Assembly: GCA_030602785.1 (NCBI GenBank)
Contig: JAUVZB010000005.1
Location: 6,300 to 70,299, forward strand
Direction: 5' to 3'
Length of the DNA stretch: 64,000 nucleotides
Source of the DNA: Dehalococcoidia bacterium
Lineage (GTDB): Bacteria > Chloroflexota > Dehalococcoidia > GIF9 > AB-539-J10
Both the position numbers and the translations under genes were made by a program. This document shows positions 1-64,000 of this stretch, piece by piece. Positions within the stretch are counted from its first letter, which is position 1, and each line of letters opens with the position of its first letter. Below the pieces are notes generated by a model. It was given only the letters and a program-made list of their open reading frames with translations. It had not been told where the DNA came from and did no database searches.

Positions 1-210
1 TCAGGCAAACTTGTGCTCATCTTCTTCCGGACCGACCACATAGTCGTTGACCCCGTCGCCCTCACCGTTTCGCATGCGGCGGTGCACGGTCTTGAGGGAA
101 ACGGTGAACTCCCGGTTGAGAGCGAAGACGGCTGGGTAGACACGAACAACATGACCTGCTACGCACCGGTGCTGCGCCTGTCGTAGGCCGAAAAGGAGCA
201 CCTGCTTCAA
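1..210 (-). CDS. small hypothetical protein (69 aa)
   Basis: Complete ORF with its TGA at bases 1-3. The TTG start (208-210) overlaps the TGA of the upstream EamA gene (TTGA). Third codon positions are GC-rich like the neighbours. I recognise no motif. Confidence 0.25.
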   Translation of the reverse strand: MKQVLLFGLRQAQHRCVAGHVVRVYPAVFALNREFTVSLKTVHRRMRNGEGDGVNDYVVGPEEDEHKFA

Positions 211-1109
211 GAGAGGTCCGTCCCTGTTAAGGGCGTCGCCTGGTCCGACGCCAGCCCGCCGCGCGCAAATGCGATTCCGATACCCAGGAATATAAGCATC
301 GCGCCCAGGACCTCCAGAACGGTCGGCGGCTCACCGAGCACAACGAAGGCGAGCGCCGAGGCCCCCACCGGCTCCCCAAGTACGGCGACAGTCACCATCG
401 TCGCCGGCAGGAAACGGAGAGCCCAGTTCAGTGACATGTGCCCCAGCAGCTGAGGCACCAGCGCAAGGAGTATCACCATCGCATAGGTCATTGGCGAGTA
501 CCCTGAGAAAGGGATGCGCCACGCGCACATGGCTCCGAGCAAGAGGACTGCGGCGGTGGAGAAGACTACCGTCGAATACGCAAGAAGGCTCGCTCTGCGG
601 CGGACCCGGCGGCCAATCAGCAGGTAGGCTGCCATCGCCAGGGCAGCGAGAAGCGCTAACACGTTCCCGGAGAGAGCGTCACCACCAATGCTCCATCCTC
701 CATACCCTATGAGCAGAGCGCCGGCGGCACAGACCGCTATGCCCAGGAACGTCTCACGCCTCAACCTCTCCTTGAAAAGCACGTAAGAGGCCGCGGCCAC
801 AAACACAGGGCTGGCCGTCACCAGGACGACCGAACTGGCAACCGTGGTGCGTGAGAGCGACGCAATCCAGAGAGCGAAGTGGAGAGCAAGGAAGCCTCCG
901 GCGGGCAGAACCCAGCGCCATTCCTCCCGGATGAGATTGAGAATCTCACTCCGGGACCGGGCGAGACCATACGGCAGCAGCACCAGGGAGGCAATGAGCA
1001 GCCTGTACGCTGCAATCGCCACGGGGGGCGCCTCCGCGAGCCTGACGAGTACTGCCGCGCATGATATGGCGACTACGCCAAGAGCGAGTACGACTATCTG
1101 CCTCGACAC
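207..1109 (-). CDS. EamA/DMT-family transporter
   Basis: 300-aa ORF with a GTG start. About 10 hydrophobic helices fall in two similar halves, as in EamA (LHFALWIASLSRTTVASSVVL ; LLGHMSLNWALRFLPATMV). Confidence 0.8.
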   Translation of the reverse strand: MSRQIVVLALGVVAISCAAVLVRLAEAPPVAIAAYRLLIASLVLLPYGLARSRSEILNLIREEWRWVLPAGGFLALHFALWIASLSRTTVASSVVLVTASPVFVAAASYVLFKERLRRETFLGIAVCAAGALLIGYGGWSIGGDALSGNVLALLAALAMAAYLLIGRRVRRRASLLAYSTVVFSTAAVLLLGAMCAWRIPFSGYSPMTYAMVILLALVPQLLGHMSLNWALRFLPATMVTVAVLGEPVGASALAFVVLGEPPTVLEVLGAMLIFLGIGIAFARGGLASDQATPLTGTDLS

Positions 1110-1190
1110 GGGACGTTACCAACCAGGGCGATGGTACTACACACCGCAACCAAACAGCGAGTTAAGATGCGCACCGGCTCGGGAGCGCGG

Positions 1191-3653
1191 CTAGGAGGCG
1201 TCCGCCTCGCAATGGTCCTCCGACCGCGGCCCCTGGAATTCCCTGAGTTTCGAGGCCATGTCCTGGAGTTGCCGGACGACGCGATGGTTGACCGTCCTGG
1301 CAGCATAGCTGCCGTCTCTTCGCTTCTTTCCAGCGGGCGTGCCGCTGAGTATCTCGATGCCCTCGTCCACGGAGTCCACGGCGTACACGTGGAACTCACC
1401 CTTCCGGACAGCCTCCACCACTTCCTCACGAAGCATCAGATTGCGCAGATTCCTTCGAGGAATCATCACGCCCTGCGTTCCCGTAAGACCTCTTGACCGG
1501 CACACACGGAAGAAGCCCTCGATCTTCTGGTTTACGCCACCGATAGGCTGGACCTCCCCCTTCTGGTTGACCGAACCAGTGACCGCAATGTCCTGCCGGA
1601 GGGGCAGCTCAGCGAGGCTCGACAGCAGTGCGTACAGCTCGGCACTGGAGGCACTGTCGCCGTCCACACCACCATACGATTGCTCAAAGCACACACTTGC
1701 TGAGAGAGAAAGGGGGTGGTCCTGAGCGAACTTCCATCCGACATAGCCGCTCAGAATGAGCACTCCCTTGTCATGGGTACTCCCGCTCAGGTTCGCCTCT
1801 CGCTCGATATTGATGACGCCATCCCTGCCAAGGAAGGTCTTGCACGTGATACGGGACGGCTTGCCGAACATTATGTCGCCTAAACTATAGACGCTTAGCC
1901 CGTTCTCCTGCCCAACCACAGCCCCGTCCGTGTCAATCAGGATAGTTCCGTCCTCAATCATCTCGTTGAGGCGTTCGTCGGGCAGGTCGTGTCTGAAGCG
2001 CCTCTCCTCGAGGGCCTTGCGGACCTCGTCCTCGCCGACAAGTTTCGCTCCATCCCTGCGCGCCCAGTACTCCGCTTCCTCGATGAGCTCCTTGATGAAG
2101 GCGAAGCGTGACGAGAGCTTCTCCCGGTCCGCCACCATCCGCGCGGCGTACTCCATGACCTTGGCCACACCCGCCCTGTCGAAATGACGCAGCTCACACT
2201 CTCTGCAACAACCGGCGATGAAGGCGGCAAATGCAAGCATGTTCTCGGGTGTTCGTGACAACTCGTAGCTGAAATCGGCCTTGACCTTGAATATCTCCCA
2301 GAAATCCTCGTCGTACGTCGAGAGGAGGTGGTACAACGATGTATCGCCTATGAGTATCACCTTCACGCCCATCGGACCGGGCAGCGGGCGAAGGCCCTGT
2401 GGTGCAATCAGACCCATCTGCTCGAAAGGCTCCTCGATGCCAAGCTCCTTCGTCTTGAGAGCACGTTTCAGAGCCGGCCACACAGCGGCGTTGCCCAGCA
2501 CATCCGGCGCGCTCAGGAGCAGATATCCCCCATTGGCAAGGTGCAGCGCGCCGGGTTTGAGCATCATGTGGTCGCTCACGTAGCCACCAAGTATGAAGCG
2601 CCTCTCAATCCTGCCGAAGAGGTTCACGTAGTTGGGGTTCGTTTCCGTGATAATCGGAGGACCCTCCGTGGCTCCGTTGTCCACGAAGACGTTTACCTGG
2701 AACGGCACAAATGGATCGGGTGCGTACTGGGGCTGGCCTGTGGGCAACACGAGCCCTGCCTCGGGCTTCTCCTCCTGCTGCGCCTTGAAAGTGTCAATCT
2801 TATCCAGCGTGTATGACTTCAGGTCTACGAGGTACTGAATGATGTCCGCGGAATCGGAGTATTTGCTTGTGACCTTGTCGAAGAGGCGTGAGATGGTGAA
2901 CTCGGCAACACCGCGGTCGGACTCCTGGAGCTTCTCCGCCGTCTCGCGCTCGAGTTCCTGGGCGTCCTCAAACACGGCTTCCAGATTCTTCCGAAGCTCG
3001 TTGCGTGCCTCCTCAAACGCCTTCTGCTCTCCCTGCCCCAGCGCCATGAACTCCTCTTGAGACAGGGCCTTGCCGTCCTTCAACGGAACGAGAGCAGCCC
3101 CGGCCTGGGTCATCTGGATGAGGAAGCCCTTCTTCTGGGCTTCCGTGCGCAGCTCGCCGAATCTCTCCTGCTGCCGGGCCTGCCCCTCCTCGACTATCGC
3201 TTTCCTCCCGGCCTTGTAGTCCTCACTGGAAAACGCCTTCGCGAGGTCCCTCTTCAGGCGCTGCAGGAGCCCGCCGATGCTGTCTCTGAACTCGCGTCCC
3301 GTGCCTGGCGGCAACTCGACCATACGCGGACGGTCCACATGTGCGAAGTTGTAGATGTAGCACCAGTCGCTGACATGGTAGGTCTCCCCACGCTCTTCCC
3401 TCTCAAGTATCAGCTTCTGAATGTAGGTCTTGGCGACCGACGTTTTGCCCGTGCCGGTCAAGCCCGAGAGGTAGATGTTGTAGCCGTCGCGCTCCATGGA
3501 CAGTCCGAACTCGATGGCCCGTATCGCCCTGTCCTGCCCGATGAATTCATGCAGAGGCGCGAGGTCCTCGGTGCAATCGAAGTCGAATTGAGACGGATCG
3601 CAGTGCCAGCGAAGCTGGTCTGCCGTCACTTCGAATGTGGATTTGTCCACCAC
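1191..3653 (-). CDS. Lon-like ATP-dependent protease, LonC-type (AAA module with a large helical insertion plus an S16 protease domain)
   Basis: Walker A is GLTGTGKTS. A long charged helical insert follows (EEGQARQQERFGELRTEAQKK...). The C-terminal Lon protease motifs are GVDGDSASSAELYALLSSL and VNQKGEVQPIGGVNQKIEGFF. The ORF is open to 3761, but the GTG at 3653/3650 follows AAAGGAG (3657-3663) and avoids overlap with the upstream gene. Confidence 0.85.
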   Translation of the reverse strand: MVDKSTFEVTADQLRWHCDPSQFDFDCTEDLAPLHEFIGQDRAIRAIEFGLSMERDGYNIYLSGLTGTGKTSVAKTYIQKLILEREERGETYHVSDWCYIYNFAHVDRPRMVELPPGTGREFRDSIGGLLQRLKRDLAKAFSSEDYKAGRKAIVEEGQARQQERFGELRTEAQKKGFLIQMTQAGAALVPLKDGKALSQEEFMALGQGEQKAFEEARNELRKNLEAVFEDAQELERETAEKLQESDRGVAEFTISRLFDKVTSKYSDSADIIQYLVDLKSYTLDKIDTFKAQQEEKPEAGLVLPTGQPQYAPDPFVPFQVNVFVDNGATEGPPIITETNPNYVNLFGRIERRFILGGYVSDHMMLKPGALHLANGGYLLLSAPDVLGNAAVWPALKRALKTKELGIEEPFEQMGLIAPQGLRPLPGPMGVKVILIGDTSLYHLLSTYDEDFWEIFKVKADFSYELSRTPENMLAFAAFIAGCCRECELRHFDRAGVAKVMEYAARMVADREKLSSRFAFIKELIEEAEYWARRDGAKLVGEDEVRKALEERRFRHDLPDERLNEMIEDGTILIDTDGAVVGQENGLSVYSLGDIMFGKPSRITCKTFLGRDGVINIEREANLSGSTHDKGVLILSGYVGWKFAQDHPLSLSASVCFEQSYGGVDGDSASSAELYALLSSLAELPLRQDIAVTGSVNQKGEVQPIGGVNQKIEGFFRVCRSRGLTGTQGVMIPRRNLRNLMLREEVVEAVRKGEFHVYAVDSVDEGIEILSGTPAGKKRRDGSYAARTVNHRVVRQLQDMASKLREFQGPRSEDHCEADAS

Positions 3654-3699
3654 GCTTCTCCTTTGCGGTGCTGAGGCCCCCCTCCCGGCGCCGGTATCG

Positions 3700-4452
3700 T
3701 CAGGAGGAAGGCTCTGAAGGCGATTTCCGGGGGGTCTCTTGAGCCTCCCCGTTCTCACCATTGTTGCTGAGCCTCACGTTCACCTTGTTGAGGGACACAC
3801 GCCCGGCCGACACAATCATCTTGAGAGCGTCATCAACGGGGATGTCGGTGCGGAGCACATCCTCCTCGCGCATAATCTCCAGAAACCCGGATGTAGGATT
3901 CGGGGCTGTAGGTATGAACACGTTCAGCAGCTTTTGACCGGAGCTGTCGTACTCCTCGTTCGTAATGAAACCCAGTGTTCGGATTCCCTTGCGAGGAAAT
4001 TCGACAAGGACCACCTCCATGAACCCCGTCTCACGCGGAGAGGCGAAACCCTCCAGGATCTGCTTGATACCCGCGTACATCTGCTTCACAACCGGGACTC
4101 GAGCCAGAAGCGACTCCGCGAATCGTATGAGACTGTGACCTCCAAAATAGCTGACAATCACGCCAGCAACGTAGATGACGACAAGGGTGATAGCAAATCC
4201 AAGGCCGTACACGGGCTGACCAACCACCGTGCGGATTATGGGTTGAAGAATGTCATCGACCCACTCGAATAGCCACTTGAGGATGAGAATCGTGGCCGCG
4301 AGTGGCACCACGACGAGGATACCGGCCATGAGATGGCCGCGGACTTTCCTGCCTATGTAGGTCCAGAACGACTTATGGCGCGCGTGCGCCTGAGCCATCC
4401 GGAGACCTTTCACAACCTCCCTGGCCTTTTCGTCGACGTCAGGAGATGTCAT
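3700..4452 (-). CDS. DUF502-family membrane protein
   Basis: 250 aa with an ATG start. The N-terminal TM pair is LMAGILVVVPLAATILILKWLFEWVDDILQPII, and the layout is typical of DUF502. It lies directly upstream of the Lon-like gene. Confidence 0.7.
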   Translation of the reverse strand: MTSPDVDEKAREVVKGLRMAQAHARHKSFWTYIGRKVRGHLMAGILVVVPLAATILILKWLFEWVDDILQPIIRTVVGQPVYGLGFAITLVVIYVAGVIVSYFGGHSLIRFAESLLARVPVVKQMYAGIKQILEGFASPRETGFMEVVLVEFPRKGIRTLGFITNEEYDSSGQKLLNVFIPTAPNPTSGFLEIMREEDVLRTDIPVDDALKMIVSAGRVSLNKVNVRLSNNGENGEAQETPRKSPSEPSS

Positions 4453-4540
4453 CGTGCAGCCTCATTGTGAACGTTGGCAGGGGCAGCCTCCACGGTCAGG
4501 GTGCGCCGGGATGCCTCTGCTATCGACTGATTCGGACAGG

Positions 4541-4801
4541 TCACCCGCCGCCCTCTCTACGCAGTTCAAACACAACCGGGTTGTCAGGGTCAGGGCAGGC
4601 AACACGCGCCACCTCGGGGTCGGGCTCCCACGGAAAGCTGCTTCCGAACTGCAGAACCTGAGAGAACGGGTACAGGGTGTAGAAAGACCACGAACACAAG
4701 CCGCACGGAGTCGTCTGGCCGATCACGAACTCATCACCCACCCGGTGCCCGGCCTCGCACGTGCCCTGCTGTGATACCACTCCGGCGATTACGTCAACCA
4801 T
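4541..4801 (-). CDS. TIGR04076-family small Cys-rich protein
   Basis: 86 aa. The pattern GTCEAGHRVGDEF...PCGLCSWSF...FGSSFPWEPD...VACPDPDNPVVFELRR matches my memory of the TIGR04076 signature. Confidence 0.6.
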   Translation of the reverse strand: MVDVIAGVVSQQGTCEAGHRVGDEFVIGQTTPCGLCSWSFYTLYPFSQVLQFGSSFPWEPDPEVARVACPDPDNPVVFELRREGGG

Positions 4802-4984
4802 GCCTTCACGACCCGACGCACCATATTCTCAAGGAACAGATAGTGCTTCCCGGCAGGAGGGAGAAGTCCTCGCCCGCCACCCTGCTCGCGCGAACACACG
4901 CTCCGGTATCGGCGGGACATAACTAACCCAAGTATATGCGTCCGGGGCCGCTCAAGTCCAACCACAGGCGCCGACACCGGGGGC

Positions 4985-6235
4985 TCAGCGGCCGGCGGGG
5001 CGCCGGCAGACAAGAATGCTCACAATAGCCACGGCAAAGAGCACGAGGAAGACGACGAACACGCTGGTGTAACTACCGGACGAGTCGTACAAGCGTCCCG
5101 CCACCAGCGGGCCCACCGCGCTACCCACCGCATAGGGGATAGTGATAGCACCAAAAATGGCCCCGTAGTTGGCGAGTCCGAAGTACCCGCTGGTAAGCAT
5201 CGACATGGTTGGAAGCCAACTCCCGAGCCCCAGACCCATCATTACCGCGTACAGCCACGCGGCCGTGGCCGGCGAATCCGGGCCGATGCCCATGAGCACG
5301 ATGATGCTCCCGAGCTGCAGGGAGAGACCGATGGCGAGCACATACCTGGCCTGCATCCTGTCACACAGCCACCCGAAGCCGAACTTCCCGAATGCACTGC
5401 TCAGGCCAACGGCGCCCAGGGCTCCTGCGCTCACGGCCATAGGGAATCCGGCGTCCTCCAAGAACGGCACCTGGTTCTGGACGGCGCCCACCTGCGCAAA
5501 GTGGCTGAGAAGGTAGGTGACCACAATCAGCCAGAACGCGGTTGTTCCCATTGCCACCTTCAACGACACGCCGGCCACCGGTTGTCTGCTGGCGCGCCCG
5601 GAAACCGCCGTCACATCCTCCACCCCGAACGCCACCACACCCTTCTCCGAGGGCCTGGTCCTGATAACCAGGATGGCGAGGGGTACAATCACGAGCCAGC
5701 ACAGAGCCCCCAGCACAAGGTAGGAGTGGCCCCAGCCAAGCCGCGGCAGCAGCAAGGTCCCCACAAGAGGCGCAAGCGCAATCCCTCCCACTCCGATTCC
5801 CGAGGCCATGAGGCCAACTGCGGTGCCCCTGCGCTTCTCGAACCAGTTGGAGACAACAGCACTGCTCGGTATCTGTCCGGTGCCGGCCATACCGAGGCCG
5901 ACAATCATATAGCCAAGGTAGAACTGCCACAGCTCCGTCATCGAGCTGAGCACAACGAAGCCCGCTCCGGCAACGATGGCCCCGAGGGACATCACGACGC
6001 GCGCCCCATGCCTGTCAACGAGCCTGCCTACCTGGGGAGCAACAAGACCCGTCGTGAGAAAGAAGACCGTGAAACCGGCCATGACGTCCCCCCTCCCCCA
6101 TCCCAGGTCTTTCTCCAGAGGAGTCACAAAGAGGCTGAATGAATAGAAGCCACAGCCGAACGTGACAACGTTGCACAGGAAAGCGGCAAGGACAACCCAG
6201 TACCCGTAGAACGGTTTTCTCCGATCAGTAGACAA
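4985..6235 (-). CDS. MFS transporter (oxalate/formate antiporter-like)
   Basis: 416 aa with a TTG start and GAGG 9 nt upstream. It has 12 hydrophobic segments and an MFS loop motif (GRLVDRHGARVV). Confidence 0.8.
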   Translation of the reverse strand: MSTDRRKPFYGYWVVLAAFLCNVVTFGCGFYSFSLFVTPLEKDLGWGRGDVMAGFTVFFLTTGLVAPQVGRLVDRHGARVVMSLGAIVAGAGFVVLSSMTELWQFYLGYMIVGLGMAGTGQIPSSAVVSNWFEKRRGTAVGLMASGIGVGGIALAPLVGTLLLPRLGWGHSYLVLGALCWLVIVPLAILVIRTRPSEKGVVAFGVEDVTAVSGRASRQPVAGVSLKVAMGTTAFWLIVVTYLLSHFAQVGAVQNQVPFLEDAGFPMAVSAGALGAVGLSSAFGKFGFGWLCDRMQARYVLAIGLSLQLGSIIVLMGIGPDSPATAAWLYAVMMGLGLGSWLPTMSMLTSGYFGLANYGAIFGAITIPYAVGSAVGPLVAGRLYDSSGSYTSVFVVFLVLFAVAIVSILVCRRPAGR

Positions 6236-6370
6236 CAGGCAGCCTCATCATGAAGAGTCCGGCAACGTGGCGATATCACACGCCGGCACCGACACGCCAT
6301 ACGCGCAGCGGAAGCGAATTATATCAGGGCCGGTAGCACCTTCAGGGCGATGCTTCTACGCACCGGCGCG

Positions 6371-6401
6371 TTGGCTGGTAACGCATACGGGATGCTAGAA
6401 T
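6371..6401 (+). promoter_or_regulatory. candidate sigma70-type promoter for the beta-CASP gene
   Basis: TTGGCT (6371-6376), a 19-nt spacer, then the extended -10 TGcTAGAAT (6393-6401). It lies about 100 nt upstream of the ATG at 6501. Confidence 0.25.
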
Positions 6402-6500
6402 CTCCCGCACGCATGACGCGCTGAATGAGCGCCGCTGCCGGAGCAACGCGAGCCGACGGCCCCGCCATCCCGCACGTCAGCAGGACATACTGGAGGACGA

Positions 6501-7907
6501 ATGGACATCAAGTTGCATTTCCTCGGCGCTGCGCAGAACGTCACGGGCTCGCGCTTCCTTCTCGAGACTAACGGCCACAGGTTTCTCATCGACTGCGGCA
6601 TGCACCAGGAAAGAGAGCTGCGCTCGAGGGACTGGGACCCATTTCCGGTGTCACCATCATCCATCGACGCGGTATTGATTACGCATGCCCACCTTGACCA
6701 CTGCGGCTATCTCCCCAAGCTCGTCCGCGAGGGGTTCCAGGGCCCTATCTACTCGACTCGAGCCACGGCGGAGATAATGCGGATATCACTGCTGGACTCC
6801 GCGCACCTGCAGGAATCCGACGCCGAGCACAAGAGAAGGCGTCACCAGCGGGAAGGGCGCAAGGGCCCCCGTCCGGTGATGCCCCTGTACACCGTGGAGG
6901 ATGCCGAAAGGTGCTTCGACCTGTTCCAGACAGTGCGCTACAAGCAGGAGCAAGTGCTGAGCGACGGCGTGTCAGCCAGCTACTTCGACGCGGGCCACAT
7001 ACTCGGCTCCGCGATGATAGCCATCGACATACAATCGAACGGCGAGAAGCGGCGCATCGTCTTTTCCGGAGATATCGGACGCTGGGATAGACCAATCCTC
7101 CGTGACCCGACAACCTTCGAGCAGGCCGACTACATCGTCATGGAATCCACATACGGCAACCGCACCCACGGGAACGTTGCCGACATCGAGAACGAACTCG
7201 AGAAGGTCATCGAGAACACTGTGCGGGAGCGAGGAAACATCGTTGTGCCGAGCTTCGCCATAGAAAGGGCGCAGGAAGTGCTCTACCACATGAACGACCT
7301 CCTCGAGGCGAACAGGATTCCCCATGTCCTTGTGTTCCTGGACAGCCCGATGGCCATCAAGGTCACCGAGGTGTTCCGCAGGCACCACGAACTCTTCGAC
7401 GAAGAGACGAAGGAGTTGTTGCAGAACAGCAAGAACCCGTTCGACTTTCCGAGCCTCGTTACAGTGGACACGACCGACCACTCCAAGGCGCTGAACTACC
7501 TGGGTGGGACCGGCATGATAATCGCCGGTTCAGGGATGTGCACGGGAGGCAGAGTCAAGCACCATCTTGTGAACAACATCACGAGGCCCGAGTCGACTAT
7601 CCTGTTCGTGGGCTACCAGGCGTACGGGACGCTCGGGCGCCAGATCGTGGACGGCGCTGAGGAAGTGCGAATCTTCGGCGAGCGCTATCCTGTGAGGGCA
7701 CATATAGAGCAGATCCACGGGTTCTCCGCACACGCCGACCAGAACGAACTGCTTCGCTGGCTGTCCAGCATCAAGAACACCCCGCGCAAGGTGTTCGTGG
7801 TGCACGGAGAGAAGGACTCAGCGCACGATTTCGCCGCGCTGCTCACCGAGAAAGAGGGGTGGGACGTCGCCATCCCGGGCTATCGCGACGAGGTGCGAAT
7901 CGACTAG
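6501..7907 (+). CDS. MBL-fold beta-CASP ribonuclease (RNase J/CPSF-like)
   Basis: 468 aa. GGAGG precedes the ATG. The HxHxDH motif is THAHLDHCGYLP. The beta-CASP and RNA-specificity C-terminal region is GFSAHADQNELLRWL. Confidence 0.85.
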   Translation: MDIKLHFLGAAQNVTGSRFLLETNGHRFLIDCGMHQERELRSRDWDPFPVSPSSIDAVLITHAHLDHCGYLPKLVREGFQGPIYSTRATAEIMRISLLDSAHLQESDAEHKRRRHQREGRKGPRPVMPLYTVEDAERCFDLFQTVRYKQEQVLSDGVSASYFDAGHILGSAMIAIDIQSNGEKRRIVFSGDIGRWDRPILRDPTTFEQADYIVMESTYGNRTHGNVADIENELEKVIENTVRERGNIVVPSFAIERAQEVLYHMNDLLEANRIPHVLVFLDSPMAIKVTEVFRRHHELFDEETKELLQNSKNPFDFPSLVTVDTTDHSKALNYLGGTGMIIAGSGMCTGGRVKHHLVNNITRPESTILFVGYQAYGTLGRQIVDGAEEVRIFGERYPVRAHIEQIHGFSAHADQNELLRWLSSIKNTPRKVFVVHGEKDSAHDFAALLTEKEGWDVAIPGYRDEVRID

Positions 7908-8247
7908 GAGCCTGTCCGAGAAACAGCCCCCTTGGTATTGGTACGAAGGGAGCAACTCGGCCATGTCGCGCTGTTGATATGCCACTCATTATCACCATTC
8001 ACGGTCGAGTCCCCTGGTGTAGGGGCGGACCTCTGTGTCCGCCCGCTACGGGTTTGTGCACCGTCGGCGGTTGGCTGCACCAGCACCTCCATCTGCATCC
8101 ATCTCCCCCGCCACGGGCAGGCGCAGAGGCCTGCCCCTACATTCCGCGCTTCGCGCACTCCCAGCCTTCGTGAGGTGGCGCGCCAACCCTGCCCTAGGCT
8201 GTGCAGCCTCACCGTAAGTGTGCTTATTCCGACCTGCTTCTAGCTCC
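7907..8247. repeat. copy 1 of a ~166-nt TIR-bounded repeat family, expanded by a ~175-nt internal insertion
   Basis: It aligns by eye to 16169..16335 and 20407..20572. The left end is GGAGCCTGTCCGAGAAACAG. The right end is GCAGCCTCACCGTAAGTGTGCTTATTCCGAC. It fills the whole gap between two convergent genes. Confidence 0.8.
8018..8141. repeat. nested element bounded by two inverted GTAGGGGC-type hairpins
   Basis: Plus-strand hairpin: TGTAGGGGCGGACCTCTGTGTCCGCCCG (stem 8023-8030 / 8037-8044). Minus-strand mirror copy: TGTAGGGGCAGGCCTCTGCGCCTGCCCG (stem 8115-8122 / 8129-8136). Both are absent from repeat copies 2 and 3. Confidence 0.6.
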
Positions 8248-8575
8248 ACCGCCGGAGAGGCTCATAGAAGGCCCGCGACGTCAACTCCATGTCCCTGCCT
8301 CCCCATGTTTCCTGCATCTCCTTGCGCGCCTCCGCGAGAGCATCGCTGGAGAGCCAACTCTTAAACGTTGCCACATCCTTGAACTCGTAGGCGGCCAGAT
8401 AGGGTGACTGGTCGCTCTCGACATCGCGGGACAGCTTGTAGCGAGTCACCGCCGATATGTGGCCGCCCTTCATGAGCATCGGGATGTGAACCTCGTCGTA
8501 CCACTTGTTGAACTCGTCATCAAGCTCGGGAGCACAGCGTGTCCCTACGATCCACATGAACGGATTCTGAGCCAT
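8240..8575 (-). CDS. EthD/dimeric alpha-beta-barrel-like small protein
   Basis: About 111 aa. AAGGAGG lies upstream of the ATG at 8575. The segment FNKWYDEVHIPMLMK...AAYEFKDVATFKSWLSS resembles EthD/DUF4286-type proteins. Confidence 0.45.
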   Translation of the reverse strand: MAQNPFMWIVGTRCAPELDDEFNKWYDEVHIPMLMKGGHISAVTRYKLSRDVESDQSPYLAAYEFKDVATFKSWLSSDALAEARKEMQETWGGRDMELTSRAFYEPLRRWS

Positions 8576-8837
8576 CACGCCTCCTTGGTTGCCCTGTTCA
8601 GCCGTTCAGGCCGGGGCGCTCGTGTCGGGTGTCCGCACTATATCACACGCCAATCGAAGAGCCGTCCGGGAACCGGGGCGAGTAGTCCCCCTGTGGTGGC
8701 TCCCGGCGTCAGCGTGAGTGAGCGCGATGAGGCCAATCCTGCTCTGCTACAATGGGTGCCCAGCAGCCTGGCAGAGATGGCTGGCTGCGGGCACTGCCCG
8801 ACCTCTTCGAAACGCCTTTCAGCATCTGCGAGGAACA

Positions 8838-9053
8838 ATGTCGAAACGAGAACGCCGGTTTCAGCTATGGGGATGGATACTCTTCATCGTGTGCGCCGGC
8901 TTCTTCATTGTCTCCGCCATTCACAATCGTGATGTGCCCTATCTCATCGGGAGCGTCGTCTTCCTGGCGGCCTGCATCGTCTTCATCATCCCTCTCGTGA
9001 CGGAAGGGAAGGCTCGCAAGCCCGGCCGCCGGGAATCAGACCCTGAGGAGTAG
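8838..9053 (+). CDS. small two-TM membrane protein
   Basis: The ATG at 8838 follows GAGG. The 71-aa product MSKRERRFQLWGWILFIVCAGFFIVSAIH...VVFLAACIVFIIPLV has two hydrophobic helices. Confidence 0.45.
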   Translation: MSKRERRFQLWGWILFIVCAGFFIVSAIHNRDVPYLIGSVVFLAACIVFIIPLVTEGKARKPGRRESDPEE

Positions 9054-9076
9054 TCATCCACGGCGACTCGCACGTC

Positions 9077-10003
9077 TCACCCGGACATCTTGATGATGGC
9101 CACGCCCCCCACAATCATCATCGTAGCAACAACCTTGATTATCAGGAGTCGCCTCCCCTTGCTCCATAAGAGAAAGTCAGGGGCCCGACGACTGAGCGCC
9201 AGGGCGAAGAGAAGAACGAACAGCGGCCGGCTGCTCAGAAGCGCAGACACCAGAGACACGGGGCCGTGCGCCATCGCCCAATAGGAGAGGACGATTCCCA
9301 CGGGTGCGATGAGCTCGTTGAGCGCAAGCAGCCTGAGCGCCCTCCAGCGATCCGCCAGAGCGCCAATCTCGGCAAGCACCGGCCTTCTCAGGGAGACCAG
9401 CAGGAAGATACACCCCATCACAGACGCCTGTATCCAGAAGAGGTTCCAGAACGTCAGCTGTGATAGCGCCTGCTTGCTCGTCACATCTGCTGCGGCCAGA
9501 AGGAGGCTGGACAGAAAGAGCAGAGCAGCCCTCGGACGCCCCATGTCGCTCCGGGAGAGGCCCGGCCCGGCGGAAACCATCACAGCGCCGGATGCCACGA
9601 TTCCGACCGCTGCCCACTGCAACCCTGTCAATCTCTCGCCGAGGAAAAGGAACGCCATCACGGCCACGAACATCGGATAGGCATACACAACCGGGATGAC
9701 GCTGGAAACCTCGCGGTGGCGGAAACTGTCGAGCATTATCACGACCGCGCCCGTCCTGAGGCACGCGGACAGGATTGCGACCCCCACCAGGGACACGTCA
9801 ACGCCCGAGGGCAAGGGAAACGCCGAGCCCGCAGTCACTCCGTAGACCAGGTGTATGAGTCCCAATGGCAGCATGAAGGAGCGCACACTGGGGAATCGCC
9901 TGGACGCGAGGTGGCTGTCCAGAATGCTCACAAGCGCCATCACCGAGGCGCTGAGCAACGCAGCGTTGGCCCACGTCATGTGGGCGCCCGACCCGGACTT
10001 CAT
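9077..10003 (-). CDS. EamA/DMT-family transporter
   Basis: 308 aa with about 10 TM segments in two halves. The start is ATG 10003, or alternatively ATG 9979. Confidence 0.75.
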   Translation of the reverse strand: MKSGSGAHMTWANAALLSASVMALVSILDSHLASRRFPSVRSFMLPLGLIHLVYGVTAGSAFPLPSGVDVSLVGVAILSACLRTGAVVIMLDSFRHREVSSVIPVVYAYPMFVAVMAFLFLGERLTGLQWAAVGIVASGAVMVSAGPGLSRSDMGRPRAALLFLSSLLLAAADVTSKQALSQLTFWNLFWIQASVMGCIFLLVSLRRPVLAEIGALADRWRALRLLALNELIAPVGIVLSYWAMAHGPVSLVSALLSSRPLFVLLFALALSRRAPDFLLWSKGRRLLIIKVVATMMIVGGVAIIKMSG

Positions 10004-10231
10004 GGGGCCCCGGCAGGACCGCCGTCACTGATGGGCCAAAGGGACGCACAATGGCGCGGATGTCTTTCTCCTCACGGTAGCCGCCCCTGCCGACTGGCAG
10101 CGGCCGACCCGGCCGCTCCGGCGCTGCTGTACCGAATACTCTTCGTTGCGTATTGACGTTCATGAGTGCCCGTGAGAGTATATCCGTAGCGAACGGGGCC
10201 GACAACTTTGGGCCCTGGGCCATGACCGGTC

Positions 10232-10887
10232 ATGTCGATTACAGAGTCCGTCACCAACACGCTTCGCCTCGTGCGGCAATACAGGCGCGCCTACCTTGCC
10301 ATCAACGTCGTCTTCTACGGCCTGGTGGCATGCGGCCTGGTGGCATGCGGCATGGTGTACGTCACATTCCACCCTGAGGTCCAGGAGATGCTGACACAGG
10401 CCGTCCTCCTGTCCTTCACAGAGGGCCCCCTGGCCACAGTTGCCGAGGCCTATGCCGGCGGCGAGGTTCTAAAAGCCATCGCTCTCACGTTTGCGGTCAA
10501 TTTCGGAATCGCCAGCCTACTCGTCATATTCGTCCCTTCACTGGTCACATTCCTTTCAGCGGGGTGCTCGTCGGCGTTACGCGTGCGGTCCTGTGGGGAC
10601 TGCTGCTGGCTCCAACGACGCCTGAACTCCGGGCAGCAATGATTCCACATTCGCTCACGCTCGTGATTGAGGGCCAGGCCTACATACTGGCGATGCTGGG
10701 GGCATGGATTCTCGGCAGGGCGTTCGTCTCTCCCCAGAGGGTGGGAGCCCTCTCCTGGAAGGAGGGCTACCTCCGTGGGCTTCGCAGCGGCGCGTCCATC
10801 TATCTGCTGGTGGCCATCGTCCTCGCAGTTGCCGCAGTCTACGAAGTCCTCGAGGTTATCTATCTCGTCCCACTGCTCGTCCCGTAG
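10232..10887 (+). pseudogene. SpoIIM/DUF95-like membrane protein split by a frameshift (or a homopolymer sequencing error)
   Basis: Two overlapping ORFs (10232..10642 and 10564..10887) join into one plausible protein, ...SLVTFLSAG|VLVGVTRAVLWGLLLAP...IPHSLTLVIEGQAYILAMLGAWILG, if one G is added to the GGGG run at 10561-10564. Confidence 0.5.
10319..10348 (+). repeat. perfect in-frame tandem duplication, 2 x 15 nt
   Basis: GGCCTGGTGGCATGC occurs twice, followed by the related GGCATGGTG. It encodes GLVACGLVACGMV within a TM helix. Confidence 0.9.
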
Positions 10888-11016
10888 TGCCGCGTCAATA
10901 CTCCCACATCCAGCCTCCCACCATAACCCACTGCCTCTGCCCGTCGTTATACAGTGAGAAACCCATCCCGAGACCGGGCTGTGGATGCAGAAAGGGTTCG
11001 GGAAAGGAGGCTGCCC

Positions 11017-11367
11017 TTGCTGAACGAACGACGTGTGCTGGTAACAACGCTCCTGGGAACGGCGTGCGGGTTCGCATCATGGGCGATATGCTCGCGCGGA
11101 ATGGGCCTGGACATCATGTGGCTCTTCGGAGTCCTGCTGGTTCTCACAAACGCACTCATGGGTTTCACCATCGGCATCAGCTCGCTGCGGATTCACTGGA
11201 TGGCGCATGGAGCTGTCATTGGAGGGCTGTTCGGCCTGGTGCTCGCGCTGTTCACACAGAGCCAGGGCCTGGGCTTCTGGTGGCCGTTCATCCTGGGGCC
11301 GGTATACGGGTTCGTAATCGAGCTGTGCGCAACAGTGTTCTTCCGCGCAGACGTCGACGCGTGGTAG
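11017..11367 (+). CDS. hypothetical multi-TM membrane protein
   Basis: The TTG at 11017 lies 6 nt after GGAGG (11006-11010). The 116-aa product is hydrophobic (LVTTLLGTACGFASWAI...WLFGVLLVLTNALMGFTIGI...). Confidence 0.45.
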   Translation: MLNERRVLVTTLLGTACGFASWAICSRGMGLDIMWLFGVLLVLTNALMGFTIGISSLRIHWMAHGAVIGGLFGLVLALFTQSQGLGFWWPFILGPVYGFVIELCATVFFRADVDAW

Positions 11368-11608
11368 CCACCCTACCCACGCAGCTCATCCGTGACTGCG
11401 CGCGCCTGCCACTCGTAGATGCCGACAGGTTGCCCCCGGCTGAGTACGTGTCCGCTCATCGCCTCGAGCAGTTCCCTCTCTGAGGCTCCTGCCTGCCGGG
11501 CAAACCGCCCTGTCGAGCGCGCACAGTGCAGTTATGGTGCTGCGGCGAGCCTCTCGGCGGACACCGGCGGTACCGGACAGCAACACTACCCTGACCCTTC
11601 CTCTCAAG

Positions 11609-11986
11609 TCAGGCTCGCTCGACGCGGACCTTTGCCCCACTGCTCACAGACCGGAAGACGGTCGGCTCCCCCTCCACGTGTCCGAATACCGTGACGGCGC
11701 TGGCAGCTCTCACCTCGTCGCCATGGCTGGCAGGAGTCGGGCCAAAGAAGATGCAGAACGCATGGCCCGGTGGCCAATAGCCGAGGTCGCCAGGAAGCAC
11801 GACTTCCTGTGGCATCTCCAGCTCCAGATCAAGCGGAATGGCACCGTAGAGTTCGTCGCCCCATGTCTGTACCTTGAACTCGAGGGGCAATGAGTCCCAC
11901 ACGGTCCTCGCCACCTGCGTATCGTTCAACGTCGCATAACTCGCCACCGCACCCACTAACAGCCGTATTCTTCTCGGTTCTTCCAT
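11609..11986 (-). CDS. cyclophilin-like-fold protein (DUF3830-like)
   Basis: The ATG at 11986 lies 5 nt after GGAGGG. The segment ...TWGDELYGAIPLDLELE...LGYWPPGHAFCIFFGPTP resembles the cyclophilin-like superfamily. Confidence 0.55.
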   Translation of the reverse strand: MEEPRRIRLLVGAVASYATLNDTQVARTVWDSLPLEFKVQTWGDELYGAIPLDLELEMPQEVVLPGDLGYWPPGHAFCIFFGPTPASHGDEVRAASAVTVFGHVEGEPTVFRSVSSGAKVRVERA

Positions 11987-12089
11987 GTCTGCCCTCCGAC
12001 CGACGTACAAGTCGTCGTCACCAGTCTATTGCCAGCGTCTACCATCGTCAATCCGCAGAGTAACAGGCATCACTTCCGCGGCCCCTGAA

Positions 12090-12491
12090 TCACGATTCCG
12101 GCGGCTCGTCATCCGCAAGCACTACGAACAACCGCAGTCCCTCGACACGAACGACGTTGACCTCTTCGCCCTCGGCAATCGACGGGCCTTCCGAGACTGC
12201 CAGCCACAACTCGTTGCCCACTCGTACGTAGCCCCGCGGCGCCAGGGGTCTCACGACACGTCCCCGTGCCCCAACATCAGGCGAACGCAGCGTCTTCTGG
12301 CCAAGGGTCCTCATGTTGATGCGCGTCAGTACGACCGAGTAGCACCCAAGCAAGACGGCCATGGTGATTGTGACCCCGAGTGGAACTCTCAGGCCGGCGG
12401 ATGGAAGCAGCCAGAGGAGGACGAACAGAAGCACCGCCTGCTCAATCAGAGACACAAGCAGCGCGTATGCGAGGAACCTCCTGCCCTTCAC
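12090..12491 (-). CDS. NfeD-family membrane protein
   Basis: GTG start with GGAGG upstream. It has N-terminal TM helices and a C-terminal OB-like segment (GRVVRPLAPRGYVRVGNELWLAVSEGPSIAEGEEVNVVRVEGLRLFV). Confidence 0.7.
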   Translation of the reverse strand: MKGRRFLAYALLVSLIEQAVLLFVLLWLLPSAGLRVPLGVTITMAVLLGCYSVVLTRINMRTLGQKTLRSPDVGARGRVVRPLAPRGYVRVGNELWLAVSEGPSIAEGEEVNVVRVEGLRLFVVLADDEPPES

Positions 12492-12811
12492 GAACCAACC
12501 CTCCAGACTCGCCTTGCGTGAAACGTCGTAGTCCAGCGGACGTCAGAGCACACGGCTACCGCTTGCCACGCTTCAGGCGGCTTGCCTGTCGCACCTTCAG
12601 TTGCCTGGTCCGGGCGGTCCTTCTCTCTCTGTACCATGAAGGAGTTCGGAAGCCTTCCACCTCTGACTGCAAACCCGAATCACACCACGTTGCCGATGGC
12701 GACTTGATGCACACGGTAGCTCTTCAGGGATGTACCCCACGGGTAGTCTACTACGCAGAGCGCCCCTGTCGTGTCAAGACCGGGGCCGCGAGCAGGGACG
12801 GCATGGACTCA

Positions 12812-14089
12812 TCAAGCGGGCGCCGGCGTCCGGCGCCCGGACACTTCCTGCGAATGCAATTGCTCGTCAATGGCGCCCAGTCGGAGGCCCAGGGGAGGAT
12901 GTGAGTAATTGACAAAGACGTAGAAAGGATGTGGATTCGGATTCGCGAGATTCACCACAGCGAGCTTCTTCAGCGCATCCGGCAAGCCGCGGGGCTCGGG
13001 AGCCGTTGCGAGAGCGAAGCGGTCCGCCTCATATTCGTTCCGGCGCGACAGGACGTTCAGGCCCATCGAGAGCACGGCGTCTATCGGCGTGTAGAGCAGG
13101 GCGAAAAACACCAGGCCCGCATACACAGACGGCTCGGACAGGAAGAAGGCGGCGTACAGGCCGGGTCGGCCCAGGAAGAAAGACAGTAGATAGAGAGCAA
13201 CACCGGCGTGCGCAGCAGCGAGCAGCAGCCCCTTCGTGACATGCCGTCGCCGATAGTGCCCCACCTCATGGGCAAGCACTGCGACCATCTCAGGAACCGT
13301 GTGCTGGTCGACCATCGTGTCGAACAGCGCGATGCGCTTGTGGCGGCCAAGGCCTGTGAAGTACGCGTTAGCCCTCGACGAGCGTTTCGAGCCGTCGATG
13401 ACATACACGTTCTCCACCGGGAACCGCACGGAGCGGGCATAGTCCAGAATCGCATTCTTCAGCGTGCCATCCGGCATGGGATTGAACCTGTTGAAGAGAG
13501 GCAGGATGAGGACCGGCGCAATCACCTGGGTCAGCAGGGAGAACCCGACGACCATGGCCCAACACCACAGCCATGCGGCTCCTCCTGCATGCAGGAAGAG
13601 GAATTGGACGCCGGCCAGCAACACGCCGCCGATGAGCGCTACCAGGACCAACCCTTTGAGCCTGTCGGACGCAAACGTGGCAGGTGACGTCCTGTTGAAG
13701 CCGAAGCGCTGCTCCACTACGAAGGTCCGATAGACGTCGAAAGGCAGGCTGACGGCGGCATATCCAGCCATGAGGCTCCCCACATAGAGCAAGCCCCGCA
13801 GCACATCGCCGTCCACTGTCGCACGCACTTGAGTGTCCAGCCAGCCGAAGCCGCCGAGGAACCAGAAGGCGAGGATGACTGCCAGAAGCAGCGATCGTTC
13901 GACAACCTCGACCGGGGTCGCAGCCCTGACATAGCGCACCGACCGCTCGTAGTCCTCCTCCGAGTACAGAGCTCTGACTGCGCCGGGGGCGCCACGCTCA
14001 AGAGCCCTCACATTCAGCGCGTCTGCGACAGTGTGCAACAGGAGCTTCGCGACAAGCGCTGCGAGAACCACAACGGCATATGTATTCAT
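12812..14089 (-). CDS. M48-family zinc metallopeptidase (Ste24/HtpX-like)
   Basis: 425 aa with multiple TM helices. The zinc motif is HEVGHYRRRH, and a downstream EYEADRFA follows. Confidence 0.85.
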   Translation of the reverse strand: MNTYAVVVLAALVAKLLLHTVADALNVRALERGAPGAVRALYSEEDYERSVRYVRAATPVEVVERSLLLAVILAFWFLGGFGWLDTQVRATVDGDVLRGLLYVGSLMAGYAAVSLPFDVYRTFVVEQRFGFNRTSPATFASDRLKGLVLVALIGGVLLAGVQFLFLHAGGAAWLWCWAMVVGFSLLTQVIAPVLILPLFNRFNPMPDGTLKNAILDYARSVRFPVENVYVIDGSKRSSRANAYFTGLGRHKRIALFDTMVDQHTVPEMVAVLAHEVGHYRRRHVTKGLLLAAAHAGVALYLLSFFLGRPGLYAAFFLSEPSVYAGLVFFALLYTPIDAVLSMGLNVLSRRNEYEADRFALATAPEPRGLPDALKKLAVVNLANPNPHPFYVFVNYSHPPLGLRLGAIDEQLHSQEVSGRRTPAPA

Positions 14090-14287
14090 GACATCAAGTC
14101 ACCGACCAGGCGTTGAGCAGACACGATCGCCAATTGTAGTGCGCGGCAAGTCGACGAGCAACTATTTCCACGATGAAGCAATTCCCTCAGATATGGACAG
14201 CATATTGACCAGCTTGCACCTGCTAGCTACAATTCCGGCCGTCGCACAGCGAGGGGCCTCATCGAGGAGCCCTCCTGCGTATTTACC

Positions 14288-14932
14288 ATGTCAGTTCAGG
14301 CACTCGTTCTGGGAGGTCTTGCCTTCTGTCTTGGTTCCTGTCCTTTCTCGCTCTGGATAGCCCAACGCTTCATGCATAAGGACATACGAGACTACGGCGA
14401 GGGCAACCCCGGTACCTCCAACGTGTTTCGAGCGGGTGGCCGCCGACTCGGGGCGCTTGCCTTCGCGCTCGACACGGCCAAAGGCGCCCCGCTTGTTGCA
14501 GTGTCACACTACGTCTACCATCTTCCCGAGCAGACCGTGCTCGCAGTCGGGCTCTGCGCCATCATGGGAAGCGTGTTTTCGCCATTCCTCCACTTCAGGG
14601 GCGGCAAGTCCCTTGCCGTGATGGGTGGAGTGCTTCTCGCCACACCACACCGCGACGTCTTCTTCATCGTTCTCGTCCTGATCGGCCTGGGTTTCCTTCT
14701 CCGTAGACGAGCGGCATGGGTCGCCACGTTCAGCGCATCAGGAGCAATCGTGTACCTCGTCGCGACAGGACGAAGCTTCTACCTGGTGGGCTTCATGGTC
14801 TGCGTGCTGCTTCTTGTTGTCTACAAGCACCGGGCGGAATTGCGCACAACACCGCAGATAGCGAACTGCCCACCCATTGGTTCCGGTGCACAAACGGAAA
14901 CGCCTGAGGAGGCCTCACAGTACCGCCGATGA
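14288..14932 (+). CDS. plsY: glycerol-3-phosphate acyltransferase PlsY
   Basis: 214 aa. The PlsY-like N-terminus is GSCPFSLWIAQRF...DIRDYGEGNPGTSNVFRAGG. It is a polytopic membrane protein. Confidence 0.8.
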   Translation: MSVQALVLGGLAFCLGSCPFSLWIAQRFMHKDIRDYGEGNPGTSNVFRAGGRRLGALAFALDTAKGAPLVAVSHYVYHLPEQTVLAVGLCAIMGSVFSPFLHFRGGKSLAVMGGVLLATPHRDVFFIVLVLIGLGFLLRRRAAWVATFSASGAIVYLVATGRSFYLVGFMVCVLLLVVYKHRAELRTTPQIANCPPIGSGAQTETPEEASQYRR

Positions 14933-16077
14933 TATACCAGATAGTCGTACTCGCCGTGTTTGCCGCCTTCGTTGTGAATCTTGTCCTGAATCTGCGCACC
15001 ATCAGATTCCGTGGGAATGACTCTCCCCTTCCACCAGACCCTCCCTTCGTATCCGTGCTCATACCTGCGCGAAACGAGGAGAGCAACATCGCCAGATGCG
15101 TGAACTCCCTCAGGGCACAGGACTACCCCACCTTCGAGGTCCTGGTTCTGGACGATAGCTCCCACGACCGCACGGCAGACATAGTCTCCGACATAGCAAG
15201 CGAAGACACGAGAGTCAGACTTCTCCGGGGTGCCCCGCTGCCGCAGGGATGGGCAGGAAAGCCTTTCGCCTGCCATCAACTCGCGAAAGAGGCCAGAGGC
15301 GACTACCTGCTCTTCATCGACTCCGACACGTCGCACGCACCGGACATGCTTAGAACCGTGATGCCGGTCGCGCTGACGTCCGGGGCCAGTATCATCTCAG
15401 GGTTCCCCCGGCAGATTGTGCGCTCGATTACCGAGCAAGCCGCCATACCAGTCATCTACTTCCTGCTCCTGTCTGCTCTGCCACTCTCCCTCCCACTCCC
15501 CCACAACGAACCGCGCCGCTCATTCATGATCGGGCAGTTCATGCTCTTCCCGGCGACGGAGTACTGGCGCATCGGAGGCCACGAGGCAGTCAAGTCACGA
15601 ATCATGGAGGACCTGTTCCTTGGCATCGAGATGAGACACAACGGAGGACGTCAGCTTACGCTCAACCTGTCTTCGGTCACGTGCTGCCGGATGTACCGCG
15701 ACAGCCGTTCGCTGTGGGAAGGGTTCCTCAAGTGGGGCTACTCGTTCGCTTGCCTGTGGCCTATCGGGACGCTGGTAGTCAACTCGCTCGCCGTCGTGCT
15801 GTGTCTGACTCCCTTCATCAGCCTTATCATCGCCGTGCTCGTGCCCACTGCCCCGGGCTACCTCTTGCCCATGTCGCTCATCCAGGCTGCACTCTTCCTT
15901 GCGGGCCGCCGACTGTGCGACCGGAGTCTGGGAGAGCCACCGTTATCCACCGCACTGACCCCGGCGGGAGCGGCCTTCGTCGTCATAGCCTGCCTCTGGG
16001 GATGCCTACTGAGACTGACCGGCGGCCAGGTGAGCTGGAAGCAGCGCCAGTACGGCGGCCCTACCGGTGTCCGCTAG
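14929..16077 (+). CDS. family 2 glycosyltransferase with membrane-embedded C-terminus
   Basis: 4-nt ATGA overlap with plsY. Motifs are VSVLIPARNEE, VLVLDDSSHD and the DxD motif LLFIDSDT. The C-terminus has TM helices. Confidence 0.8.
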   Translation: MIYQIVVLAVFAAFVVNLVLNLRTIRFRGNDSPLPPDPPFVSVLIPARNEESNIARCVNSLRAQDYPTFEVLVLDDSSHDRTADIVSDIASEDTRVRLLRGAPLPQGWAGKPFACHQLAKEARGDYLLFIDSDTSHAPDMLRTVMPVALTSGASIISGFPRQIVRSITEQAAIPVIYFLLLSALPLSLPLPHNEPRRSFMIGQFMLFPATEYWRIGGHEAVKSRIMEDLFLGIEMRHNGGRQLTLNLSSVTCCRMYRDSRSLWEGFLKWGYSFACLWPIGTLVVNSLAVVLCLTPFISLIIAVLVPTAPGYLLPMSLIQAALFLAGRRLCDRSLGEPPLSTALTPAGAAFVVIACLWGCLLRLTGGQVSWKQRQYGGPTGVR

Positions 16078-16168
16078 CGCCACTCAGTCGTCAAACTGAC
16101 CGCCACTGTGGAGAACCCCACGGGCGCCCCCTGCTCGTCTGGTCGTCCCACTCTTCTGGCTCTTCCCA

Positions 16169-16335
16169 AGAGCCTTTCGGAGAAACAGTCCCCCTCGGCA
16201 TTGATGCGAAGGGAGCAGCTCAGCTACGGGACGCAGTTGAGCTGAATGCGCACCCCCGGCCTTCGTGAAGTGGCACATCAACCCTGCTCCACGCCGTGTA
16301 GCCTCACCGTCAGTGTGGTTATTCCGACAGGCTCC
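16169..16335. repeat. copy 2 of the ~166-nt TIR-bounded repeat family
   Basis: AGAGCCTTTCGGAGAAACAG...GCCTTCGTGAAGTGG...GTGTAGCCTCACCGTCAGTGTGGTTATTCCGACAGGCTCC. It is in the same orientation as copies 1 and 3. Confidence 0.85.
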
Positions 16336-16461
16336 TGGCACCCAGAGTAGCCCAGAACAACCGGATTGGCAGAAGACAGAACAGAAAGCACCAATGCGCG
16401 CAAACACTGTATAGACTTGGAGGCCCAATCAGATACCAACTTGGCGTGATGGTGTAATTCT

Positions 16462-16481
16462 TGATGTCGTATTTGACATCA
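16462..16481. promoter_or_regulatory. 7-bp-arm palindrome (candidate operator) in an AT-rich promoter region
   Basis: TGATGTC-gtattt-GACATCA, overlapping TTGACA (16473-16478) and followed by TAATAT. It lies about 50 nt upstream of the ATG at 16532. Confidence 0.25.
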
Positions 16482-16531
16482 CCCATAATATCGTCTACCT
16501 TTATCATCGGTAAGACTAGGAGGTACTAGTT

Positions 16532-16975
16532 ATGGAACATGTAACATTGTCTATCGAAGGAACAGCCGAGGAAGTGCAGATCGCTTTGAGGCGTCTCGCA
16601 GCCATGGCACAAAAGGGGACTGTGGAGTCCGGTGCCGTGTCATGGCTTGGCGGAGAGATAGCTAACTTCTTCAATTCTCTGCAGGGAAATGCACAGAAGA
16701 TACTTGTGGAGATTGCCCGCAGGTCCGATGGCTACAACCGCGGCGAACTGTTGTCTGCTCTCGCTTTCCAGCCAAGAGAACTTGCTGGAAGCCTCTCCTC
16801 GGTTGGGCACACATTGCGGCGATACTATCCAATGAAGCCGCGCCCCCTGTTGCTGGACCCGGAAAAACGGCAGTACCGGATGTTGCCGGAAGTAGCCAGA
16901 TGGATCATGACCAACGTAGCTTCACCCTCAGAGGATCCGTCCGATGAAGCACATGGACAACAAGAGGACAGGTGA
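16532..16975 (+). CDS. hypothetical protein, possible winged-helix-like
   Basis: 147 aa. AGGAGG lies 8 nt upstream of the ATG. I recognise no family. The central segment ILVEIARRSDGYNRGELLSALAFQPRELAGSLSSVGHTLRR looks HTH-like. Confidence 0.5.
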   Translation: MEHVTLSIEGTAEEVQIALRRLAAMAQKGTVESGAVSWLGGEIANFFNSLQGNAQKILVEIARRSDGYNRGELLSALAFQPRELAGSLSSVGHTLRRYYPMKPRPLLLDPEKRQYRMLPEVARWIMTNVASPSEDPSDEAHGQQEDR

Positions 16976-17430
16976 GATGCCATTGGTGGAAACGCCTTTC
17001 GGATGAGGGAGATGGTGATGGACGAGCGTGAACTTGCCGGGCTGGTTTACCGGGCGGTGCAAATAGCTTCAAGAAACAGTGGCAAGGCCGTTGAATAGGG
17101 GGTTGGTAGACGATGGGGACATGGCCGGGTTCGCTATCGTATGCCTTCAGAAGCCGGCCAAGCATACCAACGGCTTCTTGACCATAGCTATTTGAAGTCC
17201 AACGGCAGCTGGCTCAAGGCCCCAATATTCATCCCAATACCGCTTGGTTCAGTTAGTTGCTGTCGGCTTATCGGCGACACGACCGCAGGCTGACACGCTC
17301 GTCAGTGGCTTTGTGGTGGGTGTTGGCCACGTGCGCGGGAGCAACAACATAGGTGCGCGTAGTCCACTTGGTATCTAAGGAGGGACGGAATGGCAATAAG
17401 AGGATTCGAGGTAGGAGGGGCAGCACAAAG

Positions 17431-18555
17431 ATGAGAATTGGACTTTTTACTGATACCTATGTTCCGGAGGTAAACGGTGTTGTGACCGTTCTTACGATGA
17501 TGACACGTGAGTTAAGGAGAGAAGGCCACGAGGTCTATGTTTTCTGTCCAAGCCATCCGAGCGGGGATGACATCTCCACAGAAGTGTGCCGGTTTCCTTC
17601 TCTAAGGTTCCCTTTCTACAAAGGGATAAGAGTGGCTATCCCTTACGACCGCAGTGCTCTTCGGCTCATCTCCAGTCTGGATATCATCCATTCACACGAC
17701 CCTGGCCCCCTGGGACTGTTGGCGTGGTTGGCTTCTGAAAGATACCACATACCTCACGTCCATACTTATCATAGTCTGTACGTGGATTACCGCTGCTATC
17801 TCCCGAGGCCGATCCGCCCCACGCGTGGCATGGTGAAGTTAGGGAGCCGGTTGCTGTGTAACCGGTGCGATGTGACTATTGCCCCCTCAGACCAGATGAA
17901 GCACGAGCTGGAAAGCTACGGGATAACAAGCTCCATCCGCGCCCTTCCTTACGGAGTTGATGAGGAGGAGTTCTCCCACGAAGTCAGGTGGGATGTCAGA
18001 GCGGCACTAAACCTTCCTACCGAAGACCTGCTACTTTGCGCGGGAAGACTGGGGACGGAGAAGAACCTCGACTTCCTCTTGCGCTCCTTCAGGCGCCTTC
18101 TCGTCCTCCACCCGAGTGCCAGGCTTATCATCGCCGGGGATGGCCCCCAACGCCAGCCCCTTGAGCGATACGCTGCGAGCCTGGGTATTGCCCCGTACGT
18201 CATCTTCACTGGATTTCTCCAGCGGACGGACCTGATCGACCTCTACAAGCAAGCTCTCTTCGTCTTCGCTTCAAAGACAGAAACTCAGGGACTTGTTCTA
18301 ATGGAGGCACTGATGGCTGGAGCCGCCGTAGTTGCTGTTGGGGCCATGGGGTCACTGGACATGATTAGCTCTGGAGAGACGGGAATTCTGGTGCGAGAGG
18401 ATGAAGATGAATTTGCAGCAGCCTGCCATCGGCTACTGCAAGACGGAGATGAAAAGCGAAAGCTGAGTATGGCGGCACAGAGATGGGCACGCTCGTGTAG
18501 TTCTCAGGTTTCGACTAAAGAACTGCTTGAGATCTATGGCGCTGTATGCGCCTAG
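17431..18555 (+). CDS. family 4 (GT-B) glycosyltransferase
   Basis: The ATG at 17431 follows GGAGGGG. The N-terminus is MRIGLFTDTYVPEVNGVV. The C-terminal EX7E region is SKTETQGLVLMEALMAGAAVVA. The longer ORF from 17353 lacks an RBS. Confidence 0.8.
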   Translation: MRIGLFTDTYVPEVNGVVTVLTMMTRELRREGHEVYVFCPSHPSGDDISTEVCRFPSLRFPFYKGIRVAIPYDRSALRLISSLDIIHSHDPGPLGLLAWLASERYHIPHVHTYHSLYVDYRCYLPRPIRPTRGMVKLGSRLLCNRCDVTIAPSDQMKHELESYGITSSIRALPYGVDEEEFSHEVRWDVRAALNLPTEDLLLCAGRLGTEKNLDFLLRSFRRLLVLHPSARLIIAGDGPQRQPLERYAASLGIAPYVIFTGFLQRTDLIDLYKQALFVFASKTETQGLVLMEALMAGAAVVAVGAMGSLDMISSGETGILVREDEDEFAAACHRLLQDGDEKRKLSMAAQRWARSCSSQVSTKELLEIYGAVCA

Positions 18556-18596
18556 CCGTCGAATATCCAAAGAGCAATAAGGGAGGGGTGTAGCTA

Positions 18597-19997
18597 ATGG
18601 CAACAAGAGAGTTTGTGGCAAAGCAGGCGGCAAGGCAGATTCTGCCTTTGGTCCGCGGAATGTCTGACAAGGACCTCGAGCGCGTGTTGTGGCTAATAAG
18701 AAAGATGGCGCCTACCGACACGACCAGGGTAATCAGCAATAGTCTGGAGCGGATGCGCAAAGAAGAGCACCCTACCATCGAGTTACTGAGGCGAGCTATT
18801 CGCCAGACCAATCCGCATGTGCGCGAACGACTGGCAAACAGCCTGATAATCAATGAACTAATGGATGGTGGTGTCAGGCGCAGGGAACTCGCCGACGAAG
18901 GGCTTGCAGCCCCGCAGGCCTATCTTATCAGCCCTACTATGCGCTGCAATCTGCACTGCAAGGGCTGTTATGCTGCCAACTACAGCCAGGAGGACGAGCT
19001 TGAACTAGAGGTCATTGACCGGGTTTTGACCGAGGGCAAGGAACTGGGGATGTATTGGGTAACCCTCCTTGGAGGCGAACCATTTATCCGGCAGGACATG
19101 TGGGAGATGTACAAACGTCACAATGATGTCTTCTTCCAGGTCTTCACCAATGGCACTCTCATCGACAAAGACGTGGCCAGGAAACTGGCGGAGGTGGGTA
19201 ATGTGCTGGTTGTCTTCAGTATCGAGGGGTTTGAGGAAGAAACGGATGCTCGCCGGGGTAAGGGCGTTTTCAAGAAGATAATGCAGGGGATGGATAATCT
19301 GCGGCAGGCAGGAGTGGCCTTTGGCTTTTCGGCCATGGCTACCCGCCACAATGTTGACGTTATCATCGGCGACGAGTTCAACGACATGCTGATCGAGAAG
19401 GGGTGCCTTATGGGGTGGCACTTCCTCTATATCGCCGTGGGCCGCAACCCCGATACAAGTCTGATGCCAACAGCAGAACAACGGGAACTGATGAGGCAAC
19501 GAGGGGCACAGCGCATCCGTAATGAGAAGCCGATCCTCGTCGTTGACTTCTGGAACGACGCCCCCTATGTAGGCGGCTGTATTGCTGGTGCTCGCAGCTA
19601 TTTCCACATCAACGCTCGTGGGGAGGTTGAGCCATGCATCTTTGTTCATATGGCAATAGATAACATCAAAGAGAAGAGTCTGAAAGAGGTTCTCAATTCA
19701 CCCTACTTCGCGGGTATTCGAGCCCGTCAACCATATAGCGACAATCTGCTGCGTCCATGCATGATTCTAGACCATCCACATGTCCTCAGAGGGCTGGAGG
19801 AAGAGTTCCATCCATGTTCTACCGATGGTCCGGTTTGTGGGCTTGTCACCTACCTCGCTGGTGACCTGGACAAATACTCCCAGGAGGTAGCCAGAATATT
19901 GGACCCTGTCTGGGAGCAGGAGGATGTTCCGGGGAAGGTGGACAAGGAGAAGTCGTCGGTAACGGAACTCGGTCACGTCCCGTCAAGTGCTATGTAA
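18597..19997 (+). CDS. radical SAM enzyme with an N-terminal helical extension and a twitch/SPASM-like C-terminal Cys segment
   Basis: GGGAGGGG RBS. The CX3CX2C motif is CNLHCKGCY. Also present are LLGGEPF and GGCIAGARSYFHINARGEVEPCIF...RPCMILD. Confidence 0.85.
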   Translation: MATREFVAKQAARQILPLVRGMSDKDLERVLWLIRKMAPTDTTRVISNSLERMRKEEHPTIELLRRAIRQTNPHVRERLANSLIINELMDGGVRRRELADEGLAAPQAYLISPTMRCNLHCKGCYAANYSQEDELELEVIDRVLTEGKELGMYWVTLLGGEPFIRQDMWEMYKRHNDVFFQVFTNGTLIDKDVARKLAEVGNVLVVFSIEGFEEETDARRGKGVFKKIMQGMDNLRQAGVAFGFSAMATRHNVDVIIGDEFNDMLIEKGCLMGWHFLYIAVGRNPDTSLMPTAEQRELMRQRGAQRIRNEKPILVVDFWNDAPYVGGCIAGARSYFHINARGEVEPCIFVHMAIDNIKEKSLKEVLNSPYFAGIRARQPYSDNLLRPCMILDHPHVLRGLEEEFHPCSTDGPVCGLVTYLAGDLDKYSQEVARILDPVWEQEDVPGKVDKEKSSVTELGHVPSSAM

Positions 19998-20188
19998 CGG
20001 CATGCTTATCACCAATGGACAATCTGCATGCTCGGACACGGAGAGCCCCCTTCTGCAAGGGGATCTCCTGGCTGTCAGGTTGCCCACGCGAGGGTTCGCA
20101 GGGTTAGGATTCGCACGTATAAGCAGGAGCAAGCATATGTACGCACGAAACTTGCAAGTCTAACCCTGGCAACCCGACCACATGCACG

Positions 20189-20406
20189 CTATCGAGGCAC
20201 ACCTACCGTGTAGAACAACAGCAGCACGACCACAACGCCGACAACGAACAGGCCGACCATCATCCCTATCTCTCGACCGGATCCACCATCCGGTAGCAAC
20301 AATCCTCTGACCGGTATGAATAGTGGCATGAACATCACTCTTTGCGGGTAGTCCTCATACCCGCCACCGAAATGCTCCATGAGCTTGCCGTCCTCATGGG
20401 CGCCCA
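20189..20406 (-). pseudogene. 3' remnant of an ICMT/PEMT-type membrane methyltransferase gene
   Basis: The translation ...HEDGKLMEHFGGGYEDYPQRVMFMPLFIP fits the C-terminal EE..L...FG..Y..Y...V....P signature of that family. Everything upstream is replaced by repeat copy 3. Confidence 0.45.
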
Positions 20407-20572
20407 GGAGCCTGTCGGAGAAACAGGTCCCCCGGCATTGGCACGGAGGGAGGAGCTCGGCCACGGGGCGCAGTTGAACTGAATGCGAACTCCCTGCCTT
20501 CGTGAAGTGTCGTACCACGCCTGCCCTGCGCTGTGTAGCCTCACCGTAAGTGTGGCTATTCCGACAGTCTCC
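20407..20572. repeat. copy 3 of the ~166-nt TIR-bounded repeat family
   Basis: GGAGCCTGTCGGAGAAACAGG...GCCTTCGTGAAGTG...GTGTAGCCTCACCGTAAGTGTGGCTATTCCGACAGTCTCC. The termini are a 13-nt inverted repeat with 1 mismatch. Confidence 0.85.
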
Positions 20573-21051
20573 TAGGCGCGCCGGGGCAGGTCGAGGACCC
20601 GTGGCACTCCGACCTCGATGAGGAGTTGAATCTCCTTCGCACAGGTCAGGGACTCTGCGTAGTCACCCCCGTAGGGGTCTTCCACATCACCCTTTTCTCC
20701 TCCGAACTCCTTGAGCGTCATTACCTTGTCCGCAGGGAAGTCCGCTCGCATCCACGCCTCGGCGACAAGAATGAGCGTGGCCCACCCCACCTGTTCCTCC
20801 GACCATCTCCGAGCCGAGTGGGCGGCAAGCATGTCACTGCCACAGAGTTCCTGCACCGCCCGGCGCGCAAAGGGATGTGCCTCCCTCGGGAACGGATTCC
20901 AGTCATGGTAGCCCGCCGAGTCAACCGTCACACGATCCGCCAGGCCTTCCCTTTCGAGACGCGATTGGAGCAGCACCATGGCCATAGGAGAGCGACACAG
21001 GTTTCCCCGGCAGATGAACAGGATATTCGCAGGATTGCATTCAGTGGTCAT
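20572..21051 (-). CDS. low-molecular-weight protein tyrosine/arginine phosphatase
   Basis: 159 aa with an AAGGAG RBS. The P-loop is ILFICRGNLCRSPMA (CX5R-S). Confidence 0.85.
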   Translation of the reverse strand: MTTECNPANILFICRGNLCRSPMAMVLLQSRLEREGLADRVTVDSAGYHDWNPFPREAHPFARRAVQELCGSDMLAAHSARRWSEEQVGWATLILVAEAWMRADFPADKVMTLKEFGGEKGDVEDPYGGDYAESLTCAKEIQLLIEVGVPRVLDLPRRA

Positions 21052-21200
21052 TCACAACTCCTTCGCCCGCAACGGCACAACCGGCCGTTGCCAATGCGAG
21101 CGAAACCTCCGATGCCCCGACTTCACTCTTGAGCCATGAATTGATTCCGCTACAATGGCAGCCTACACTACGACCGAGAACCGATACAAGGAGAACAGCT

Positions 21201-22094
21201 ATGAACTTCGTGCCGCATGGCGTTGTGCCTGCCATGGTCACTCCGCTTGACCAGCAGGACCGTCTCAATGAGACCGTTCTTCGAGCTCTCGCGGTGAGAC
21301 TGCTGGCAGCCGGAGTCCACGGCCTCTTCGTATTGGGCAGCCAGGGAGAATACTTCGCGCTCGACTACGACGAGAAGAAACGCGCGATAGAAGTCGTCGT
21401 GGAAGCCGCCGGCGGCAAGGTGCCCGTCTACGCCGGCACCGGCGCAACAACGACAAGCGAAGCGATCCGACTCACCCGAATGGCAGAAGAGGCAGGAGCG
21501 GACGCAGTATCCGTCATCACCCCGATGTTCATCTCACCGACGCAGGACGAGTTGTTCGAGCACTACCGCGACATAGCGGCGTGTACGCGGTTGCCCCTGC
21601 TTCTGTACAGCAACCCCGGACGCACAGGAATACAGATTTCGGTTGAGCTTGCCGCCCGACTGTCACGCATTGACAACATCGTCGGCATTAAGGACAGCAG
21701 CGGCGACTTCTCCCTTACGGCTGCCTACATAGCAAGCGCAGGGCAGGACTTCCACGTACTTGCCGGACGTGACACCCTCATTTTCGCCACGCTGATGTAC
21801 GGTGGTTCGGGCGCTATCGCAGCTACGGGGAACGTCGCGCCACGTCTCGTGGCGAGCATATATGAGCACTACGTGTCCGGCGACCTGAACGCAGCGAGGA
21901 AGGCGCAGGCAGCCCTCGCACCACTCAGGGCAGCGTTCTCTCTCGGGACGTTTCCTGCCGTCATCAAAGAAGCGCTCCAGATGACAGGGCTGGATGTCGG
22001 CCCTGCAAGGAAACCAGTTGGCCCGCTGAGCGAGAAGGCTCGAACGCAGCTACGAGAGGTACTGGCAACTCTGGGGCTTCTCGCAGAGAAGTGA
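21201..22094 (+). CDS. dapA: 4-hydroxy-tetrahydrodipicolinate synthase / DapA-family aldolase
   Basis: The ATG at 21201 lies 7 nt after AAGGAG. Motifs are GVVPAMVTPL, GLFVLGSQGEYFAL and the Schiff-base lysine context IVGIKDSSGD. Confidence 0.8.
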   Translation: MNFVPHGVVPAMVTPLDQQDRLNETVLRALAVRLLAAGVHGLFVLGSQGEYFALDYDEKKRAIEVVVEAAGGKVPVYAGTGATTTSEAIRLTRMAEEAGADAVSVITPMFISPTQDELFEHYRDIAACTRLPLLLYSNPGRTGIQISVELAARLSRIDNIVGIKDSSGDFSLTAAYIASAGQDFHVLAGRDTLIFATLMYGGSGAIAATGNVAPRLVASIYEHYVSGDLNAARKAQAALAPLRAAFSLGTFPAVIKEALQMTGLDVGPARKPVGPLSEKARTQLREVLATLGLLAEK

Positions 22095-22228
22095 CATTCG
22101 AAAGACGTCACCCTGCGTGGCCCGCGCAGGCAACCGCAGAATCATCCCGTTGACGGGATGCCCGGGCCATGGTCTTGCGCGCTGACGCGCCGGCATTATA
22201 GCCCGGGGCCTGGCACAAGCGTGCCACA

Positions 22229-22672
22229 TCAATCGAAATCCAGCAGTGACAGACCGCTACGCTGGTCCGTCCGCCTTCTGACGGAACCGGCTACGATTTC
22301 GCAGAGGACGGCCTCGGCCATAAACCATGTCTTCACACCGTTGCGCAGGCATCCGGTGAGCGTGTTCCCCGCACGGCCGAGCGCTCCATGAACATGAAGC
22401 CGGGGCGTTCCGCCGTCGTCAGGCGCAATGAGTCCAACACCGATGACTTCATGCGGCCCGTCGACCGGGAGCAACAGGGGGTCGGGGGGCATCGCTACGA
22501 AATCTCGAGGGCCCGCGACCACAGAACCGGCCCCGATGCCCCCGATAAGGAGCACGTACCCTGCCATTACGTTCTTCTCCCTGGCAAACTGCTCGATGCA
22601 GTCAGGAATCAGGTCGCCGTCTTCGAGCCGCAGAACGAATACTCTGCCGACTGTTCCCTCGGTAGCCTTCAT
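22229..22672 (-). CDS. PPC/DUF296-domain protein
   Basis: The ATG at 22672 follows GGAGGAGG. The segment GRVFVLRLEDGDLIPDCIEQFAREKNV...GYVLLIGGIG...HVHGALG is typical of DUF296. Confidence 0.65.
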   Translation of the reverse strand: MKATEGTVGRVFVLRLEDGDLIPDCIEQFAREKNVMAGYVLLIGGIGAGSVVAGPRDFVAMPPDPLLLPVDGPHEVIGVGLIAPDDGGTPRLHVHGALGRAGNTLTGCLRNGVKTWFMAEAVLCEIVAGSVRRRTDQRSGLSLLDFD

Positions 22673-22876
22673 CTCGCCTCCTCCAACCGGTGTTTCTCTG
22701 GCGCCCCGTATCCTAGCACACGACGTAGCTCCGACAGCAAAGCTTGAGACCTTCAACTCGCACGCGGACACGGCAGTGTTGACCTATCAATTGGCCCGTG
22801 AGAAGATTTGCCAGCATCAGTCATGCACGGCCGGCGACCGGCTTCCCAGTCAGGAGAAAGGGAGGACCAACATACG

Positions 22877-24982
22877 ATGTCACGTCAACACACGGCCAGC
22901 CCGGAGCCGCTCGAACCCAAGGCAAGGCCGGTGGGAGCACTGATGCTGGCGCTCGCGTTCATCCCGTGGGCAGCCTACTGGGTACTGACAGGTCTGGCAG
23001 GGAGTGCCGGAATCTCCGTCGCGCTCGGTCTTTCCTGCGCACTCCTCGCACAGCAAGTCTGGTCCAGGGCCTACCGCCTCCTGGACCTCACAACATTCGG
23101 GTACTTCCTAACTGCGGCAGCGGCAACATACGCCACGGATTTCACGTTGTTCGTGGATAGTGCGGGCCCCCTGGGCTTCACAGTGCTCTTCCTGATGGCA
23201 GCCATCTCGCTCGCAGTGCGACGGCCGTTCAGCGCCGCTTCGGCAAGGTATGACTATCCGAAGCAGTACTGGCTCAATCAAGATTTCATCTCCGTACACA
23301 ACATCGTCACCACCGTCTGGACGGGGGTCTTTTTCCTGTGTGCCATCGCGCTCTTCTTCACATCCATGTCAGCAGTAGGGCCATTGCCCGTGGCTCTGGT
23401 CACCGCGGGGTTTGTCTTCTCGCTGGTCTTCCAGAGCAAGGGGCCCGCATACTTGATACGACAGCGTTTCAGTCCCTACGAGTGGCATATCCCCGTGTCT
23501 CCCTCCAGCGGCAAGCAACAGAACGAGTACGACGTCGCGGTTGTTGGCGCCGGCATAGGCGGACTGAGCTGCGCCGCGCTGCTCGCCAGGCGCGGTTTCA
23601 AGGTCCTGGTACTGGAGCAGCAGGCACAGGTTGGCGGCTATTGCGGCTCATTGATGCGCGACGATTTCATCTTCAGCACCGGCGTCGCGGGCATCACAGG
23701 CGTCTGGGAGAACGGCTCCGTGCTCCGGCTGCTCAGCCAACTTGGTGTTCCTGCCGAAGGGCGTTTCGCACCCAACCGGACAAGATACGTGTACAAGGGC
23801 AGGGACATAGACCTTCCCGCCGGCATTCCTCATCTTGTGGACTCCCTCGGCGATGTCTTTCCTGAGGAGAAGCAAGGCATAGACGCGTTCTTCCGTGAGG
23901 CCTCCGAGGCATACTACCAGCTTCACGAATACAGCGGCGACTATGGCGCCCCCCTTCCCGACCACCTTGTTGTCCGGCTGCTGGGCGGGAAGGCAGCTGC
24001 CCGCCTGCCGCGCAAGTACGCGGCACTGTACGACTGGATGAACAAGACCTACCGACAGAAACTGGACGAGCACCTGGGCAACGAGAGCCTGAAGGCTGTT
24101 CTCTCGGCAGTGCCAGGCCAGAACGGCACATCTGCGGAGACCACTCCGGGCCTCAGGGCCCTGCTCTCGTGCATCGGACCGTATCTCGAGGGCAGCTACT
24201 TCCCGGTTGGCGGACCACGCGCGTTTGCCGCGATGCTGGCCGAAGTCATTCAACAGAACGGCGGCACGATTCTGACCAACTACAAGGCGGACAGGATACT
24301 CACCGACAGGCGTCGTGTCCGCGGCGTGCGCTGCGGCGAGGAGCTATTCCAGGCGCGCGTGGTCGTCGCGAATGTCAACGCGCGTACGTGCGTGCTTCAG
24401 CTTGTTGAGGCGAGTGAGATTGGCGGTCCGTACATCGACTTCGTCAAAGGCCTCAAGATGTCCCGATCGGCATTCGTCGTCTACGCAGGGGTCGACAAGA
24501 ATCTCTCGTCATACCCGGCGTTCATCCAGCACGTTGACGGGGACTACAGCATGTTCATCAACTCCAATGCCGACCGCCGCCTCGCTCCTGCGGGACGCTC
24601 CGCCGTCACATTGGTGGCCCCTATCGGCTATCACGACTTCCCGTCCAGGGACGAGAGAGACTACGACGACCGGAAACGCCAGCTTGCGGCGCTTCTCGTT
24701 CGCAAGGCGGAGGAGATTATCCCCGAACTCGCCAGCAGCATAGCGGTACTCGATGCCGCAACTCCGCGAACACTTGAGAGCTACACCTCCATGCCCGAGG
24801 GCGCCCTTTATGGCTTCGACCAGTCGGCAGGCAGCCGGAGGCCGCATTTCCGCGCGCCCATCAAGGGCCTCTACTTCGCAGGCGCTTCTGCATTCCCCGG
24901 CGCAGGCATAGAGTCAGTCGTCATGTCAGGCATCATCTGCGCCAACGACATCGGAGGATGGACTCAAAGGCAGGGTAGTTAG
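22877..24982 (+). CDS. fusion of a ~230-aa polytopic membrane domain and a CrtI/phytoene-desaturase-like FAD oxidoreductase
   Basis: The ATG at 22877 follows AAGGGAGGA. About 6 TM helices come first, then the Rossmann motif YDVAVVGAGIGGLSCAALLARRGFKVLVLEQQAQVGGY and a C-terminal FAGASAFPGAGI. Confidence 0.75.
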   Translation: MSRQHTASPEPLEPKARPVGALMLALAFIPWAAYWVLTGLAGSAGISVALGLSCALLAQQVWSRAYRLLDLTTFGYFLTAAAATYATDFTLFVDSAGPLGFTVLFLMAAISLAVRRPFSAASARYDYPKQYWLNQDFISVHNIVTTVWTGVFFLCAIALFFTSMSAVGPLPVALVTAGFVFSLVFQSKGPAYLIRQRFSPYEWHIPVSPSSGKQQNEYDVAVVGAGIGGLSCAALLARRGFKVLVLEQQAQVGGYCGSLMRDDFIFSTGVAGITGVWENGSVLRLLSQLGVPAEGRFAPNRTRYVYKGRDIDLPAGIPHLVDSLGDVFPEEKQGIDAFFREASEAYYQLHEYSGDYGAPLPDHLVVRLLGGKAAARLPRKYAALYDWMNKTYRQKLDEHLGNESLKAVLSAVPGQNGTSAETTPGLRALLSCIGPYLEGSYFPVGGPRAFAAMLAEVIQQNGGTILTNYKADRILTDRRRVRGVRCGEELFQARVVVANVNARTCVLQLVEASEIGGPYIDFVKGLKMSRSAFVVYAGVDKNLSSYPAFIQHVDGDYSMFINSNADRRLAPAGRSAVTLVAPIGYHDFPSRDERDYDDRKRQLAALLVRKAEEIIPELASSIAVLDAATPRTLESYTSMPEGALYGFDQSAGSRRPHFRAPIKGLYFAGASAFPGAGIESVVMSGIICANDIGGWTQRQGS

Positions 24983-25011
24983 GCAACAACACGAACCCGG
25001 CAGAGTCCAAC

Positions 25012-25872
25012 ATGGAGAATCCGCTTTCGCTGCCGTCTCTAGTGGCGTTCATAAGAGCGGTGACGCAAGACAGCCCCGAAAACAGGCTGCAGCACTTCGC
25101 CGACAGTCCGATATTCGACGAGCCCCTCGTTGCCGTCGCTGATGGCGATGACCCTCTGTTTGAGGAGTACAGGCAGGTGATAGGCTCACACCACTTGACG
25201 CCCCGCGAGATGCTCCGCCTGTCACAACAGACGGACCGGCGGTCCATTGATGCCGACCTTGCCCACGTACGTGTCATTTGCTGGGTTCTACCCATAACCG
25301 AAGCGACACGCCGAAGCAATGCCGTCATGACTTCCGAGCCTTCCATGCGCTGGGCTCACACTCAGTACTACGGAGAACAGTTCAACAACGAGCTGCGCCA
25401 CGCAGTGGAGCAGTGCGCCCGGAAGCACGGCGCCGTGGCAATCGCTCCGGTGCTCTCCCCGCTCTTTCGGTCAGTCCACGTGACACCCGATGGGCCGTCT
25501 TCCACGTGGTCGGAACGCCACGCGCTCTTCGCTGCAGGTCTGGGCACCTTCGGACTCTGTGATGGCTTCCTGACAGCCGCAGGCAAGGCGATGAGGTGCG
25601 GGAGCGTCGTAGTCAACGTTCCACTCCCTGTCACAGCAAGATCCTACAGTTCGCACCGCGAAGCGTGCGTGTACTTCACTCAGGGCACCTGCGGCGATTG
25701 CCAGAGCCGCTGTCCGGCGGGAGCGATAGGACCGAACGGCCACGACAAGGTCAAGTGCGACAGGTACCAGGAAGAGAATCTGCGACCCTTGAGAGAGCGC
25801 TACGGCGTGGCAATCACCGGATGCGGTTTATGTCAAACTGCGGTTCCGTGCGAATCCTGCCTGCCGACCTGA
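25012..25872 (+). CDS. 4Fe-4S protein related to epoxyqueuosine reductase / reductive-dehalogenase-like enzymes
   Basis: 286 aa. The Cys clusters are CGDCQSRCPAGA and CGLCQTAVPCESC. The N-terminal region resembles the QueG DUF1730 region. Confidence 0.55.
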   Translation: MENPLSLPSLVAFIRAVTQDSPENRLQHFADSPIFDEPLVAVADGDDPLFEEYRQVIGSHHLTPREMLRLSQQTDRRSIDADLAHVRVICWVLPITEATRRSNAVMTSEPSMRWAHTQYYGEQFNNELRHAVEQCARKHGAVAIAPVLSPLFRSVHVTPDGPSSTWSERHALFAAGLGTFGLCDGFLTAAGKAMRCGSVVVNVPLPVTARSYSSHREACVYFTQGTCGDCQSRCPAGAIGPNGHDKVKCDRYQEENLRPLRERYGVAITGCGLCQTAVPCESCLPT

Positions 25873-25938
25873 CGTCGGCCTGCGTCACGCATCCCTACCC
25901 CAGCCCGGCCCACACTTGAGCCGCCACACGATGGTTGG

Positions 25939-27321
25939 CTACCAGTACAACTCCACGTGTTCGACTACGCCAATCGAGTCCCAGCGACAAGGACCCAGGA
26001 GCTCCTGCTGCATCTCGAGGTCTACCCGCCGAGTCTGCAGGACACCATACAGCCGTTGAGCCTTGCGCGCTTCCGCACTCCCGGCAATGAGAGTACGGCC
26101 CTCAACCAGCGCGTTGTACTCGTCCGCCAGCGCGTTGAACTCCTCCAAGTCAGCGAGATACTCCGCCCATCCCTTCGAGTACTCCACGTAGAAGGAATAG
26201 GCCAACGACTCCGCCCGGTCAAGGGAGATGAGGCCATACTCCTGTCCAACCTGCACGTAGGCGGTCTTGTCGTAGTCACACGTGCCCTCACCCTCCCCGA
26301 CTACAGCGACAAATGAGGTGTCCTCACCGGTGCAATCTACGAATGCTATGCCCTTGTCCGTCGTCAGGAAGGCGTTCAGTGCATGCCCTATCTCTTGTCC
26401 AGCGATATCTATCGACACCCACGCGCAGCGGATGCCGGCCGCCTCGGCGTTGTTGTGCAGCGCCTCCGCAAAGCTGCCGCACATGCGGAGGTCCTGGATG
26501 TACGGGCTCTCATCGGTATCGTCGTGAGTCACGAAATCCGCGAGCTGCTTCCACGAGGCATCCGCTGCCAATTCGTTGTTCACAAGCTCGATGGCAACTC
26601 CGGTGGGACCCTGGACGTACGGAGGCTGCTCTCCGTAGAACACCTCCACTCCTTCTCCCAGCAGGCTCCGCATCGCGCGCGCTTCGGGCGTCTGCTCGAC
26701 CCTCAGCGTGACACCGACCAGCTGTGGGGAGTTGCGAGCCTCGCCTGCCGTGACGGTGCAGACTCCAACGTGCTCGCCGACAGTAAGCCCCGTGATATCG
26801 GCCTTGAGCGTCACGACCTGTAGTTCCTCGTCCAGGCATCCCTCAGCAGGCTCAGCAGTCAGCCACGGGACATCAGTCGTCACTGCCCAATTCAACTGTC
26901 CTTTGTCATCGTTCAGGATGGCAAACGCCTGAGGCAATACACCCGTACCGGAGTCGTCGACAAACGTGACGCGAGTCGGCGACACCGAGAGCGCCGGCCC
27001 ACGGGGCCAGGTAAGTGGAGACACCGTCATCATCAGCACGGCAGCAATCGTCGCAAGCATGACCAGGCCAACGAGGATGCGCCGCCCGACGCGCCTCTTC
27101 TCAGGCCTCCACTCTTCCCCGTCATCAGTCCAGGGCGGCTCAGTGTCAGAAACACCCTGCCGACGCGGCGGTCCAAATCCTCCTCCGGTGGCTTCATGAC
27201 CAACCGATTCCCGCCGCAGAACAGTGCCGCACTCGGCGTCCGGGCACCAGAAGAGCCCCATCCCAACATCGTAGCGAAGCTCCTTGCCGCAACGCGGACA
27301 CCTGAAAGCCTGCTCAGGCAT
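25939..27321 (-). CDS. membrane-anchored protein: Zn-ribbon, TM helix, BACON-like domain and a transglutaminase-like Cys-His-Asp core
   Basis: GGAG RBS. The Zn-ribbon is CPRCGKEL...CPDAECG. The TM helix is ILVGLVMLATIAAVLMM. The BACON-like segment is LSVSPTRVTF...NWAVTTDVPWLTAEPAEG. The core is MCGSFAEALHNNAEAAGIRCAWV...GHALNAF...AFVDCT. Confidence 0.6.
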   Translation of the reverse strand: MPEQAFRCPRCGKELRYDVGMGLFWCPDAECGTVLRRESVGHEATGGGFGPPRRQGVSDTEPPWTDDGEEWRPEKRRVGRRILVGLVMLATIAAVLMMTVSPLTWPRGPALSVSPTRVTFVDDSGTGVLPQAFAILNDDKGQLNWAVTTDVPWLTAEPAEGCLDEELQVVTLKADITGLTVGEHVGVCTVTAGEARNSPQLVGVTLRVEQTPEARAMRSLLGEGVEVFYGEQPPYVQGPTGVAIELVNNELAADASWKQLADFVTHDDTDESPYIQDLRMCGSFAEALHNNAEAAGIRCAWVSIDIAGQEIGHALNAFLTTDKGIAFVDCTGEDTSFVAVVGEGEGTCDYDKTAYVQVGQEYGLISLDRAESLAYSFYVEYSKGWAEYLADLEEFNALADEYNALVEGRTLIAGSAEARKAQRLYGVLQTRRVDLEMQQELLGPCRWDSIGVVEHVELYW

Positions 27322-27606
27322 GCCGTACTCCGCGCGAACCTATACATGAAGCTGAGTTCATTATCTCCCGCTCGTCTCTCCGCAACACGTGAATTGCCTC
27401 ACAAAGCCAGCCTGGATGGCTCAAGTCCATTGCACCCGCACGCCGCAGGTCTGTTCCACCAGCTTCCCGGCATAATCATCGAGGACTGAGCCCCAACTCC
27501 TCCTCCCCTGCCAGCCAAGCCAAGGAGGAACCTGCCTTCACCCGGCTGTCTCCCTTCCTCAGAGACCACCGCGAGCCGACCGGGCCCTTACGCCTCTCGA
27601 AAGCGA

Positions 27607-27658
27607 AGCCCGCCTGCTGGACCCTGCGACATCGTGTCGTTCAAGCAGCAGGCGGGCT
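27607..27658 (-). terminator. 13-bp-stem hairpin downstream of the DRE-TIM gene
   Basis: AGCCCGCCTGCTG (27607-27619) pairs with CAGCAGGCGGGCT (27646-27658). It lies 34 nt past the stop at 27692. The loop is long and there is no clear U-tract. Confidence 0.3.
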
Positions 27659-27691
27659 GCACATTGCGCCATCAGGACGCACAATCGTCGA

Positions 27692-28942
27692 CTATGAGCC
27701 GAGCACGTCGCTGCAGATCTTGAGGAACTGAGCATCCGTGAGCAGAGTGTGCTGCACCCGTCCCTGCCACTTCACCCTGTCTGTGATGTCCTTGACCTGC
27801 TCCTCGGTCGCCTTGATGCCATGCTGGTCCAGATAGTACTCGATTGAAGCGGCGCCGCTGTTCTTGCCGAGAACCAGTTTGATCGGCTCCATGCCCACCA
27901 CCTCGGGCAGGAACGCCTGTATCGTGATGTCGAAGCCGGCATTACGGAACTTCCGATGCAGATCAGCGGCGATGCCGGTCTCGAGCTTGTTGAGGTCACG
28001 GCCAACGATGGGCTTGTTCGCGGGAAGCACTCGCCGCGAGATGTTCTCCACAGTCAGCGACACGTTGGTGAGCCCCTCGAGATTGATGCCGGTCTTGATG
28101 CCTGCGAGGAGCTCGAGCACCATGACCATCTCTTCTGTGGCAACATTGCCTGTCCTGTCGCCCAGCCCGTTGTAGGCGGTGTGTATGACGCTCGCGCCGG
28201 CCGAGATGGCCTCCAGGCTGCCCGCATTGCCAAGCCCGAACTCGTTGTGGGAGTGGAACTCAAGCGGAACACCCGGCAGCCATTCACGCAGTTTCTTGAA
28301 CAGGAATCGGACCGCACGGGGCGACGCGACGCCGACCGTGTCAACAGCCACAAGCCCGTCAAGCTTGGTCTCCCTCGCCAGCGTGGTATAGACATCTTTC
28401 ACGTAGTCCCAGTCATCGCCCCGCGTGAGGTCCCAGCCCATGAAGATGGTCTTGAGGTTATTCTCGTTGGCGTACTTGACCGTGCCGACGATCCGCTCAA
28501 TCACCTCCTCCTTGCTGAGGCCATAAGCAGCGTCACAGGCGTAGGGATTCATGATGTGCTCGAGGATGGCCGTCTTCACGCCACACTCGAGTGCCAGATC
28601 AATGTCCTTCTTTATCGTGCGCACGAAGGCCACCATCTCGGATTGCAGGTTCCGATTGACGATTCGCTTCATGCCCTCGAGTATCTCCGGAGACGCAGGC
28701 GGCATGCCTATTTCGATACGGTGAATGCCGATGTCGCTCAGCGCCTCTGCTATGGCAACTCTCTCCTCCGGTGAGTAGGCGACCCCGACGGTCTGCTCGC
28801 CATCACGCAGAGTCACGTCGTGAATCTGGACGGTCTTGCCGCGAAAATCCGCAACTACTTCGTCCTCGAAGTTCAACGGCGAAACCCAGTACCTGCCGTT
28901 CTCGAAATGTTCCTTCCCCTTGAGTCGCTCAATGTCATACAT
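27692..28942 (-). CDS. DRE-TIM metallolyase (isopropylmalate/homocitrate/citramalate synthase-like), paralogue A
   Basis: The ATG at 28942 lies 9 nt after AGGAGG. Motifs are HDVTLRDGEQTVGV and FHSHNEFGLGNA. The product is 416 aa. Confidence 0.8.
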   Translation of the reverse strand: MYDIERLKGKEHFENGRYWVSPLNFEDEVVADFRGKTVQIHDVTLRDGEQTVGVAYSPEERVAIAEALSDIGIHRIEIGMPPASPEILEGMKRIVNRNLQSEMVAFVRTIKKDIDLALECGVKTAILEHIMNPYACDAAYGLSKEEVIERIVGTVKYANENNLKTIFMGWDLTRGDDWDYVKDVYTTLARETKLDGLVAVDTVGVASPRAVRFLFKKLREWLPGVPLEFHSHNEFGLGNAGSLEAISAGASVIHTAYNGLGDRTGNVATEEMVMVLELLAGIKTGINLEGLTNVSLTVENISRRVLPANKPIVGRDLNKLETGIAADLHRKFRNAGFDITIQAFLPEVVGMEPIKLVLGKNSGAASIEYYLDQHGIKATEEQVKDITDRVKWQGRVQHTLLTDAQFLKICSDVLGS

Positions 28943-29086
28943 GATTCTTGTCCTCCTGACTGACTCTTGTGCTGCCAACGCATATTATTAGCAGATTCGA
29001 CTACCATTCCGCCATCCTCTTCTATGGCGCGCGGACAATGAGCGCACCCCGCAGAAGGGCAGACAAACCCGCCGTCACTCCGTCAG

Positions 29087-30337
29087 TTACTCGCGAATCA
29101 CGTTCGCGCAAATGCTGAGGAACTGGGCATCGGTGAGCAGCGCGTGTTGAATCCGGCCCTGCCACTTGACCCTGTCGGTAATCTCCTTCAGTTGGTCCTT
29201 CGTCGCGCTCAGTCCGTGCCTGTCCAGAAAGAACTCGACTGTGGCCGCACCGCTGTTCTTGCCCAGCACGAGTCGCACCGGGTCCTGCCCGACAAGCGAA
29301 GGATGGAACGCCTGTACAGTGATATCGAAGGAAGCGTCTGCCAGCTTCCGATGGAGGTCTGCATCAATGCCGGTCTCCAGGTCAAATAGACCTCGCCCCA
29401 CAATGGGCTTGTTCTGCGGCACAGGACGACGTGAGATGTTCTCCACCATCAGCGACACGTTCATTATGCCTTCCATGCGGATACCAGTCGAAACTCCGAG
29501 GCCCAACTCAAGCATGACCGCCACTTCCTCGGTAGCGGCGTTGCCCGTCCGGTCTCCAAGCCCGTTGAACGCCGTGTGCACAACGTTGCACCCTGCCGCC
29601 ACCGCCTCGATGATGCCGGCGTTGGCCATGCACATGTCATTATGCGTGTGGAACTCGAGGGAAGTCTCCGGCAACCATCCGGCCAGCTTGCGAAAGAGAA
29701 ACCCGACGGCACGTGGATTGGCCACCCCGAACGTGTCGACCACGGCAATCCCGTCAGGTTTCGCCTCACGGACGAGCGAAGTGTAGATGTCTTGCACGAA
29801 GTCCCAGTCATCCACACGCGTCAGGTCCCAGCCCAGGAAGATCGTCTCGAGCCCCTTTTCCTTCGCGTAGGCAACGCCCGAGATGACTCTGTCCTTCACT
29901 CCGGCCCTGTCAAGACCGTAGGCAGCCTCACAGGCGTACGGGTTCATGATGTGCTGTAGAACCACCGCCTTGAGCCCGCAGTCGACTACCATGTCCACGT
30001 CGGACTTCAAGGTGCGCGCGAAGCCCATCAGCTTCGCATTCAGTCCACGCGCCTCGATGCGGCGCATCCCCTCGCGAACCTCCGCGGACACTGGGGGGAG
30101 GCCAACCTCAATCCTCGGAACCCCGATCTCGTCCAAGGCCTCAGCGATGGCCACTCTCTCGTCAGCGGAGTAGGCAACGCCCACGGTCTGCTCGCCATCT
30201 CGGAGAGTCACGTCATGCAGCACGACCGACCTGCCCCTGAATGGGGCAGCCACCGCATCAACAGAGTTGAGCGGTGACATCCACCACTTCCCTTCGCGGT
30301 AGTTCGGCTGCCTTTTCAGTCTCTCAATGTCGTACAC
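29087..30337 (-). CDS. DRE-TIM metallolyase, paralogue B
   Basis: The GTG at 30337 lies 8 nt after GAGGAGG and aligns exactly with the start of paralogue A (VYDIERLK vs MYDIERLK). Motifs are HDVTLRDGEQTVGV and FHTHNDMCMANA. The product is also 416 aa. Confidence 0.8.
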   Translation of the reverse strand: MYDIERLKRQPNYREGKWWMSPLNSVDAVAAPFRGRSVVLHDVTLRDGEQTVGVAYSADERVAIAEALDEIGVPRIEVGLPPVSAEVREGMRRIEARGLNAKLMGFARTLKSDVDMVVDCGLKAVVLQHIMNPYACEAAYGLDRAGVKDRVISGVAYAKEKGLETIFLGWDLTRVDDWDFVQDIYTSLVREAKPDGIAVVDTFGVANPRAVGFLFRKLAGWLPETSLEFHTHNDMCMANAGIIEAVAAGCNVVHTAFNGLGDRTGNAATEEVAVMLELGLGVSTGIRMEGIMNVSLMVENISRRPVPQNKPIVGRGLFDLETGIDADLHRKLADASFDITVQAFHPSLVGQDPVRLVLGKNSGAATVEFFLDRHGLSATKDQLKEITDRVKWQGRIQHALLTDAQFLSICANVIRE

Positions 30338-30548
30338 GTGTCTGGCCTCCTCGAATTCCATCCGGCCGGGAACACTCCCGCCTTTCGAGGTCGCGAGCCC
30401 GTACATGCCACACCGGCTCTTCGGCTGCAGGTTGCGGCGCAGCCCGTAGACAATCCTCCACCAGCCCGCACTGCAATCAAGCCACACGGGGAGGGCGGCA
30501 TGCGGGACACCGAGAGACCGCACATCGCGACTGCCGGGGCTCTTCGGG

Positions 30549-31940
30549 TCAGCCTCGCCCTCTCTTGCTCAGCTTGAACCACGGATGAAAGCTGACAATA
30601 CAGTCGTCGCACGTGGACGAGGCGAGCGCCCCGCGGTGCGCCATCCGAATGGCTGAAAGATAGTCAGCCACCCTGTCCGGAAGCAGGAAGTGCTGTCGCA
30701 CGAACTCGCGACCGCGCTCGCCAACCTTCCGTCCGAAAGCCGGGTTCGCCAGAAGCGACTCCAGCCTCTTCGCCGTATTCCCCGCACCTCCATAGAAGAA
30801 GCCCGTCACGCCATTGCGTATCTGAAGCGGTATTGCCCCAACATCCGCCCCAATCACCGGCTTCCCCTTCCAGAGCCCTTCCGTGATGACAAGACCGAAA
30901 CCCTCCCTCGTGGAGGGTGACATGATGACGGATGCCGCGCGCTGCAGCGCGTTGATCTCCCTCCAGTTGGTGAGGCGGTCGTCCAGGGGCAGATTCAACA
31001 CATGTATGTCCTCGTCATCACTCGTCGAATTGAGGATCTTGTTGAGTATGCGCCCGCCCTCCGGGTCGTCGGCCGCAAGGCCGCCCGCAATCACGAGCTG
31101 ACAACGCGTGGACTTGCGGGCCAGGCGGAATGACTCAATGGTCCTATCAAGCCCCTTCCACGGGTCGAATCGGCTGACCTGCGCGATAATCGGTATCTGC
31201 CGGTCAATGCCGTACTTGTCGAGCACGGCGCGAACCTCGTCATCCGTCAATTCCCTGTTCTTCTCCGAGAGAGGGTCGATGAACGGCGGGATGATGAACT
31301 TCGGCATGGGCCAGCGTGCCACGACGTAATGAGCGGCAGAGAATATCGCGCCATCGTAGCCATCGCTCCAGCGAGCCATGAATTCCCACAGCCGCGGGTT
31401 GCGCTGGATGGTCTCCTCGTCTATGTCGATATGGCAGCGCCAGAGCCACGACTGGCCGTCCGATTTCAGATAGTGTGCCAACCCGAACGGCTGCGGATCA
31501 TGCACCAGCACCACGTCGTGATCATCGTTGTATCTCAAAGACGCACACTGCTCGATTGAATGAACATAGACATCCTCCATCGCGGGAGTGAATGCGCCCC
31601 GCTTGCCTTGCAGCAGGTTGTGGAGGGTCTTGGTCGCCTCGAAGTACTGCGGCGAGCCGTTTATCGTCTTCCACTCAATCTCCAGGCCGAGCGTGTCCAG
31701 CATGGGAATGGAACTGAACAGCATCTCAGCGACGCCACCACCCTTCGCGCTCGAGTTCAACTCGAGCAATGACAGGCCCTCCACGTCGGACGCGACCCGG
31801 CGCAGACGGTCAATGGCCGTTTGCCCGACAATGGGCTCGTATTCCTCGAGGGGGGCACAGGTGAATGGTCTGTGACCCGTCCGAGCGCTGTAGACTATGC
31901 CGTCCTGAAGCGGGCAGATATCCGCTGACCTGTCTCTCAA
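30549..31940 (-). CDS. treT: trehalose glycosyltransferring synthase TreT (GT4)
   Basis: It matches remembered TreT blocks: GGGVAEML, HNLLQG, WRCHIDI, IPPFIDPLSEKN, SRFDPWKG, DDPEG, STREGFGL and GLWKGKPV. The start is uncertain: the TTG at 31940 follows AGGAGG, and the ORF is open to 32090. Confidence 0.75.
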   Translation of the reverse strand: MRDRSADICPLQDGIVYSARTGHRPFTCAPLEEYEPIVGQTAIDRLRRVASDVEGLSLLELNSSAKGGGVAEMLFSSIPMLDTLGLEIEWKTINGSPQYFEATKTLHNLLQGKRGAFTPAMEDVYVHSIEQCASLRYNDDHDVVLVHDPQPFGLAHYLKSDGQSWLWRCHIDIDEETIQRNPRLWEFMARWSDGYDGAIFSAAHYVVARWPMPKFIIPPFIDPLSEKNRELTDDEVRAVLDKYGIDRQIPIIAQVSRFDPWKGLDRTIESFRLARKSTRCQLVIAGGLAADDPEGGRILNKILNSTSDDEDIHVLNLPLDDRLTNWREINALQRAASVIMSPSTREGFGLVITEGLWKGKPVIGADVGAIPLQIRNGVTGFFYGGAGNTAKRLESLLANPAFGRKVGERGREFVRQHFLLPDRVADYLSAIRMAHRGALASSTCDDCIVSFHPWFKLSKRGRG

Positions 31941-31989
31941 TCGTCCTCCTGGTTCAAATCTGTGGTTCACCGAGGCCTTTTCCGGACAC

Positions 31990-33066
31990 TCAGGCAACTC
32001 CGTCCTGCGCAAGCTCAACAACACTGTCGTCGCCAAGGAACAGTCCCCACCCAACCCCCGGGCAATGCCCGGAAACACGGCAGCGCGCACCGACTATGCT
32101 ATCGCGAAGCGCAATGGAGCCCTCGATATGCGCAGCTTGCATCACAATGGTGTTGGAGACCGACGCTCCTGTCACGTGGACTCCCGCTCCCAGGCTGGCG
32201 TGCGGGCCGATGCGGCAGTTCTCCAGTGCACAACCCGATGCCACGGACACAGGGGCGATAAGCTCGCAGTCCGACATGGTCACGTCCGACTCAACGCCCG
32301 ATTGCCCCACCGCGATACCCCGTACGGTTCCTGACGGCTGTCCGCTCATGCCTGACTCGAGAAGAACGCGATTAGCCTCGAGTATGTCCTCCATCGTGCC
32401 CGTGTCCAACCACCAGCCTTCCAGTTCATGGCTGACGACCACCCTGCCCATGTCAAGCAACTGCTGGATGGCATCGGTAATCTCAAGCTCGCCACGCCAT
32501 GAAGGCCCTATCCGGTCAATCGCGTCATGCACGTCCGGCGTGAACACATACGCGCCAACCAGCGCGAGGTTGCTCTTCGGCTCCCTGGGTTTCTCGACAA
32601 GCCTTACCACACAGCCATGCTCATCAAGCTCGGCGACCCCGAAACGTCGAGGGTCCGCGACTGCTTTGAGCAGAACAAGCCCATGCGGGCCACGCGACCG
32701 AAATTCCTCGATGAGCGGCGCGACTCCACCCTCGATAAGATTGTCTCCAAGAAACATCAGGAAGTCGGAGTCAGCAAGGAAATCCCTTGACATCTTCACC
32801 GCGTGCGCCAGACCGCCGGCGACCTCCTGAACGACGTATGACACCACCAACCCCCATTGCGTTCCATCCCCCACTGCTTCGCGGATTCTCCCCCCTGAGT
32901 CCGGCGAGATGACAATAGCCACATCACGTATCCCCGCATCCGCAATCTGCTGCAGTACGTAGGAGAGAATCGTCCGGTTCGCAACAGGAATGAGATGCTT
33001 GGGGGTCGAGTGTGTGACAGGCCGAAGCCTCGTTCCCTTTCCGGCGCACAGCACAAGTGCCTTCAT
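31990..33066 (-). CDS. sugar-1-phosphate nucleotidyltransferase (long RmlA/GlmU-like form with a left-handed beta-helix C-terminus)
   Basis: The ATG at 33066 follows GGGAG. The N-terminus is MKALVLCAGKGTRLRPVTHSTPKHLIPV. The C-terminus has hexapeptide-like repeats. Confidence 0.8.
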   Translation of the reverse strand: MKALVLCAGKGTRLRPVTHSTPKHLIPVANRTILSYVLQQIADAGIRDVAIVISPDSGGRIREAVGDGTQWGLVVSYVVQEVAGGLAHAVKMSRDFLADSDFLMFLGDNLIEGGVAPLIEEFRSRGPHGLVLLKAVADPRRFGVAELDEHGCVVRLVEKPREPKSNLALVGAYVFTPDVHDAIDRIGPSWRGELEITDAIQQLLDMGRVVVSHELEGWWLDTGTMEDILEANRVLLESGMSGQPSGTVRGIAVGQSGVESDVTMSDCELIAPVSVASGCALENCRIGPHASLGAGVHVTGASVSNTIVMQAAHIEGSIALRDSIVGARCRVSGHCPGVGWGLFLGDDSVVELAQDGVA

Positions 33067-33329
33067 AGTCGTCTCCCTATACCGAAAGCTCCACGCTCGG
33101 ACGATAGTCGGCACGCCGACCGACAAGTGAAAACGTCCGGGTGGAGCCGCCTCGGACAAATTCTATTGAATTCCTCTGGCAAGGGTCAATTGGGGCTGCC
33201 GACAACACCGGCCTCTGCCGGCCGAGGAACGAGGCCTCGAGCGTCGTTGTGACGGGTGCCGCGTGCGAGTATAATCGTCTGCGAAGGTTCCATCGCAGCC
33301 CCACAGGCCGGGAGGGAGGTACAGGACGA

Positions 33330-35516
33330 ATGGGACGACTGCTGATAGTCTCGAACCGCCTGCCTATCACTGTGCACAGGCGCAGGGGCCAACTTCAGTT
33401 TGAGCAAAGCGCGGGAGGGCTGGCCACCGGCCTTTCATCGTTCTACCGGGCGTACGACGCTCTCTGGATCGGTTGGCCCGGCATCGAGCGCAAGAACACC
33501 ATCGGTGACCGGGACGAGATAAAGGAGAGGCTTCTCGCGGAGGACTGCTACCCGGTCTTCCTGTCTCAACGAGAGGTCGACGAGTACTACAACAAGTTCT
33601 GCAGCGCCACGATATGGCCGCTATTCCACTACTTCCCGCAGTACGCTTCCTACTCACAATCTACGTGGCAGGCCTACGAGCATGCCAACCGGACGTTCTG
33701 TGATGCCATCGTGGAAGTGTGGCAGCAGGGCGATATCATCTGGGTTCACGACTTCCAGTTGATGCTTCTTCCCAAGATGCTCCGAGACAGGCTACAGGAT
33801 CCCACCATCGGCTTCTTTCTGCACATACCATTCCCCTCCATCGAGCTATTCCGGCTGCTGCCCTGGCGGACAGAACTCATCGAGGGCATGATGGGAGCCG
33901 ACCTGGTCGGCTTCCACACGTGGGACTACGCAGGTCATTTCCTTGCAAGTGTTCGCTTTCTCCTCGGACACGAGTCGTGGATGGGGCGAATACCGGCGGG
34001 CGACCGCGTGACCAGGGTAGACGTGTTTCCAATGGGAATCGATTACGCTCGATTCGCCGCCGCCGCCAATTCACCAGAGGTCGAGAAGGAGGTGGACGAA
34101 CTCGAAAGGACCTTCGTCGGCCGTCGCGTGGTGCTGTCGGTCGACAGGCTCGACTATACCAAGGGAATCCTGCAGCGGCTCGAGGCGTTCGGCCTGTTCC
34201 TCGACCGAAATCTCCAATACCACAAGAAGCTGAAGTTCGTGCTGGTTGTTGTGCCTTCCCGTACGATGGTGGCGCGCTACGCCCTTCTGAAGCGGCAGAT
34301 AGACGAACTGGTGGGGGCAATCAACGGCAAGCACGGTGTTGTCGGATGGACGCCCATCACGTACACATATCGCTCCGTGCCGTTCCCATCGCTCGTGGCC
34401 CTCTACCGGCGAGCTGACGTCGCACTCGTCACACCGTTAAGGGACGGAATGAACCTCGTGGCCAAGGAGTACCTGGCGTCCAGAACGGACGGCCGCGGCG
34501 TCCTGATACTGAGCGAGACGGCAGGCGCGGCGAAAGAGCTTGGCGAAGCGCTGACCATCAACGTCAACAACGAGGAGGATATCGTTGCCGCGCTTGAAGA
34601 CGCCCTGGCCATGTCCGACGCGGAACAGGGTGAGCGTCTGCGGGTGATGCAACGGCGGCTGCGCCGCTACGACGTCCGCCGCTGGGCCCAGGACTTCCTT
34701 GACACCTTGACTGCGACATCAGAGTCACAGGAAGAGTTGAGAACCCGGACTCTCGGAACCCATGTGCGCCGCAGGCTTGTCAAGAGCTTCCAACAGGCGA
34801 ATCGACGTCTGCTCCTGCTCGACTACGATGGAACGTTGGCTCCATTCGCGTCCAGCCCGTCGAAAGCAGTGCCTTCGCAGGAAGTCATGGAGCTTCTCTC
34901 TGAACTCTCCAGTGATGCCGGCACAGATGTCGTCATCGTCAGTGGGAGGGACAGGGCTTCTCTGGACGGCTGGTTCGGTCATCTGCCTGTGGGAATCGTA
35001 GCTGAGCACGGTGCATGGCTGAAGAGCAAAGAGGCAGTCGAATGGGAGATGTTGGAACCTCTCACGAGCGAGTGGAAGGAGGAGGTCCGGCCGATACTCG
35101 AACTCTACGCCGACCGCACGCCGGGCTCCTTCGTCGAGGAGAAGGACTTCTCCCTCGTATTCCAGTATCGCAGGTCGGACTCCCGCCTGGGAGAACTGCG
35201 CGCACGCGAACTCGTATCACACATCGAGGGACTCACCACGAATCTCAACCTCCAGGTGCTTGAGGGGAGCAAGGTAGTCGAGGTCAAGAACTCGGGCGTC
35301 AACAAGGGTCGTGCCGCTCTCCGCTGGCTCTCAGAGGACATCGACTTCGTGCTCGCAGTGGGTGATGACTGGACCGACGAGGACACCTTCAAAGCTCTCC
35401 CCGAGACGGCATGGACAATCAAGGTGGGTTTCAGCAGCACCGCCGCGCACTACAATATCGGCTCGCCGGGCAAGGTCGTCGCGCTGTTGATGGAACTGCT
35501 GCAAGCCGACGAATAG
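33330..35516 (+). CDS. otsA/otsB: bifunctional trehalose-6-phosphate synthase / phosphatase (OtsA-OtsB fusion)
   Basis: The ATG at 33330 follows GGAGGGAGG. The OtsA N-terminus is GRLLIVSNRLP with WVHDFQLMLLP. The C-terminal HAD motif is LLLLDYDGTL, followed by GDDWTDED. Confidence 0.85.
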   Translation: MGRLLIVSNRLPITVHRRRGQLQFEQSAGGLATGLSSFYRAYDALWIGWPGIERKNTIGDRDEIKERLLAEDCYPVFLSQREVDEYYNKFCSATIWPLFHYFPQYASYSQSTWQAYEHANRTFCDAIVEVWQQGDIIWVHDFQLMLLPKMLRDRLQDPTIGFFLHIPFPSIELFRLLPWRTELIEGMMGADLVGFHTWDYAGHFLASVRFLLGHESWMGRIPAGDRVTRVDVFPMGIDYARFAAAANSPEVEKEVDELERTFVGRRVVLSVDRLDYTKGILQRLEAFGLFLDRNLQYHKKLKFVLVVVPSRTMVARYALLKRQIDELVGAINGKHGVVGWTPITYTYRSVPFPSLVALYRRADVALVTPLRDGMNLVAKEYLASRTDGRGVLILSETAGAAKELGEALTINVNNEEDIVAALEDALAMSDAEQGERLRVMQRRLRRYDVRRWAQDFLDTLTATSESQEELRTRTLGTHVRRRLVKSFQQANRRLLLLDYDGTLAPFASSPSKAVPSQEVMELLSELSSDAGTDVVIVSGRDRASLDGWFGHLPVGIVAEHGAWLKSKEAVEWEMLEPLTSEWKEEVRPILELYADRTPGSFVEEKDFSLVFQYRRSDSRLGELRARELVSHIEGLTTNLNLQVLEGSKVVEVKNSGVNKGRAALRWLSEDIDFVLAVGDDWTDEDTFKALPETAWTIKVGFSSTAAHYNIGSPGKVVALLMELLQADE

Positions 35517-35602
35517 CTCTGTCCGTCGCGCGGTCAGCCACTCGAGTCGGTCACTGCCCCCGGCGCCGGTCCCTCCAGCACTTCACCGACGCGGGCTCGA
35601 GC

Positions 35603-35749
35603 CTACAGGAAGTCCTTCTTGCCCGTAATCGCGAGCAGGCCGGCTACGATGAGTACGATGCCCACAACGGGCTGCAGGAAGGCGGGAACGACGAGGACGA
35701 GAATGCCAAGGACGAGCACGATTATCCCGAAGATAAGGTTCCTATCCAC
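35603..35749 (-). CDS. small membrane protein (DUF3096-like)
   Basis: The GTG at 35749 lies 6 nt after GGAGG. The 48-aa product is VDRNLIFGIIVLVLGILVLVVPAFLQPVVGIVLIVAGLLAITG. Confidence 0.4.
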   Translation of the reverse strand: MDRNLIFGIIVLVLGILVLVVPAFLQPVVGIVLIVAGLLAITGKKDFL

Positions 35750-35940
35750 TTCGCACCTCCGTTGCCGAGGATACACCTGCCCCCATGGGCACATGGCCTG
35801 AGGGGGTGCCAACGCGCCGGACTGACGCCGGCCACTCCGCGACTACCAGCGGAGGGCCCGAGCCTGCCCGACACCATTCCATGTGCCGCCCGTGCCACGC
35901 GCTCGCGGAAGTCGAAGGCGGAGTTCGCTCCCGGTTCCCG

Positions 35941-36384
35941 CTACTGCACCACTCCGTAGTAGTCCCATTCCACGCCAAACGGCAATGCACCGTCGGCGGT
36001 CTTCTCCACTGCGTCAGGCTCCCGGGCAGCTATCTCACGTCGCAGGGCATTCAACGCTATGTCGCGGGCAACGGACTCTTCGGCCTCTGGGACACCGTCG
36101 TCATGAGACGACCCTGCAGCCTCAGCCAGCCTCGTCATGTCCGTCACGAGCAGGCTCGCAAACACGATGTTGACCGTCTCTCCGACCCCGTATCTCCCCT
36201 GCAACCCCTGCGCGGCGTCACGAATCTCCTGCCTCAGAACCGCGATGTAGCCGTGTGTGTCCCCTCCTTTCGAGTTGAGATATGCAACAGCATACGAAAG
36301 CCGCAGGAAGTCCAGCTCGATCGCGGAAGCGCATGAGTCGCGCATGCTCAAACATGGACAGGCGACTCCAAGTATATGTCTCAC
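35941..36384 (-). CDS. hypothetical protein
   Basis: 147-aa ORF with a GTG start and coding-like GC3. There is no convincing RBS and I recognise no motif. Confidence 0.3.
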   Translation of the reverse strand: MRHILGVACPCLSMRDSCASAIELDFLRLSYAVAYLNSKGGDTHGYIAVLRQEIRDAAQGLQGRYGVGETVNIVFASLLVTDMTRLAEAAGSSHDDGVPEAEESVARDIALNALRREIAAREPDAVEKTADGALPFGVEWDYYGVVQ

Positions 36385-36485
36385 AGGCCCTCACACTTCA
36401 TGGTTGCACCGCAGGGTTCCGAACGCCCCGAATCACACGACCGTACGACACGCCGGCGTGACACAGGTGCGAGCGCGGCATTACA

Positions 36486-36941
36486 TCACGGCAAGCGACA
36501 CGAAGCAGGAGGCACAAGGAATACGGGAGCACTGGAACGCCGCAATACCCTCTCCACGGTGTTGCCGAGAAGCCACTTCGACACTCCCGAACGACCGTGT
36601 GTGCTCATCACTACGAGGTCAACGCCATTGTTCTCGACATACTTGAGAATCTCCGCCGCTGGTTCGCCCAGAAGCACGACGGTTGAGACATTCGAGGCTC
36701 CCAGGGAGAGTTTCTCCTTCGCATCGGACAGGTAGTGAAGCATCGATTCCTTCGCCTTGGCCTCCGCCTCCTTCACCCCGTCGGCCCCAAAGTATGCCGT
36801 GGCCGCCGGACGCAGGGGCTCAATCACACCGAACAGTACAACGTCTCGAATACCCCGTGCCGTGACAATCTCTTTCACATGCTCAAACACGCACTCAGCA
36901 AAACTCGACGTGTCGAGAGGCACCAACATCTTCTTGTACAT
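36486..36941 (-). CDS. universal stress protein (UspA family)
   Basis: The ATG at 36941 lies 6 nt after AAGGAGG. Motifs are MLVPLDTS and DLVVMSTHGRSGVSKWLLGNTVERVLRRSSAPVFLV. Confidence 0.8.
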   Translation of the reverse strand: MYKKMLVPLDTSSFAECVFEHVKEIVTARGIRDVVLFGVIEPLRPAATAYFGADGVKEAEAKAKESMLHYLSDAKEKLSLGASNVSTVVLLGEPAAEILKYVENNGVDLVVMSTHGRSGVSKWLLGNTVERVLRRSSAPVFLVPPASCRLP

Positions 36942-37228
36942 CAAATTCCTCCTTGCACTTTCGCTTGTACGCGGCTCCCCAAGTCAAGACCGCCGGACAT
37001 CGCGTTTCGCGCTGTATCCGCGCAGAGCCGCGGAGACGCACACCATGCCAATGATACCACCACGTAGTCCGGACGCAATCGGGCAACGCCAGGGCGAAGT
37101 CCGATTCTCTGCTTTGCTCCCACAGGCCGGCTGGAGTCAAAGTCCCCCTTGTCCGAGCAGCGATTGTGCACAAGCGCGGTTTGTAGTACCTTCGGAAACG
37201 GCACGCGGAGCCCGGGGACGAAGTACCC

Positions 37229-38224
37229 TCAGGTTCTTATCCGCAGGCGGGCTGCATACGCCTGCTCACCCGCAGATTGCTCGACTACGATACTGCCCTC
37301 GAGGCCGCTTCCGGAGTACCAGACATCGACGACCTCATCGGACCTGCTATCGGAGTACGCTGCAGTGAGCCTCGCAGCGGCCAGCAGCGTGCTGGCTGTC
37401 ACTGCACCCCGCAGAATCGTCACCGGACTGCCTACATCAAGCACCCGCAATTCGACATCGCCGTCCGGCTCCTTGAGGTCAAGGAGAGACTCGTTCTCCC
37501 GTTGGCTCTTGCCGACGATAATGTGTGCTCCCCCGGCATAGAAATGCCGCCCCTGGCGTAGCAGAGCGAGGTCGTTTACGGAGATATCCTGCACACTTGA
37601 GAACAACGTTCTCGCCTTGATGGCGAACTCGCGGTTCGTCAGAGGACAGCCTCCGGCCGGAGTACCGTATTCCGTCAGGCCCAACTCGGCTGCAAGTTCA
37701 AGCTGCTGCTTGCGATTCCTGCCAGACAGGTCGAGAAACCTGTCCCTGTCGAGGATGCCCTCGATCTCCGGCACCGTGCGCGCCAGGCACCTTGCGCTGA
37801 GCGGCCTGACTATCAGCCCCTTGAGTCCCGAGCACTTGTCCTCGATATTCAGAGCGTCCTGCGTCTGGCTCTTGGGCCTCTGCTTCAGCACGTCTCCCGT
37901 CACGACAAAGTCCGCCCCCTCCTGCTCCATGAGCCGGCGCGCAAGACCGAGCATGTACACACGGCAGTCTATGCAGGGATTGAAGCCTTTTCCATATCCG
38001 TACCGTGGGTTCCTGAGGACCTCGATGTAGTCACGTCCCACCTCCCTCTTGACGAGCCGCACACCAAGCCATTCGGCAGCAGGCTCAGCTCGCTCCGACC
38101 TGCTGCCCACGAAGGGCAGGACGATGTTGAGCGCCACCACCTCAACGCCCTGGTCCACTACCATCCTGATGGCGAGGACCGAATCGAGTCCACCGGACAG
38201 TAATCCTATGGCCTTTGGACGCAT
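37229..38224 (-). CDS. PP-loop ATP pyrophosphatase, ThiI/tRNA-thiolation-like
   Basis: The PP-loop is GLLSGGLDSVLA. The segment CIDCRVYMLGLARRLMEQEGADFVVTGDVLKQRPKSQ resembles the ThiI C-terminal domain. Confidence 0.65.
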   Translation of the reverse strand: MRPKAIGLLSGGLDSVLAIRMVVDQGVEVVALNIVLPFVGSRSERAEPAAEWLGVRLVKREVGRDYIEVLRNPRYGYGKGFNPCIDCRVYMLGLARRLMEQEGADFVVTGDVLKQRPKSQTQDALNIEDKCSGLKGLIVRPLSARCLARTVPEIEGILDRDRFLDLSGRNRKQQLELAAELGLTEYGTPAGGCPLTNREFAIKARTLFSSVQDISVNDLALLRQGRHFYAGGAHIIVGKSQRENESLLDLKEPDGDVELRVLDVGSPVTILRGAVTASTLLAAARLTAAYSDSRSDEVVDVWYSGSGLEGSIVVEQSAGEQAYAARLRIRT

Positions 38225-38471
38225 CTTCTCCTCGATTCCACCTGCACGTGGCAGGTGGAGACATCACAACCTGTTCAGTATACCGCGCCGGCCGCCGACA
38301 GGCGGGACGAACTATCCGCAGCACGCAAACAACTGATGAACGTCACGACAGGCGCGGGGCTCACGATTGCCCGACTGCGCGTGATCGATGCATCACCCAT
38401 CTCCACCATTCCCGACAGCAGGCAGTCAACTTCGTTCGGCTCCTGCGCTGATGAGGAGGATAGCAGCCCTG

Positions 38472-38909
38472 CTACCTGGAAGGCTGCTCCTTGAGCGTGG
38501 CAGTGTTCCGCTCAATCCGCCGCAGGTAGCTGTCAAGCGCACGCAGTTCATCTTCACTGAAACCGGCGGTGAGTCCCGTGCTCCACTCCTCCATCGCCTC
38601 TATCATGGCACGAGCGAGTTGTTTGCCTCCGGGTGTGAGGCACAGCCGGTAGCAGCGCTTGTCGTCTGTGCAACGCTCTCGCGAGACATAGCCGAGGTTG
38701 ACGAGTCTCTTCACTGCGTGGGCGACAGTGGTCTTGTCGAGTCCCGTCTCGACGCTCAAGTCCTCCTGCCTCAGACCCTCCATGTCGTGCAGACGATGAA
38801 CAAAGCGGAGGAGGCGCGGCTCCATGCCAAGCTCGCCGAGACGCTCGCGCATGAACGCGTGCCAAGCACGGTGAATGACGAAGAACCACTTATCGAACGA
38901 GTCCTTCAC
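38472..38909 (-). CDS. MarR-family transcriptional regulator
   Basis: GTG start 6 nt after GGAGG. The wHTH segment is QEDLSVETGLDKTTVAHAVKRLVNLGYVSRERCTDDKRCYRLCLTPGG. It lies 23 nt downstream of the MATE gene. Confidence 0.8.
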   Translation of the reverse strand: MKDSFDKWFFVIHRAWHAFMRERLGELGMEPRLLRFVHRLHDMEGLRQEDLSVETGLDKTTVAHAVKRLVNLGYVSRERCTDDKRCYRLCLTPGGKQLARAMIEAMEEWSTGLTAGFSEDELRALDSYLRRIERNTATLKEQPSR

Positions 38910-38932
38910 GCTTCACCTCCAGTCATCTGTCA

Positions 38933-40330
38933 TCAGGCACCAGTCACCAGGCTCGGGTCCAGAGCCCTTCTCCTGAAGTCGCGCAGCAGAGGAACAAGCA
39001 TCGCCGCCACGAGTGTGAACGAGAGGATATCCGCCAAAGGAAAGGCCAGCCACACGCCATCGGCCTGAAAGAAACGGGGCAGAACAAGCACCAGCGGAAC
39101 GAGGAACAGGATCTGGCGTGAGGTGGAACTCACAAGCGCCTTCCTCACCATCCCCAAGGCCTGGAAGACAGTGGAGCCTACAATCTGGAAGCCAACCAGA
39201 AAGAAGAGCACAAACATGCGCTCGGCCGCGTGGACACCTTGCTCAATCAGCACCGGGTCGGTCGTGAAGACCCGGACAATGGGCCCTGGCGCAAGCGCAA
39301 GAAGCAGAAAGCCAATCGCTGCAACACCGGACGCCACGAGAAGGGCGAACTTCGTCACGCCGAACGCCCTGTCGAACCGCCTGGCGCCATAGCTGAAGCC
39401 CAGTATCGGCTGCAGTCCCTGCGCAATGCCCATCAGGGGCATCGCTGCAAACATCATCGCCCTGTTAGCGATCCCAAACGCCGCGATGGCCATGTCTCCG
39501 CTGTAGAATCCAAGCGTCCTGTTGATGATAAGGACCATGAAGCTGGCCGCACCCATTCTCACGAAGGCAGGAGCCCCGACCGCCAGTATCTCCGTCGAGA
39601 GTCTCCTGTCGAGCCTCAACGACGCCCATCTCAACCGCAATGTGCTCTTACCCGAGAGGAAGTAGCGGGTGATGTAGACGGTTGTGACGACGTGCGAGAT
39701 AACCGTCGCGATTGCTGCGCCCCTCACCCCCATGTGAAGCACAAAGATGAACACCGGGTCAAGAACGATGTTGATCCCCGCACCGAGAATCATGGTCACC
39801 ATCGCGACTCGCGCATTGCCCTCGGCACGAGTCATGTTGTTGATGCCCATGGAGAACATCCCGAAGAAAGCACCGAGCAGCACCACCTCCAGGTACTCCT
39901 TCGCCTGGGGCATAACCAACTCCGATGCCCCGAACCACCCCAGCAGCACGGAGACATTCGGCACAGTCACGAGTGTCACCACCACTCCGGCCACAATGGT
40001 GAGCCCCACTGCGTTGCCCAGGGTCAATTCAGCCTTCTTCAGGTCGCCGGCTCCAAGATTCCTGGACACGACCGACGCAGCCCCTATTCCCACCATCTGG
40101 CCCATCGCCATCATGAACATCATCGCGGGGAACGCCATCGTTACGGCTGCGATACCGATGGAGCCCACTCCCCGACCAATATAGATGGTGTCCACGACGT
40201 TGTAGAGCGCCATCGAGAACATGCCGACCATGGCAGGAAGCGAGAGCTTCCAGAGAAGCGACTTGACCGGCTCAGTCGCAAGCATCTTCTGGCGAGCCAC
40301 GGCGGCAGTGCGCGTGCTTTCTAGTTCCAT
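38933..40330 (-). CDS. MATE-family efflux transporter
   Basis: 12 TM helices. The N-terminal MATE signature is LLWKLSLPAMVGMFSMALYNVVDTIYIGRGVG. I prefer the ATG at 40330; the ORF is open to a TTG at 40369. Confidence 0.85.
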   Translation of the reverse strand: MELESTRTAAVARQKMLATEPVKSLLWKLSLPAMVGMFSMALYNVVDTIYIGRGVGSIGIAAVTMAFPAMMFMMAMGQMVGIGAASVVSRNLGAGDLKKAELTLGNAVGLTIVAGVVVTLVTVPNVSVLLGWFGASELVMPQAKEYLEVVLLGAFFGMFSMGINNMTRAEGNARVAMVTMILGAGINIVLDPVFIFVLHMGVRGAAIATVISHVVTTVYITRYFLSGKSTLRLRWASLRLDRRLSTEILAVGAPAFVRMGAASFMVLIINRTLGFYSGDMAIAAFGIANRAMMFAAMPLMGIAQGLQPILGFSYGARRFDRAFGVTKFALLVASGVAAIGFLLLALAPGPIVRVFTTDPVLIEQGVHAAERMFVLFFLVGFQIVGSTVFQALGMVRKALVSSTSRQILFLVPLVLVLPRFFQADGVWLAFPLADILSFTLVAAMLVPLLRDFRRRALDPSLVTGA

Positions 40331-40340
40331 TGGAAGGAGA

Positions 40341-40376
40341 AGTGTAGCCGATATTGGTTGCCTTCGCAACTAATAT
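40341..40376 (-). promoter_or_regulatory. candidate promoter overlapping an 11-bp-arm palindrome (likely MarR operator)
   Basis: On the minus strand, TTGCGA (40364-40369), 17 nt, then TACACT (40341-40346). The palindrome is ATATTGGTTGC-cttc-GCAACTAATAT (40351-40376, 10/11 matched). The ATG at 40330 follows with no RBS. Confidence 0.35.
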
Positions 40377-40529
40377 GTGTGGCCGTGTACCCCGGAGTGC
40401 CCTCCACCTACAGCTACGTGATTTGACAACAGACAAGATTCGGTTGTAGATTCACGGCATACGTAGGGCCAGCACGCCGGCAGGTGACGCAGAAATGCCG
40501 GGCCGCAGGCGTGCAGTTATGCTAATGCC

Positions 40530-41820
40530 ATGAGAGAAAACACCAATCGCCTGATGCTCAGGCGCATAGTGCCGATACTTGCCGTCTCCCTCTTCCTGAC
40601 GCTTGCGTTGCCGCCTTCGGCCGCGGATGCCGCGTGCAGGGGCGGCCTCTGTCCTGCGGGCGGAGACGACGATTCCGACCGCAAAGTGCAAGTGAATATC
40701 ACTCTCAGCGTAGTCCCCGAAGAGGCAGGGATCATCGAGGTCAACGGAGACGAACTGGAGACCGGCGTGTTCGAGGCAACGCAGGGCGACATAGTGGTGC
40801 TCGAGGCCCTACCCGCCTCCGGATACGAGTTCGACCACTGGAGCGGCTCGCTGAGCAGCACGGACAACCCGCTTGAGACACCCTTCTACAACCACAAGAG
40901 CATCACGGCGAACTTCGTCAGCGACAAAGACGAGGCGGACAGTGCGCCTGATGACGAGAGCGCACTCGTGGTGCGCATCCCGAATGGAACAACAGCCAGG
41001 GACGCGGATGGAGACGAGGTCACAGACGTATCCGTTGACGTGAGGCAACCACACGATGTCCCGGATGACAGGGTCATGGTGAACCAGGTATTCGACCTCG
41101 GGCCCGACGGCGCCACGTTCGACCCGCCTCTCCGCGTTGTGCTCCCGTATGACCCCGGGGAACTCCCCGATGGTGTCCGGGAAGATGAACTTCGGGCTGC
41201 GTATTATGACGATGCAAGCGACACGTGGGTGGAACTGCCATCGGTCGTGGACGAGGACGACATGACGGTGACCGCAGACGTGAGCCATTTCACCGAGTTC
41301 AGCGTTCTTGCGCCGAAGCCCGAGTCCAGTGCGCTCCCTCTCACGGCCCCCGGATTCAGTATCAGCTCACTGGCCATCACGCCGGCAGAGGCCCAGGGTG
41401 GGTGACACGGTCACCGTCAGCGTGGTCGCGAGATATGACGGCAGCGATGCCGAAGGGAGTTCCGCGCTTATCCTGAGCCTCAACGGAGAGGCGGCCCAAG
41501 AGGTGAGCGTCACGCTGGCCCGGGGAGAAAGCAAGACCGTGGAATTCGCGGTGTCGCCGCAGAACGAAGCGACCTACAACGTGGATGTGAACGGGGTCGG
41601 AGGAACGTTCTCCGTGGCCGCAGCTGCTCCGCCGGAGGCTCTCAGCCAGGCAGTTGCGCTTGCCGAGAAGGACTCATCTTCGCTTCCCGTAATCAGCCTG
41701 CCGGGTTGGCCGGCACCGGGCTGGCAACCTGCCGCCCTGATAGGCAGCGCAGTGTTGGGGCTTCTCATTCTCGTCCCGCTGCTCAGGAGACGGTACCTGC
41801 GCTACCGCTACGACATCTAA
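40530..41820 (+). pseudogene. secreted/anchored surface protein (InlB B-repeat-like, CARDB-like, C-terminal TM) split by a frameshift (or a sequencing error)
   Basis: ORFs 40530..41405 and 41308..41820 join as ...FSISSLAITPAEAQ|VGDTVTVSVVARYDG... if one G is removed from the GGG at 41396-41398. Also present are a signal peptide, ASGYEFDHWSG, and the C-terminal anchor AALIGSAVLGLLILVPLLRRR. Confidence 0.6.
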
Positions 41821-41872
41821 TGTCCGCCGGGCGGACAGGCCACAGCAAGGACTGGCTGGAAACGCGCTGCTC

Positions 41873-43108
41873 CTAGCGCCCTATGAGATCCCTCGTCGAG
41901 TCCCACATCTCACGTCGAGCGTCATCCCGCACGGACATCACCAGGGCAGGCTCAGCACCGCAAGCTGCACAGAGAGCTTCTATCACGTCCTCCTCCGTCG
42001 GAGGACAACCCGTGGCCGTGGGCCAGTCATTGTCGACGTCGGCACTGCATTCGCCAATCACAGCGACCTTATCGCCGGCATCGAACTCCTCGGGGTCACC
42101 GACAATGATTGTCAGTCCGTTCATCGCCTGCTCGTATCCAGACGCCTTCAGATACCGCAGGGCACTCTCAAGTTCGGCGATGCAGCCACCACACAACCGG
42201 GGACCCTGGACAACCTCGACACCGGGAAAACCAGCCAACAGGACCTCGAACGCCGGCTTGAAACACTCGGCGTGTGCGATGATTGACTCGCCCACCACAT
42301 CCACGTCGCCAATGCCACTCACTTCGCCGTCCCATTGTGTCATCTCTCGCAGGTACATCACCGAGTCCGGGTCCACTCCCATGAGGGCGCAGCCGACGAG
42401 ATCAGTCGCAAGGGCGTCTCTCCCCGCAAGAATCAGCCCCATCAATCTCGAGTCCTCAGGCCAACGCCAGCGCCCTTCCATGGCAACGCTTGCGTCGACA
42501 ACCGCGAAGGACGGACGCAGCACGGAGAAGAGGTCAAGCAATGTGTTGTTGATGCCGAGCATGTGTCCAGCGCGCTTCTCCGTCCCCGGCAGCACACCGT
42601 ACATGTTCTTCAAGGCAATCGTGGCATTCGTCCTGTTGTGGGTCTTAAGTACAGGAACACTGATGATCACGTCGCTCTCGAGTACTGTCCTGGCCACAAG
42701 AACCCTGTCCATCGCACGAGGCTCCGGAACCTCAACGGGGACCGCGACGTCCGAGTTGAGATAGACGCACCGGACACCCAGTCGCTGGGCGACTCCCGCA
42801 GTGCCCGAGACAGTGAAGACCTCCTCCGTGCTGCAGCTCCCTTCATCGTAGCTGACTACGGCGCCCTCAGCTATCGTCACCGAGGCTGGACCACAGTCCA
42901 GCACTGCCCTTGTGACGGCCTCCGTAACGCGAGCATCGGTAACCATGCCGCTCCCCGAGGGGAATGGTTTGCATAGATTGGGCTTGACAAGCACCCTGGA
43001 GTCCGACCTGATGAGGTCCGAGAAACCTCCTGCCTGCTCAATGGCCTCTCGCACGGCCGTCTCGAAGTCGCAGTCCACTATCTTTACGATACTCACTCTC
43101 TGTCTCAT
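41873..43108 (-). CDS. DUF362-domain protein with a Cys-rich C-terminal extension (paralogue A)
   Basis: AGGAG RBS. The DUF362 segment is VLVKPNLCKPFPSGSGMVTDARVTEAV. The C-terminus has CGGC...GECS...GCPPTEE...LCAACGA. Confidence 0.75.
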   Translation of the reverse strand: MRQRVSIVKIVDCDFETAVREAIEQAGGFSDLIRSDSRVLVKPNLCKPFPSGSGMVTDARVTEAVTRAVLDCGPASVTIAEGAVVSYDEGSCSTEEVFTVSGTAGVAQRLGVRCVYLNSDVAVPVEVPEPRAMDRVLVARTVLESDVIISVPVLKTHNRTNATIALKNMYGVLPGTEKRAGHMLGINNTLLDLFSVLRPSFAVVDASVAMEGRWRWPEDSRLMGLILAGRDALATDLVGCALMGVDPDSVMYLREMTQWDGEVSGIGDVDVVGESIIAHAECFKPAFEVLLAGFPGVEVVQGPRLCGGCIAELESALRYLKASGYEQAMNGLTIIVGDPEEFDAGDKVAVIGECSADVDNDWPTATGCPPTEEDVIEALCAACGAEPALVMSVRDDARREMWDSTRDLIGR

Positions 43109-43169
43109 CTCTTGCTCCTGTAGTCTGTCTTGCGTCCCCCATCGGGGAATCGCGTGGATGAAGCGCGCG

Positions 43170-43583
43170 CTACTCGCCGATGGCCTTCACAACTACCCGC
43201 TTCTTCCTTCGCCCATCGAACTCCGCATAGTACACCTGCTGCCACGGGCCCAGATCGAGGCGCCCGTCGGTGATAGGCACAATAACCTCGTGATGAATCA
43301 GGAGGCTCTTCAGATGCGCGTCGCCATTCATTTCCCCGGTGCCGTGGTGCCGGTAGTCCGGTCGATACGGGGCCAGCTTCTCCAGCCACTCCTCGATGTC
43401 CTGGATGAGCCCCGACTCGGCATCGTTCACATACACCCCTGCCGTTATGTGCATCGCGGAAACCAGCACGAAGCCTTCCTTGATTCCACTGCCCGCCACG
43501 ATCTTCTCTACCTCGCCCGTTATGTTCACATACTCGTGTTCATGCTGTGTATTGAACCACAGGTACTCAGTTGCCGCTTTCAT
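43170..43583 (-). CDS. YjbQ/UPF0047 family (secondary thiamine-phosphate synthase-like)
   Basis: The ATG at 43583 follows GGAGG. Motifs are [36 protein letters not shown] and [16 protein letters not shown]. Confidence 0.8.
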
Positions 43584-43746
43584 CTTGCCTCCGGACACGG
43601 ATCTCCAACGCACAACATGATACCCGCCGCACATCCATGGTGTCGATAGCTCCGGCGGAGGAGTGGATACGCCTGACGCGCTATGCTATTGTGAGCGACC
43701 CGCAAGATGCTCTTCCGGGCTTCTTCAGAGACGAAAGGAAAGCGCC

Positions 43747-44211
43747 ATGGGTATCACTATCGTTGCACTGTCTGATTCACATACGAGCACGCTCAGCAAG
43801 CTGCCGGCGGCGCTGCGTCAGGCCCTGGAGGACGCCGACCTCATCATTCACGCGGGCGACCACACGGAAAGCTCGCTTCTGGACGAACTCAACCAGCTGG
43901 GCGACGTGCTGGCGGTGGCCGGCAACATGGACTCCACCGCAATCAAGGTTCATCTCCCGCGCCGACAGCTGGCCACGTTCGGAGGGAAAACGATTGGCCT
44001 CACACACGGCTCGGGCGCCCCATGGGGAATAGCACAGAGAGTCAGGGAGACGTTTCCTGAAGACCCTGACCTCATCATCTTCGGGCATTCACACGTCTCT
44101 TTCATCGGAGTCGTGGCAGGCGTTATGATGGTCAACCCGGGACCGGCCCGCAGCAGCTACGCCGTAATACGCCTTGGTGAGGAGATTGAGGCAGAGATAG
44201 TCCCTGTCTGA
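43747..44211 (+). CDS. YfcE/MJ0936-type metallophosphoesterase
   Basis: ATG at 43747. Motifs are ALSDSH, IHAGDH, AGNMD, GLTHGSG and IFGHSH. Confidence 0.8.
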   Translation: MGITIVALSDSHTSTLSKLPAALRQALEDADLIIHAGDHTESSLLDELNQLGDVLAVAGNMDSTAIKVHLPRRQLATFGGKTIGLTHGSGAPWGIAQRVRETFPEDPDLIIFGHSHVSFIGVVAGVMMVNPGPARSSYAVIRLGEEIEAEIVPV

Positions 44212-44261
44212 CGACGCTCGAAGAACCCGAAGAACTCAGCAGGCCGATTCTACTCTGCGGA

Positions 44262-45497
44262 CTACGACTCCAGTGACTTCCTGCTGGATTCCCACATCTC
44301 CTCTCGCACCCTGTCACGAACCTCAAGCACCCGGGGGACATCGGCCCCACAGGCCTCGCACAGCACACGAACGACCCGCTCCTCGCTCGGAGCACATCCC
44401 TCCGCAAATGCGCCCAGGTGTGCATGCTGTGCTGCGCAGCGGCCGAGTACGGCTACGCGTGATGCTGGAGGAACGGTCTCCACATCGCCTATGATTACCT
44501 GCAGCTCACCCATCTCGAGTGAGTAGCCCGCCTTGTCCAGATAGGTCAGGGCCGTCACGAGCTCACTCGTGCAACCGGTGCAGGCCGATTCACCACTGAC
44601 AATCGTCACCTGAGGATACCGCTCGCTGAAGGCCTGAAATCCTGCCTTGAACTCCTTGCGGTACTCAGCAATCGGCTGCCCCACGACATTGACACCCTCG
44701 AGGTCCGGCGTCATGCCCTCTCGCTCGGCCATGTAGCGCAGGTGCATTACACGGCGCGGGTCGACCCCCATGAGGTCCGCACCTGCGAGGTCCACGGACA
44801 GCGCATGACGCCCGGCGAGAATCAATCCCACAGGGATGCAGTCCTCAGGATAGCTCCACAGGCCCTGCATACCGACCGTGGCATCAAGCACGACGAAGTG
44901 CGGACAGACAACCGAGTTCAGGTCCACTATGGCCTGGTCCAGGCCCAGCCGATGGGTCTTGCGCTTCTCTGCGCCATGTATGACGCCCTTCATGTTCTTC
45001 AGGCTGAGCGTTATGTCCGTCCTTTTGTGACTCTTCAGCACGGGAACACCGATAATCACGTCGCTCTCCAGCGCGGTCCGGGATATCCTCACGCTGTCCA
45101 TCACGAGCGCATTCTCTATCCTGACATCCTCGTAGGTGTCAGTGTTGAGATTCCGAAGCTCCACTCCCAGGCGTTCGGCGGCGTCGCGGGTTCCCGACAT
45201 AGTGAAGGCCTCTTCGGTGCTCCAACCGAGGCCGTCGTATCCTGCGCCGCAGCCTTCTCCGATGATGACTGAGTGCGGGCCATGCTCCAGCACAAGGCGC
45301 GTGACCGCCTCCGTGACACGGGAGTCGGTGATGGAGCCCGTCCCGGAGCGCTGCGGACTCCACAGGTTCGGTTTCACAAGCACCCGTGATGTGCCGCTGA
45401 TGAGGCCCTCAAGGCCCCCCGCAAGGCGGACAGCGTCGCGGACTGCCTGTTCGATATCGTTGCCCTTCACGCTCGCAACAGCAACCGTTCGCTTCAT
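44262..45497 (-). CDS. DUF362-domain protein with a Cys-rich C-terminal extension (paralogue B)
   Basis: The ATG at 45497 follows AAGGAG. The DUF362 segment is VLVKPNLWSPQRSGTGSITDSRVTEAV. The C-terminus has CTGC...GRCA...GCAPSEE...LCEACGA. At 411 aa it is the same length as paralogue A. Confidence 0.75.
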   Translation of the reverse strand: MKRTVAVASVKGNDIEQAVRDAVRLAGGLEGLISGTSRVLVKPNLWSPQRSGTGSITDSRVTEAVTRLVLEHGPHSVIIGEGCGAGYDGLGWSTEEAFTMSGTRDAAERLGVELRNLNTDTYEDVRIENALVMDSVRISRTALESDVIIGVPVLKSHKRTDITLSLKNMKGVIHGAEKRKTHRLGLDQAIVDLNSVVCPHFVVLDATVGMQGLWSYPEDCIPVGLILAGRHALSVDLAGADLMGVDPRRVMHLRYMAEREGMTPDLEGVNVVGQPIAEYRKEFKAGFQAFSERYPQVTIVSGESACTGCTSELVTALTYLDKAGYSLEMGELQVIIGDVETVPPASRVAVLGRCAAQHAHLGAFAEGCAPSEERVVRVLCEACGADVPRVLEVRDRVREEMWESSRKSLES

Positions 45498-45689
45498 GAG
45501 AGTGTCACTCCTTGACCGTGTGGCGAGAACTCCTGTAGTCCTCCGACTCAGCGTATCCAGCGAGTCGCGTCGTGTCAAAGTCAGCCCGCAGTTGCCAGTG
45601 ACAAGCCAGGAACGTGAGCCATGAGCATCTTCGCAGGGACAGGAAGACGCTCCCCCGCGCAATCCTGTCAGCCTGCAAGGGCTGGCGGG

Positions 45690-46550
45690 CTAGAGAGTGA
45701 TGCGGGTTCCCGCGTTGTTGAAGCGAAACGCGTCACCCAATGCATGCTCCAGCGCGCACGCAGCGTGCAGGCCGGTACAGTGCGACGCGGCCACCACCTC
45801 GACGTTGAGGCGCTTCAATTCCCGGATAGTCTTCTCTATCCGCTCGTCATCAGCAGCCATCAGGTGAGTGCCTCCAACGACGGCGTAGATAGTATCGACG
45901 CCGGTCAACTCCAGCCCGCGCCACAGGTGGTTGATAATTCCACGATGGGCGCAGCCAAGTATGGCTACGAGTCCTTTCTCTGTCTTGATGAATACGGACA
46001 GGTCATCCGGAAGGAGATCTGGCTTGTACTCGCCGTCTTCCCACACAAGGAGCATCGGGTCAATAGTCTCGTATTCGGTCTTCATAGGGACCTCGCCGCT
46101 CGTCACAACGGTGTCACTCAGCCAGACGGGGTCCGCCCCGAGAGTGAAACGGGCGCCACACCTCTCGGCTTCCGCACGGGCATACGGTATGCCGATGTAC
46201 TCGTACTCACAATCAGTCACATACTCCAACATCTTCTCGCCCGGGTGGTAAGCATACTTGCTGCCCCAGATCTGTGGATGGCCCACTACCTGTACCGGTT
46301 TCCGGATGAGCTGCATCAGGGCAAGCAGGCCCCCGGTATGGTCGAAGTGGCCATGGCTAATGGTGATGACGTCCACCCCGGTGAGAGGAACGCCAAGCGC
46401 GAGAGCATTCTGTGCCGCGGCCGACGTCGTGCCAGTGTCCGACAGGAAGGTGAGATTGTCAGTCTCCACGAGCATGCACAATCCCCACTCGGCCAGCAGA
46501 TTTGCCCAACTCACAGTGTTCTCGACCAGCGTGGTAATGCGTACTGTCAT
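45690..46550 (-). CDS. MBL-fold metallohydrolase (COG1237-like)
   Basis: The ATG at 46550 follows GAGGAGG. Motifs are ITTLVENT and VITISHGHFDHTGGL. Confidence 0.75.
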   Translation of the reverse strand: MTVRITTLVENTVSWANLLAEWGLCMLVETDNLTFLSDTGTTSAAAQNALALGVPLTGVDVITISHGHFDHTGGLLALMQLIRKPVQVVGHPQIWGSKYAYHPGEKMLEYVTDCEYEYIGIPYARAEAERCGARFTLGADPVWLSDTVVTSGEVPMKTEYETIDPMLLVWEDGEYKPDLLPDDLSVFIKTEKGLVAILGCAHRGIINHLWRGLELTGVDTIYAVVGGTHLMAADDERIEKTIRELKRLNVEVVAASHCTGLHAACALEHALGDAFRFNNAGTRITL

Positions 46551-46743
46551 CGTCGATACCTCCTCACCCTGACCTCGACGTGGGCCCCACCCGACAACAC
46601 GACACCGAACCCACGCCGTTGCGCCAAGGATAGGAGAGAGGAAAGCACAAGTCAACAGACAGAGACCAGAGGCGTAGCGGGGCCCGGCAAACCCCGTCAT
46701 GTCCCATCAGGACCGGGACTGCTATCATACTGAGCAGCACAAC

Positions 46744-48768
46744 ATGCAGACGCCTGACTGGCTCGGAGAGTTGAACCCGCGGCAGCGCGAGGCCGTCACT
46801 CACGGCGACGGCCCTCTCCTGGTCGTGGCCGGGGCAGGAAGCGGGAAGACGAAGACACTGGCCTACCGCGTCTCGTTTCTCATCTCACAGGGTGTCCCTC
46901 CTGAGCGTGTACTCCTCCTGACCTTCACCCGGCGTGCGGCCGAGGAGATGCTGAAACGAGCAACAGCGGCCGTTGCCACACAGCCCGCGGCCGTTCATCG
47001 CGTCTGGGGAGGCACATTCCACGCCGTTGCGAACAGAATCCTGAGGATCTACGCGCAGTCCGCGGGCCTCGCGGCCAATTTCACCGTAATCGACCGGACC
47101 GACGCTGAGGACTTCCTCAACGTTGTGCGAAACGAATCAGGCTTCGCGAAAAAGGGCCGGCGCTTCCCCCGAAAAGCCACCTGTATGGACATCTACTCCC
47201 GGCGCGTGAACTCCGAAGAAGACCTCAGGACGGTCCTCGCGAAGCACTACCCGTGGTGCCTCGAATGGGAAGACGACCTGACGACTCTGTTCAGAGCTTA
47301 TGTCGAACGGAAGCAGAAACAGAGCGTGCTCGACTACGACGATCTTCTTCTCTATCTGTACTACCTCCTCGAGGAACCACGCCTGAGTGAAGCACTGGGC
47401 GGCCGCTTCGACCATGTTCTCGTCGACGAGTACCAGGATACCAACCGCATGCAGGCCGGCATACTGGCCCGCCTGCGAGTGAGCAACCGGAACATCACGG
47501 TGGTCGGAGACGACGCGCAGAGTATCTACAGCTTCCGCTCTGCCACCGTCAGGAACATGCTGGACTTCCCGTCCGAGTTTCCGGGCACGTCCGTCGTCAC
47601 CCTCGACCAGAACTACCGTTCGCTGCAGCCGATACTCGAGACCACGAACAGGGTCATCTCCATGGCACACGAGCGCTATTCGAAGGAGTTGTGGGCCACG
47701 CGGGGCCAGGGCCAGCGCCCGCAACTCATCACGTGCACTGACGAAAGCCACGAGGACGACGAGGTGATTCGGCTCGTACTCGATCACTACGAGCAGGGTA
47801 TCCCCCTGCGCCGGCAGGCAGTGCTGTTCCGGGCCGCATCCCATTCCGCCTCGCTCGAGCTGGCTCTTGCGCGCAAGAACATCCCGTTCCACAAGTACGG
47901 TGGGTTGCGATTCCTCGAGGCCGCCCACGTCAAGGACATCGTCAGCCTGCTGCGCATGGTCGAGAACCCACGGGACGAGGTCGCGTGGTTCCGAATCCTG
48001 CAACTCATAAGCGGCATCGGTCCTGCTACGGCGACGGCGGTGTTCGCGCACATTGCGGCACACGGCTACGAGCCCGCATCAATCGAATCATTCAGCGCTC
48101 CTCAGGCAGCGCGCGAGGAACTTCTGCAGCTCGGTAGGCTGATGGCCGACCTGAGGCAACTCAGGGGCAGTGTCCCTGCCGCCCTCATAGAGAGAGTGAG
48201 AACTTACTACGGACCTCTCCTCAAGAGGAACTACGAGAACCCGGAGCCGCGCGAGAACGACATCGCACACCTTGAACAACTCGCCACAGGCTACACGTCG
48301 CTCGAGACGTTTCTCGACGACCTCGTTCTCGACCCACCGATTTCGACGGGCGACCTGGCCGGCACCCCTATCAAAGATGAGGACTGGCTGGTCCTTTCCA
48401 CAATCCACTCGGCCAAAGGACTGGAGTGGGATGTTGTATACCTCATCCACGCGGCCGACGGATGCCTGCCATCAGACATGTCGACCGGCAGCAGGGAGGA
48501 ACTCGATGAGGAGCTGCGCCTCACGTACGTCGCGATGACTCGTGCCAGGGACTTCCTCTACGTTCTGTGGCCCTTGCGTTTCTATGGCAGAACCCCCGGA
48601 ACTACAGATCACCACACCTACGCACAGCGCTGCCGTTTCTTCACGGAGGACGTCCTGTCGACGATGGACTGTCGGTCATGCGGCACAGAGGAGCACCTGC
48701 CCGGGCTCCCAGCACCCGGCCAGCCGGCCCGGGACATCGCGGCGCGCATCCGGGGCATCTGGGCCTGA
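46744..48768 (+). CDS. UvrD/PcrA/Rep-family SF1 DNA helicase
   Basis: Motifs are LNPRQREAV, Walker A AGAGSGKT, VDEYQDTN, VGDDAQSIYSFR, TIHSAKGLEW and YVAMTRAR. Confidence 0.85.
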   Translation: MQTPDWLGELNPRQREAVTHGDGPLLVVAGAGSGKTKTLAYRVSFLISQGVPPERVLLLTFTRRAAEEMLKRATAAVATQPAAVHRVWGGTFHAVANRILRIYAQSAGLAANFTVIDRTDAEDFLNVVRNESGFAKKGRRFPRKATCMDIYSRRVNSEEDLRTVLAKHYPWCLEWEDDLTTLFRAYVERKQKQSVLDYDDLLLYLYYLLEEPRLSEALGGRFDHVLVDEYQDTNRMQAGILARLRVSNRNITVVGDDAQSIYSFRSATVRNMLDFPSEFPGTSVVTLDQNYRSLQPILETTNRVISMAHERYSKELWATRGQGQRPQLITCTDESHEDDEVIRLVLDHYEQGIPLRRQAVLFRAASHSASLELALARKNIPFHKYGGLRFLEAAHVKDIVSLLRMVENPRDEVAWFRILQLISGIGPATATAVFAHIAAHGYEPASIESFSAPQAAREELLQLGRLMADLRQLRGSVPAALIERVRTYYGPLLKRNYENPEPRENDIAHLEQLATGYTSLETFLDDLVLDPPISTGDLAGTPIKDEDWLVLSTIHSAKGLEWDVVYLIHAADGCLPSDMSTGSREELDEELRLTYVAMTRARDFLYVLWPLRFYGRTPGTTDHHTYAQRCRFFTEDVLSTMDCRSCGTEEHLPGLPAPGQPARDIAARIRGIWA

Positions 48769-48882
48769 TGCCACCTGCGGCAAGTACGCAACCAACCCTG
48801 TCGTACACTTGCCGGCTGCGCTATAATGCTCCGAGAATCAAGGCTGGGACGGACACGTCGGTCCCGTTTGAGAGCGTACATC

Positions 48883-49314
48883 ATGCATAGACACCTTGTT
48901 GCCTTTCGGACGCTTTTGCCCCTGCTGGCGGCATGTTGCCTCATTCTCGCCGGGTTCGGCGGTTGCTCGCAGGGCGAGAAGCCGCTGCCGGCGGTGTCGG
49001 GCGTCCAGGTCGAGCACGGCGATGGTGACCCCGCAGATAGCGTGCTCGTGACATGGGATGCGAGCACAGACAGCCGTGTCGAGGGCTACGCCATCTATCG
49101 CGCTGAGGAGGGGCTGGGGTCCACTCCGGGCGAGAAGTCAGAGTTCGTGCTGCAGGCAATCACCTTTGCGACGCGATACGTCGACGAAGAGGTGCACACC
49201 ACGGAGCTGTACCCCTCCATCATGTACTACTACCAGATCACCGTCATCGCCGAAGGCGGCGCTCGCGGGCCAATGTCGGAAGAGGCGAGCATCGAGTATT
49301 CCCAGGCCCCATAG
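48883..49314 (+). CDS. lipoprotein with an FN3-like domain
   Basis: The ATG at 48883 is followed by a signal peptide with lipobox LAGFGGC. The FN3-like segment is VLVTWDASTDSRVEGYAIYRA...YYYQITVI. Confidence 0.6.
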   Translation: MHRHLVAFRTLLPLLAACCLILAGFGGCSQGEKPLPAVSGVQVEHGDGDPADSVLVTWDASTDSRVEGYAIYRAEEGLGSTPGEKSEFVLQAITFATRYVDEEVHTTELYPSIMYYYQITVIAEGGARGPMSEEASIEYSQAP

Positions 49315-49344
49315 AACGTCGGCACAACACACGCTCACAGTCCC

Positions 49345-50259
49345 ATGAACGGCCAGGACGCCAGACTGATAGTCAACTTCGCTCCCACGGGCATGATTCC
49401 GACCAGGGAGATGACTCCTCACGTGCCGCTGAGCGCGGCGGAAATCGTCGAGGACATTCACCAGGCAGTGGAAGTCGGTATCACGATGGTACACATCCAC
49501 GCGCGGGACGAGGCGACCGGAGAGCCAACGCACAAGGCGGAGACGTATGAGCGCATCATCAGAGGTGTAAGACGCTTCGCACCGGACCTCATCATCGCCG
49601 TGTCGCTCAGCGGGCGCACGTTCCAGGAATTCGAGAAGCGGGCGGCCCCGCTCCGACTCGACGGCGGCGCCAAACCGGACATGGGCAGCCTCACGCTGAG
49701 CTCGGTCAACTTCAACAGACAAGCAAGCGTCAACTCACCTGACATGATTCAGCGCCTGGCCCTCGAGATGCGCGACCGGGGCATACTGCCCGAACTCGAA
49801 GCATTCGACGCGGGCAGGATCAACTACGCCAGGTACCTCGACGCAAGGGGCCTGCTCGTTGCGCCGCACTACTTCAACCTGCTTCTCGGCAACATCGCGT
49901 GCGCGCAGGCAGACCTGCTGCATGTGGGAGTCATGATTCGTGACCTGCCGCCTGGCTCCTACTGGAGTCTTGCCGGCATCGGCGATGCGCAACTAACGAT
50001 GAACTCCGTGGCCATCGCCATGGGAGGAGGCGTGCGAGTCGGGCTGGAGGACCAGATCTGGTACGACCGTGGCCGCGCGAGACTCGCGCGCAACGTCGAC
50101 CTGTTGCGACGCATCCACGCGTTGGCCGAGTCAAACGAGCGCCAGGTCATGAGTCCGGCAGAGCTGCGGACGCTGCTCGACCTGGAGCCGGGCAACGGGG
50201 CCTACGGCCGGCGCTCCTCACACACGACCCACACCGACGGGACAGGCCATCCCGGGTAG
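49345..50259 (+). CDS. BKACE-family enzyme (3-keto-5-aminohexanoate cleavage enzyme-like, DUF849)
   Basis: LIVNFAPTGMIPTREMTPHVPLSAAEIVEDIHQAVEVGITMVHIHARD matches the TIM-barrel BKACE signature. Confidence 0.8.
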   Translation: MNGQDARLIVNFAPTGMIPTREMTPHVPLSAAEIVEDIHQAVEVGITMVHIHARDEATGEPTHKAETYERIIRGVRRFAPDLIIAVSLSGRTFQEFEKRAAPLRLDGGAKPDMGSLTLSSVNFNRQASVNSPDMIQRLALEMRDRGILPELEAFDAGRINYARYLDARGLLVAPHYFNLLLGNIACAQADLLHVGVMIRDLPPGSYWSLAGIGDAQLTMNSVAIAMGGGVRVGLEDQIWYDRGRARLARNVDLLRRIHALAESNERQVMSPAELRTLLDLEPGNGAYGRRSSHTTHTDGTGHPG

Positions 50260-50263
50260 CTCC

Positions 50264-51067
50264 ATGGACAAGGACGTCCGCAAATGGGAGTTCACGTCCC
50301 GCAAGTACAGCGGCGGGAAGTACATGGACCCGCTCCTCGACGAGCAGTTCAGGCGCGTCCATCTGGACCTCATCCGCAGATGGGCGCCCCAACTCGAGCA
50401 GCCGCGGGTACTGAAGACCGACGTCTTCGCCGAGGCGACATGTCCGCCGCGCGCATTCTCGTGGGACATCGGCAGCGCGGACAGGCTGGTATCCGTCGAT
50501 ATCTCTCCAAGCCTCGTCATGCAGGCGCGGGATAACGCAAGAGCCCTCGGCTACGGCAACACCGTCTACACTGCAGGCGACGCCAGAGCGCTCCCATTCG
50601 CGGACGGCAGTTTCGACATCGTTGTCTCCGACTCCACGCTGGATCACTTCCACGATAAGGGCGATATTCATCTGGGGCTCGGGGAACTGGCCAGGGTGCT
50701 TCGCCCGGGCGGAGTGCTCATTGTGACGCTGGACAATCCGTGGAACCTGTCGGAACCCTTGTTCCGGCTTTGGATCGCCCTTCACATGAGCCCCTTCTTC
50801 ATCGGCAAGACGCTGTCGGCCCGCAGCTTGCACAGGGCGTTGACCGAGCTTGACCTTGATGTCACAGATGCCACGGCCATACTTCACAACCCACGACTCT
50901 TCGCAAAGGCCGGCATGCGGCTGCTCCGCATGCTGAAACCGCCGCGTTACGAGCGCGTCGCAGCACGACTTCTCGGAATGGGTGATGCGATGGAACGTGC
51001 CGGCACCAGGTATCTCACAGGACAATTCGTGGCAGTGCGCGCCGTCAAGCCACACCCCGGGTCCTGA
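50264..51067 (+). CDS. class I SAM-dependent methyltransferase
   Basis: It starts 4 nt after the BKACE stop. Motifs are LPFADGSFDIVVSDSTLDHF and VLRPGGVLIVTL. Confidence 0.7.
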   Translation: MDKDVRKWEFTSRKYSGGKYMDPLLDEQFRRVHLDLIRRWAPQLEQPRVLKTDVFAEATCPPRAFSWDIGSADRLVSVDISPSLVMQARDNARALGYGNTVYTAGDARALPFADGSFDIVVSDSTLDHFHDKGDIHLGLGELARVLRPGGVLIVTLDNPWNLSEPLFRLWIALHMSPFFIGKTLSARSLHRALTELDLDVTDATAILHNPRLFAKAGMRLLRMLKPPRYERVAARLLGMGDAMERAGTRYLTGQFVAVRAVKPHPGS

Positions 51068-51127
51068 GACGACGCGCAGGCTGTGCTTGCTGTAACCGGC
51101 ACGCCTCCCGTTGGAGGAACCGGACTG

Positions 51128-52321
51128 CTACACGTCAAGCTCCATGCGCCTGCGCTCCTGTGCTTCCCATCGTCGGATTCGAAGAATCCCGTACAGCTCC
51201 CGGGGAGTGTGACGATGGGAGAGGAACAGGGCAATCCGCAACCATAGATACGCAGCCGAAGCAGGAATGGGCATGGGGCCGGTGCATCTGCTCACAACCA
51301 GTTCGACGTATGTCCTGTACGTCCGTGTCCAGTAGAACTTGTACGGCTCGGCCCCCCTGAGGAAATCCACCTCTCGCACCCCGACCGTCATTACCTCGCG
51401 GAACAGCTGCATACCGTGAAGGTGCCCGACACTGTACTCGGAGAACTGGCTCTCGCGGCCCGACCGAAGGAGATACGCTACTCCATCCAGAACCACCGCC
51501 AGGTGCACTGAGGCGGTCCGGCCACTCACCTTCATGGACGAGAGTCGAAGCCAACCGAGCCGGTCCAAGTCCCTCGCAATCCTGTTGTGGAAGGCACGGC
51601 TCGGTTCGTCACGAAACAGGCCCCGCATGCCAACCTCACTCCAGCGGGCCTGGTGCAGTCGGTAGAGTTCGTTCATGACCGCCTGAATACTGTCGCCCGA
51701 ACTCCGATCGAAGACCACGTCATGATGGTCCCGCTCAAGCCGTCTCTGCGCGCGACCGAGTACCTTGCGCCTGCGTCTTCCGACTACCACGAGCAAGTCC
51801 TCCCAGAATGCGGGAAGTGGTACGTACGGAGCCTGCGACACTGTCCGCTCACACCATCGTACACCCGGCCCCGTGGCCGTGAGGGACTCCTTCAGAGCGC
51901 TCAGGAGCGGGAGCTCGGCAGGAACAAGAGAGAGCCGAAGGTAGAGGCCACGACTCAGCGCGGCGCTGCAGAGGTGGTCGGCAATAGCACGGGCAACTTC
52001 CCGGCTAACATCAGGCTGTACCAGTGCAATCCGATTGCGACTCTGTGTGCCTATCGTCTCCAGCGTGTGCAGAGCAAGCGGCCCGATGCTCCAGCGGCGG
52101 CGCACCAGCGGCATGATGCCCACCACCCGGTGTTCATCCTGCACTATCAGAACGTGGAGGCCCTCCCCCTGGCCATAGTGCTCGACCCACGCGCGTATCC
52201 ATTCGAAGGACAGGAAGGGGCTGCGGGCATCAATGCATCGCTCCCAGAGCGCCCGCCACTCATCCACCTCTCCATCAAGCTGACGGATGGAATCCAATAC
52301 CCGGACCTGCAGATGAGTCAT
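51128..52321 (-). CDS. BioF2/FemAB/CelD-like GNAT acyltransferase
   Basis: 397 aa. Motifs are SPFLSFEWIRAW, HRVVGIMPL and FLRGAEPYKFYWT. Its start overlaps the stop of the upstream paralogue (ATGA, 52318-52321). Confidence 0.7.
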   Translation of the reverse strand: MTHLQVRVLDSIRQLDGEVDEWRALWERCIDARSPFLSFEWIRAWVEHYGQGEGLHVLIVQDEHRVVGIMPLVRRRWSIGPLALHTLETIGTQSRNRIALVQPDVSREVARAIADHLCSAALSRGLYLRLSLVPAELPLLSALKESLTATGPGVRWCERTVSQAPYVPLPAFWEDLLVVVGRRRRKVLGRAQRRLERDHHDVVFDRSSGDSIQAVMNELYRLHQARWSEVGMRGLFRDEPSRAFHNRIARDLDRLGWLRLSSMKVSGRTASVHLAVVLDGVAYLLRSGRESQFSEYSVGHLHGMQLFREVMTVGVREVDFLRGAEPYKFYWTRTYRTYVELVVSRCTGPMPIPASAAYLWLRIALFLSHRHTPRELYGILRIRRWEAQERRRMELDV

Positions 52322-53061
52322 GCCTTGCCGTCTTCTGTGACGCTCCTTCCTTCACGACCCGGCAGCCTTGAGACAGGGGGCTGCAGTCCACTAGCCGCGA
52401 GAGTCTCCTCCTTCCAGTTGGTCCTCCACAGCAGCTTCATGTAACGTCCGACCCCGTAGACAGTCGGGGCAAACCTGGCGTGGGCCTTCTGGGAGGCAAC
52501 ATTCGTGACCTCGACCGCATTGCGGGAGGACACATAACCCCTCTTCCGCAGATACTCAAGACGTTCATAGTAGCCATAGGCCATGAGGCCTCTGCCGCGG
52601 TACTTCGGCACGGTGCGCGTACCGCCAGTACATGCCTGCCGCTCTCCAAACGCAACCCGGTACGGCAGCACATCGATGCAGCGCTTGGATTCCTCATCAA
52701 GGGCGACCCAGCCGACATGCGCAAGTTCAGAGCCAACGTAGACACAGAAGGCGACGGCCCCCTTCTTCTCGAGAAGTCCACGAGAGAAGACAAAGGCTGA
52801 GCGCAAATCCTCAAGGCCCTCTGCAACGAGCCCGTCCGCCTCTTCATTGGAGTGAACTACCTTCAAGTCGTACGACTCCAGCCGCGGCAGGAACTTGTCA
52901 CGCGGCCGCGGCACCAGGTTGTGTTCGTAGAGATACACGTCCTGGCGACGGTACACACGTCGAAACAAGAAGCCTGCAAACTCGATCGCATGCCACAATA
53001 AGGCACCTGCCCCTTCGGTTCTCAGAATGTCACGTGCGCGCGATATCAGTGCTGCCAGCAT
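52318..53061 (-). CDS. GNAT-fold acyltransferase, array paralogue P1
   Basis: The shared core is GAVAFCVYVGSELAHVGWVAL...LPYRVAF...TGG...PKYRGRGLMAY...RLEYL...NVASQ. I chose the ATG at 53061 by alignment to the paralogue N-termini (MLAALISRARDILRTEG). The ORF is open to 53265. Confidence 0.65.
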   Translation of the reverse strand: MLAALISRARDILRTEGAGALLWHAIEFAGFLFRRVYRRQDVYLYEHNLVPRPRDKFLPRLESYDLKVVHSNEEADGLVAEGLEDLRSAFVFSRGLLEKKGAVAFCVYVGSELAHVGWVALDEESKRCIDVLPYRVAFGERQACTGGTRTVPKYRGRGLMAYGYYERLEYLRKRGYVSSRNAVEVTNVASQKAHARFAPTVYGVGRYMKLLWRTNWKEETLAASGLQPPVSRLPGREGRSVTEDGKA

Positions 53062-53290
53062 GTACGTTTTCTTGCCCACGTCGTAGAAGACACCCCACAC
53101 AAGCCCGGGTATGTTGGATTGTGTGTCAAAGGCCGGCCGGCAGTCAATGGGCGCCTTGTCCAACGAAGAGGTTGTGGGGTGCCGAACCATCGACAGTAGC
53201 TGCAGGTGGAACTCCAACAACGCGTGCCCGGCCGGCGGATTCGCAGTGCAGAAGGCAGAGTCCAATCATGCGCAACATGGACTCACGGAA

Positions 53291-53995
53291 TCACGGCCTG
53301 GACTCGGGCGGGCGCAGGCAATCTCTCTCAAGCGGTTTCTCCCTCCAGTACGACCATCCAAACACTCTGACGTAGAACCCCCTGGCCCGCGGCTTGCCGG
53401 CGAACTTTTCAGAGACGCGTTGCGAGACGACATTGCCGGTACGCGAGGCATCGCGGTTCACCCTGTAGCCGCGTTCCTGCAGATACTTGAGCCGCTCACC
53501 CAGGCAGTAGGACATCAGTCCCTTGCCCCGATACCCGGGAGCGGTGAAGTCTCCTCCCGTGGAAGCCTCTCCGTGCTCGAAGTCAACACTGTACGGGATT
53601 CGGTCGAAGCAGTCCTTGGCCCTCTTCGTAAGCCCGAACCACCCGACATTTGCCAATTCGCGCCCCTCGTGGACGCAGAAGGCGACCGCACCGCGGTTAA
53701 GGTTTCGGCGCGCCATGATGAACCTTGTCCGAAGATCTTCGAACCCCCGTGCAGCAAGCTGGTCGGCCTCTTCATTCGTCTCGACTATGTGAAGCATGTA
53801 CGACTCGGGGAGGGCGCGCGACTGCGGCATCCCGCCTGACACCAAGTCGTACTCGTACAGATAGACGCTACCGCATTCCACGAACTGGCTCCACAAGTAC
53901 ACCGGGAATGCGATGGAATGTCTCAGAAGTGCCGACGCTCCCTCGTTACGCAGTATCTGCAGAGCACGAGAGGCCAGGATTCGTGTCACAGTCAT
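53291..53995 (-). CDS. GNAT-fold acyltransferase, array paralogue P2
   Basis: The core is GAVAFCVHEGRELANVGWFGL...IPYSVDF...TGG...PGYRGKGLMSY...RLKYL...NVVSQ. The ATG at 53995 follows GGTGGTG. The ORF is open to 54019. Confidence 0.65.
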   Translation of the reverse strand: MTVTRILASRALQILRNEGASALLRHSIAFPVYLWSQFVECGSVYLYEYDLVSGGMPQSRALPESYMLHIVETNEEADQLAARGFEDLRTRFIMARRNLNRGAVAFCVHEGRELANVGWFGLTKRAKDCFDRIPYSVDFEHGEASTGGDFTAPGYRGKGLMSYCLGERLKYLQERGYRVNRDASRTGNVVSQRVSEKFAGKPRARGFYVRVFGWSYWREKPLERDCLRPPESRP

Positions 53996-54163
53996 CAGTT
54001 CACCACCACGGGCACACATCGCCCGAAGTGTGTTCGTGCGCCGGCCGTTCCGTTCATGGTCATACTATGCCCGTAGCGTCACGGTTCTGCCCCGCTGTCC
54101 GTATGCGTGCCAATGCGCCACATGACAAGCCTTCCCTAAAGGCAGCGCACCCGCGCCGCAGAG

Positions 54164-54851
54164 TCAACTCCCGCCGCTAGCCAATGGAATGACTTCCTCC
54201 GAGGCCCCCTGTCTGAGGCAGTGCCAGCCAAACAGCCTCAGGTACAGTGCGCGCACGCGAGTTGAGGCGACTGTCCGCGACATTGCACGTTGCGACGGTA
54301 CGTTGCTCACACGCACATCAGAACGAGATATCACACACCCATGCGCCCTCAGATAAGCCAAGCGCCGGGAATAGCTGTACTGCTGGAGTCCTTTTCTTCG
54401 AAATTCGGGGAAGGTGAATACACCACCGGTGCATCCTTCGCCGCGTGCGAAGTCGATGGCATACGGCACATCATCGAAGCACTCCTTGGCCTCCTTCGAG
54501 AATCCCAGCCAGCCGACATGCGCAAGTTTCGTTCCCGAGTAGACGCAGAAGGCTATGGCACCACGACGCAGGTGTCGAGACGACCCCAGCAGCCTTTCCC
54601 TCACATCCTCATAGCCGTGTGCCACAACTCTGTCGGCATCCTCATTCGAACACAGGAAGTGCGTGGCAAACGCGTCGAGCCGGGGCGGCTCCGGCGACGG
54701 TGGAAGCTCAGCAAGGTCAATCCGATAGAGGTACAACCGCTCAATCACTACGCGCTTCGCCAGGAGCCATGCAGGGAAGCGTACGCCTCGCCACAGAAGA
54801 GCGGCGTACCCCTTCGGTGGCCAGAATCGTCCGCGCCCGGGATTTGAGCAT
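54164..54851 (-). pseudogene. GNAT-fold acyltransferase, array paralogue P3, with an N-terminal frameshift (or a sequencing error)
   Basis: The annotated ORF 54164..54748 lacks the conserved N-terminus. That N-terminus (MLKSRARTILATEG from the ATG at 54851) lies in another frame. It joins ...GYAALLWRGVRFPAWLLAKRVVIERLYLY... if one base is removed from the CCCC run at 54809-54812. Confidence 0.6.
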
Positions 54852-55065
54852 TCCCAGAGTGCCCGAGGACGCTGTCACTTGACCGGTGCCTCCTTCCAGT
54901 CAGTCCACCACAGCACCCGGCGATAATGGCCCGCCCTGTCAAAGCGCGCGACGAACGACAGAGAGGAAACCATCATCGGCGCCACCCACCGCGCAGACTC
55001 ACCATTCCTCTGACTACGCACTATCACTTCGACTCCACGGTCGCAGCGAAAACAATCTCGTGCAG

Positions 55066-55737
55066 CTACGTGTCGCCTTCGTCCCAAGGATACTCGGTCC
55101 ACCGCATTCGGCCAAACAGTATCCGCACGTGTGCCCTGCTGACCACCCTGTGAGGAAAGACCTCCTGACCGCGGAGGGACGGCACGTTATCGGCCAAGGT
55201 GGCGTTGCGACACACTGTGCATCCATGTGATTGCAGATAGGCCAGCCTCCAGCCCATTACGTATCGGTAGATGCCCCGTCCCCGGTATCGGGGAAACGTC
55301 CGCGACCCTCCGGAGCATCCCTCGCCGTTTGCGAAATCGACGGCGTAGGGAAGGACATCAAACGACCGCTTCGCGTCCGCATCGAGCGCCACCCAGGCGA
55401 TGTGCACAAGCACACGGTCAACGTGTGCGCAGAACGCGACCGCGCCGCTCTCCAGTCTTCGCCCGGAGCATCCAATAGCCAGGCGGAAGTCCTCGTATCC
55501 TCCCCGGGCAAGCCGGTCAGCATCGTCCTCGTCTTCGATGACATGGACTTCCAGTCCCGCAACGGGCGGGGCCAGACTCACATCGCCGAGCTCAGTCAGC
55601 ACGAACTCGTGGACAAGGAACCTCGCACTCCAGAAGGCACGTTGCACGAGAGCTGACCAAGAGCGGGCTATACCGAGCATCAAGCCCCGAACACCCTCGG
55701 TCTTGAGGAGCCTCGCCGCACGGGACATCAGCGACAC
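55066..55737 (-). CDS. GNAT-fold acyltransferase, array paralogue P4
   Basis: The core is GAVAFCAHVDRVLVHIAWVAL...LPYAVDF...SGG...PRYRGRGIYRY...RLAYL...NVPSL. The GTG at 55737 lies 8 nt after GGAGG. The ORF is open to 55785. Confidence 0.65.
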   Translation of the reverse strand: MSLMSRAARLLKTEGVRGLMLGIARSWSALVQRAFWSARFLVHEFVLTELGDVSLAPPVAGLEVHVIEDEDDADRLARGGYEDFRLAIGCSGRRLESGAVAFCAHVDRVLVHIAWVALDADAKRSFDVLPYAVDFANGEGCSGGSRTFPRYRGRGIYRYVMGWRLAYLQSHGCTVCRNATLADNVPSLRGQEVFPHRVVSRAHVRILFGRMRWTEYPWDEGDT

Positions 55738-55792
55738 GAGAGAGGCCTCCCTCCCAAACACAGGCGAGATGATGCGGAGACACAATTACGGT

Positions 55793-57178
55793 TCAAGGGA
55801 GACTCTCCCACTCATTCAGTCTGGATACCACCACTGCCCTCTTCCCGCGAGACATTGCAGCTATTTCGGGTGCAAGCTCAATCTCCACCCGCATTGACGG
55901 TCCCAGGATGGACTCGTATCTTGACTTCACAGAGGAGACAGTCCTGCCAACACACTCGGCGTCACAGCAAGCGTTCAGGACCAGTCTCAGCTTCACGGCG
56001 TCCGTCCGTTCCTGCACAATCTGAAACTGCTCAATGCCCAGTTGCGCAAGATAGCCAAACACCAGAGCTGCACCCGGGATTTCTCTCCCGTCAGCAGTCA
56101 CGATTATGTCACACCTGCGTCCCTCCAACCCCCTCAACAGCGGCAGCCCTCTGCCACAGGCGCACTGCTCTTCTACCATCGCCCCGATATCGCCCAACTC
56201 GTAGCGGATGAACGGCATGCAGTAGTTGTGCAGGTTCGTGACAACGATGCGCCCGACTGTGCCAGGTGGCACAGGTTGATCTTCGTCATCGAGCACTTCC
56301 ACGATCACGTTCTCTGCCGCGACGTGGAATCCCGACCCTGCAGGGCACTCGCAGGCAATGTCAAGCACTTCGTGCGAGCTGTATTTGCTGAACGGACGGC
56401 ACCCGAAGACGTCCGCTATCACCTCTCTCTGGTGGCAATACAGAGGCTCGCCTTCAGTCACGACAGAGCGCGGGCGGAACCGAGAACCACCCCTGCGCCT
56501 GATGTGCAGAGCCAACAGGTACACGGCAGACGGATAGCCTCGAAGCAGCGCAGGATTGTGTCGTTCGAGCGCCACAACCAGGCGCTCGACCCTTGCCCCG
56601 GACATGTCATACACATCAAACAGCGTCTCCCTTTGAAGACGTGCAGTGATATCAGCAGTCACTGCCACTCTTCGCGCGCATGACTCGCGCTGCTCGACAA
56701 GCCTCACGGACGAGTCCCCGAGGCGAAAGCCGCTCCATCCCAGAGCTCGCAGCGAACGCGCGTAGCCCCGGCTGTACCGGTCCTCCAGTGTCGTGCAAAA
56801 CGTCAGCGGCTCACCGGTGGAGCCACTGGTTCGAGCTACCAGACTCCTGCGTCCCGGGAATCCCGTGGCCTGAAGCTCCGCACTGTGACGTCGCACATCG
56901 CGCCTGTTGAGGACAGGCAAAGCGGAGAGGTCCGAGGCAGTATTGATGTCTGCATGCGTGAGCCCCCTGTCGTCGAAGGCCTGGCGATAGAACGGCACCC
57001 TCTCGTAGGCGTACTGGAGCAGCATGCGAAGGCGCCGGCTCTGGAGTTCGAGAAGCTGCTCGCGCGACCACCATTGCGTTCGCTCAAGCTCCGCGAGACA
57101 CCGAATCGTGCTGGTGCCCCGCAGTGCATCGAGAACCCGGGCCAGCACGAAACGAGCCGCAATGTTGTACGCACCCAT
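55793..57178 (-). CDS. adenylate-forming ligase of the PaaK / CapK / coenzyme F390 synthetase family
   Basis: 461 aa. The P-loop-like motif is RTSGSTGEPLTF. Also present are YELGDIG and a C-terminal RGKRAVV. It starts 2 nt after the stop of P5. Confidence 0.8.
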   Translation of the reverse strand: MGAYNIAARFVLARVLDALRGTSTIRCLAELERTQWWSREQLLELQSRRLRMLLQYAYERVPFYRQAFDDRGLTHADINTASDLSALPVLNRRDVRRHSAELQATGFPGRRSLVARTSGSTGEPLTFCTTLEDRYSRGYARSLRALGWSGFRLGDSSVRLVEQRESCARRVAVTADITARLQRETLFDVYDMSGARVERLVVALERHNPALLRGYPSAVYLLALHIRRRGGSRFRPRSVVTEGEPLYCHQREVIADVFGCRPFSKYSSHEVLDIACECPAGSGFHVAAENVIVEVLDDEDQPVPPGTVGRIVVTNLHNYCMPFIRYELGDIGAMVEEQCACGRGLPLLRGLEGRRCDIIVTADGREIPGAALVFGYLAQLGIEQFQIVQERTDAVKLRLVLNACCDAECVGRTVSSVKSRYESILGPSMRVEIELAPEIAAMSRGKRAVVVSRLNEWESLP

Positions 57179-57180
57179 CT

Positions 57181-57924
57181 CTATTCCTGCGCCTTCTCGG
57201 AGGGTGGCTCGCCCGCCATCGGCGAAGTGCCGGTGGCATCACAGGCAGCGGAAGAGTCCGAGAACAGCACCCGACCAAAGAGCCGGACAACGCGGATGGT
57301 CATCAGTTCCCTCGCACCAAGGCGTTCGTACAGCGCCCATGAAGCGGTGTTGCGTCGCTCCACTGCGCAACGCATTGTCACCACGCCTTCTCTACTGAGG
57401 TCCCTGAGTAGCCAGGCGGTCACGTATTTCCCCACTCCCATACCCCTGTACTCCCGCATCGTGAGCACCCGGCTCAGCACAGCCTCTTTACCAGACTCTC
57501 GCACACCGTACGGGAGGGAATCAAGTGCCTGCTTGCTCCGGCACGTGAGGGCCACCCAGGTAACATGAGCAATCGTGCTGCCGACATACGCAACGTAGGC
57601 CCAGGCACCGGCTCTGAGGAAGCGCTCAGCGCCTGCGACGTACCGTCTCAGGTCAGCACAGCCCTGGGCAACAAGTTCATCAAGTTGAGCGGTTCTCGTC
57701 ACGCGGAACACACGGAGCCCCTCGAAAGGACAGGTCACGGACGGAATATCGATGCCGTCCAGGCGGAGTTCCGCCACGCGGTATTCGTTCCTGCGCAGAC
57801 CAAGAGCTCCTACCCTCCCCGAAACGTAGCACGCCGAACGACCCGCAAGCGCCTTCCATCCTCCATCACGCCACGCCTGCCCCGCTCTGGCAGAGAGAAC
57901 GTGCAACTCCTCAAGAAGCACCAC
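57181..57924 (-). CDS. GNAT-fold acyltransferase, array paralogue P5 (most diverged)
   Basis: The core is GAWAYVAYVGSTIAHVTWVAL...LPYGV...REYRGMGVGKY...NTASWALYERLG. The start is GTG. Confidence 0.65.
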   Translation of the reverse strand: MVLLEELHVLSARAGQAWRDGGWKALAGRSACYVSGRVGALGLRRNEYRVAELRLDGIDIPSVTCPFEGLRVFRVTRTAQLDELVAQGCADLRRYVAGAERFLRAGAWAYVAYVGSTIAHVTWVALTCRSKQALDSLPYGVRESGKEAVLSRVLTMREYRGMGVGKYVTAWLLRDLSREGVVTMRCAVERRNTASWALYERLGARELMTIRVVRLFGRVLFSDSSAACDATGTSPMAGEPPSEKAQE

Positions 57925-57971
57925 AGAATAGCCTCGTCTCGCAAGACCTGGTTCCGAAGGGAACGAACGGG

Positions 57972-58895
57972 TTACCGCGTCTTGCGCCGCAACGACTCAC
58001 ACACGCTGGAGTGAACCGAAGCAGGCACGCCAAGCTCGCGCCCCTGCCGAACGACATAGCCCAGCATCGTATCCAGCTCCGTCCGTCGGCCACTCTCGAC
58101 ATCGAGCTGCATAGACGACTTCGTGTCCCGGGGGAATGCCCCCGCCTTTTCCAGTGACTGCTCTACGACGTCCCCGGGAAGTTCGACACCCTTCTTCCGG
58201 GCAAGAGCCTCCACTTCACTCATCATGCCGGATAGTTGCTTCCTCAGCCCGGGGTCGTCGATGGCTTGGCCTATCGTCACGCCGTGAAGAGACGTCACGC
58301 CAGAGACAGGGCCGATGAAGATGAACTTGGTCCACACCTCTTCGAGTATGTTCGCGCTCAACGCCGCGTCGATGCCGGCAGCCTTGAGTATCTCCTCGAT
58401 CAGCCTGTAGGGTTCGGTCCTGCCATCAGGGTTTCCGAAGAAGAGCTTGCGGCTGCCACCTGTCTGCTCAACAACACCGGGCGCCTCGACATGCGTCGAG
58501 ATGTACGCACAGCCGTTCAACACATCCCCCGTGCAAAGCCCCTGCTTCAGTGTCTCATCGTTGTCCACGCCGTTGCCCAGCGGGATGACGACCGTTCGGG
58601 GTGAGATGGCCACAGCCATCGAGCGGGCCGCCTCCAGCAGATCGTAGCCCTTCACGCAGAACAGGGCGACGTCCACAGTCCCCATCTCAGCAGGGGTATC
58701 AGTTACGAGGGAAGGTCGAGCCATCCATTCGCCGTCACGAGCAATGAGCTTGAGGCCGTTCTTCCTGATCGCCTCCATGTGCGCGCCTCTACAATAAAAG
58801 ACGACCTCGTGCTCGCTGCCGGGCGGATACGTGTATGCCAGTCTGCCGCCGTAGTATCCTCCAACGCCACCAATGCCCACCACGGCTACTCTCAT
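57972..58895 (-). CDS. ketopantoate reductase (PanE/ApbA) family 2-oxoacid reductase
   Basis: The ATG at 58895 lies 6 nt after GGAGGAGGG. The N-terminus is MRVAVVGIGGVGGYYGGRLA. The C-terminal domain is SSMQLDVESGRRTELDTMLGYVV. Confidence 0.8.
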   Translation of the reverse strand: MRVAVVGIGGVGGYYGGRLAYTYPPGSEHEVVFYCRGAHMEAIRKNGLKLIARDGEWMARPSLVTDTPAEMGTVDVALFCVKGYDLLEAARSMAVAISPRTVVIPLGNGVDNDETLKQGLCTGDVLNGCAYISTHVEAPGVVEQTGGSRKLFFGNPDGRTEPYRLIEEILKAAGIDAALSANILEEVWTKFIFIGPVSGVTSLHGVTIGQAIDDPGLRKQLSGMMSEVEALARKKGVELPGDVVEQSLEKAGAFPRDTKSSMQLDVESGRRTELDTMLGYVVRQGRELGVPASVHSSVCESLRRKTR

Positions 58896-58928
58896 GAACA
58901 ACCCTCCTCCGTACCAGACAGTCGCGCC

Positions 58929-58956
58929 AGTATAGCATCGGCAGAATCAGAAGGAA
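58929..58956 (-). promoter_or_regulatory. candidate promoter for the reductase-GNAT-ligase block
   Basis: On the minus strand, TTCCTT (58951-58956), 16 nt, then the extended -10 TGcTATACT (58929-58937). It lies about 35 nt upstream of the ATG at 58895. Confidence 0.3.
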
Positions 58957-58999
58957 GCGGAGTGCGCTGCGCCGACTGGCTCGTGGGCTTGACGAAGGC

Positions 59000-59031
59000 G
59001 AGCCGCGGACACCTCACGGTGCCCGCGGCTC
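59000..59031 (-). terminator. 9-bp GC-rich hairpin after the lipoprotein gene
   Basis: GAGCCGCGG (59000-59008) pairs with CCGCGGCTC (59023-59031). It lies 38 nt past the stop at 59069. There is no U-tract. Confidence 0.3.
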
Positions 59032-59068
59032 GATTCCTCACTCATCACAAGTGCAGCGTCAGTGCCTG

Positions 59069-60424
59069 CTACTCGTAGGAATAGTAGTGGACTATCAGCT
59101 TCGGCAGGTTCCCGGCAGTCCAGCGAAGCAGGTCATTGTCGCCGTTGCCATCGGTCTCATCATCTCTGAACTGGAGCCTCAACTGGAACCTGTCCTCCCC
59201 CACCATTTCCCCCAGCGCGTCTTTGAAGTCATCATCATCATCAGGGTCAAAGTCATCGAAATCGCAGTACTTCCCAATGGCCCCGACAGGAGTGCCCTCA
59301 AAGTAGTCCCCTCCGTCCAGGGTGCCGTAGTCATCGACATACGCCCTGAGGCAACCGAGGTCGTCGAAAGGCGTGCCCAGCGGGGTGTTGTAGTCCGAGA
59401 AGTCCACGACGACTCCCGCAATCATGGCATCATCAGGGATGTCTGAGATGTCAAAAGTAATGAATGCCTGAATGCCGACGTCGTTGTTATCGTCACCGCC
59501 ATAGATGTACTCATCCCAGGGCACTCCGGTACTGCGGACATAGCCACTCTCGTCTATCACAGCCTCAAGCGTGACCGTGTAGCTGTCCGGCATCTCCAGA
59601 TAGCTCTCGACATCCACCGTGGCACTCACAATGTCCACGCCGTTGGTCGCAGTGAGGGTGAACGTCACTGTCTGCTCTCCGGTCAAGGTTACTTCCTCGC
59701 TGCCTGTAGAATCCACCGCTCCGATGATCGGCAGAATCTTGGCTTCGGTCGCGCCGGCCACCTCCCAGCTCAGGGTTGAGACTTCGCCTGAAGCAACCTG
59801 CTCAGGATCAGCCTCGAAGAAGACGATGGCAAGTTCCTCGGCTTCCACAGTGACAGTGAGCTGTGCCGAGGCGGTTGCACCACCGCCTTCCGCGGTCAGA
59901 GTGTATGTCGTTGTGGCGGCAGGCGATACACTGACCGAACCTGCCGGCTCGACCTCGCCGATGCCCTGGTTGATGCTCACGTCAGTCGAATCTGAGACAC
60001 TCCATGAGAGAGTTGCACTCCCTCCCTCTGCAATCGTCTGTGGACTGGCGGTGAAGAAATCGACCTTGGCAGGACCGGTTATGCCCGGCAAGACCCTTAC
60101 TGCACTCCGGACCTCAGCCGACCACGCGTCGTTGTTGTCCTGTACCTTGAAGAACACCATGTGGTCGCCGACTGAGAGCGAGCTTGTCTCAAAGGCTTTC
60201 TTTGAGCTCAGCTCGTCGTCCTTGTCGGACCTCCAGCGATAGGCCACAATCTCGCCGTCGGCGTCGGTCCCATGCCCATCGAAACTCACTTCCCCGCCGG
60301 CAACTACCTCTGAAGGGGAGATCTCATCGATGTATGCCTTGGGCGGCTGGTTCGACTGCGGCATGATATACGAGCAGCCGGATAACAGCAGAAGCGAACA
60401 CAGCGCAAGAATAGCCTTCTTCAT
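59069..60424 (-). CDS. lipoprotein with a PKD-like domain, two tandem Ig-like repeats and an acidic C-terminal domain
   Basis: The ATG at 60424 follows GGAGGTGAGG. The lipobox is LLLLSGCS. The PKD-like segment is FDGHGTDADGEIVAYRW. The internal repeats are TLSWSVSDSTDVSI / TLSWEVAGATEAKI. The tail is Asp-rich. Confidence 0.7.
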   Translation of the reverse strand: MKKAILALCSLLLLSGCSYIMPQSNQPPKAYIDEISPSEVVAGGEVSFDGHGTDADGEIVAYRWRSDKDDELSSKKAFETSSLSVGDHMVFFKVQDNNDAWSAEVRSAVRVLPGITGPAKVDFFTASPQTIAEGGSATLSWSVSDSTDVSINQGIGEVEPAGSVSVSPAATTTYTLTAEGGGATASAQLTVTVEAEELAIVFFEADPEQVASGEVSTLSWEVAGATEAKILPIIGAVDSTGSEEVTLTGEQTVTFTLTATNGVDIVSATVDVESYLEMPDSYTVTLEAVIDESGYVRSTGVPWDEYIYGGDDNNDVGIQAFITFDISDIPDDAMIAGVVVDFSDYNTPLGTPFDDLGCLRAYVDDYGTLDGGDYFEGTPVGAIGKYCDFDDFDPDDDDDFKDALGEMVGEDRFQLRLQFRDDETDGNGDNDLLRWTAGNLPKLIVHYYSYE

Positions 60425-60615
60425 GTCCTCACCTCCCACCCGCATTGTCTGCGAGGGTGTCATTATACAAGACGCGAATCATACTTATGCTAACGTGCGG
60501 CCCATCCGGCGAGTTTAGGGTCCGGTGCCGATGGTCCCGTCAGCGGACAGCCACGCCTTGCAACCAGTGCCGCGCTGAGGTAGCATGCAATGGCTGCAAC
60601 CCGCGAGTGACAACT

Positions 60616-61779
60616 ATGGACAGATTCCTCTTTGCAGCATCGCCATCCGGCCGCGTGCTTCATACCCGAACGGGGTACGATGCGTTTGTGCCCGACCCCC
60701 TACCACCCCAACTCCCATGGCAGACTCACGCAGCAAATGCACTCTCGCGAGCCAGCTACGCCATCGCTGCGATCCGGGTCCAGGCTCCCGTCGAAAGCCC
60801 TCCTCACTTCGAAGCACTTTTGCTCAGGCGCGACGCTGTGAGCGCTGCTCGAATCGAGGGGCAGCAGCTCGACATTGCAGAACTCCTGACGGCCGAGGCC
60901 ACAGGCGCTCCGGGAAGCCGCGGCGCACGCCTGGGGTTGAATTACATCAGGGCGTTCGAACATGCACGGCCGGAGGAACTGCCTCTCAGCCTCCGGCTCG
61001 TTCGGGAGTTACACCCCCTGTTGCTCGACGGCGTGGCAGACATCCGCAACACACCAGGGGAGTTCCGCCGCTCCCAGAACTGGCTTGGCCCGGTCGGATG
61101 CACACTCGCCAACGCAGTCTTCGTGCCACCGCCGGTGGCCGAGATGAGGGAATTGCTGCACAACTGGGAGAGCTATCTCCACGAGTCAAGCGAACTGCCA
61201 CCGCTTGTGAGAGTCGCGCTCGCTCACTATCAGCTGACGGTCATCCACCCGTTCCTGAACATGAACGCGGCCGCCGGACTTCTCTTCACGCCACTCTATC
61301 TGCACCATCTTGAGAAGGCGGACTTCCCCATGCTCTTCATCGGCCGCTTCCTCGAGCGGCAATCCATCGAGTTCTACCATCGGATGCTGGACGTCTGTCA
61401 GCGCGGGAGCTGGGATGAGTGGCTCTCGTTCTACCTGTACGGCATCGCAGACTGCGCCAATGACACCGCCACGTGCATGCACCGACTGCTCCGCCTCTAT
61501 GCTCAGAACATGAGCCGCGCCGAAGCAGAGGCCATGGATGACGATGCCCTCCGTCTGTTGAAGATGCTGTTCCAGCATCCAGTGGTCAGCACCGATGGTG
61601 CGGCAGACTTCCTCAGACTGACCGCCGGAGATGCGCGTCGGGCGCTCGCCTGCCTTGAGGACGCCGGAATCGTTACGAAAGACACTTCAACCACGTGCCC
61701 GGTTCACGTTGCAGGCGACATCGTCGCCGCGCTCGGGACCGACAGCTCACCGTCCGGTGTCTACGCGGCCTCCTTCTGA
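60616..61779 (+). CDS. Fic-fold protein (Fic_N, Fic core, C-terminal wHTH) with a degenerate active-site motif
   Basis: ATG at 60616. The Fic_N-like segment is SAARIEGQQL. The core is ALAHYQLTVIHPFLNMNAAAGLLF, where the canonical motif is HPFxDGNGRxxR. Confidence 0.7.
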   Translation: MDRFLFAASPSGRVLHTRTGYDAFVPDPLPPQLPWQTHAANALSRASYAIAAIRVQAPVESPPHFEALLLRRDAVSAARIEGQQLDIAELLTAEATGAPGSRGARLGLNYIRAFEHARPEELPLSLRLVRELHPLLLDGVADIRNTPGEFRRSQNWLGPVGCTLANAVFVPPPVAEMRELLHNWESYLHESSELPPLVRVALAHYQLTVIHPFLNMNAAAGLLFTPLYLHHLEKADFPMLFIGRFLERQSIEFYHRMLDVCQRGSWDEWLSFYLYGIADCANDTATCMHRLLRLYAQNMSRAEAEAMDDDALRLLKMLFQHPVVSTDGAADFLRLTAGDARRALACLEDAGIVTKDTSTTCPVHVAGDIVAALGTDSSPSGVYAASF

Positions 61780-62879
61780 CGCTCTTTCCTAAGAGCCACG
61801 CAGTACAGGCCTACGCCGGCACGGACAGGGCCGAAACACAGGTTGCAGGATATGCACGTCGATGGCCGAGTGTCACCGAGGCGCCAGCGCTTGATGAGGT
61901 CCGGCTCCCGTATCAGTGGCCGGCACAGTGCCACGTAGTCAGCCAGCCCTGTCTTCACAACACCTTCGGCGACTCCAAGAGACCGTACGCCACCGACCAG
62001 TATGAGCGGCGCCTTGACCTCGCGCTTGTACAACTCGGCAGCCTCTTTGAAGTAGATCTCCTGCCCCTTGGGCACCGTGCCGGTCGGGCGCGAGCAGAAG
62101 TACTTCGGGGCGCTGAAATGCGTCCCCCCACTCACCTCAATCGCGTCGATACCCTCTCTTTCGAGCATGAGCGCATAGGGCGCCATCTCGTCCAGAGGGA
62201 AGCCGCCATCGAGGAAGTCCTCGGAGTTGATCTTGATCAGTACCGGAAAATCAGGGCCAACGGCAGAACGGACCGCCTGCAGCACTTCAAGCCCAAAACG
62301 CGCCCGGTTCTCAAGCGAGCCGCCGTACTCATCTGTCCTGTGATTGAAGTATGGTGAGACAAACTGAGACAGCAGGTACGAGTGCGCGGCATGAAGTTGC
62401 ACGGCATCGATGCCGGCTTTCTTCACCCGGACCGCTGCGGCGGCAAAGTCCAAAACCGTCTGCGCAATCTCCTCCTTCGTCATCGCCCGACACGGAATAT
62501 CGGTGACCTTGATGTCCGATGCACCGAGGGCGTATCCGGTCGTCGGGGCCACGTACATGTTGCAGCCTGTATGCTGAATCTGCAGCGCAATGCGGGCCCC
62601 GTGCCTGTGAACAGCCTCTGCCATTCTTGCGAGACCGGGTATCATTTCGTCGCTGTGGACTCCCATCTGGCCCACCCTCGATCTACCCTGTTCGCTCACG
62701 TAGGCATAGCCGGGTATGATGAGGCCGACCTCACCCCTCGCCACCTCTTCCTGCCAGCGTATCAACCGCTCGTTGACGGAACCGTCTGCGTTCGCCATCC
62801 CTTCATTGGTTGCAGAATGGACGAAGCGGTTTCGCAGCACCATTCCATTGAGCACCGTGGTTTCGAACAGCTCTGCCAT
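61761..62879 (-). CDS. NADH:flavin oxidoreductase (Old Yellow Enzyme family)
   Basis: The ATG at 62879 follows AAGGAGG. Motifs are LRNRFVHSATNEGMA, ALQIQHTG and VQLHAAHSYLLSQFVSPYFNHRTDEYGGSLENR. Confidence 0.8.
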   Translation of the reverse strand: MAELFETTVLNGMVLRNRFVHSATNEGMANADGSVNERLIRWQEEVARGEVGLIIPGYAYVSEQGRSRVGQMGVHSDEMIPGLARMAEAVHRHGARIALQIQHTGCNMYVAPTTGYALGASDIKVTDIPCRAMTKEEIAQTVLDFAAAAVRVKKAGIDAVQLHAAHSYLLSQFVSPYFNHRTDEYGGSLENRARFGLEVLQAVRSAVGPDFPVLIKINSEDFLDGGFPLDEMAPYALMLEREGIDAIEVSGGTHFSAPKYFCSRPTGTVPKGQEIYFKEAAELYKREVKAPLILVGGVRSLGVAEGVVKTGLADYVALCRPLIREPDLIKRWRLGDTRPSTCISCNLCFGPVRAGVGLYCVALRKERQKEAA

Positions 62880-63412
62880 GAGTTCAGCCCTCCTTACTCG
62901 CGCTACTATATCCCACCAAATTCGTCGAATCCAAGCATCGCGCCCTTGTCGCTGAACCCTTAGGGGAGGACAGAATCGTAGACCATCAACACCGGTAATC
63001 GGGGGATTGACAGCACAAGAGTCGTATGCGAACATCTCCTAGCTCCCGTAGCCTCAGGCTCCCCGGAAGATGAACGCAGCCGAGTGTGGAGGTTCCCATG
63101 CTCGCGGCGCGCTGCTTGGCCAGCCACGTGAACTGGCGCAGGAAAGGCGGCGGACTTCTGGTTCGTATGTACCGATGCGGCGGGCTGAGACGGGCTGGCG
63201 CTCAGTCACAAACGAACGGAGCGCCTGTACAGGGAGGAAGGGTTGGCGTTGCGCCGAAAGGGGAGAAAGAAGGGTATGGACGGCCCCAAGCATCCGTGAC
63301 GGCGGCGCGACCGTGCCGCGAAACGAAGCCGGGCTCCCTGAAGGTGTTTGCTGAGGCTGCCTGGGTGGCGCTTCTGTGGGGCAATAGCCGTAGTACGCAA
63401 GGAAGGTGGATT

Positions 63413-64000
63413 GTGAAGAGAGGAATGATGCGAGATGTTGTGCGAGGTATCCTCATCGCGGGGTTGTTGCTGGGAGGTCTCGCGACGGCTGGCGTCAGCA
63501 ATGGTGCCGCAGCGGACAGCGGAACACAATCCGAAACCTTTAGTCCTGCTGAAACCGGTGGTGATCTTCTCCAGTTCAGCTCTGCCGGCCACGTGCTCGG
63601 CTTCAGCGACGTAGGCTCAATAAGTCCTTGGCCCATGTTCCAACATGATGCTCAGCATACAGGAAGAAGCCCATATGTTGGGCCACAGACAGATAATGTC
63701 AAATGGACATACGACTTTCCTGAGTACCCCAACCGCGTATACGATTCGCGAGTGGTGGTTGGCCCACAAGACATAATCTATGTTGGAAGATATGAGGGAG
63801 TTTATAGCATAGAGCCAAATGGAACTCTACGGTGGATACTTGAGTTACCTGATGTGGAAGCTATGAGCATAGACACGAATGGAATAATCTATGCAGTTTC
63901 TCGGAAAGGATTATCAGCGATTGATCAAGATGGCAATAAATTATGGCAATATATGCTTCCAAGTCTTTGTCGCGATTCAGAGCCAGTTGTTTTTAATGAC
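63413..64000 (+). CDS. secreted PQQ-like/beta-propeller repeat protein, 3'-truncated by the window edge
   Basis: The frame is open from the GTG at 63413 (or the ATG at 63425) to the end of the window. The signal peptide is ILIAGLLLGGLATAGVSNGAAA. The repeat region is WPMFQHDAQHTGRSPY...NVKWTY... It is not in the supplied ORF track, presumably because no stop is reached. Confidence 0.65.
   Translation, partial: MKRGMMRDVVRGILIAGLLLGGLATAGVSNGAAADSGTQSETFSPAETGGDLLQFSSAGHVLGFSDVGSISPWPMFQHDAQHTGRSPYVGPQTDNVKWTYDFPEYPNRVYDSRVVVGPQDIIYVGRYEGVYSIEPNGTLRWILELPDVEAMSIDTNGIIYAVSRKGLSAIDQDGNKLWQYMLPSLCRDSEPVVFND

Follow-up and report, generated by a model that had tools for sequence, protein, structure and literature searches.

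A variable array of GNAT-fold paralogues next to a PF13480 gene in a Dehalococcoidia bacterium, possibly part of a surface-glycan acyl-tailoring module

Results

Gene organisation of the locus

The window, the whole 64,000-nt stretch of DNA that was analysed, is from the Dehalococcoidia bacterium assembly GCA_030602785.1 (contig JAUVZB010000005.1, positions 6,300–70,299). An earlier sequence-only reading had described eight minus-strand genes here; the open reading frame coordinates bear out all of them, and Pfam and NCBIfam profile searches its domain calls. From upstream to downstream they encode a PanE/ApbA-type 2-oxoacid reductase (57972..58895), the GNAT paralogue P5 (57181..57924), a CapK/PaaK-type adenylate-forming ligase (55793..57178), the paralogues P4 (55066..55785), P3 (54164..54851), P2 (53291..54019) and P1 (52318..53061), and a Fem/BioF2/CelD-like PF13480 (Acetyltransf_6) protein of 397 residues (51128..52321). 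The genes had been called tightly packed, which holds for PanE and P5 (47 nt apart), for P5 and the ligase (2 nt) and for P1 and the Fem-like gene, whose stop and start share a 4-nt ATGA, but not for the wide P4/P3 (~215 nt), P3/P2 (~144 nt) and P2/P1 (~229 nt) gaps. Similarly, the ribosome-binding site proposed ahead of the PanE ATG is present (GGAGGAGGG), but a promoter scan finds no site there; its total for the region, two promoter-like sites with 1.8 expected, is at chance level.

On the opposite strand, just beyond the interval covered by that reading and missed by it, are a class I SAM methyltransferase gene (50264..51067, plus strand; PF08241, E 1.5e-16), convergent with the Fem-like gene, and a gene for an uncharacterised subtype of beta-keto acid cleavage enzyme, BKACE (49345..50259, plus strand; PF05853, E 1e-79). 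Two genes for predicted surface lipoproteins, with PKD- or FN3-like domains, border the cluster in syntenic relatives. The array has no mobile-element genes beside it, and its synteny is stably conserved throughout the clade.

A distinct family of GNAT-fold proteins

The five paralogues can be aligned over their full length, with pairwise identities of 25–48% (31–54% in the C-terminal core). As had been noted, P5 stands furthest from the others, at 25–30%, and the 49 matches in 91 core positions counted by eye between P1 and P2 are reproduced exactly. Divergence is much greater in the N-terminal, acceptor-side half than in the conserved CoA-binding half, in which all five copies keep the acyl-CoA-binding R-x-x-G loop and motif-B Asn. 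Only P5 passes the Pfam GNAT threshold (PF00583, 33.6 bits against a cut-off of 20.7); P1 to P4 stay below it, at 14–19 bits. Sub-threshold Gly_acyl_tr_C matches are present in P1, P2 and 13 of 62 family members, and the PF08444 score is 17.9 against a threshold of 27.

A family profile recognises P4 with an E-value of 6e-74 and P5 with 4e-61. A search of 1.84 billion representatives matches 1286 representative clusters with E<=1e-3, of which 210 reach E<=1e-30; most matches are full-length, with about 225 residues, and the names attached to the members found are all "hypothetical" or generic GNAT, none of them specific. In the AF2 model of P2 (mean pLDDT 93), a helical hairpin at the N-terminus precedes the GNAT core, and the R-x-x-G sequence YRGKG is between beta4 and alpha3. 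The model's best Foldseek matches are GNAT and tandem-GNAT proteins, GLYAT, VipF, PamZ and MshD, with TM-scores of only ~0.45; N-terminal acetyltransferases and N-myristoyltransferase are also among them. The best PDB profile match is glycine N-acyltransferase, across the CoA loop. Structural and profile matches, at TM ~0.45 and E ~1e-3 to 1e-6, also include PamZ, phosphinothricin acetyltransferases and AAC(6'). P1 to P5 thus have a GNAT fold preceded by a helical hairpin at the N-terminus, and they are members of a distinct family of ~225-residue proteins that carries no name.

Selection on the individual copies

The copies had been interpreted as old, retained duplicates, with relaxed selection named as a possible sign of decay. 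A tree resolves orthologous sets across genomes plus lineage-specific copies, and dN/dS against orthologues is 0.19 for P1 (the lowest), 0.33 for P2, 0.40 for the P3 body, 0.37 for P4 and 0.59 for P5. All copies are thus under purifying selection and have been maintained. P1 shares a clade with the final copy from each related array and clusters with single-copy distant members; from this placement and its low dN/dS, P1 is the probable ancestral "core" copy. P2 has an orthologue of 76% identity in locus L002; those of P4 (84%) and P5 (80%) are in L011, where the P5 orthologue is likewise directly upstream of the ligase gene.

P3 is frameshifted and thus no intact gene. Its N-terminal helix (MLKSRARTILATEGVR, ATG at 54851) is out of frame with the P3 body, and the gene has 1 nt in excess, around 54800–54820, compared with the intact L011 orthologue. 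P3 may be a pseudogene, contain an assembly error or yield an N-terminally truncated product from the GTG at 54748.

Expansion, contraction and chimera formation

The array is recombinationally active. Syntenic relatives have anywhere from one to nine family copies; the number of steps is therefore not a conserved feature, and the array is no assembly line of five set steps. At the DNA level, P1 to P4 are marked by repeats with a period of 870–930 nt. The core repeat D1, 54 nt long and coding for GAVAFC...HVGW, is located at 52708..52761, 53639–53692, 54509–54562 and 55393–55446, with 70–80% identity among copies. Of a sixth copy, now lost, a 3' relic survives in the P4–P3 spacer (54881..54955, minus strand), recognisable by tblastn from 72% identity over 25 residues to the C-terminus of one L002 copy (L002_1of3) and from weaker matches to many family C-termini; a 27-nt direct repeat (D4) relates the relic to the P1 3' end with 89% identity. 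L010, a close relative, contains a single P4/P1 chimera, its N-terminal half derived from the P4 5' half, left by a 2.67-kb deletion between core repeats; the two blastn segments abut within the P1 and P4 copies of D1. The 54-nt core repeat is the substrate for unequal recombination, and the extra copies make up a birth-and-death array, which grows, shrinks and gives rise to chimeras by such recombination at the conserved core.

The ligase and PanE are variable partners

The ligase is PaaK/F390/DVU_1553-like and carries the RTSGSTGEP motif and a C-terminal GK. Phenylacetate-CoA ligases are its nearest relatives in the PDB (E ~2e-22 to PaaK structures), its best NCBIfam matches (the DVU_1553 family, FlxY and PaaK) all score far under their cut-offs, and its homologues bear the PF27533 CapK_C domain. 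The gene is present in L010, L011, L012, L013 and L015; six loci with the same flanks (L003, L004, L005, L016, L019 and L020) contain neither the ligase nor any P5-type copy. The ligase is thus an accessory, optional part of the array.

PanE is matched by PF02558 and PF08546 (E ~1e-29 each) and by TIGR00745 (221.7 bits, cut-off 141). In L001, L003–5, L013, L015, L016, L019, L020 and L021 its gene immediately precedes the array on the upstream side, whereas the distant module versions L007, L028 and L012 have no PanE gene; only within the window's clade is PanE a co-oriented upstream neighbour. The proposal of one defined pathway, in which a ligase and five sequentially acting GNATs combine with a Fem-like transferase and a 2-oxoacid reductase, is not supported, as copy number, ligase, P5 and PanE all vary.

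A conserved GNAT/Fem-like pair and its convergent neighbours

The Fem-like protein matches the whole PF13480 model (90.8 bits, E 1e-25), and its dN/dS is 0.28. Sequence search finds no relative in the PDB, and the predicted structure (pLDDT 40) is unusable. In the window and in 27 of the 61 family-carrying loci fetched, a count that includes near-duplicates, its gene immediately follows the last family copy on the downstream side; these loci span ~40–80% family identity. The recurrent core is thus one P1-type GNAT gene with the PF13480 Fem-like gene after it.

BKACE, which scores under every NCBIfam equivalog cut-off, is convergent beside the Fem-like gene in L007–9, L022, L023 and L028–30; in L002 it is an internal-deletion remnant. 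Methyltransferase homologues are near the module in L001–5, L010, L012, L016–23, L028, L029, L031 and L034. Both usually accompany the P1-type GNAT/Fem pair; since they form a convergent transcription unit, the link could be inherited synteny.

In L007 and L028 the module is found by two GT2 genes, an NAD-epimerase/dehydratase, a Wzx-like Polysacc_synt gene and an NTP_transferase, and in L061 a ligase homologue and a family member are alongside GT2, GT4, Wzx and AglB/STT3. L012 has the order methyltransferase, family copy, AsnB-like gene, ligase, family copy, Fem-like gene. Some arrays of five or six family copies have no Fem-like, BKACE or glycan genes nearby; the neighbours in L049 and L040 are thioredoxin, an M20 peptidase, MTHFR and DUF3160. 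In the window, no glycosyltransferase, flippase or sugar-nucleotide gene is within 30 kb of the array. The gene set matches no characterised locus, in line with the earlier suggestion.

Discussion

Possible function of the module

We tentatively propose, at somewhat less than even probability, that the locus is a module for acyl tailoring of a surface glycan, with its GNAT array evolving by birth and death; in distant relatives, glycan loci include family members and the ligase. The array would most likely decorate a cell-surface sugar chain or glycoconjugate. The conserved pair of P1-type GNAT and PF13480 Fem/CelD-like transferase would be the heart of the module. The GNAT copies probably use an acyl-CoA donor, given their conserved CoA-binding half, and may differ in acceptor or in accepted acyl group, given their diverged acceptor-side half. 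Where present, the ligase would activate a carboxylic acid to an acyl-adenylate or CoA thioester feeding the GNATs; BKACE may provide an unusual acyl-CoA and, in the window's clade, PanE a 2-hydroxy acid. Several observations count against this reading: the absence of glycan genes near the window array, the L049 and L040 arrays, the sub-threshold scores of P1 to P4, the TM-scores of ~0.45, the convergent BKACE/methyltransferase unit with its BKACE remnant in L002, and a Fem-like protein that has a low-confidence model and no PDB relative by sequence.

One alternative is small-molecule conjugation or detoxification, in which the PaaK-type ligase would make aryl- or alkyl-acyl-CoA and GLYAT-like N-acyltransferase copies would differ in amino acid or amine acceptor, the array widening the substrate range as other expanded Dehalococcoidia enzyme families do. 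The Gly_acyl_tr_C matches, glycine N-acyltransferase as best PDB profile match, GLYAT-type proteins among the top Foldseek matches and the phenylacetate-CoA ligases nearest to the ligase agree with this, as do arrays without envelope genes, one of them beside an M20 amidohydrolase-type peptidase; variable copy number suits an environmentally adaptive family. We nevertheless consider it unlikely: the PF08444 score is below threshold, many arrays lack the ligase, and neither the tight, often translationally coupled pairing with the PF13480 gene nor the glycan-locus contexts are explained. The pathway first proposed, with a 2-hydroxy acid from PanE activated by the ligase and acyl or aminoacyl groups transferred by five GNATs and the Fem-like protein in succession, would fit the co-oriented genes with their short spacings and overlap, the place of PanE throughout the window's clade and the purifying selection on all copies. 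It is improbable in view of the one to nine copies in syntenic relatives, the six syntenic loci without ligase, the distant versions without PanE, the frameshift in P3 and L010, which apparently works with one chimeric copy.

Resistance or self-immunity, with the copies as N-acetyltransferases inactivating different amine-bearing antibiotics or toxins, is decidedly improbable. PamZ, phosphinothricin acetyltransferases and AAC(6') are indeed among the matches, and defence-type families typically diversify in tandem and vary in copy number, but the similarity is generic for GNATs, no resistance-family model is matched, the flanks are stable and free of mobile elements, and the conserved PF13480, BKACE and methyltransferase partners would be unexplained. 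The acceptors could also be proteins instead of glycans, for instance if the flanking surface lipoproteins, or S-layer proteins, were acylated at their N-termini. Both the lipoproteins in syntenic relatives and the Foldseek matches to N-terminal acetyltransferases and N-myristoyltransferase speak for this very improbable variant, but the lipoprotein flanks are lost in distant module versions.

Comparison with known systems

The window copies share their predicted fold with GLYAT (PDB 7pk0), VipF, PamZ, MshD and the clavulanate tandem GNAT; as in extended or two-lobed GNATs, they have the motif-B Asn and, between beta4 and alpha3, the R-x-x-G pyrophosphate loop. In contrast, the N-terminal helical hairpin of ~45 residues is not seen in the matched GNATs; the low TM-scores and sub-threshold Pfam scores of P1 to P4 likewise set it apart as a group without a curated model.

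PF13480 proteins are common in polysaccharide loci. The Fem-like protein shares a whole-model match with the BioF2-like, CelD/BcsL-like and FemAB-related members from exopolysaccharide loci and with Brucella BspF, but scores only 12 bits against the BspF cut-off of 775, stays under threshold for FemAB_like PF04339 and has no curated NCBIfam match. We know of no description of an obligate pairing between a PF13480 protein and a small GNAT of the window family.

With the PaaK/CapK (COG1541) ligases of capsule and glycan loci, the window ligase has in common the ANL-type RTSGSTGEP, the C-terminal GK and homologues within glycan loci, for example L061. It does not qualify as a PaaK equivalog (TIGR02155, 90.9 bits against 646; NF041878, 108 against 700). 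Mammalian glycine conjugation by an acyl-CoA ligase and GLYAT follows a logic like that of the ligase–P5 and ligase–P4 pairs, carboxylate activation and then N-acylation, but by analogy only: there is no orthology, and in arrays of the window type the ligase is optional. Finally, the one to nine copies, the relic copy and the L010 chimera with its junction in the core resemble tandem multigene families shaped by unequal crossing-over; in those families the units are surface antigens or receptors, whereas here they are predicted metabolic GNAT enzymes of a free-living anaerobe.

Organization of the locus

The locus is tentatively read as a GNAT-based tailoring module, the unusual feature of which is a recombining array with variable copy number. 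Between positions 51128 and 58901 the minus strand carries the eight open reading frames announced by the sequence-only reading: a PanE/ApbA-type reductase (57972-58895), the GNAT paralogue P5 (57181-57924), an adenylate-forming ligase (55793-57178), the paralogues P4 (55066-55785), P3 (54164-54748 as an open reading frame), P2 (53291-54019) and P1 (52318-53061), and a Fem-like protein of 397 residues (51128-52321). That reading is largely confirmed as an observation. Its count of 49 identities between P1 and P2 was reproduced exactly, in a 91-column core running from GAVAFC to NVxSQ, but the uniformly tight packing it claimed is not found, with spacers of about 215, 144 and 229 nt separating P4 from P3, P3 from P2 and P2 from P1, respectively. 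At the DNA level P1-P4 stand out as repeats with an 870-930-nt period, and the array agrees with the remainder of the window in G+C content and codon-position bias.

An Rfam scan of the whole window gave zero matches, and a scan for promoters and terminators returned a number of sites not above chance. Within the P2-P1 spacer, upstream of P1, there is a sigma-70-like match on the minus strand at 53118-53147 (TTGACT, an 18-nt spacer and CACAAT); it could be an internal promoter for P1 and the Fem-like gene, in a region where the total of such matches is no higher than expected by chance.

Outside the array, the window is ordinary chromosome. Between 16000 and 20000 the G+C content falls to about 0.545, from about 0.61 elsewhere, and the GC skew is positive; this stretch, which may have been horizontally acquired, encodes a GT4 glycosyltransferase (17353-18555) as well as a radical SAM/SPASM protein (18597-19997). 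Further tandem paralogues are located at 27692-30523 and 41873-45662, namely two adjacent HMGL-like genes (homocitrate/isopropylmalate synthase type) and two nearby DUF362 genes. Two trehalose routes adjoin each other at 30549-35516, a TreT-type trehalose synthase (30549-32090) and a fused OtsA-OtsB (33141-35516).

Synteny and copy number in relatives

Comparison loci (designated by L numbers) were drawn from Dehalococcoidales, Dehalococcoidia and Chloroflexota metagenome-assembled genomes and from metagenomes. Across the clade the gene order is OYE, Fic, PKD lipoprotein, PanE, the array and the Fem-like gene, followed convergently by a methyltransferase, BKACE, an FN3-like lipoprotein, UvrD and MBL. 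The two predicted lipoproteins (59069-60463 and 48826-49314 in the window), which flank the cluster in syntenic relatives, each have a lipobox-like sequence (LLSGC or FGGC) and PKD- or FN3-like domains. The flanks are stably syntenic across the clade and mobility genes are absent, for which reasons we rejected the reading as a mobile island or defence system.

Between these flanks the number of family copies varies widely: one in L010 and L022; two in L001, one of them frameshifted; three in L016 and L019; four in L003, L004, L005 and L020; five plus a relic in the window; at least six in L024; eight in L013; and nine in L015, one of them degraded. The ligase is found in L010, L011, L013 and L015, and L011, which is 80% identical, has the order P5-ligase-P4-P3 as in the window. 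Six loci with both flanks intact (L003, L004, L005, L016, L019 and L020) are without it. In a neighbour-joining tree, the P1-type copy adjoining the Fem-like gene is orthologous across all syntenic genomes, and P1-type copies group with the single-copy members from distant lineages. The remaining copies fall into several sets of orthologues plus lineage-specific duplicates, P5 being on a long branch. Translational coupling of a family member to the Fem-like gene is seen in the window, L001 and L010.

Recombination between paralogues and selection on the copies

The closest relative by its Fem-like protein (L010, 91% identity) has a single family gene (1081-1815 of that locus), the N-terminal half of which is 74-95% identical to P4 and the C-terminal half 80-87% identical to P1. 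At the DNA level, positions 1-1390 of L010 match 56817-55428 of the window and positions 1378-3133 match 52755-51000; both segments meet inside a conserved 54-nt core repeat, copies of which are present at 55393-55446 and 52708-52761. Relative to the window, L010 has lost about 2.67 kb: homologous recombination between two paralogues removed the intervening DNA and left an in-frame P4/P1 chimera.

Loss is also recorded within the window itself. In the P4-P3 spacer, at 54881-54955, roughly the final 25 codons remain of a sixth copy that has otherwise been deleted; this relic is closest to a copy surviving in L002, with 72% identity to its C-terminus, and weaker similarity extends up to about 55051. 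In P3, the N-terminal helix MLKSRARTILATEGVR begins at the ATG at 54851 in a frame that differs from that of the GNAT body, and comparison with the intact orthologue in L011 reveals one extra base at about 54800-54820. This frameshift may mark a genuine pseudogene or an assembly error. A broken CoA loop in P3, through a G-to-R change, was considered as well and withdrawn, as the altered residue occupies a variable loop position. Because of the L010 chimera, the relic and the frameshifted copies (P3 of the window and one in L001), the data demonstrate birth-and-death evolution of the array by unequal crossing-over.

The surviving copies are constrained. Computed against orthologues 76-85% identical, dN/dS is 0.19 for P1, 0.33 for P2, 0.40 for the P3 body, 0.37 for P4 and 0.59 for P5, with values of 0.30 for the ligase, 0.28 for the Fem-like protein and 0.25 for the methyltransferase. 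Aligned end to end, the five paralogues are 25-48% identical versus 31-54% in the core, the divergence between copies being greatest in the N-terminal half. GNATs in general use the N-terminal half for the acceptor site, and CoA is bound by the conserved half.

Fold and family of the paralogues

An AlphaFold (AF2) model of P2, built from 62 family sequences (mean pLDDT 93), predicts a standard GNAT core preceded by an N-terminal hairpin of two helices, with the strands and helices of the core in the GNAT order beta1-alpha1-alpha2-beta2-4-alpha3-beta5-alpha4-beta6-7. GNATs bind the CoA pyrophosphate at the loop between beta4 and alpha3, and it is between these two elements that the model places the YRGKG loop of P2. 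A Foldseek comparison of the model with the PDB gave 53 matches at E<=1e-3, and all 50 listed are GNAT-type folds (GNATs, aminoacyl-PG synthase/MprF domains and N-myristoyltransferases). The top matches are two-lobed or tandem GNATs, namely a GLYAT-like fly protein, VipF, a glucosamine N-acetyltransferase, PamZ, MshD, the clavulanate tandem GNAT and bovine GLYAT, with TM-scores of only about 0.45. Glycine N-acyltransferase ranks first in a profile search of PDB sequences, over the CoA loop.

Of the loop motif R/Q-x-x-G-x-(G/A), all five copies have the arginine and the glycine three residues further on (YRGRG, YRGKG, FRRKG, YRGRG and YRGMG), and each of these residues is at least 90% conserved among the 62 family members; the sixth position is neither Gly nor Ala. 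The motif-B asparagine is likewise kept in all five. Against PF00583 (cut-off 20.7 bits), P5 scores 33.6 bits and P1-P4 remain below threshold at 14.4-18.6 bits; 22 of the 62 family members match this model at E<=0.01. The glycine/aralkyl acyl-CoA N-acyltransferase model PF08444 (cut-off 27 bits) is not reached by P1 (17.9 bits) or P2 (14.9 bits).

A five-copy profile run against 1.84 billion representatives matched 1286 clusters at E<=1e-3, of which 210 reach E<=1e-30; almost all are full-length proteins of about 225 residues. Since the named matches bear only "hypothetical protein" or generic GNAT labels, and no model specific to the family exists in Pfam or NCBIfam, it is a distinct, uncharacterised GNAT subfamily. 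Fold and cofactor loop place the paralogues in the GNAT superfamily, outside any curated family. One metagenomic member (P0017, 423 residues) is fused to an N-terminal region with a weak match to Peptidase_S24 (LexA/signal-peptidase-like; 23.0 bits, cut-off 23.3).

Partner proteins

The Fem-like protein matches PF13480 with 90.8 bits (cut-off 22) over model positions 1-142 of 143. Among the FemAB models, PF04339 gives 14.9 bits (cut-off 27) and PF02388 does not match; sequence and profile searches of the PDB with the protein returned nothing, no Fem relative included. On these scores we class it as a PF13480 member, not demonstrable as a FemXAB or tRNA-dependent enzyme. A single-sequence AF2 model was unusable (pLDDT 39.7), and an hhalign comparison of the GNAT and Fem-like families gave no specific relationship.

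In the ligase, the adenylation (ANL) motif RTSGSTGEP is readable. The nearest models are of PaaK/F390/DVU_1553 type, and the protein falls far under all equivalog cut-offs, including those for PaaK (TIGR02155, 90.9 against 646.3 bits; NF041878, 108 against 700). The CapK_C domain PF27533 is precomputed on ligase homologues 80-87% identical and is not reported by local Pfam for the window protein. The enzyme is best described as CapK/PaaK-like, not as a PaaK equivalog. The reductase, which carries PF02558 and PF08546, passes the subfamily model TIGR00745 (221.7 bits, cut-off 141.35) and misses its best equivalog, NF005091 (214.3 against 252); its substrate is therefore not fixed.

None of the characterised BKACE subtypes (Kce and others) fits the convergent BKACE gene (49345-50259, plus strand), the best being NF052387 with 226.5 against 382 bits. 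Known BKACE members convert a beta-keto acid and acetyl-CoA into acetoacetate and a new acyl-CoA. In L002, the gene has been cut by an internal deletion to its first 57 and last 43 codons (4849-5142), while the Fem-like gene, the methyltransferase and the array beside it are all intact; BKACE is therefore dispensable there. In L001 (4922-5653) and L015 (12994-13800), a formyltransferase-like gene (Formyl_trans_N), absent from the window, is located between the Fem-like gene and the methyltransferase or BKACE and may encode a further tailoring enzyme.

Distant loci and possible function

In more distant loci (L007-9 and L028-30), where family members are about 40% identical, the recurring unit consists of a family member, the Fem-like gene and a BKACE gene convergent with it, and a member of the methyltransferase family is often close by. 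The genes that come next in L007 and L028 encode two GT2 glycosyltransferases, an NAD-dependent epimerase/dehydratase, a Wzx-like Polysacc_synt protein, an amino-acid dehydrogenase, the methyltransferase and a sugar nucleotidyltransferase. In L061 (8001-14337), a ligase of CapK type (45% identical) and a family member occur with two GT2, a GT4, a GFO/IDH/MocA oxidoreductase, Wzx and AglB/STT3, which suggests an N-glycosylation-type locus on a bacterial metagenome contig. The order in L012 is methyltransferase, family member, AsnB-like amidotransferase, ligase, family member and Fem-like gene. Glycan-locus gene sets are present only in the distant relatives L007, L028 and L061; the window cluster is without glycosyltransferase, flippase/polymerase or sugar-nucleotide genes, the nearest glycosyltransferases being 14.9-18.6 kb away. 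L049 and L040 have five or six family copies next to thioredoxin, M20 peptidase, MTHFR and DUF3160 genes, and no Fem-like, BKACE or glycan genes.

The paralogues combine a GNAT fold with an intact CoA loop, their pairing with a PF13480 protein is recurrent, BKACE and a methyltransferase stand alongside, and the ligase is optional. In our leading, still tentative, reading, the role of the module is N- or O-acylation as a tailoring step on a surface glycan or glycoconjugate. The core catalysts would be the P1-type GNAT and the Fem-like enzyme, with the extra copies providing alternative acceptor or acyl specificities. The optional ligase would activate a carboxylic acid for them, BKACE may supply an unusual acyl-CoA and, in this clade, PanE may supply a 2-hydroxy acid. 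The main rival, GLYAT-like conjugation of small molecules, is consistent with the weak GLYAT similarity and with the arrays that lack envelope genes; we consider it rather unlikely. The sequence-only interpretation stands in part, and what falls is its fixed assembly line of ligase, five sequential GNATs, Fem-like enzyme and reductase, which is very improbable because neither copy number nor ligase nor PanE is conserved. Resistance-type acetylation and acylation of proteins or lipoproteins both have a low probability.

An extension of the glycan-tailoring reading, which we regard as unlikely, is that of a cassette system. Unequal crossing-over at the CoA-binding core would shuffle the variable acceptor-side halves and alter copy number, giving differing acyl decorations on the surface glycans or S-layer glycoproteins of close Dehalococcoidia, and an undescribed GNAT family would be in obligate pair with a PF13480 transferase. 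If true, surface variation would here arise enzymatically, for instance under phage pressure. To our knowledge, the envelope chemistry of Dehalococcoidia is poorly known, and a tailoring module varying in copy number at strain level would, if confirmed, offer a concrete way into it. With the N-terminal half of one paralogue fused at the conserved core to the C-terminal half of another, the L010 chimera amounts to a clean natural experiment; it hints at the layout of the specificity domains and could be of use in engineering the enzymes. As long as the substrate has not been identified, the practical value is modest.

Searches of the literature on BKACE, CapK, PF13480/FemAB proteins and Dehalococcoidia glycosylation found no paper on this family or locus type. 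The analysis delimits a GNAT subfamily without a curated model, comprising hundreds of 50%-identity clusters chiefly from Chloroflexota-type metagenomes. Its natural unit is the pair with a PF13480 protein of likewise uncharacterised function, making it a well-delimited family with a clear conserved partner and clear evolutionary dynamics.
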